Shown: positions 1-28,022, counted from the first letter of the stretch. The stretch: 28,022 nt of DNA from Ilumatobacteraceae bacterium (GCA_044348855.1 JBIKSB010000001.1:1-28022); one strand, 5' to 3'. Numbers and translations: made by a program. Notes: generated by a model from the sequence alone, not told the origin.

Positions 1-1109
1 CCACGCTGTGCTCGTGTTAATGGCACGAACAGCGCATCATCACCGATGATCTTTGAGTTGTCCAAGTAGAACTCCATGAACTTCTTGATTGCAGGAATCG
101 AAGTTGCAGATGAGTTCTTGATGTAGGTGTACAAGGGGCGTGCCATTGCGTAGGTGCCGTTCTGCACGTTTGCGGCAGTTGGCTTCACACAACCTGCACC
201 CTTGTCAATTTCAAGTGCCTTGTTGGTCTTTGCATTTTCTACTGCATACGACAAGCCGTAGTAACCAATTCCAGCATTGCTTCCTGCAACACCCTTCACG
301 GTTACGTTGTCATTCTCGGTTGCTTGGTAGTCGGTGCGTGATGTGGTGGATCGACCGTGTACGAAAGTGTTGAACGAGTCGAACGTACCTGAGTCAGATC
401 CTGCTCCGAAAAGCTTCAATGCACCCAAGGTGTTTCCTGGAATCACGTCGCCCCAGTTGGTTGCTGAACCAACACCGGAAGTCCCTGATGCGGGCTTCCA
501 CATGTTCTTCAACTGATCCATGGTGATGCAAGTGAGTGGGTTCTTTGGGTTCACCACAACGGCCAAGCCGTCATTTGCCACAAGTACCTCTGTGTAGGTG
601 ATTCCCTTGGCTGCACATGCTGCCTTCTCAGTGGAACTCATTGCACGAGATGCATTCGCCATATCGATTTCGTTGTTGCAGAACTTCGTCATGCCGCCAC
701 CAGTACCAGAGATACCAATGGAGATGTCTGTCTGACCAGAGGTGGTTGCTTCAAAGTACTTCGCCGCAACTGCCATCAGCGGATACACGGTGCTAGATCC
801 GTCAATACGGATTGCAGTGTTGGTCTTGGTGCGGCTGTAGTCGAACTGCTTCTTGGTGGTCCTTTGCCATGTGAACTCAGCTCTCTTCGGCTTCTTTGCA
901 TGCAACGATGAGCCTGGCTTCACCATGCAGCGAATGAAGGTGTTACCTACTTTTTCCACTTCAAAGAGGTCTTTGCGCTTACAAGTGTCATTGAGCTTTG
1001 CAGCACTTGCACCCGAGGGGACTGAAGTTGCAATTACAGGAACTGCCAATACAGCAACCAGTAATTGGGAGAGTCGCTTTTTCATACTGCGACGATTGTG
1101 TACCAACAT
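1..1109 (-). CDS. pstS: Phosphate ABC transporter substrate-binding protein PstS (3' end runs off the left edge)
   Basis: Manual translation; not in the ORF track because no stop lies in the window. Reads MLVHNRRSMKKRLSQLLVAVLAVPVIATSVPSGASA...AIRIDGSSTVYPLMAVAAKYF...GISGTGGGMTKFCNNEIDMANASRAM...VANDGLAVVVNPKN...GSDSGTFDSF...RPLYTYI. DGSSTV, SGTGGG, ASR, DGLAVVVN, SGT and RPL are PstS/PBP_like_2 hallmarks. Start is ATG 1109 (AAAGGA upstream) or ATG 1085. Confidence 0.9.
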   Translation of the reverse strand, partial: MLVHNRRSMKKRLSQLLVAVLAVPVIATSVPSGASAAKLNDTCKRKDLFEVEKVGNTFIRCMVKPGSSLHAKKPKRAEFTWQRTTKKQFDYSRTKTNTAIRIDGSSTVYPLMAVAAKYFEATTSGQTDISIGISGTGGGMTKFCNNEIDMANASRAMSSTEKAACAAKGITYTEVLVANDGLAVVVNPKNPLTCITMDQLKNMWKPASGTSGVGSATNWGDVIPGNTLGALKLFGAGSDSGTFDSFNTFVHGRSTTSRTDYQATENDNVTVKGVAGSNAGIGYYGLSYAVENAKTNKALEIDKGAGCVKPTAANVQNGTYAMARPLYTYIKNSSATSIPAIKKFMEFYLDNSKIIGDDALFVPLTRAQR

Positions 1110-1245
1110 GAGGAGATGGTTCCTTTCATTTGTCAATGCGCGGACTGCGCAATGTGCAAGTGCAACGTACGATGGCGAAGAAAACAGCACGTGTCCCGCA
1201 CTTGTCTCTATGAAGAACAAAAGATGAACTCTAAAAGTTGGGGCA

Positions 1246-1301
1246 TTGACAGAGGGGCCTGTCAACCTCTGTACAACTTCTTGTAACCTCACATTCACCT
1301 C
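1246..1301. promoter_or_regulatory. Inverted repeat plus ~11-bp-spaced direct repeats in the pstS divergent region (candidate PHO-box-type site)
   Basis: TTGACAG-N6-CTGTCAA (1246-1265). (A/C)AC(C/T)TC units start at 1264, 1275, 1285 and 1296 (spacing 11, 10, 11). Function is inferred from position only. Confidence 0.3.
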
Positions 1302-1302
1302 T

Positions 1303-2097
1303 ATGACGTCTCACACAGCCCAGGTCCGCAGAGGCCGCTCTCATTACAAATCCGCACTCGCGATGCTGTGTGCGTTCATGGTGTGTGCGACGAGCTGTTC
1401 CACGTCGTCTTCACTTCCCTCCTCTAACGAGAATGCTCCAACAACTTCCTCGATAGCCGCACAGGAGCTTCTGGTACCGGCGTCTGGTGAGAAAGAAATC
1501 CCCTGTGATACCCAAGCAATTTCGCGCAGTTATGGCGAAAAAGTTAAGGCAGAAAAATGCACTGCTACATGGGCTGTCGGTGATACCGATCGAGATTCAT
1601 GGAATTGTGAAGAAGAAGGCTGTCGCCAGACACGTCTCTATCGCTTTGCAAACAACAAATGGGTGGATACTGCAATTTGCTTACGCGAGCTTCCTCTCAC
1701 GCGTTATGCATCGAGCTGTTTTGTCCCCAACGTGGGATTAGCCACCATCGATCTCATTCCTCCCCAAGATGTCGCATGCATTCTCTGGCCTACAAATTCA
1801 CAGCCAAAATACGTCAAAGAGACAAAATGTGTTTTTGATGAAAGTGAAGTATTAAAATCTTTCGACACCAAGTGCGAAGGATTTTTTGAAAAGACCACCC
1901 TTCCTCTTGAGAAATGTCATCAAGGTGCATTAGTGCAACAGGCACTGGTCAAGCTTCAACAACTGAAGTATGTACGTAACGTTGACATCTATTTCGGACC
2001 AGAAATGGCACGCGCGGTGTTTGAATTTCAAACAGACAACAATCTGATGAGGACGGGAATTCTTGACGACGAAACGTGGAACCTCCTCAACCCGTGA
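1303..2097 (+). CDS. Putative lipoprotein with Cys-rich core and C-terminal peptidoglycan-binding (PG_binding_1-type) domain
   Basis: Basic N-terminus, hydrophobic stretch and lipobox-like ATSC, then a Ser/Thr linker. C-terminus VQQALVKLQ...DIYFGPEMARAVFEFQTDNNLMRTGILDDETWNLL fits the PGBD pattern. ATG 1303 preferred over the track's TTG 1246. Confidence 0.7.
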   Translation: MTSHTAQVRRGRSHYKSALAMLCAFMVCATSCSTSSSLPSSNENAPTTSSIAAQELLVPASGEKEIPCDTQAISRSYGEKVKAEKCTATWAVGDTDRDSWNCEEEGCRQTRLYRFANNKWVDTAICLRELPLTRYASSCFVPNVGLATIDLIPPQDVACILWPTNSQPKYVKETKCVFDESEVLKSFDTKCEGFFEKTTLPLEKCHQGALVQQALVKLQQLKYVRNVDIYFGPEMARAVFEFQTDNNLMRTGILDDETWNLLNP

Positions 2098-3373
2098 GGT
2101 TCTTCATGGAGAACACTTCACTCGTGTTCTCGGTCTTCATCACGTCACAGCAAGTGGCATTGGCGTCATTATTGGCGCTGGCATTTACATTCTGATTGGT
2201 CCAGCAACACAACGTGCAGGCGCATTGGTGTGGATGTCCATGATTGTGTCTGCAGTTGTATGCGCTTTCACTGCACTGAGTTATATGGAACTCACCTCTA
2301 TGTTTCCCAGGGCGGGATCAGAACATGAATTTGCCCGTCAAGTGTTTCCTGAATGGGTTGCCTTTACTACTGGGTGGGCAATGGCTGTTGCTTTGGTTGT
2401 GGCAGCCAGTGCTGTCTCTTTGGGGTTTGCGCGTTATCTCTCTGAGTTCGTAAACATTCCAGAGAGACCTGGTGCAGTGCTGTTACTCATTGTTGTCTGG
2501 CTGATTGCGCTCACGGGCATGCAACATGCACGTTGGCTGATCATTGTTCTTAGCGCAATTCAAATTGGTGGACTACTGCTGGTGGTGGCGCTAGGTGTCG
2601 ACACTGTGGGAGATGTCAACCTCTGGCAAGGCAACGGCGCAAGTGGAGTGCTTAGTGGTGCTGCAGTTATTTTCTTTGCCTACATCGGCTTTGACGAAGT
2701 GATTACTTTGTCGGAGGAAACCCACAATCCCTCTTCCACAATTCCACGTGCTTTGTTTCTCGCATTGGGAATCTCCACTCTCATCTACATTGCAGTGGCT
2801 GTTGTTGCAGTGAGCGTGTTAGGTGTTGATGGCTTAGCAAATGCCGACCAACCACTTACCGCTGTGATGGAGATCGCCATCGGTGGAGTTGCGGTGGACG
2901 TAGTGGGAGCCATTGCATTAGCCACTACGGCAAATACCACTTTGCTTGCATCGGTCGCGGCGTCGCGCATGTTGTACAGCATGGCCAACACCGGGCATCT
3001 ACATCCACGCTTTGCCGAAGTGCACAACGGACGCGCACCACGATTTGCTCTTGGAGTTGTCATCATGGGAGCCATTTTCCTCGCCATACTTGGCGGAATT
3101 GAGATGCTCGCAGAAGCCTCAAATGCGCTCATCTATGTGATGTTTATCGTCGTCAACATTGTTCTCATCATGTTGCGCTACCAACGCCCCCATGATCACC
3201 GCCCCTTCCGAGTGAGAGGAGATATCGGCTGGCTTCCGGTTTTGCCTGTTGTGGGAATACTTGCCACAACAGCAATGGCAACCCAATTAGACCTGCAGCC
3301 GTTGCTGATTGCCTTCACTTTGTTGGCTACCGGTGTTGTTGTTCATTACGCCGGCAAAAAAATCGTCTGGTGA
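2063..3373 (+). CDS. APC-family amino acid permease
   Basis: About 12 hydrophobic segments, GIGVIIGAGIY (TM1), ELTSMFPRAG, FFAYIGFDEV (TM6), SEETHNP, ASRMLYSMA, RPFRV. Start is uncertain: TTG 2063 overlaps the upstream gene by 35 nt. Confidence 0.9.
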   Translation: MTTKRGTSSTREVLHGEHFTRVLGLHHVTASGIGVIIGAGIYILIGPATQRAGALVWMSMIVSAVVCAFTALSYMELTSMFPRAGSEHEFARQVFPEWVAFTTGWAMAVALVVAASAVSLGFARYLSEFVNIPERPGAVLLLIVVWLIALTGMQHARWLIIVLSAIQIGGLLLVVALGVDTVGDVNLWQGNGASGVLSGAAVIFFAYIGFDEVITLSEETHNPSSTIPRALFLALGISTLIYIAVAVVAVSVLGVDGLANADQPLTAVMEIAIGGVAVDVVGAIALATTANTTLLASVAASRMLYSMANTGHLHPRFAEVHNGRAPRFALGVVIMGAIFLAILGGIEMLAEASNALIYVMFIVVNIVLIMLRYQRPHDHRPFRVRGDIGWLPVLPVVGILATTAMATQLDLQPLLIAFTLLATGVVVHYAGKKIVW

Positions 3374-3409
3374 TTACCTGTTCCGAATTCCTCACGGCAC
3401 ACTAAAGGA

Positions 3410-3580
3410 ATGAGTCCTGAGGTGCGTGCAAAACATGATGCAGCTGTACGAGCGGGTCAAGATTTTTATACAGACCCAGAAACTGGGCTAGTGGTAATGA
3501 CAGCGTTCTACCTCATGCGTCGCGGATACTGCTGTGGCAACATTTGTCGTCACTGCCCCTACGACCGTGGTGAAGAGTAA
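3410..3580 (+). CDS. 56-aa Cys-cluster protein resembling DUF5522 (C1orf53-like)
   Basis: Manual translation MSPEVRAKHDAAVRAGQDFYTDPETGLVVMTAFYLMRRGYCCGNICRHCPYDRGEE*. The YxDPxTG...RGxCCxxxCRHCPY pattern is what I recognise for this family. It fills the 3374-3584 gap. Confidence 0.8.
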   Translation: MSPEVRAKHDAAVRAGQDFYTDPETGLVVMTAFYLMRRGYCCGNICRHCPYDRGEE

Positions 3581-3584
3581 AGAG

Positions 3585-5141
3585 CTACGTCAACGACAAG
3601 CGCTCAAAGTGTTCGCTCGGGGCGTTCACTTCCAACAACGCAGTACGCAGCAACTCTTCAGCATCACGCGCAATGGAATCTGAAATTCTGTTTGTTGTTT
3701 CGCCGGGATCTTCTTTTCGATCAAACAACAACGTCTCATACTGTTTCGCATACGCCCAGAAAGGCAACATGTCCCCCTCGCGGAAGGGCTGACGAATGAC
3801 AGGAATTGTGCTGCCAGGCATGAAATCAAGAACTGCACGGTTATCTGGCATTGGCATCTTGTATTCCGGCATTGAGGCAATAGGCATGGTGCTCCAACGA
3901 TTCGACCACATGGAATGTGGCATGTTGGCCCCTGATGGTCCACGTGTATAGCGCCAATTGTCGGTCACTAATTGCACTTCGCGGCCCCATACACCTGTCA
4001 ACAACCAATCACGCACGCGTGTGGCATCCCCTGTAATCACGGGCTTGAGTGATGACCCATGTGCAACATGAGAAATAGGTGCATCAAAGACATCGGCGAT
4101 AGTGGCATGAATATCTGTCGATGTGGTCAACACATTCGATGTTGCCGCTTGCTTACCAGGCCATGCAACCATCAAAGGAATATGTCCCAATGGTTTGTAC
4201 ACCGGTACGCCAGGCTTTCCCCATACATCTCTGCCATACACATCCCGGTCACCCAAATAATGACCATGATCTGTGGTGAGAATCACCACGGTGTCTTCCC
4301 AAGCATTCGTGGCATCTAATGCATCTAGAACTTTGCCCAACCAATGATCAATCATCGATAACTTGCCACCGTATTGCGCACGAATCTGTACCGCGTCACG
4401 TTCGGTAATCACACCATTTTTCAGAGCATCAACTGCATACGGCGGCCATGTGAGATGTGCGCCTTCCCAAGAGTCGTCATAACGAGAGGCCCATTGTTCT
4501 GGAGTATCAAATGGTTCGTGAGGGTCAAATTCATCTACAAACAAAAAGAAGGGTTCACCTTTTGCACGATGTACAGGCGCATCCTCTAACAACCAGCGAG
4601 CAGTTGCCTGCATCGTGCGCGGTCCAGGAAAATCTTCTTCGCCACGAAAGTAACCACGTGAGTTGTCGTAATGAGTATGGCCGCGGCCGTATGAGGGTGT
4701 GCCCAACCATGAAGGATCAGGTCGTGTCTTCCAGGGATCACTTTCGTGTCCGCGCTCGTATGCCCATGCCGTGAAATCTGTGTGATAGTTCTCGCCGCCC
4801 ACTTCAAATAAGTGCGGATGATCAGTGATGAGTTGTGTAATCACTCCCCTGCGCCGCAACGATGCAGTGATGGGTTCTTCCCATAACTCAATAGATCCCC
4901 ATGGCCTCCACAGAAAATCCCATGCACCTACCAATAGATCGTGTCGAGCCGGAATACAAGGAAGAGACCCCGTGTGATGATTAGTGAAAGTAATTGCACG
5001 TTCGGACAAACGGTTCAAATTGGGTGTGTCGAACTGGGTGCCTCCATAGGCGCCAATTTCATGACGATTCAGGCTGTCCAACAGCAGAACCACGACATTG
5101 TTCACGTTTGTTGCCGGCTGTGCACTTCCCTCATTGGCCAT
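3585..5141 (-). CDS. Sulfatase-family (alkaline phosphatase superfamily) hydrolase
   Basis: NVVVLLLDSL, formylglycine signature CIPAR (4944-4958), DPHEPF, TTDHG, LFDRKEDPGE. Confidence 0.9.
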   Translation of the reverse strand: MANEGSAQPATNVNNVVVLLLDSLNRHEIGAYGGTQFDTPNLNRLSERAITFTNHHTGSLPCIPARHDLLVGAWDFLWRPWGSIELWEEPITASLRRRGVITQLITDHPHLFEVGGENYHTDFTAWAYERGHESDPWKTRPDPSWLGTPSYGRGHTHYDNSRGYFRGEEDFPGPRTMQATARWLLEDAPVHRAKGEPFFLFVDEFDPHEPFDTPEQWASRYDDSWEGAHLTWPPYAVDALKNGVITERDAVQIRAQYGGKLSMIDHWLGKVLDALDATNAWEDTVVILTTDHGHYLGDRDVYGRDVWGKPGVPVYKPLGHIPLMVAWPGKQAATSNVLTTSTDIHATIADVFDAPISHVAHGSSLKPVITGDATRVRDWLLTGVWGREVQLVTDNWRYTRGPSGANMPHSMWSNRWSTMPIASMPEYKMPMPDNRAVLDFMPGSTIPVIRQPFREGDMLPFWAYAKQYETLLFDRKEDPGETTNRISDSIARDAEELLRTALLEVNAPSEHFERLSLT

Positions 5142-5153
5142 AGGGTTACCCTA
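5141..5153. promoter_or_regulatory. Palindrome TAGGGT-T-ACCCTA; doubles as a -10 element (TAnnnT) on both strands
   Basis: 6-bp arms with 1-nt spacer at the 26-bp sulfatase/marR junction. On the minus strand TAGGGT (5153-5148) is 6 nt from the sulfatase ATG, which is leaderless geometry. Confidence 0.45.
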
Positions 5154-5167
5154 GTAAGAGAGCCATC

Positions 5168-5674
5168 ATGAATCAGTTGCCCGCGAACGAAGAAAATCTT
5201 GAAATGGCTGGTCGTATTGGCCGTGCATGGCGAGAGATACGCCGAGGTGCGGCCGCTAGTGCGCTCAAGGAAACCGTGTATGGGCCCTGTGCAACACATG
5301 ACGTATCCATAGAGCCCGGCCAGATGGACGCGCTCGACTTACTGGTCACGGTGGAGTCATGTCGCATGAGCGACCTTGCAGAGTATTTGCGCATTGATCC
5401 AAGCACAGCCACGCGCGCCGCTCAACGTCTGATTAAAGACAGCTTGGCCACAAAAGTGCACCACGAGGGTGACGGCCGCGTTGTAGAAATTGCAGCAACA
5501 GAGCATGGACGCGAAGTGCACGCAATTGTTGCGGAGCGACGTCGCGCCGTCATCTTGGGAATTATGGAGCGCTTCTCTAAAGACGAGCGCACACAGTTAG
5601 CAGATATTCTCGAGCGCTTTGTTGTCGCTACCGACACTGTCGTGTCCATCGCCAAGCCCACACGAGTGCAGTAG
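5168..5674 (+). CDS. MarR-family transcriptional regulator
   Basis: MSDLAEYLRIDPSTATRAAQRLIKDSL (HTH), HEGDGRVVEIAATEHGREV (wing, DxR-like), FSKDERTQLADILERF. Confidence 0.88.
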   Translation: MNQLPANEENLEMAGRIGRAWREIRRGAAASALKETVYGPCATHDVSIEPGQMDALDLLVTVESCRMSDLAEYLRIDPSTATRAAQRLIKDSLATKVHHEGDGRVVEIAATEHGREVHAIVAERRRAVILGIMERFSKDERTQLADILERFVVATDTVVSIAKPTRVQ

Positions 5675-5677
5675 ACC

Positions 5678-6274
5678 ATGGCGCAGATTATTGGCCGAGA
5701 AACTTTTACCGTTGATGCGATGCAGTATGCACCGCAACTATTCAGCACTGCATTACGCATGACACGCAATCGCGCAGATGCCGAAGATCTCATGCAAGAG
5801 ACCTTCACAAAGGCATGGCGCGCATTTGATTCCTACCAACAGGGAACCAACCTTCGTGCATGGTTGTTTCGTATTCTCACCAACACCTACATCAACAAAT
5901 ACAACTCACAGTTACGTAAGCCCGTTGAAACTGAACTAGATGAAGTCGAAGAGTTGTATCTGTTTAAGCGACTTGGTGCTTTTGATCAATCGCAGTTGAG
6001 TCAATCTGCCGAAGACCAAATGCTGGAGATGTTCACCGATGATGAGGTGAAAAACGCCATCGAAGAACTCCCCGAGACCTTCCGAATTCCACTTCTGATG
6101 TCGGATCTGGAGGGCTTTTCGTACAAGGAAATCGCCGAAATACTTGACGTACCCATCGGTACGGTGATGTCTCGGTTGCATCGGGGAAGAAAAGCGATGC
6201 AAAAGATGTTGTATGAGTACGCAAAGGAACGAGGACTTGTGGATGAGTCCCTCTTAGGAACCCAGGATGAGTAG
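5678..6274 (+). CDS. sigH: ECF sigma factor, SigH/SigR type
   Basis: [67 protein letters not shown]; followed directly by a ZAS anti-sigma gene. Confidence 0.88.
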
Positions 6275-6276
6275 CC

Positions 6277-6528
6277 ATGGCTGACTGCCAAGAAACACTT
6301 CAAGAACTCGAGCGCTTCCTTGATTCCGAGTTGCCCCCTGGGCGCTCCGAGCAAATTCTCTCCCATCTCAAGGTCTGCAGCGACTGCCAAGGCGCATTCG
6401 AGTTCCATGCGGAATTGCGAATCGCTATTCGCACCAAGGCCACCACCGATGAGCTTCCTGAGGGCTTTTTGGACCGCCTAAAAAGCTGTTTTGGGGATGA
6501 AATCCTCGGCCAAGACGCCACGGCATAG
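6277..6528 (+). CDS. rsrA: Zinc-binding anti-sigma factor, RsrA/RshA type
   Basis: N-terminal DCQE plus HLKVCSDC (HxxxCxxC ZAS motif); starts 2 nt after the sigma factor stop. Confidence 0.85.
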   Translation: MADCQETLQELERFLDSELPPGRSEQILSHLKVCSDCQGAFEFHAELRIAIRTKATTDELPEGFLDRLKSCFGDEILGQDATA

Positions 6529-6564
6529 AGCCGCCCACCCCCTCCACTCGCTACGCTTAAGGAC

Positions 6565-6720
6565 ATGATCGCGGCATACGTTTGGCATTACTGGCTTGGA
6601 CTTATTCTTCTCCTTGCAGGTCTTGGTGCAGTGTTGCAAGGCATTGTGGGCTACTACTTCAAAGTCACTGCAACGCGCTACCCCAATCGCCGCCAGCGCC
6701 AAGCGCAAAAGAAGAAATAA
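6565..6720 (+). CDS. 51-aa small membrane protein, unknown function
   Basis: Manual translation MIAAYVWHYWLGLILLLAGLGAVLQGIVGYYFKVTATRYPNRRQRQAQKKK*. One TM segment plus a basic tail. TACGCT lies 7 nt upstream of the ATG and AAGGA is also present. It fills the rsrA-tilS gap. Confidence 0.7.
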   Translation: MIAAYVWHYWLGLILLLAGLGAVLQGIVGYYFKVTATRYPNRRQRQAQKKK

Positions 6721-6732
6721 CTTCTCACTCGG

Positions 6733-7620
6733 GTGAGCCCAGTGTCGGACACCCCGCATCTCACGCCAAGTGACTTGTTGTCGCGTTGTCGTTTTCCTGA
6801 ACCTGGCACGAAAGTCTTCTGTGCAGTGTCAGGTGGTGCCGATTCCATGGCACTAATGCTGTTGGCTCATGCACATGGCCTACATGTCACTGCGGTACAC
6901 GTAGACCACGGCCTACGTGCTGATTCATCACAAGACATCAATCTCATTCGACCCGTTGCAGAATCACTGCATATCAATGTGGAAACACACCATGTAGTCC
7001 TTGAAGATGGCCCCAACTTAGAAGCACGTGCGCGGGCGGCTCGATACGAAGTGTTTCCAGATGGAACCATGACAGGCCACACTGCAGATGACCAAGCAGA
7101 AACTGTCCTTATCAATCTTTTGCGCGGCGCTGCTGCCACGGGTTTATCTGCGATGCGTCCACTCACCACTCATCCCCTTTTGCATGTACGCCGCCATGAA
7201 ACGCACGCGTTGTGTGCATCCATGGGAATTGAAGTCGTGCACGATGCAACAAATACAGACACACGGTTTTTGCGTAATCGTGTGCGCCACGAGTTACTGC
7301 CCGCAATGAACGACATCTCGCAAAGAGATCTTGTGCCTCTTTTAGTACGCACCGCCGATGTACTGCGCGACGATGATGATCTCCTCACCGAGTTAGCCCT
7401 CGCCATTGACCCCACCGACGCCAAGGCCCTCGCCGCGGCACCCCTGCCCTTGGCTCATCGGGCACTGCGTCGTTGGCTCTCTGACCCCTATCCGCCAGAC
7501 CTTGCCACATTGAACCGAGTGCTTTCGGTGGCAAAAGGTGAGGTTTTGGCCTGCGATATTGGGGAAAACCGCCAAATTCGTCGCAGTAAACAGAGGCTCA
7601 CCCTCCACCATCTGGGGTAA
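6733..7620 (+). CDS. tilS: tRNA(Ile)-lysidine synthetase
   Basis: PP-loop AVSGGADSMAL, HVDHGLR, NLEARARAARY, TGHTADDQAETVL, RNRVRHELLP. Confidence 0.93.
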   Translation: MSPVSDTPHLTPSDLLSRCRFPEPGTKVFCAVSGGADSMALMLLAHAHGLHVTAVHVDHGLRADSSQDINLIRPVAESLHINVETHHVVLEDGPNLEARARAARYEVFPDGTMTGHTADDQAETVLINLLRGAAATGLSAMRPLTTHPLLHVRRHETHALCASMGIEVVHDATNTDTRFLRNRVRHELLPAMNDISQRDLVPLLVRTADVLRDDDDLLTELALAIDPTDAKALAAAPLPLAHRALRRWLSDPYPPDLATLNRVLSVAKGEVLACDIGENRQIRRSKQRLTLHHLG

Positions 7621-7671
7621 CTTTGCGGGGGCGCAAAGGCGCCCTACGTACGAGACGAGAAGGAGAACCGA

Positions 7672-8181
7672 ATGCCCCCGAAGCTTCGCGGAAAATGGGC
7701 ATTGGGGATCACCCCCCGTAATTTCACCTGGGTCATCAAAGACCGGCTTGCCATTTGCGAGCGACCAGGTGGCTACGGCGAGAATCATCGTCGCGTACGA
7801 CGCCAAGAAGAAATCATCTGGTTGCGCGAAAACCGTTTCGACCTTGTGATCTCCACCATTGCTGCACCGCACAACCTGCACGCATATGAAGAACTGAACA
7901 TGCCGTACCGCCATCGGCCCTTCGGCGGCATTGACGATGCAAGTCTTTTCCTTCGTGCGTTTTATAAAGAACTACAGACCATGTTGGCCAAGGATATGAA
8001 GTTGGTCATTCACGCCGAAGAAGTAGGCGACCGTATTTTGGGAATCGTGGGTGGCTACATCCGTTGGAGCGGAATGGTGGATGACCCGTCACAAGCCATC
8101 ATCATCACCGAGCGCATCGGTGGACGCCAACTTGATACTTGGGCACGCGAACTCATCTTGGGTGTTCACGAGTTGCGCTAA
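7672..8181 (+). CDS. Protein-tyrosine/dual-specificity phosphatase-fold protein with degenerate P-loop (probable pseudophosphatase)
   Basis: SD AGGAG. NFTWVIKDRLAICERPG...WLRE...VIS...Y...H-P...VIHAEEVGDR follows the DSP layout, with HCX5R replaced by HAX5R. Fold assignment is by eye. Confidence 0.6.
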   Translation: MPPKLRGKWALGITPRNFTWVIKDRLAICERPGGYGENHRRVRRQEEIIWLRENRFDLVISTIAAPHNLHAYEELNMPYRHRPFGGIDDASLFLRAFYKELQTMLAKDMKLVIHAEEVGDRILGIVGGYIRWSGMVDDPSQAIIITERIGGRQLDTWARELILGVHELR

Positions 8182-8205
8182 AAAAGCGCACACGTTTTCT
8201 CTCAT

Positions 8206-9177
8206 ATGAAAGGTCGCCGTGTTCTTGTCACTGGAATGGGTGGGGAATTAGGTTCACTTGTCGCCTCAATGATCGAGCGCACGACATGGGCCGGCGATGT
8301 GATGGGCTTCGATGTTGACCCGCCACGACGTCATCTTTCTCGTGCACAGTTTCATCGTGTGGATGCAACACAGCATGATCGCATTGCATCGCTGATTCAT
8401 GACTTCAACCCACATGTTGTCTTGCATGTGGGTGTATGGGAACCACATGCCCGTCTTGCCACAGATGACGCCGAAACATGCACACGGCTTGTGGCAAAAG
8501 CAGTGTTTGATGCATCACATGAAGTTGAGTCATTAGAGACAGTTGTGGTGCGAAGCGGCGTAGAGATTTATGGCCCGGGCTCATATTCGCCAGGTATTGC
8601 TGTGGAATCCACACCTATTGCACCCAACACCACATACGGTCGCATGTGTCTCAACATTGAGGAACAAGCAACCGAGTTACGCACTGCACGCGGTGTGAAT
8701 GTGTGCACTTTGCGACTTGCGCCAGTTCTTGGGCCACATGTTCCCAGCCCACTCGGGCGTCTCATGCGCTTGCCTGCAATTCCTTATTACGGTCTCGGTA
8801 ATCCTGTGTTTAGTGTTGTGGAAGATCACGATGCCGCGACTGCATTTGTACAAGCCGCCGAACGTGATGCAGATGGTGTGGTCAACATCGTGGCAAACGG
8901 AGCAATCTCTATGTTGCGTGCAACAGTTCTTGGTCGTCGACTTCCCTTGCCATCATTTGGCCCTGGTTGGTGGCTTGCACGCAACGCTTCCACGATGGCA
9001 GGTGCACCCATGCCCGACCATGTCGCCGATCTCATTCAACATGGTCGACTTATTGCATCTAATGAAGCCGCCCACCTTTTGCGTTTTGCTCCGCGTCATT
9101 CCACAACCGAAGTAGTAAAACGACTCTATGAATGGCCAAGCGTGGAACGCATTCCCGCACGCCAGCAGGTGGCATAA
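8206..9177 (+). CDS. NAD-dependent epimerase/dehydratase (extended SDR), atypical active site
   Basis: VLVTGMGGELG (TGxxGxxG), VVRSGVEIYG, YGRMC where YxxxK is expected, TLRLAPVLGP. Confidence 0.8.
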   Translation: MKGRRVLVTGMGGELGSLVASMIERTTWAGDVMGFDVDPPRRHLSRAQFHRVDATQHDRIASLIHDFNPHVVLHVGVWEPHARLATDDAETCTRLVAKAVFDASHEVESLETVVVRSGVEIYGPGSYSPGIAVESTPIAPNTTYGRMCLNIEEQATELRTARGVNVCTLRLAPVLGPHVPSPLGRLMRLPAIPYYGLGNPVFSVVEDHDAATAFVQAAERDADGVVNIVANGAISMLRATVLGRRLPLPSFGPGWWLARNASTMAGAPMPDHVADLIQHGRLIASNEAAHLLRFAPRHSTTEVVKRLYEWPSVERIPARQQVA

Positions 9178-9179
9178 CA

Positions 9180-10028
9180 ATGCCCTTCGCAATAGCTGCA
9201 GACGGTGTGCGCGTGCACTACGAAGTCACAGGCATTACCAAGCGTGCACCTGTGTTATTGGTACAAGGCCTCGGTGCAGAGAAAAACTCATGGAATCTGC
9301 AACGAGCCTCGCTTGCGCTACGCCATCAGACAATTGCATTAGATAATCGTGGTGCCGGACGCAGCGACAAACCCACAGGTAGCTACACCTTGGAACAAAT
9401 GGCCGATGATGCAATTGCGGTGCTAGATCATGCAGGCGTTGAATCAGCCCACATTGTGGGGCTCTCCATGGGTGGCGCAATTAGTCAAATCATTGCGCTG
9501 AAGTACCCACAACGCGTGCGGTCGCTCACTCTTGTCGCCACAGCATGCCGTAATCACCAATGGCGCGAAGACTTGTTGTCCTCGTGGGCCAAAGTTGCCG
9601 AAGAAGAAGGCATGACGTCGCTAGGCAAAGAAGCCGCGCGTTGGATGATTGGCCCGCGATCATTTCGCCGTGTGCTGCCCGCGCTGGGATGGATGGGCCC
9701 ATTGCAATTGTTTAACCCCGCTGGTGCATTTGTCGCACAAGTCAAAGCAATTCTCACTACCGATGATCGTGACCTTCACACAGAACTAGCAAACATCACA
9801 TGTCCCACCATGGTGGTGGTAGGCAACCAAGACATCCTCACACCACGTGGTGATGCAGAAGAGATTGCATCACTTATTCCCACTGCTGAACTTGTAATCA
9901 TCAGTGGTGGTGCACACGGGCTGCACATTGAACATGCCACCACGTTTAATCGCGTGCTGCGCGAGTTCCTTGGACGTGCAGAACGCGCGTATGTGCCCGC
10001 GATGCACGCAGCACAGGTCACTTTGTAA
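9180..10028 (+). CDS. Alpha/beta hydrolase (PcaD/enol-lactonase-like)
   Basis: DNRGAGRS, nucleophile elbow GLSMG, GNQD, GAHG. ATG 9180 preferred (2 nt after the SDR stop). Confidence 0.88.
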   Translation: MPFAIAADGVRVHYEVTGITKRAPVLLVQGLGAEKNSWNLQRASLALRHQTIALDNRGAGRSDKPTGSYTLEQMADDAIAVLDHAGVESAHIVGLSMGGAISQIIALKYPQRVRSLTLVATACRNHQWREDLLSSWAKVAEEEGMTSLGKEAARWMIGPRSFRRVLPALGWMGPLQLFNPAGAFVAQVKAILTTDDRDLHTELANITCPTMVVVGNQDILTPRGDAEEIASLIPTAELVIISGGAHGLHIEHATTFNRVLREFLGRAERAYVPAMHAAQVTL

Positions 10029-10972
10029 TGCGCGTCATTGTTATAGGTGCAGGACTATCTGGCCTCATGGCTGCACATGAACTTGTGCGTAACGGGCATG
10101 ACGTTGTGGTGTTCGATAAAGGGCGCGGAGTAGGTGGTCGATTAGCCACGCGTCGCATTGATGACGCAACACTCGACCATGGTGCTCAATTTTTTACAGT
10201 GCGCACCGATGAGTTTGCAGCGCATGTGAAGAACTGGCGCGATGCGGGCGTCGTGCATGAATGGTGCAAAGGATTTGCAGAGACAGATGGCCATCCGCGT
10301 TATGTGGGATCCAAAGGAATGTCAGGGGTTGCGAAATACCTTGCACAAGGGCTTGACATACGACTCAATTCATTGGTGTTTTCACTCACACGCACTGACA
10401 CACATTTTGTAGTCACCCTCGATGATGGCGTGGTGCATGAATGTGATGGTCTCATCCTTACTGCACCCATTCCACAATCGTTCTCACTGATGTTTTCCGC
10501 AGAGATGGAAATGCCCAAGGATTTACGCTCCATTGATTACGACCGCACACTTGGACTTCTGGCTGTGCTTGACTCCCCCACACACAACGTGCCCGCGCCC
10601 GGCGGTCTGCAGTTTCCCGATGATGTGTTCTCCTTTATTGGGGACAACCAGGCCAAAGGAATTAGTGAGGCACCCTCGCTCACTTTTCATGCCAATCCTG
10701 AGTGGAGCCTGTTGCACTTCGAACGAGATCTCGATGAGATTCACTCACTGCTTCTTGCAGCAGCCATACCTTGGCTTGGCGAGAGCAATGTCGTCTCGAG
10801 CCAGCCCAAGAAGTGGCGGTTCGCAACTCCCAGATCCACGTGGCCCGAACCTTTTTGGGCGACCCCAGATAATCGACTCGTGCTTGCGGGCGATGCATTT
10901 GCGGGGCCGAAGATGGAAGGCGCCGCACTCAGTGGCCTTGCCGCCGCTCGGCATGTGGCAGCCCACCTGTAA
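10028..10972 (+). CDS. FAD-dependent oxidoreductase, renalase-like
   Basis: VIVIGAGLSGL, DKGRGVGGRLATRR, DHGAQFFT, KKWRFA, AGDAF...MEGAALSG. Start overlaps the upstream stop (TAATG). Confidence 0.85.
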   Translation: MRVIVIGAGLSGLMAAHELVRNGHDVVVFDKGRGVGGRLATRRIDDATLDHGAQFFTVRTDEFAAHVKNWRDAGVVHEWCKGFAETDGHPRYVGSKGMSGVAKYLAQGLDIRLNSLVFSLTRTDTHFVVTLDDGVVHECDGLILTAPIPQSFSLMFSAEMEMPKDLRSIDYDRTLGLLAVLDSPTHNVPAPGGLQFPDDVFSFIGDNQAKGISEAPSLTFHANPEWSLLHFERDLDEIHSLLLAAAIPWLGESNVVSSQPKKWRFATPRSTWPEPFWATPDNRLVLAGDAFAGPKMEGAALSGLAAARHVAAHL

Positions 10973-11020
10973 CTGATTGCACCGTACAAAAGGTCTATAC
11001 ATACTCGACCTCTCGTCTAG

Positions 11021-11071
11021 ACTCCTATGGGTCTTTATAGGGACTATTTGTATCCGACTAGCCATAGGAGT
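11021..11071. promoter_or_regulatory. Perfect 10-bp inverted repeat whose 3' arm contains the Shine-Dalgarno of the 774-aa gene
   Basis: ACTCCTATGG (11021-11030) and CCATAGGAGT (11062-11071); AGGAG at 11066-11070; GTG start at 11077. Confidence 0.4.
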
Positions 11072-11076
11072 TCTGC

Positions 11077-13401
11077 GTGCGTCGTCCTTTATCCCTCATT
11101 AGTGCGGCAGTTCTTGCCGCCACCTCTTTAGTTGCGCTGTCGCAGTCACCTGTGAGTGCATCTTCTGCAGCCACCGTGGTGCGTAGTGCAACAACTGCAC
11201 CTGCATCTATTTCAGGTGCCAACACAATGCGTGCGTTGCGCCTTGCGCGATCCAACCAAATGTTCGTGGTGGGGGCAAATATTTCAACCCCTGGATCGGC
11301 CCTTCACCTGTGGAAGGTGAACGATGACCTCTCGATGGATACAACTTTTGGCGCTGTGAGTCTGGGCACAAATTTCACATTGCCAACAGCTGCAAATTCA
11401 ACTTGTGTGGCGAATCCACGTCCTGGGTATACCTGTTCTTTCTTGACAGGCTTTAGCATCAATGAAACTGCTGACAGGTATGCAATCGCTTTTAGTCGTC
11501 AGCTTTCAGGTTCGGGAAACAGGAGCAACATCTCCAACACAATCAACTCGGTTGCCTTGGGCAAAATTTCTACTGGTGAAATCTTGGCATCGGTCAATAT
11601 TGGGTCAGATCAGACGGGACTGCCTCTTTCAGACTGGTCACAATACAATCCCGTCGACATGGGCAAAAATGCATGTACCGCAGCAACTGGCGCAACACTC
11701 AACGGAACTCCACTTGAATATACGTTTCTACTCAGTCTTGCTATTCGCCCTGATGGCTCGCTCATTCTCGGCACTACATGTGACTACTCAAATCGCAACG
11801 TGTTCCCTACGCCAACGTCTATTAATGAATACGAGACAAGTCTTCTCTATGCATTGAAGCCTTCATCGGGAGCGTTGGTGTTGGACACAAGTTTTGGAAC
11901 CAACGGTGTTGTCGTCACATTCAATGACATCACCAAGTGCGGATTTGGCTTTGGAGTGGGGACTATCAATACCGCTCTCACCTCAAATGACTCTCCTGCA
12001 TTGTTTGCACCAATCAATGTCTTGGAATCACCTCGAACCACAACTTTGCCCAGTTGGTTCTCCGGTTATCAAGGCGTGACTTCTTATAGTGGCTGCGAAA
12101 GGGGATTTTCTCCCTCAACATCATCCTCGAAGTTGATCACAATGCAAGCAAACGGAACAATTAAGAACACTCTTTCGTTCCCTAACAACATGTCTTTGAT
12201 GCTTTCCCGATGGGTCATTGACCCACAAGGTCGTTGGAACACCACATCGAGCGCTTCAACGAGTGGTGCGTCTTCTTCTCAAGCCACCTACTTTGTTCGT
12301 CTCACTTCAGATGGCGCCTTTGACACCACAGTGGGAGCAAATGGAATGAAAGAAATGACCAATTTGCCCACAACTGTCACAGTGGGCGGTACGAGCGTAC
12401 GCATGAACTACGATATTTCTGGCTTTGCAACAACTGCAACTGGGATTCTGTTCACCGGATTTGCAAGTGCTATGAATCCCAGCAGCATTGACTGCAGAAA
12501 CCCACCCAATACCACTAACTCTTTGTATCCGTTTTACATAGCCCTTAATACTGGGTTGCTGACAACATACGGAACCGGTGGTCTTGGAGATGCGATCACA
12601 CTGGAATCTCCAGGTAGTGATACGTGCTCATCCAACCTTGCACGCACCTCTTTCATTAATGCAAAAGGTCAGCACATGTACTTTGCGGAAACACGCGCAT
12701 TAGGTGCTCAATCCGCTGGTCTCATGATGGCCACCTGGAACGCTGCCCCAGGAGTCACTGGTGGTGGGGACGGCAGTGGCGCTGTAGGAACTATGAGCCG
12801 TACCGATAACAAGGTGTACTCACGCAAACTGCCTACAACTACCCAAGAAGGCACTGCATTGAAGGTGCTCACCAAGAAAGCCAGCAGAACTCAAATGCTG
12901 CGCTCTACTACTCCAAAAATTTGTGTGACTCTTACCGAAAGCGTCGTACTTGTTGACGAGGGACGTTGCAATGTGCAAATAGTGAACAAAGAAGATCGCC
13001 GCGTTGTGCGCTCACTTTCAACGCGTGTACGCAGCACTGACGTTGAAGTAGGCACAACAGTCGAAGTGGAAGATGCAATTCCATTTGCACGAGTCTCTAC
13101 TCGCCTGTCAAAGGCTGCACAAGAACAAGTTGCAGAACTTGCAGAAAGTGCTGCAACAGCCAAGCGCATCATTCTTGTGGGGCACACTGCTCTTCTCACC
13201 GAAGCAACAGTGTCCAACAACTTCATCTCGCTGCAACGTGCGGCGGCAGTGAAGGCTGCGCTTCAGGCAGAGTTCAAAAAGGCTGGAGTGAATGTTCCTA
13301 TCAGCATCACAGCTCTTGGGTCACGCGCACCACTTACCACTCGAAGTTCTGAGGCTGCACAATCACGTAACCGTCGTGTCGACGTCTACGTGATGCCATA
13401 G
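11077..13401 (+). CDS. Secreted surface protein: signal peptide, DxxFG (delta-60-like) repeats, Cys-pair module, C-terminal OmpA-like domain
   Basis: Signal MRRPLSLISAAVLAATSLVALSQSPVSA; MDTTFG, LDTSFGTNG, FDTTVGANG, LTTYGTGG; C-terminus IPFARVSTRL...LVGHTA...ISLQRAAAVKAAL...LGSRAP...NRRVDV. Confidence 0.8.
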   Translation: MRRPLSLISAAVLAATSLVALSQSPVSASSAATVVRSATTAPASISGANTMRALRLARSNQMFVVGANISTPGSALHLWKVNDDLSMDTTFGAVSLGTNFTLPTAANSTCVANPRPGYTCSFLTGFSINETADRYAIAFSRQLSGSGNRSNISNTINSVALGKISTGEILASVNIGSDQTGLPLSDWSQYNPVDMGKNACTAATGATLNGTPLEYTFLLSLAIRPDGSLILGTTCDYSNRNVFPTPTSINEYETSLLYALKPSSGALVLDTSFGTNGVVVTFNDITKCGFGFGVGTINTALTSNDSPALFAPINVLESPRTTTLPSWFSGYQGVTSYSGCERGFSPSTSSSKLITMQANGTIKNTLSFPNNMSLMLSRWVIDPQGRWNTTSSASTSGASSSQATYFVRLTSDGAFDTTVGANGMKEMTNLPTTVTVGGTSVRMNYDISGFATTATGILFTGFASAMNPSSIDCRNPPNTTNSLYPFYIALNTGLLTTYGTGGLGDAITLESPGSDTCSSNLARTSFINAKGQHMYFAETRALGAQSAGLMMATWNAAPGVTGGGDGSGAVGTMSRTDNKVYSRKLPTTTQEGTALKVLTKKASRTQMLRSTTPKICVTLTESVVLVDEGRCNVQIVNKEDRRVVRSLSTRVRSTDVEVGTTVEVEDAIPFARVSTRLSKAAQEQVAELAESAATAKRIILVGHTALLTEATVSNNFISLQRAAAVKAALQAEFKKAGVNVPISITALGSRAPLTTRSSEAAQSRNRRVDVYVMP

Positions 13402-13425
13402 TTCATTCAAGTAGAGAAACTCGCG

Positions 13426-14403
13426 TTAGGCGACGGTTGCCAACAAGGCGGCCGTCGCCTTTCGCATTGCATCGGTAGTAATGCTTTGCGGCAACGCATC
13501 GCATGCACGTTCAGCTTCATCTACATAGGCGCGTGCACGATCTATTGCTGTGGCTACACCACCATTGGAGCGCACAATATGCAGCACCTTTTCGCGTTCC
13601 ACTTCATTGAGTGGTCGGCCCAAGATAGAACCAAGTTCACTTGCGGCTGCACCACCGGCGGCCAAAGTGTGCAGCACAGGCAATGTGTACACGCCTTCTT
13701 CCATGTCATGGCCGGCGGGCTTGCCTAGTTGTTCATCTGTGGCGGTGAGATCCAACACATCATCCACAATCTGGAACACCATGCCGTATGCCGCACCATA
13801 CGAAGTGAGTGCATCCACAATGGCGCGGTCGTGTCCGGCCACAAGACCACCAATGCGCGCAGCAGTGGAATACAGCGATGCGGTTTTACCGTAGATGGAA
13901 CTCAAGTACGCATCCACCGGGCGTGCCACGTTGTAGGTATGGCGCAACTCTTCAATTTGACCTTCACATAGTTGGCCAATTGTGCGCGCTAGCAATCCCG
14001 CAACTTCGGTACCTAAAGATGCGGCAATTTCTGATGCTTTTGCCAGCAAGAAATCTCCCGCCAAAATCGCTTGAAGATTTCCCCATTTCGCATTCACTGT
14101 GTCCACGCCACGTCGCGTGCTGGATTCATCCATCACATCGTCGTGGTACAAAGATCCCAAGTGCACCAATTCGCACGACACGCCGCCCATGATGGCCTCG
14201 TGTGTTGCGGGGGCATCGTTGCCCACTTGAGATGCAACAATGGCAAAAACTGGTCGCAGACGTTTCCCGCCCGCAGAAATGAGGTGTGACGCAATTTCTG
14301 TCAGATAGGCATCAGGGGTCGTCACGGAGGCCAAAAGAGCATCTTCCACCCTCTGGCGGTCAGAATCCATCGTCGGCAAACCGAGCAGCGGAGAAACAGT
14401 CAC
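13426..14403 (-). CDS. Polyprenyl diphosphate synthase (HepT/IspB-like)
   Basis: GGKRLRP, FARM HDDVMD...RRG, GKTASL, SARM FQIVDDVLD, LGKPAGHD. Confidence 0.93.
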   Translation of the reverse strand: MTVSPLLGLPTMDSDRQRVEDALLASVTTPDAYLTEIASHLISAGGKRLRPVFAIVASQVGNDAPATHEAIMGGVSCELVHLGSLYHDDVMDESSTRRGVDTVNAKWGNLQAILAGDFLLAKASEIAASLGTEVAGLLARTIGQLCEGQIEELRHTYNVARPVDAYLSSIYGKTASLYSTAARIGGLVAGHDRAIVDALTSYGAAYGMVFQIVDDVLDLTATDEQLGKPAGHDMEEGVYTLPVLHTLAAGGAAASELGSILGRPLNEVEREKVLHIVRSNGGVATAIDRARAYVDEAERACDALPQSITTDAMRKATAALLATVA

Positions 14404-14416
14404 ATCCCTGAGGCTA
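14404..14416 (-). promoter_or_regulatory. Leaderless-type -10 element for the polyprenyl synthase
   Basis: TAGCCT (14416-14411), 7 nt, GTG (14403); no SD. Confidence 0.45.
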
Positions 14417-14494
14417 CGAGGTCGGCAGGGTACTTAGCCACTGCGCCGATACACTTCACATCAATATCCACCGAATGAAAACGGGGTGGTCCCA

Positions 14495-17029
14495 TTGTTC
14501 GAACGCTTTACAGACCGGGCCCGAAGGGTCGTTGTTCTTGCCCAAGAAGAGGCGCGTCTCCTCAACCATTCATACATCGGCACCGAGCACATCTTGCTGG
14601 GTCTGATTCATGAAGGCGAAGGCGTTGCAGCCAAGTCACTTGAGTCACTGTCCATCTCGTTGGAAGCCGTACGTGCTCAAGTAGAAGAAATCATTGGCCA
14701 AGGTGGCTCCTCGCCTTCTGGCCACATTCCTTTCACACCACGTGCGAAAAAAGTTCTCGAGCTCTCGTTACGCGAGGCCCTGCAACTTGGCCATAACTAC
14801 ATCGGCACCGAGCACATCTTGCTCGGTCTGTTGCGCGAAGGCGAAGGCGTTGCTACTCAGGTACTCGTCAAGTTGGGTGCAGATCTTGGCAAGGTACGCC
14901 AGCAGGTCATCCAATTGCTCTCTGGCTACCAGGGCCCTGCAGCCAAAGGTGATGCCCCAACTGCAAGCACCGGTGCAGGCAATAAAGAAGATTCTGGCGA
15001 AAAAGGCGGAAGCCAAATTCTCGATCAGTTCGGTCGCAACCTCACACAATTGGCACGCGAGAAAAAACTTGACCCTGTTATCGGTCGCAGTCGCGAACTC
15101 GAGCGTGTCATGCAAATTCTTTCGCGTCGCACAAAGAACAACCCCGTTCTTATCGGTGAGCCTGGTGTAGGTAAAACTGCAATCGTTGAAGGTCTTGCAC
15201 AACGCATCGTCTCTAACGACATTCCAGAAACTCTCAAAGACAAGCAGCTCTACACACTCGACTTGGGTGCACTTGTTGCTGGCTCTCGCTATCGCGGAGA
15301 TTTCGAAGAGCGTTTGAAGAAAGTTCTCAAGGAAATCAAGACACGTGGCGACATCGTGTTGTTCATCGACGAGATCCACACTCTTGTGGGTGCAGGTGCT
15401 GCAGAAGGCGCAATTGATGCGGCCAGCATCTTGAAGCCCATGCTTGCACGTGGCGAGTTGCAAACAATTGGTGCAACCACCACCGATGAATACCGCAAGC
15501 ACTTAGAAAAAGATCCCGCACTTGAGCGTCGCTTTCAGCCAGTGAAAGTAGAAGAGCCCACTGTGGCCCACACCATTGAGATTCTCAAGGGTGTACGCGA
15601 CAAGTACGAATCACATCACCGTGTCACCATCACCGATCAAGCAATTGTGGCTGCTGCCAACTTGGCCGACCGCTACATCTCCGATCGTCATCTTCCCGAC
15701 AAAGCAATCGACCTTATTGACGAGGCGGGATCTCGTTTGCGCATCAAGCGCATGCAGACTCCCCCAGATCTCAAAGAACTCGACGGCAAGATTTCCGAAG
15801 TCCAAGATGCAAAGAAGAAGGCCATTGAAGATCAACGCTTCGAAGAAGCCGGCAATCTGCGCGATCAAGAACGTCAACTGCTGGAGGAAAAGGCCCAAAA
15901 AGAGGCCGATATCAAAGCACAAGGCATCAACTTGTTCGACGAAGTAGATGAAGAAGCAATTGCTGAAGTGTTGAGCATTTGGACAGGAATCCCGGTCTAC
16001 AAACTCACCGAAGAAGAGACCCAAAAGCTTCTCAACATGGAAACCGAGTTGCGCAAGCGCTACATCGGCCAAGACGATGCAGTCAAAGCAGTATCGCAAA
16101 GCATTCGTCGTACGCGTGCGGGATTGAAAGATCCTCGTCGTCCAAGCGGTTCATTCATTTTCTTGGGACCAACTGGTGTAGGTAAGACAGAACTTGCAAA
16201 GACACTTGCAGAGTTCTTGTTCGGTGATGAGCAAGCACTCATCACCCTCGACATGAGTGAATACATGGAGAAGCACACAGTGAGCCGCCTTGTAGGTTCG
16301 CCCCCCGGATACGTGGGATACGAAGAAGGTGGACAACTCACCGAAGCTGTGCGTCGTAAGCCATTCTCTGTGGTGTTGTTTGACGAAATCGAAAAAGCTC
16401 ACCCCGATGTGTTCAACACTTTGTTGCAGATCCTCGAAGAAGGTCGTCTCACCGACAGCCAAGGTCGCAGCGTAGATTTCCGTAACACCGTGCTGATCAT
16501 GACATCCAACTTGGGCACACAAGATTTGCGCAAAGCAAATGTGGGCTTCAACACTGGTGACGAAGCAATGTCGTATGCACGTATGCGTGACAAGGTGAAC
16601 GACGCTCTCAAGGCTCACTTCCGTCCAGAATTCTTGAACCGTGTTGACGAAACCATCGTGTTCCACGAACACGGCAAGCAAGAGATTCTTCAGATGGTGG
16701 ACATGATGACCAAGCGTCTCACCACACAGTTGGAATCGCAAGGCTTGGGAATTGAACTCACACAGGCTGCGAAGGAATTCCTGGCCGAGGTGGGATACGA
16801 CCCCCAATTGGGTGCACGGCCTTTGCGTCGTGCAATCCAACGCCATCTCGAAGATGCACTGTCGGAGAAGATTCTCTACAAACAGTTTGCAGCGGGACAA
16901 ATCATTGTGGCCGATGCCGAAGATGACCCTGAGAATCCTGGCAAGAAGCACATTGTGTTCCGTGCCGTCGAAGGATTTGTTGCACCAAGCGAACCACCAT
17001 TGGTGGGTGACGGCGACACTGTCGACTAA
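14495..17029 (+). CDS. clpC: ATP-dependent Clp protease ATP-binding subunit ClpC
   Basis: [21 protein letters not shown] (ClpC1-type start from TTG 14495), two Clp-N repeats [13 protein letters not shown], Walker A GEPGVGKT and [11 protein letters not shown]-like middle segment, [12 protein letters not shown]. Confidence 0.97.
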
Positions 17030-17032
17030 CAC

Positions 17033-17833
17033 TTGTTTGTGTTGACATCATTTAAGAAGCAAAGCGCAACCATTGGTGTTGTGCTGTGTGCACTGTTGTT
17101 TTTGTCGTCCTGTCGTGTCGACCAAACAATTTCACTTGAAGTCAACCGCAATGGAACAGGCAAGGTCATCGTGACCGCAGTTGCGAACAAGGCAATCTTG
17201 GATGCAGCACCTGAATTGGCTGCCGACATCCGCACCGATGATCTTGTGACTGCGGGATGGAAAGTGGATGGCCCTACCCCCACCGAAGATGGTGGCCTAC
17301 GCCTTGAGATAAGTCGCAGTTTTAAGGACGCAGCCGAAGCCACGGTCATATTGGGCCAAGTCAACGGTCCTCGTGGGCCACTTCAAGAAGCCGTGTTAAC
17401 CCGCAGTGGCAAGGACACCAACAGTGTGTGGACACTTGCGGGCCGTCTCGAAGTCAACGGAGGGCTACAGGCCTTTGTGGACGATGCTGCCTTTGAGTTA
17501 TTGGGCGCAGCCCCCTATGCCGCAGAAATTGAAGAAGCTGGCCTTGACCTTGGCGCAGCCGTTGGGCTCAACTTCACTGTGTCCCTCCCCGGAAATGTGG
17601 AATCCACCACCGGTGTGCAAAACGACGGCACGATCTCGTGGCTCGTTCCAATGGATGGCTCTCGCGTCGACATTGCCACCTCATCTACCAATGTGGATGT
17701 TGTCTCAAGTGTTGCTGGCGTAGGTCGTGTGTTGTTGCTGGCCCTATTGGTTCTGTGGATTGTGGGCATGGCTATCTTGCTACTGCTGGTGCTCAATGCG
17801 AAGCAGCGACGCACTCGCACACCCCGCATCTAA
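17033..17833 (+). CDS. Putative lipoprotein with C-terminal transmembrane helix (LppM-like layout)
   Basis: Lipobox LFLSSC, beta-rich body (FTVSLPGNVESTTG...ISWLVPMDG), C-terminal hydrophobic helix plus KQRRTR; 3 nt after clpC and 9 nt before radA. Confidence 0.65.
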   Translation: MFVLTSFKKQSATIGVVLCALLFLSSCRVDQTISLEVNRNGTGKVIVTAVANKAILDAAPELAADIRTDDLVTAGWKVDGPTPTEDGGLRLEISRSFKDAAEATVILGQVNGPRGPLQEAVLTRSGKDTNSVWTLAGRLEVNGGLQAFVDDAAFELLGAAPYAAEIEEAGLDLGAAVGLNFTVSLPGNVESTTGVQNDGTISWLVPMDGSRVDIATSSTNVDVVSSVAGVGRVLLLALLVLWIVGMAILLLLVLNAKQRRTRTPRI

Positions 17834-17842
17834 GGTGACGTT

Positions 17843-19237
17843 GTGGCAAAACTACGACTCGTCCATCGCTGTACTGAATGTGCCGCTTCATTTCCCAAGT
17901 GGTCCGGAAAATGTCTTGCCTGCGGTGCGTGGAACTCTCTTGTAGAAGATGTCGAAGGCCCCGAAGAATCTCTCGTCACATTGGCTGCAGGTCTTGCATT
18001 GGTTCCCCCAGGAACAGCAACTCCCATTGCAGATGTCAACTCACATGAAAGTGATCCCATCTCTACTGGTCTGGGCGAACTAGATCGTGTGCTCGGTGGG
18101 GGTTTAGTTCCAGGTTCAGTCACTTTGTTGGGTGGCGAGCCAGGTATTGGCAAAAGCACCGTGTTACTACAACTGCTTGCTCACACAACAGGTGCCACGT
18201 TGTATGTCACCGCCGAAGAAAGTGCTCAACAAGTACGTCTGCGCGCAGATCGTCTCGGTGCACTGCGTCCAGATCTCTGGCTTTTACCCGAGATGTCATT
18301 GCCCAACATCATTTCGTCTATCGACACCATCTCGCCATCGTTGGTGGTGATTGATTCCATTCAAACCGTGGTGGACCCCGAACTGGGGTCATCACCAGGT
18401 TCGGTTGTGCAAGTGCGTGGATGTGCACATCGACTTGTACAAGAAGCCAAACGACGCAACATCAGCATTGTGATTGTCGGTCATGTCACCAAAGAAGGTG
18501 GCCTTGCAGGTCCGCGTGTTCTTGAACATGTGGTTGACACTGTGTTGTCTTTCGAAGGCGAACGACACCATGCATTGCGATTGCTACGTGCAGTGAAACA
18601 CCGTTTTGGTCCCACTAATGAGTTAGGTCTTTTTGAAATGACCGAACAAGGTCTGGTGGGTATTCCCGATGCAAGTCAACTCTTCCTTACCGATCGCCGC
18701 ACAGGAGTTCCTGGCTCAGTAGTAGTCCCCACTATCGAAGGCCAAAGACCAGTTCTCGTAGAACTACAGACACTCACCAATCAAGTCAACAGTGGTGTTC
18801 CAGCGCGACGCAGTGCACAAGGAATAGACCAGGGTCGTCTTTCTATGTTGCTAGCAGTATTAGAACGTCGTGCGCGTATCAGCCTTGTGGGCCAAGAGGT
18901 GTATGCATCAGTTGTAGGTGGAGTCAAACTTGGTGAACCCGCCGCAGATTTGGGTTTATGCCTTGCACTTGTCTCTGCCACATCAAATGTGCCACTTCCT
19001 GCAGATCTTGTTGTTGTAGGAGAAGTGGGGCTCGCCGGCGAGGTGCGACAAGTGGGTCATCTTGGTCGACGACTTACCGAGGCTGCGCGACTTGGTTTTG
19101 CCCAAGCCATCGTTCCTGCAAGTGCACCACAAGATATTGCTAAGGGAATTAGTGGTATCACCGTGAAGCGGGCCAGCACATTAAATGAGGCACTTGCTCT
19201 TGCTGGTCTTGTGGGCCATGCACCAGTGGGCAACTAG
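17843..19237 (+). CDS. radA: DNA repair protein RadA/Sms
   Basis: C4 zinc finger CTEC...KCLAC, Walker A GGEPGIGKST, VIDSIQT, GHVTKEG...AGPRVLEHVVD, KHRFG motif, Lon-like C-terminus GEVGLAGEVR. Confidence 0.96.
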   Translation: MAKLRLVHRCTECAASFPKWSGKCLACGAWNSLVEDVEGPEESLVTLAAGLALVPPGTATPIADVNSHESDPISTGLGELDRVLGGGLVPGSVTLLGGEPGIGKSTVLLQLLAHTTGATLYVTAEESAQQVRLRADRLGALRPDLWLLPEMSLPNIISSIDTISPSLVVIDSIQTVVDPELGSSPGSVVQVRGCAHRLVQEAKRRNISIVIVGHVTKEGGLAGPRVLEHVVDTVLSFEGERHHALRLLRAVKHRFGPTNELGLFEMTEQGLVGIPDASQLFLTDRRTGVPGSVVVPTIEGQRPVLVELQTLTNQVNSGVPARRSAQGIDQGRLSMLLAVLERRARISLVGQEVYASVVGGVKLGEPAADLGLCLALVSATSNVPLPADLVVVGEVGLAGEVRQVGHLGRRLTEAARLGFAQAIVPASAPQDIAKGISGITVKRASTLNEALALAGLVGHAPVGN

Positions 19238-19251
19238 TTGCAGTCACCAAC

Positions 19252-19263
19252 TACACTGAACCA
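19252..19263 (+). promoter_or_regulatory. Leaderless-type -10 element for tetR
   Basis: TACACT (19252-19257), 6 nt, ATG 19264; no SD. Confidence 0.5.
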
Positions 19264-19908
19264 ATGCCTCGAGAGTCTGCAAAACGCGTAGTGGAAGTAG
19301 ACGGTCGTCGTCGTCGTCCATGGGCACTGGCTTCTCAAGAAAACCTTTTGAATGCCGCAATTGAAGAGATCGCATCTGTGGGATTCGAGCGAGCTCGGTT
19401 GATAGACATTGCAAAAAGGGCCGGAATGACGGCGGGTTCTGTCTACACCTGGTTTGAGAACAAAGAGGAACTTTTTCAGGCAGCCCTACAACATGCACTG
19501 ACGGAGCAGTTGAAAAAGAATGCGGACGCACTGAGTAACGCCGACATCGAGAATTCTTTTCTTCTACAAATTGCGCAATTGGTTCCCCGCAACCACACCG
19601 ACGATCGCCCCACAGACGCTCAGCAACTTCTTATCGAGTGTTACTACGCATCTTGGCGTGACCCACGTGCACGCGAAAGGCTCATGTCAGGAATTGAATC
19701 GCAATTGCAGATGTATGTCTCCATTTTTGAAGATGGTCAACAACAAGGAATTGTTACCAAAGAAGTGAGCGCTACGGTTCTAGGCACATTTCTTCTCTCC
19801 ATCCACACGGGCTTGGCAATGTTGAGTCTGGCGGGGATTCCTCGCATTAGCGACAAGGAATGGGTCTCTATGTATGCACTTCTTGCCGACTCTTTTGGTG
19901 CCAAGTAA
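19264..19908 (+). CDS. TetR/AcrR-family transcriptional regulator
   Basis: LLNAAIEEIASVGFERARLIDIAKRAGMTAGSVYTWFENKEELF (TetR HTH). Confidence 0.9.
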   Translation: MPRESAKRVVEVDGRRRRPWALASQENLLNAAIEEIASVGFERARLIDIAKRAGMTAGSVYTWFENKEELFQAALQHALTEQLKKNADALSNADIENSFLLQIAQLVPRNHTDDRPTDAQQLLIECYYASWRDPRARERLMSGIESQLQMYVSIFEDGQQQGIVTKEVSATVLGTFLLSIHTGLAMLSLAGIPRISDKEWVSMYALLADSFGAK

Positions 19909-19956
19909 CAAATACATTCCATACCATCACAGACTGTGGCAAATGGGTATCGCGCC

Positions 19957-19968
19957 TACGCTTATGTC
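19957..19968 (+). promoter_or_regulatory. Leaderless-type -10 element for yceI-like gene
   Basis: TACGCT (19957-19962), 6 nt, ATG 19969. Confidence 0.5.
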
Positions 19969-20670
19969 ATGAAGAAATCCTTGCGATACGCAATAGTCGC
20001 ACTCGTAGTTGTGGGACTTGGACTTGTGGCAGGACCGTGGGCATATATCAATCTCATCAAAGATGATGCTCCTGCGGCTCTCACCATTGACGACGACAGC
20101 GATGCAACAATTCCTTCTGGATCTCTTGATGAAGAAGACATCACAATCCACAATGGGCAATGGTTTGTTGCTTCTGGAAGTGAATCAGTTGTGGGCTATC
20201 GCGTGAAAGAAATTCTCTTTGGTCAAAGCACCGAAGGTGTGGGGCGCACACGTGAAGTTGAGGGCAATCTCACCATTGCGAATAACCAAGTCACCAACGT
20301 TGCTTTTACTGTCCAAATGGGAACGCTTACCAGTGATGCCGCTAATCGAGACCGTCAATTCAACGGCCGCATCATGGACACCTCTACATATCCCACAGCT
20401 GCATTTACGCTCACCCAACCCATTGCCTTACCAGCCAATGCCATTTCGGGAGAAATCATCAACGTAACTGCACAAGGTGATCTCACACTTCGTGGCACAA
20501 CCAGAACAGTTCAATTTCCGCTACAAGCACAGGTTGAAGGTGCAACATTTACTGTTGTGGGCAACATCACCATTGTGTTCGATGAATGGGGAATTCCAGA
20601 ACCCAGCCTTCCAGGTATCAACGTAGAACCCGATGGACTCCTCGAGTTCTCCCTCGTCTTTGGACGTTGA
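19969..20670 (+). CDS. YceI-family (lipid/polyisoprenoid-binding) protein with N-terminal membrane anchor
   Basis: N-terminal hydrophobic helix; SVVGYRVKE, TSDAANRD, YPTAAF, GDLTLRGTTRTV, EWGI. Start ATG 19969 (MKKSLRYAIV). Confidence 0.85.
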   Translation: MKKSLRYAIVALVVVGLGLVAGPWAYINLIKDDAPAALTIDDDSDATIPSGSLDEEDITIHNGQWFVASGSESVVGYRVKEILFGQSTEGVGRTREVEGNLTIANNQVTNVAFTVQMGTLTSDAANRDRQFNGRIMDTSTYPTAAFTLTQPIALPANAISGEIINVTAQGDLTLRGTTRTVQFPLQAQVEGATFTVVGNITIVFDEWGIPEPSLPGINVEPDGLLEFSLVFGR

Positions 20671-20686
20671 GTCAACAGTATGAGGA

Positions 20687-22204
20687 TTAAGGGACCAAGA
20701 ATATTTCTGCGCGACGGTTCACAGATTGCTTTTCCTCGCTCCTGGATTTTGTAAGAGGACTAGACCCACCAAAACTCCAGATTGCAATGGTCTGACGAGC
20801 ACCACGACCACGCAACAAACTACGCACCGATGTCGCACGACGCTGCGAGAGCGACACCATATTTGAGTTCTCTCCCGACAGATTGCCTGTATGGCCAGTG
20901 ACCAAAATTGAACTGGCCCGTCGTGCTTCTGGCATCAATGCATCAATATCTCGCAGGGATGCAGCAGTAGGAGTCACTCTTCCATTTGCAAAATAAATAA
21001 CTGTGGGTTTTGCCACTGCCACCACGCCCTCGGACGGCACCACTTCACCGGTCACAACGCGAGTGGTGACTGTGCGCACGATGCGGCCATTGCGTCGTGT
21101 GACGATTTGAGCGCGACAACGACCTTTTTTAATAAACACGATGCTTCTATCAGAGCCCAAACACACAGTGGGCGTTAGCGAATTGATGTAGTAGGTGCGA
21201 TTTTGTGCAGAGGTCATCAGGCTGAGTGCAGACATTTCTACTCTGCTCGATCCCATTGAGGTAAAGACAGGCCCTGTCTCCACTGATTCGGTGGGCGCAC
21301 TATTGGCTTGACCTCTAAATGAACTCCACGGCGTAGTGGTAGTTGTAGTTGTCGTGGTGGTGCTCATTGCTTTGGCTGCAGCCATTGCTGCTGCTCCCCC
21401 AGGTGGAACCACTCCAGGAACTCCAGGCCCTGTGAAGTACACACCATAAAAACGACCTGCAATCAATTGGGGATCACCAAACGTCATAGTCGTCATGGCA
21501 AAGTCAGAACCTTTGAAGGTCTTGTTACTCCAAGTACTAGAAGTAGGACACCTCGACAAGTTCACCATAGAAGTCCCCAATGGCGATGTGCTCACAATGG
21601 TGTTGCCATCACCAGACATTTCATAGAGAAGTGCATACAACTCGAAACGTGGTGTTCCACTTGGTGCAAGACATGCCATGGACATACGGAACTGAGTGAG
21701 AGCACCATTTGTTCCTGCAAGAAATACCTGGCCAAAACCACTTGCGTTGAAGCAATCAAACAATGTGAGTGGCGATTTACCAAAATCACCGCTTGTGGCC
21801 GCCGGTGAACTACAGCCAGTTGAGCCCACTGGCTTCCCACCTGCATACGCAGTGGGGTTTGCCCATCGGATATAGCGCGCAGCAGGTGTCGTTGCAGCCT
21901 GTGCAGCACCGTTAATGCGGTAATCGAACACAAAGTTACATGTCTTGGTGGATGCCGACATTGAACTTCCCGAGCAGTTGTTTGCTGTGATGCCGTCTGT
22001 CTCTAAAAACGATGCGGAGTGGCCCGCAGGGTTACGAGGTTCATCCCATGAGAAGTTGAATGCAATGTTGGCTCCACCTGGCCCTGCTTCGGTTGCCGAG
22101 ACGGGTGATTCCCAAGACGGGATGACCGCTCCTGAAACTGCACACGCCGTCGCCAAGACAACGCCACGCTTCCACATATTCATTTTCTTCTTCATCATCG
22201 TCAT
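20687..22204 (-). CDS. Secreted surface protein: signal peptide, Cys-rich passenger, Thr-rich linker, Cys-pair module, C-terminal OmpA-like domain
   Basis: Signal ...KRGVVLATACAVSGAVIPSWESPVSA; C-terminus IYFANG...LVTGHTG...LSQRRATSVRSLL...SFGGSSP...NRRAEI. Exact start among several Mets is uncertain. Confidence 0.8.
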   Translation of the reverse strand: MTMMKKKMNMWKRGVVLATACAVSGAVIPSWESPVSATEAGPGGANIAFNFSWDEPRNPAGHSASFLETDGITANNCSGSSMSASTKTCNFVFDYRINGAAQAATTPAARYIRWANPTAYAGGKPVGSTGCSSPAATSGDFGKSPLTLFDCFNASGFGQVFLAGTNGALTQFRMSMACLAPSGTPRFELYALLYEMSGDGNTIVSTSPLGTSMVNLSRCPTSSTWSNKTFKGSDFAMTTMTFGDPQLIAGRFYGVYFTGPGVPGVVPPGGAAAMAAAKAMSTTTTTTTTTTPWSSFRGQANSAPTESVETGPVFTSMGSSRVEMSALSLMTSAQNRTYYINSLTPTVCLGSDRSIVFIKKGRCRAQIVTRRNGRIVRTVTTRVVTGEVVPSEGVVAVAKPTVIYFANGRVTPTAASLRDIDALMPEARRASSILVTGHTGNLSGENSNMVSLSQRRATSVRSLLRGRGARQTIAIWSFGGSSPLTKSRSEEKQSVNRRAEIFLVP

Positions 22205-22249
22205 CTCTCGTTCTGCAGTCTGTCTATCTTTACAAATCTTTTTGCCACA

Positions 22250-25200
22250 TCACCCATAGAAGGGTTCGGTGCTAATGGCCACTCGCCTCTCGCGAGCTGT
22301 ATTCCATGGACTTCTCACACCTGCGTGGCCCTGATAGGTCACCCATTGGCGCACGCCCAACGTTGTCAAATATTTTGCCACCACTTCAGCGCGTTTTTGC
22401 GCCAGGGATTCAAGGCGCCACGCACTAGCAATCTCGCCATTTTGTGCAAATCCCGTGACGTAGACCAGTCCACCTTGGCGTATCACGGCACGCGCCGCCT
22501 GCCGCAGAGACGCCTTCATTGAATTGGTCAATGTGCTTGAACCACGGGCAAAGATCAAAGAACTTGGCACTTCAACGCCGCGAATCTGAGGATTGCCGTC
22601 GACCGCTGCCCAATCAAAGGTGTTGCCTTGGGTCACATTCACTCCACTTGGTCCACCTCGAGAAATACCGATGTCATTGGCGAACTGCACACTCACGCGC
22701 ACGTTACGTCGTGCATAAGGAACTGTGACCGCGGTTGTTGGGTTAGACGGATCAACTTTCACATTGATGCGTGCCAAAACTCTTCCGGTATTTGACGAGA
22801 CAGTGATGATTGCATGAGTGACGGGAATGGCTGCATCTTGTACTGCGCGCATTGCTGTGACTCGGGTAGATCTTCCACCTGCGACGCTTTGTGTAGATAC
22901 ACGAGCCGGCGCAGGAGGTAGAACCTGGGGTGCAGAGAGACGCAATACTGGTTGCTCTGCCGATGAAGTAGCAGTTTCAGCACGGAAGTCCATCCATGCT
23001 GTCACTGCAGTAATGATGGTGGCGGTGGTAGTGGGTTGTGTCACCACGTAGTTCACACCGTCAACACCTGTTACCGCTACTCCAGTAATTCGCACAGTCT
23101 TGTTAGATCCCACTTGTGCATCAATAAAGTTGCCCACAGCATTTGTTGTATCAATGGCTACAACGTCGTTGTTGAGTACTCCATTTATTGAAGCACTCGC
23201 CACCGAAATAGTTGCACTTGTGGTGCCATCAAAAATCTTGTCGGCTGCTGTAATTCCCGACACTGTGAGTGAACGTGGGGTAATTGATGCAGTAGCTGTT
23301 GGCTGTCGTAAGCGGTAGTTACTTGAGTCCACTCCTGACAGTTCAAAACCAGCCAAAGTCACAGCCTTATTCGCACCCACATTCTTGTTGGCAAATGATG
23401 CAATCACTGCTCCCGTGACAACGGAAACGTCGTCTCCCTGCACAGTGTTCGTCAACGAAGAACCTGCGGTATTCACTAGTGCTGTCGCAGCATTTGTTCC
23501 GTTGTATTCGCGTGATGCAACGGTAAAACCAGTCACCGAGACTTCTCGTCGCACGATGTTTGCCGTCATCGAGGGCTGCTGAAGTACATAGTTGTCAGAT
23601 TGAATTCCTGTAAGCGCAAGACCAGTCACTGTCACCGGCTTGTTTGTGTCCACGACAGGTGTTGCGAATTCAGCCCGTAAAGCGTTCGGAGAAATTTCCA
23701 CTACATCGGGACTGACAACACCCACAAGAGTTGCTTGGGTCATGTCAATAACTGGCGACGCATCAATTGATCCGTCATATATATGATCCTGGGCCGTCAT
23801 ACCACTGACCGAAAGGGACTTACGTGTAATTGAACCGGTTGTTGTGATCGGAGTGAGTGCGTAATTCGCTGCCTTGGGTCCAGCAATCGTCACACCAGTC
23901 ACTGTGATTAGCTTGTCCTGGCCTGCGGCACCAGTGGCAAAAGCTCCATCAAAACTGCCTGTGAGCAACGACACTCCATCTCCCGTCACTACACCGTTCA
24001 ACTGCGCGCCAGCGACACTCAAGATCGATCTTGCATTCAAGTACAAGAGCCCGTTGTACTCGCGCGAGTTTGTAGTAACAATGCCAGTGACCGTCAAAGG
24101 TTGCACAAGAATTGATGATCGCACCGTAAAGTCCGGTACCCAGTAATTCTGACCGTCAGCACCACCGGCCGTGATTCCGGTAATGGTCACTGACTTGTCG
24201 TTGCCGACGAGTGCATCATTGAATCGCCCATGCACACTTGTTGCAACGAGGGTGACAACATCGTTGGCAACTACACCAGAAAAACTTGCTCCTACAGTTT
24301 CCACCACGGCGATGTCATTTCCGTTGTAGCGCCGTGGCGCAACAGTGACTCCCACTGGCTCCAAAGGTGCCTTAGTGATTGATCCCACCACATCAAGAGG
24401 TGCTGCCAACGTGTATCGGTGTGCATGGATACCAGACAACGACAATCCGTCGATGGTGACTGGCTTATTCACATCAACCGTCTTCGTTGCAAAAGAACCG
24501 GTTGCACCCCCCCAGACAAGCGCAACACTATCTGCTCCCACAACCCCACTGAATTGGGCCGAATTGAATCGGAGTTGCGATGTTGCATTGCGTGACCCGT
24601 CATATTCACGACTCACCGTTGTCACACCCGACAAAGTCAACATCTTTTGCGACACGGTAAAGCTACGCACCATACTTGAGCCACTAGCTGCAGTTGCAGA
24701 CAGATAATTAATGTTTCCGGCTTGTTCTGCAACAAGAGTGCACGTACCCACACTGACGAGACGAATCGTCAATGGTGTTGGCACATCACACACGCTGGTA
24801 TCCAAAGATGACACAGAAACCGCGAGACCAGATGTTGCCGTTGGTGACACTGCAAATGAATCATCACCATAGGTTTTGGTGGTGATAGATGCAAAGGCCA
24901 ATTGTTGGGTGGACTTCGCAATTGTGATCTTGATTGTCTGGCTTGTTTTGCTAACAAAGTTCAGGTCTGCTGCACGAGTGACTGCAACCGTGCATTCACC
25001 TGCAGTGAGAGCGGTCACGGTGGTTCCGGAAATGGCACACACCGTGTTACCCGTGACGACGGCGTATGTAACCGCTCCGGTTCCACTTCCCGCAGAACCT
25101 GCAGGCATGGACAAAGTGGTAGTCGCCTGTGATGGAGCAGGACTGAAGATGAGACCAGAGGTAGCCGCCGACACAGCAAGAGCTTCTTGTTGAGCTTGGG

Positions 25201-28022
25201 TGATTGTCAATACGCCTGCGATATATGACACTTCGTAGTTGTTGATATTGCCTACCGACAATGAAAGAGCCGATGGGGTGATCAAATAACTGCCACGGTT
25301 TACAGGGGCTGTTATTGAATCTGGATATGCCGTTGAACCAGTTCCCGAATAGGTAAAGATCACTTGATCTGTTGCATCACTACCCACTAAATCAGTGGAG
25401 GTAAACATCGGAATGAATGCATTGCCGTACACGGCTTCACGATCAGTAGCGGTGATCACGATGGCTTTTCTATCTACTCGTAGCGTCACTGTACGGGTTT
25501 CAATTGCGTAGTTAGCCGACAACGGTGTGAAGGTGACGGACAACGTGTGATTGCCCGCATTTAGGCGCGTTCCTGCCGTGGGGCTGTATGCCCACGTACC
25601 GTTCACCGAGGCAGTTGCATTGAGTTGCGTACCTCCAAGAGTGGTGCCAAAAACCACCGCTGTGGGTGTTGTCCAAGCAAGACCTGATGTTGCCTGGTTA
25701 ATTGAAGCAGTGGTTGTTGGTTGAGTCACTGTGTAGTTCGCAGCTTTCGATCCCTGTAACGCAACGGATGCAAATGTCACAAGCTTGTTGTCCTGCGCAT
25801 TAGCGTCACTAAATCTCGCTGTGAACCCAGTGAGAGCAATCGACACATCATCAGAGAAAGAAATTCCATTCAGTGAAGCGCTAGTGAGATCTCCGGCGGC
25901 GGTATCGCTACCGTCATAGAACTTGTCTGATGCACGTGCTCCTGTAATCGTCAAGTTTTTGGGAGAAATAGTAAAGGTACGGCTAAGCGCTGAACCAGAT
26001 GCTGCTGTTGCAGACAAGTAGTTGATGGTTCCTGCTTGTGATGCTGTAAGGGAGCACTGTCCTGCGTTCACGATGGTCACCGTGGCGCTAGAGACGCCGC
26101 CTGACAAAGTTGAAGCCCCCACTGAACACACACTTGAATTTGCTGAAAATGACACCGTTAAACCCGAGGTAACAGTTGCTGTCACGACAAACGATGCATC
26201 GCCATATGTCTTGGGTGTCAAGGCATCAAAGGTGATTGTTTGGGATGCCCTATTAATGGTGTAGTTGAGCTCACTAGAAACCTGCTGATTGAAGTTCACA
26301 CTTGTTGCTCTTGTGGCAGTCACCTTGCATACACCAGCAGTGAGGGCAGTAAGGGTAGATCCATTCACCGAACACACAGATGGAGTCGATGTCACTGCAT
26401 AGGTGAAAGCCCCATCGCCGTCTCCTCCATCGCCCACCAATGTGGTAGTCGCAAAGTTGGGCCCAGGTTGCCAGATAAGAGTTGAGTCAGTGGTACTCAC
26501 CGTGACTGTTGACTGTGTTGCGCGCGTAATCGAGAAGGCACCGTCAATGTAGACAAACGAATAGTTGCCTGCACTTGCACCAGTACAGGTAACCGCTGGC
26601 CTTGTTCCTGCATCTGAAGTAGACGTGTACGAAGTTGCACATGTCGGTTGCACTGTCAGAACCGATGTTGATTCACCATTTGCAAAACCTGTCACTGTTG
26701 GTCTTAATACAGGTGACTGATCTCCGTACGTGACCTCCGGTGATGGCGCCGTGACTGTCAATTGCTTCTTACCGATAGTTACCACGCCCGATGTATATGA
26801 GAAGGAGTAATTGCTGGCAACTGCACCCGAACACGAGGTCGACTCTGAACCAAATCCACTAGTAGTGAGGTACGTCGTTGAACATGTAGCCAAAGTAGAG
26901 AACACAGACGAATTCTGACCATTCATAAATCCCGAATACGAAGGGGTCACTGTCGGCACTGCATCGCCATATATCGCGGTATGCGAGGAAGCAGTTACTG
27001 TGATTAACTTCTTCGTCACGTTGACAGCACCTGCCACGTAGGTGAACGAGTAATTATCTGCTGTTGCACCAGTGCACGACGTGCCAGGCAAGGACCCCAC
27101 ATTTGATATCGCTGAATAGGCGGTTGTGCACGTAGTCCCCGACACAACTGCTGAAGTGTCTCCGTACACAAAATCGTTGGAGTATGACGGCGTCACTGTG
27201 GGGATGGGGTCCCCATATGTCACCATCGGTGAAGATGCAGTCACCACGATGCCTTTTTTAGTGATGGAAGCGGTGCCTGCGGCGTAATGGAACGAGTAAT
27301 TAGACGACGATCCCGATGAGAGCGTCACCGACGACGGTGTAATTGAGTACGACCCCACATTGACTGGCCGCAAGGTTGATGCGGCATACGAAGTCTGACC
27401 GGTCCCCTCATAGGTATAGATCACCGATAACACAGCATCACTATTTGCAAGACCATTGACTGTAACGGACTGCCCTAGTGCCACTCCGTAGACCTCGGTC
27501 TGATGATTCGCAGTAATGGTGACTTGTGCCCGTACCACACTGACTACTCCATCAAGATAAATGAAGGAATAGTTATCCGCAGAGCCACCTGCACAACGTG
27601 TATACGGCGCCGAACCCACAGCCGAAGTCACCGTGTAACTCGTAGTGCAGGTGGGAACGACACTGAGAACTGACTGCGTCTCGCTGTTGACAAATCCAGC
27701 GAATAGTGGCGCAACGGTGACCGTATTTACTGCTGCGCCATAGGGTGCTGCAGGAGATGACGCAGTCACCGTGAGACTCTTGCGATTAATCGTGATCGCA
27801 CCAGGGCTGTACGTAAACGAATAGTTCGCAGCTGTTGCACCCGAACATGACGTTGCAATACCACTGCTAGAAAACGGTGTTGTAGTTGTGTACGCCGTTG
27901 AACACGTCGGAGCAGATGTCAACACAGCTGACGTCTGACTATTCACAAAACCCACATACGACGGCGTCACCGTCGGCGTCGCATCACCATAAGTCACCGT
28001 ATGTGACGACGCAGTCACAACC
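22250..28022 (-). CDS. Giant repetitive adhesin-like surface protein (MBG, Ig-like and YDG repeats) with C-terminal OmpA-like domain; 5' end lies beyond the window
   Basis: Frame is open to the right edge (>1922 aa). Repeats TVTASS...YGD...NYSF, and 7 units of the K/RxY(D/N)G...NKxVT...NY type. C-terminus LIFARGSSTL...VTGFAQ...LAQKRAEVVAKYL...RRVAI. Confidence 0.85.
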   Translation of the reverse strand, partial: VVTASSHTVTYGDATPTVTPSYVGFVNSQTSAVLTSAPTCSTAYTTTTPFSSSGIATSCSGATAANYSFTYSPGAITINRKSLTVTASSPAAPYGAAVNTVTVAPLFAGFVNSETQSVLSVVPTCTTSYTVTSAVGSAPYTRCAGGSADNYSFIYLDGVVSVVRAQVTITANHQTEVYGVALGQSVTVNGLANSDAVLSVIYTYEGTGQTSYAASTLRPVNVGSYSITPSSVTLSSGSSSNYSFHYAAGTASITKKGIVVTASSPMVTYGDPIPTVTPSYSNDFVYGDTSAVVSGTTCTTAYSAISNVGSLPGTSCTGATADNYSFTYVAGAVNVTKKLITVTASSHTAIYGDAVPTVTPSYSGFMNGQNSSVFSTLATCSTTYLTTSGFGSESTSCSGAVASNYSFSYTSGVVTIGKKQLTVTAPSPEVTYGDQSPVLRPTVTGFANGESTSVLTVQPTCATSYTSTSDAGTRPAVTCTGASAGNYSFVYIDGAFSITRATQSTVTVSTTDSTLIWQPGPNFATTTLVGDGGDGDGAFTYAVTSTPSVCSVNGSTLTALTAGVCKVTATRATSVNFNQQVSSELNYTINRASQTITFDALTPKTYGDASFVVTATVTSGLTVSFSANSSVCSVGASTLSGGVSSATVTIVNAGQCSLTASQAGTINYLSATAASGSALSRTFTISPKNLTITGARASDKFYDGSDTAAGDLTSASLNGISFSDDVSIALTGFTARFSDANAQDNKLVTFASVALQGSKAANYTVTQPTTTASINQATSGLAWTTPTAVVFGTTLGGTQLNATASVNGTWAYSPTAGTRLNAGNHTLSVTFTPLSANYAIETRTVTLRVDRKAIVITATDREAVYGNAFIPMFTSTDLVGSDATDQVIFTYSGTGSTAYPDSITAPVNRGSYLITPSALSLSVGNINNYEVSYIAGVLTITQAQQEALAVSAATSGLIFSPAPSQATTTLSMPAGSAGSGTGAVTYAVVTGNTVCAISGTTVTALTAGECTVAVTRAADLNFVSKTSQTIKITIAKSTQQLAFASITTKTYGDDSFAVSPTATSGLAVSVSSLDTSVCDVPTPLTIRLVSVGTCTLVAEQAGNINYLSATAASGSSMVRSFTVSQKMLTLSGVTTVSREYDGSRNATSQLRFNSAQFSGVVGADSVALVWGGATGSFATKTVDVNKPVTIDGLSLSGIHAHRYTLAAPLDVVGSITKAPLEPVGVTVAPRRYNGNDIAVVETVGASFSGVVANDVVTLVATSVHGRFNDALVGNDKSVTITGITAGGADGQNYWVPDFTVRSSILVQPLTVTGIVTTNSREYNGLLYLNARSILSVAGAQLNGVVTGDGVSLLTGSFDGAFATGAAGQDKLITVTGVTIAGPKAANYALTPITTTGSITRKSLSVSGMTAQDHIYDGSIDASPVIDMTQATLVGVVSPDVVEISPNALRAEFATPVVDTNKPVTVTGLALTGIQSDNYVLQQPSMTANIVRREVSVTGFTVASREYNGTNAATALVNTAGSSLTNTVQGDDVSVVTGAVIASFANKNVGANKAVTLAGFELSGVDSSNYRLRQPTATASITPRSLTVSGITAADKIFDGTTSATISVASASINGVLNNDVVAIDTTNAVGNFIDAQVGSNKTVRITGVAVTGVDGVNYVVTQPTTTATIITAVTAWMDFRAETATSSAEQPVLRLSAPQVLPPAPARVSTQSVAGGRSTRVTAMRAVQDAAIPVTHAIITVSSNTGRVLARINVKVDPSNPTTAVTVPYARRNVRVSVQFANDIGISRGGPSGVNVTQGNTFDWAAVDGNPQIRGVEVPSSLIFARGSSTLTNSMKASLRQAARAVIRQGGLVYVTGFAQNGEIASAWRLESLAQKRAEVVAKYLTTLGVRQWVTYQGHAGVRSPWNTARERRVAISTEPFYG
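23010..28022 (-). repeat. Protein-level domain repeat array (about 80-95 aa units; boundaries approximate)
   Basis: 6 tandem MBG-like units (~28022-26513), Ig-like pair, 1 YDG, 1 WTTP-type unit, 1 MBG, Ig-like pair, 6 tandem YDG units (~24645-23010). Units are diverged at DNA level. Confidence 0.8.

Follow-up and report, generated by a model that had tools for sequence, protein, structure and literature searches.

Exchangeable heads on a lineage-restricted C-terminal Ig and OmpA-like cassette, a candidate non-covalent wall anchor of Ilumatobacteraceae-type actinobacteria

The window, the whole stretch of 28,022 nucleotides that was analysed, is C234, one of the 241 contigs of a metagenome-assembled genome that totals 1.29 Mb, with a completeness of 57.5% and a GC content of 51.7%. 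From position 11077 to the contig edge it carries three ORFs, described in a first-pass annotation as surface proteins that all end in OmpA-like domains. The three ORFs are confirmed, and PF00691 scores 36.5, 36.5 and 34.5 bits in P0001, P0002 and P0003, respectively, above the Pfam gathering threshold of 27.2 bits in each case. The genes and their parts are as follows.

10951–13423, no strand assigned: single-gene segment with P0001, missing from an otherwise colinear relative of ~80% DNA identity
11077–13401, plus strand: P0001, 774 residues, putatively secreted, with signal peptide, DUF5122/delta-60-type β-propeller head, Gly-rich linker and class-A Ig+OmpA cassette
11077–11160, plus strand: P0001 signal peptide, residues 1–28, ending SPVSA (basic N-region, hydrophobic core, VSA cleavage motif)
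12790–13044, plus strand: P0001 Big_2-like Ig module with Cys pair C616/C631 (family HMM E = 5e-30)
13084–13374, plus strand: P0001 OmpA-like domain (PF00691), where GHTA at 13180–13191 replaces GHTD and Arg721 of LQRA is retained
20687–22204, minus strand: P0002, 505 residues, putatively secreted, with signal peptide (residues 1–37, ending SPVSA), head, linker and class-A cassette
21332–21361: P0002 poly-Thr linker
21041–21286, minus strand: P0002 Big_2-like Ig module with Cys pair C348/C363
20714–20962, minus strand: P0002 OmpA-like domain (PF00691), with GHTG at 20885–20896
22250–28021, minus strand: P0003, the C-terminal 1923 residues of a giant YDG/MBG_2 repeat protein whose open 5′ end runs off the contig
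22253–22945, minus strand: P0003 class-B cassette, a different β-module followed by an OmpA-like domain (GFAQ, ERRV)

As first reported, LPXTG signals, SLH domains and C-terminal transmembrane segments are absent from all three proteins, a regular-expression search finding no sortase tail and Pfam no SLH. The sequence strings originally quoted, the PLT...SE..QS.NRR...P ending of P0001 and P0002 and the SPVSA ends of both signal peptides are all present in the translations. The shared SPVSA amounts to five residues of a signal-peptidase site, is no evidence of common descent and was given zero weight. Homologues of the P0001 head match DUF5122 with E-values down to 2e-21. The head of P0002 has no family match, and in the ESM Atlas its best leads, lectin-like and DUF4082 (0.82–0.89), all stay below threshold; to label this head an adhesin is a guess. 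P0003 has a syntenic orthologue of 4915 residues on a 72-kb metagenome contig. Its class-B cassette, of ~230 residues, is common to P0003 and to proteins on contigs C140 and C41 of the same genome. A share of P0003 in the class-A cassette was considered and rejected, as P0003 does not align with the cassette of P0001 and P0002. The four VC...GxC modules attributed to P0003 are present, but their resemblance to the Ig module of the cassette is weak: when P0003 is searched by itself, two of the four reach domain E-values of 3e-6 and 2e-5, and the whole-genome E-value is 0.93.

P0001 and P0002 align over 187 C-terminal residues with 32% identity (E = 8e-21) and display no similarity outside this region, in agreement with the paralogous cassette proposed for them. 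Its placement at the C-terminus holds, but conservation begins ~20 residues earlier than first drawn, at a TDxKVY motif, and the corrected cassette begins near nucleotide 12790 in P0001 and ends near 21286 in P0002. When 1.84 billion representative proteins were searched with a profile built from both cassettes, 7657 matches at E < 1e-3 were obtained, which correspond to the OmpA superfamily at large; the Ig/Cys module is also present in ~100 representatives (50% identity clusters) at the top of the match list. In these representatives only ~110–125 residues, the size of an OmpA-like domain, lie between the Ig module and the end of the protein. The cassette is a real family, strictly C-terminal and borne by unrelated heads. 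PF00691 is also matched by 65 of the 68 family members scanned, and a crude signal-peptide rule is passed by 58 of 85, a shortfall partly explained by truncated sequences. Five columns never vary across the 88 aligned cassettes: those of the two Cys and of a Gly that lies between the pair, the Gly in GH and the Arg in LSxxRA. Conservation extends to the Asn of NxxLS and to the NRR motif.

The whole cassette, modelled with AlphaFold2 on the 88-sequence alignment, forms a single body (pLDDT 93.3, pTM 0.87) that displays the OmpA-like α/β fold expected of its C-terminal half. In Foldseek this half retrieves 6jfw, 3td3/4/5, 5u1h and 2hqs, with E-values of ~6e-8 to 3e-6 and TM scores (target) of 0.66–0.81, and it superposes on the solved structures of PA0833, A. 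baumannii OmpA, OprF, Pal, YfiB and TssL. The profile retrieves the same set from the PDB by sequence, with E-values down to 2e-15, a set that also takes in MotB/MotS of the Bacillus type and Rv0899 of M. tuberculosis; these matches start at about position 70 with the two-sequence profile and at about 78–100 with the 88-sequence profile, and thus cover the OmpA half, while the Ig/Cys module finds no match in the PDB by sequence. The whole-cassette fold searches are dominated by the OmpA half and the Ig module was therefore folded alone, which yielded a seven-strand β-sandwich (pLDDT 87.6). The top matches in AFDB are annotated BIG2 (E = 1.4e-4 with TM 0.68; TM range 0.60–0.73), and against the PDB the module reaches Z 6.3–8.5 to Ig-like domains of S-layer proteins, Leptospira LigA, Big_2-CBM56 and the lambda tail-tube protein gpV, and 5.7–8.5 when intimin is included, those of 7quz Big_2-CBM56, 2l04 gpV and LigA (Z 6.3–7.6) lending moderate support. 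None of the 88 module sequences is matched by a Pfam or NCBIfam model, and the Big_2 profile (PF02368) detects none of them even at E up to 10; the earlier expectation that the Cys module falls outside existing family models holds for both databases. Since the best fold matches are BIG2 and Ig-like domains and no sequence model recognizes it, the Cys module is, as judged from the predicted structure, a divergent Big_2-like Ig domain. Both residues of the Cys-x14-Cys pair are invariant in 88 of 88 members and sit in neighbouring strand regions of the model, where they would form a disulfide. A search of the 57%-complete host genome detected no VKOR, and the sole DsbA-like match there is weak. 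The term new anchoring system, applied to the cassette at first, is an overstatement, the binding half being PF00691 and the Cys module a known Big_2-like Ig fold.

The OmpA-like half was described as atypical, a description that is reinforced by the family. The D of the GHTD motif is taken here to be Asp271 of A. baumannii OmpA and the R of LSxxRA to be Arg286. In that protein both residues contact diaminopimelate (PMC5974059). In HMMER alignments the GH[ST]x of the family faces the GYTD/GHTD of YiaD, TssL and YfiB, and the Asp271-equivalent column of the 88 cassettes is occupied by Gly (56), Ala (29), Thr (2) and His (1), with Asp in 0 of 88; the Arg286-equivalent is invariant (88/88). The class-B cassettes of the same genome also display GFAQ, GLAR and GFAR in place of an Asp-containing motif. 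Family membership in PF00691 makes the class-A cassette a putative peptidoglycan binder, and caution on this point is due mainly to the missing Asp, since its replacement suggests that the ligand may be different or the binding weak. The domain might thus recognize something other than the stem peptide, such as a secondary wall polymer or a modified stem, and constitute an anchor of new specificity. The loss of Asp throughout class A and in the class-B cassettes is consistent with such a ligand, as is the Ig module, which in the model packs tightly on the domain (pTM 0.87) and could add to the binding surface. Against it stand the canonical overall fold and the retention of the LSxxRA Arg, of the N in NxxLS and of NRR; no evidence was found for any other ligand, and this alternative is considered unlikely.

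The distribution of the Ig module is narrow. In a sample of the host's own family (400 other genomes, 61 genera) it occurs in 29 genomes from only 3 genera, 13 of 19 in the host's own genus, 15 of 20 in a second and 1 of 4 in a third; these genomes are all small (1.6–2.3 Mb) and contain 1–4 matches each. The class sample contains the module in 9 of 401 genomes, host included, and the phylum sample in 2 of 401, the host and one genome of the same genus. The cassette was supposed to be expanded genome-wide and to range across Actinomycetota. Both suppositions fail, as the cassette and Ig-module HMMs detect two copies in the 1.29-Mb host assembly, P0001 and P0002 alone, relatives have few matches per genome, and the module occurs in 3 of 61 genera of one family, the single other match in the 400-genome phylum sample coming from the host's own genus. 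The ~100 clusters are population and species diversity within a narrow lineage.

BLAST sorts the heads of the representatives into 13 classes. Among the 68 members scanned by Pfam the most frequent head families are RCC1-type propellers (16) and DUF5122 propellers of the P0001 type (12), followed by PD40 (7), EPTP (4), fn3 (4) and TIG (3), with BNR, beta-helix and others in 1–2 members each. The head classes require 24 changes on the cassette tree, compared with a minimum possible of 11 and a mean of 44.8 after shuffling; thus cassettes and heads partly co-travel, yet are repeatedly re-assorted. If the shared C-terminus merely meant that two OmpA-family genes are paralogues, and had nothing to do with modularity, then the presence of two copies only in the host genome would be in line with it, and the DUF5122 head class, which is nearly one clade on the cassette tree and needs 3 changes, would fit as well. 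The excess of 24 changes over 11 contradicts this account, as do unrelated heads on near-identical cassettes and one syntenic head replacement, and we regard it as scarcely credible. In 15 pairs the cassettes are at least 75% identical (100% in one pair) and the heads are without similarity.

The replacement is documented by P0135 (883 residues, with weak DUF5122 and He_PIG matches in the head) and P0139 (528 residues, with an unrelated head), which occupy a common syntenic locus between hisC-TetR and an HhH-GPD gene. Their signal peptides and cassettes display 82–87% protein identity. At the DNA level the P0135 allele is 82–89% identical to two P0139-bearing contigs through the first 40 codons, the similarity is lost across the head (1853 nucleotides in one allele and 788 in the other) and it is back at the start of the cassette. 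On the alignment the passenger has been cleanly replaced, while the signal peptide before it and the cassette behind it are both conserved. Together with the 13 head classes and the near-identical-cassette pairs, it sustains the early description of the heads as unrelated and swappable. The P0001 locus itself is variable: the slot left empty in the colinear relative is occupied in five other species of the genus by a P0001-type gene, whose product is only 37–48% identical to P0001, while the flanking proteins are 70–95% identical.

These observations also bear on whether the proteins face outwards. They might instead be residents of the wall zone, lodged beneath or inside the wall as enzymes, binding proteins or envelope organisers rather than outward adhesins, with head variation as ordinary divergence. 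Monoderm OmpA-like domains such as MotB, which is among the PDB matches, act near the membrane; the heads are mostly β-propellers and possibly enzymes or binding modules; and P0002 is a conserved orthologue of ~500 residues across many samples. Ordinary divergence is, however, difficult to reconcile with an entire head replaced at a fixed locus and with orthologues of P0001 that are so much less alike than their neighbours, and the long Thr/Gly-rich linkers, together with the giant repeat proteins on the sister cassette, better fit exposed, diversifying proteins. A residence confined to the wall zone is accordingly judged improbable.

The host is probably a monoderm actinobacterium of the Acidimicrobiia, Ilumatobacteraceae-type, a lineage of abundant freshwater actinobacteria. 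Three WhiB genes are present in its genome, and the named MAGs with a full cassette are labelled Acidimicrobiaceae or Ilumatobacteraceae, a list biased by its origin in a 13-sequence locus search keyed on the QxxNRRV pattern alone. The monoderm assignment is made because Omp85 (PF01103) is absent: none was found in the 57%-complete host genome or in five relatives that are 96–100% complete, in a search that detected it in 7 diderms used as positive control. The monoderm envelope assumed at the outset is thereby favoured over an outer-membrane host. Cultured Acidimicrobiia of the neighbouring family Iamiaceae stain Gram-positive and mostly contain meso-DAP (PMC12263773). The inference of a sortase-independent mode drawn in the first-pass annotation is weakened by the genome itself, which has one sortase gene, on contig C195, and at least 3 LPXTG-type substrates, all on contig C126 (LPXTG-type motif, hydrophobic segment and basic tail, by regular expression over all ORFs), alongside its OmpA-ending proteins. 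The same search found the LPXTG/TM/basic tail in 0 of the 5 OmpA-ending proteins of the genome.

The explanation that we favour, and hold to be probable, is that P0001 and P0002 are Sec-exported proteins whose variable heads are held on the cell's own peptidoglycan by a lineage-specific C-terminal cassette. It builds on the domain identities, the C-terminal position, the diversity and replacement of heads, the narrow range and the lack of Omp85, and would entail peptidoglycan binding, a disulfide, surface exposure and a selective reason such as phage or grazer pressure. The protein would be exported by Sec and its signal peptide cut after VSA, after which the Ig-OmpA body would fold outside the membrane and take a non-covalent hold on the sacculus. 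The Ig domain, probably disulfide-locked, would pack rigidly onto the OmpA-like peptidoglycan-binding domain, and the flexible Thr/Gly-rich linker would allow the head to reach outward. Signal peptide and cassette may bracket the head as homology arms, so that whole heads could be replaced by recombination at fixed loci, leading to population-level variation of exposed surface proteins. The predicted binding of the cassette to the sacculus is supported by the behaviour of the E. coli OmpA C-domain, which placed behind RFP retains this passenger on lactic-acid-bacterial, hence Gram-positive, peptidoglycan particles (PMC11150769). A bolder version, conceivable though doubtful, would have signal peptide and cassette act as a dedicated display scaffold with recombination arms, the Asp-less domain reading a lineage-specific feature of the wall. 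If true, it would couple a sortase-independent, lineage-private anchoring chemistry to programmed surface variation.

Compared with other PF00691 domains (Pal, the OmpA and OprF C-domains, YiaD, YfiB, TssL/TagL, MotB/MotS and ArfA Rv0899), the cassette belongs to the same fold and sequence family, conserves the LSxxRA Arg, the NxxLS Asn and the NRR motif, and would be expected to have the same role in non-covalent attachment to the sacculus. In contrast to them, it ends Sec-secreted multi-domain proteins of an Omp85-less host with neither a membrane nor a lipid anchor, has no canonical Asp in any member and is always preceded by a two-Cys Ig domain. The Ig module shares by structure search the β-sandwich of the Big_2 domains (PF02368) of intimin/invasin, LigA/B, S-layer proteins and lambda gpV, and is likewise probably a rigid spacer beside a functional domain, but differs from them in the lack of a Pfam or NCBIfam match, the invariant Cys-x14-Cys and the fixed-orientation fusion to OmpA. 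The layout, with signal peptide, variable passenger, low-complexity stalk and C-terminal wall element, follows the logic of sortase/LPXTG proteins, although attachment would be non-covalent and sortase-independent and the LPXTG, TM and basic tail are missing. LysM, SH3b, GW, CWB1/2, SLH and PG_binding_1 are similarly modular wall-binding domains on varied passengers, with folds that differ from the OmpA-like one.

OmpA-like domains are known from bacteria that lack an outer membrane, as in MotB, and from the mycolate-diderm case of ArfA. This occurrence, the binding domain and the Ig fold are already known, and no new anchoring principle is revealed. Three things are new: the defined cassette of an Ig(Cys-Cys) module and an Asp-less OmpA-like domain, its occurrence in only a few streamlined Ilumatobacteraceae-type genera, and the direct comparative evidence of head exchange. 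OmpA-like domains seldom figure as wall anchors in accounts of Gram-positive surface proteins, and the cassette provides a candidate case in uncultured freshwater actinobacteria; in a 2018 review of monoderm surface display the term OmpA has 0 occurrences in the text (PMC5817068). The cassette is also a candidate display tag of ~210 residues for monoderm walls and a natural test of the part of the canonical Asp in ligand choice, and its two-Cys Ig module marks a gap to fill in Pfam and NCBIfam.

In these populations the cassette may serve to flag hypervariable surface loci. Flexible genomic islands of aquatic bacteria harbour surface-protein loci that are polymorphic and recombine, and the loci described here display the same conserved ends, replaced middles at a fixed locus and divergence faster than that of the flanking genes. 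In distinction to those islands, the conserved 3′ arm is here the putative anchoring cassette itself.

The giant YDG/MBG_2 repeat protein P0003 ends in a second type of OmpA cassette (class B), which is common to three large repeat proteins of the same genome (G000) with identities of 27–29%:

Window 22253-22945, minus strand: class-B cassette of P0003, a C-terminal beta-module and OmpA-like domain spanning ~230 aa
L001:1432-3198 (G000:C140), minus strand: class-B cassette protein
L002:1444-3228 (G000:C41), minus strand: class-B cassette protein

The class-B cassette differs from the one carried by the secreted proteins P0001 and P0002, and its OmpA-like domain displays the motifs GFAQ/GLAR/GFAR and E/DRRV. 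Outside G000, the whole class-B cassette was matched in one sister genus only. At its 5' end (window 27756-28021) the P0003 gene is 72–85% identical to the tandem copies, about ten in number, of a ~250-nt repeat at L006:2183-5649 in a relative, and this repeat is the likely reason for the contig break at that point.

The two-Cys Ig module of the P0001/P0002 cassette and further candidate wall-attachment genes were located elsewhere in G000 and in the window:

G000:C226:3838-7503, minus strand: 1222-aa ORF, Cys-rich CPxGTY-type repeats and a terminal lone two-Cys Ig module
G000:C126, ORFs 1-393, 1115-2311 and 2648-4378, plus strand: three clustered LPXTG-type proteins
G000:C195:1203-1562, plus strand: one sortase gene
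Window 1246-2097, plus strand: 283-aa protein, C-terminal PG_binding_1 domain (PF01471, E=1.6e-10)

The terminal module of the 1222-aa ORF matches the family HMM (E=1e-5) and the ORF lacks an OmpA domain, thus the module also occurs alone. The LPXTG-type proteins carry the motifs LPATG, LPETG and LPTTG, in every case with a TM segment and then a basic tail behind the motif. G000 combines covalent anchoring with the OmpA type. The PG_binding_1 protein represents an additional predicted non-covalent wall-binding module within the window.

The P0001 slot (window 10951-13423), flanked by the genes for an amine oxidase and a polyprenyl synthase, was compared with L006 and with five congeners (L102-L106). 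It is vacant in one close relative and occupied in the congeners by orthologues of only 37–48% identity; the adjoining ClpC is 93–95% identical. By these comparisons the slot looks like a hypervariable one-gene islet.

TetR-family regulator genes lie near cassette genes at two unrelated loci. In the window, a YceI gene separates the TetR-family gene (19264-19908) from P0002 (20687-22204). At the locus where P0135 and P0139 carry unrelated heads (L097-L100), the regulator is directly upstream. This proximity may reflect coincidence or shared regulation.

The P0001/P0002 cassette is also present in third-party MAGs titled 'uncultured Bifidobacterium sp.' (L010-L012, L019: CAYVAV01, CAZENK01, CAYRUT01, CAYXRQ01), an organism label that looks wrong. 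One contig of these MAGs, 78,239 bp long, is apparently G1090, a genome of the same genus that shares synteny with the window.
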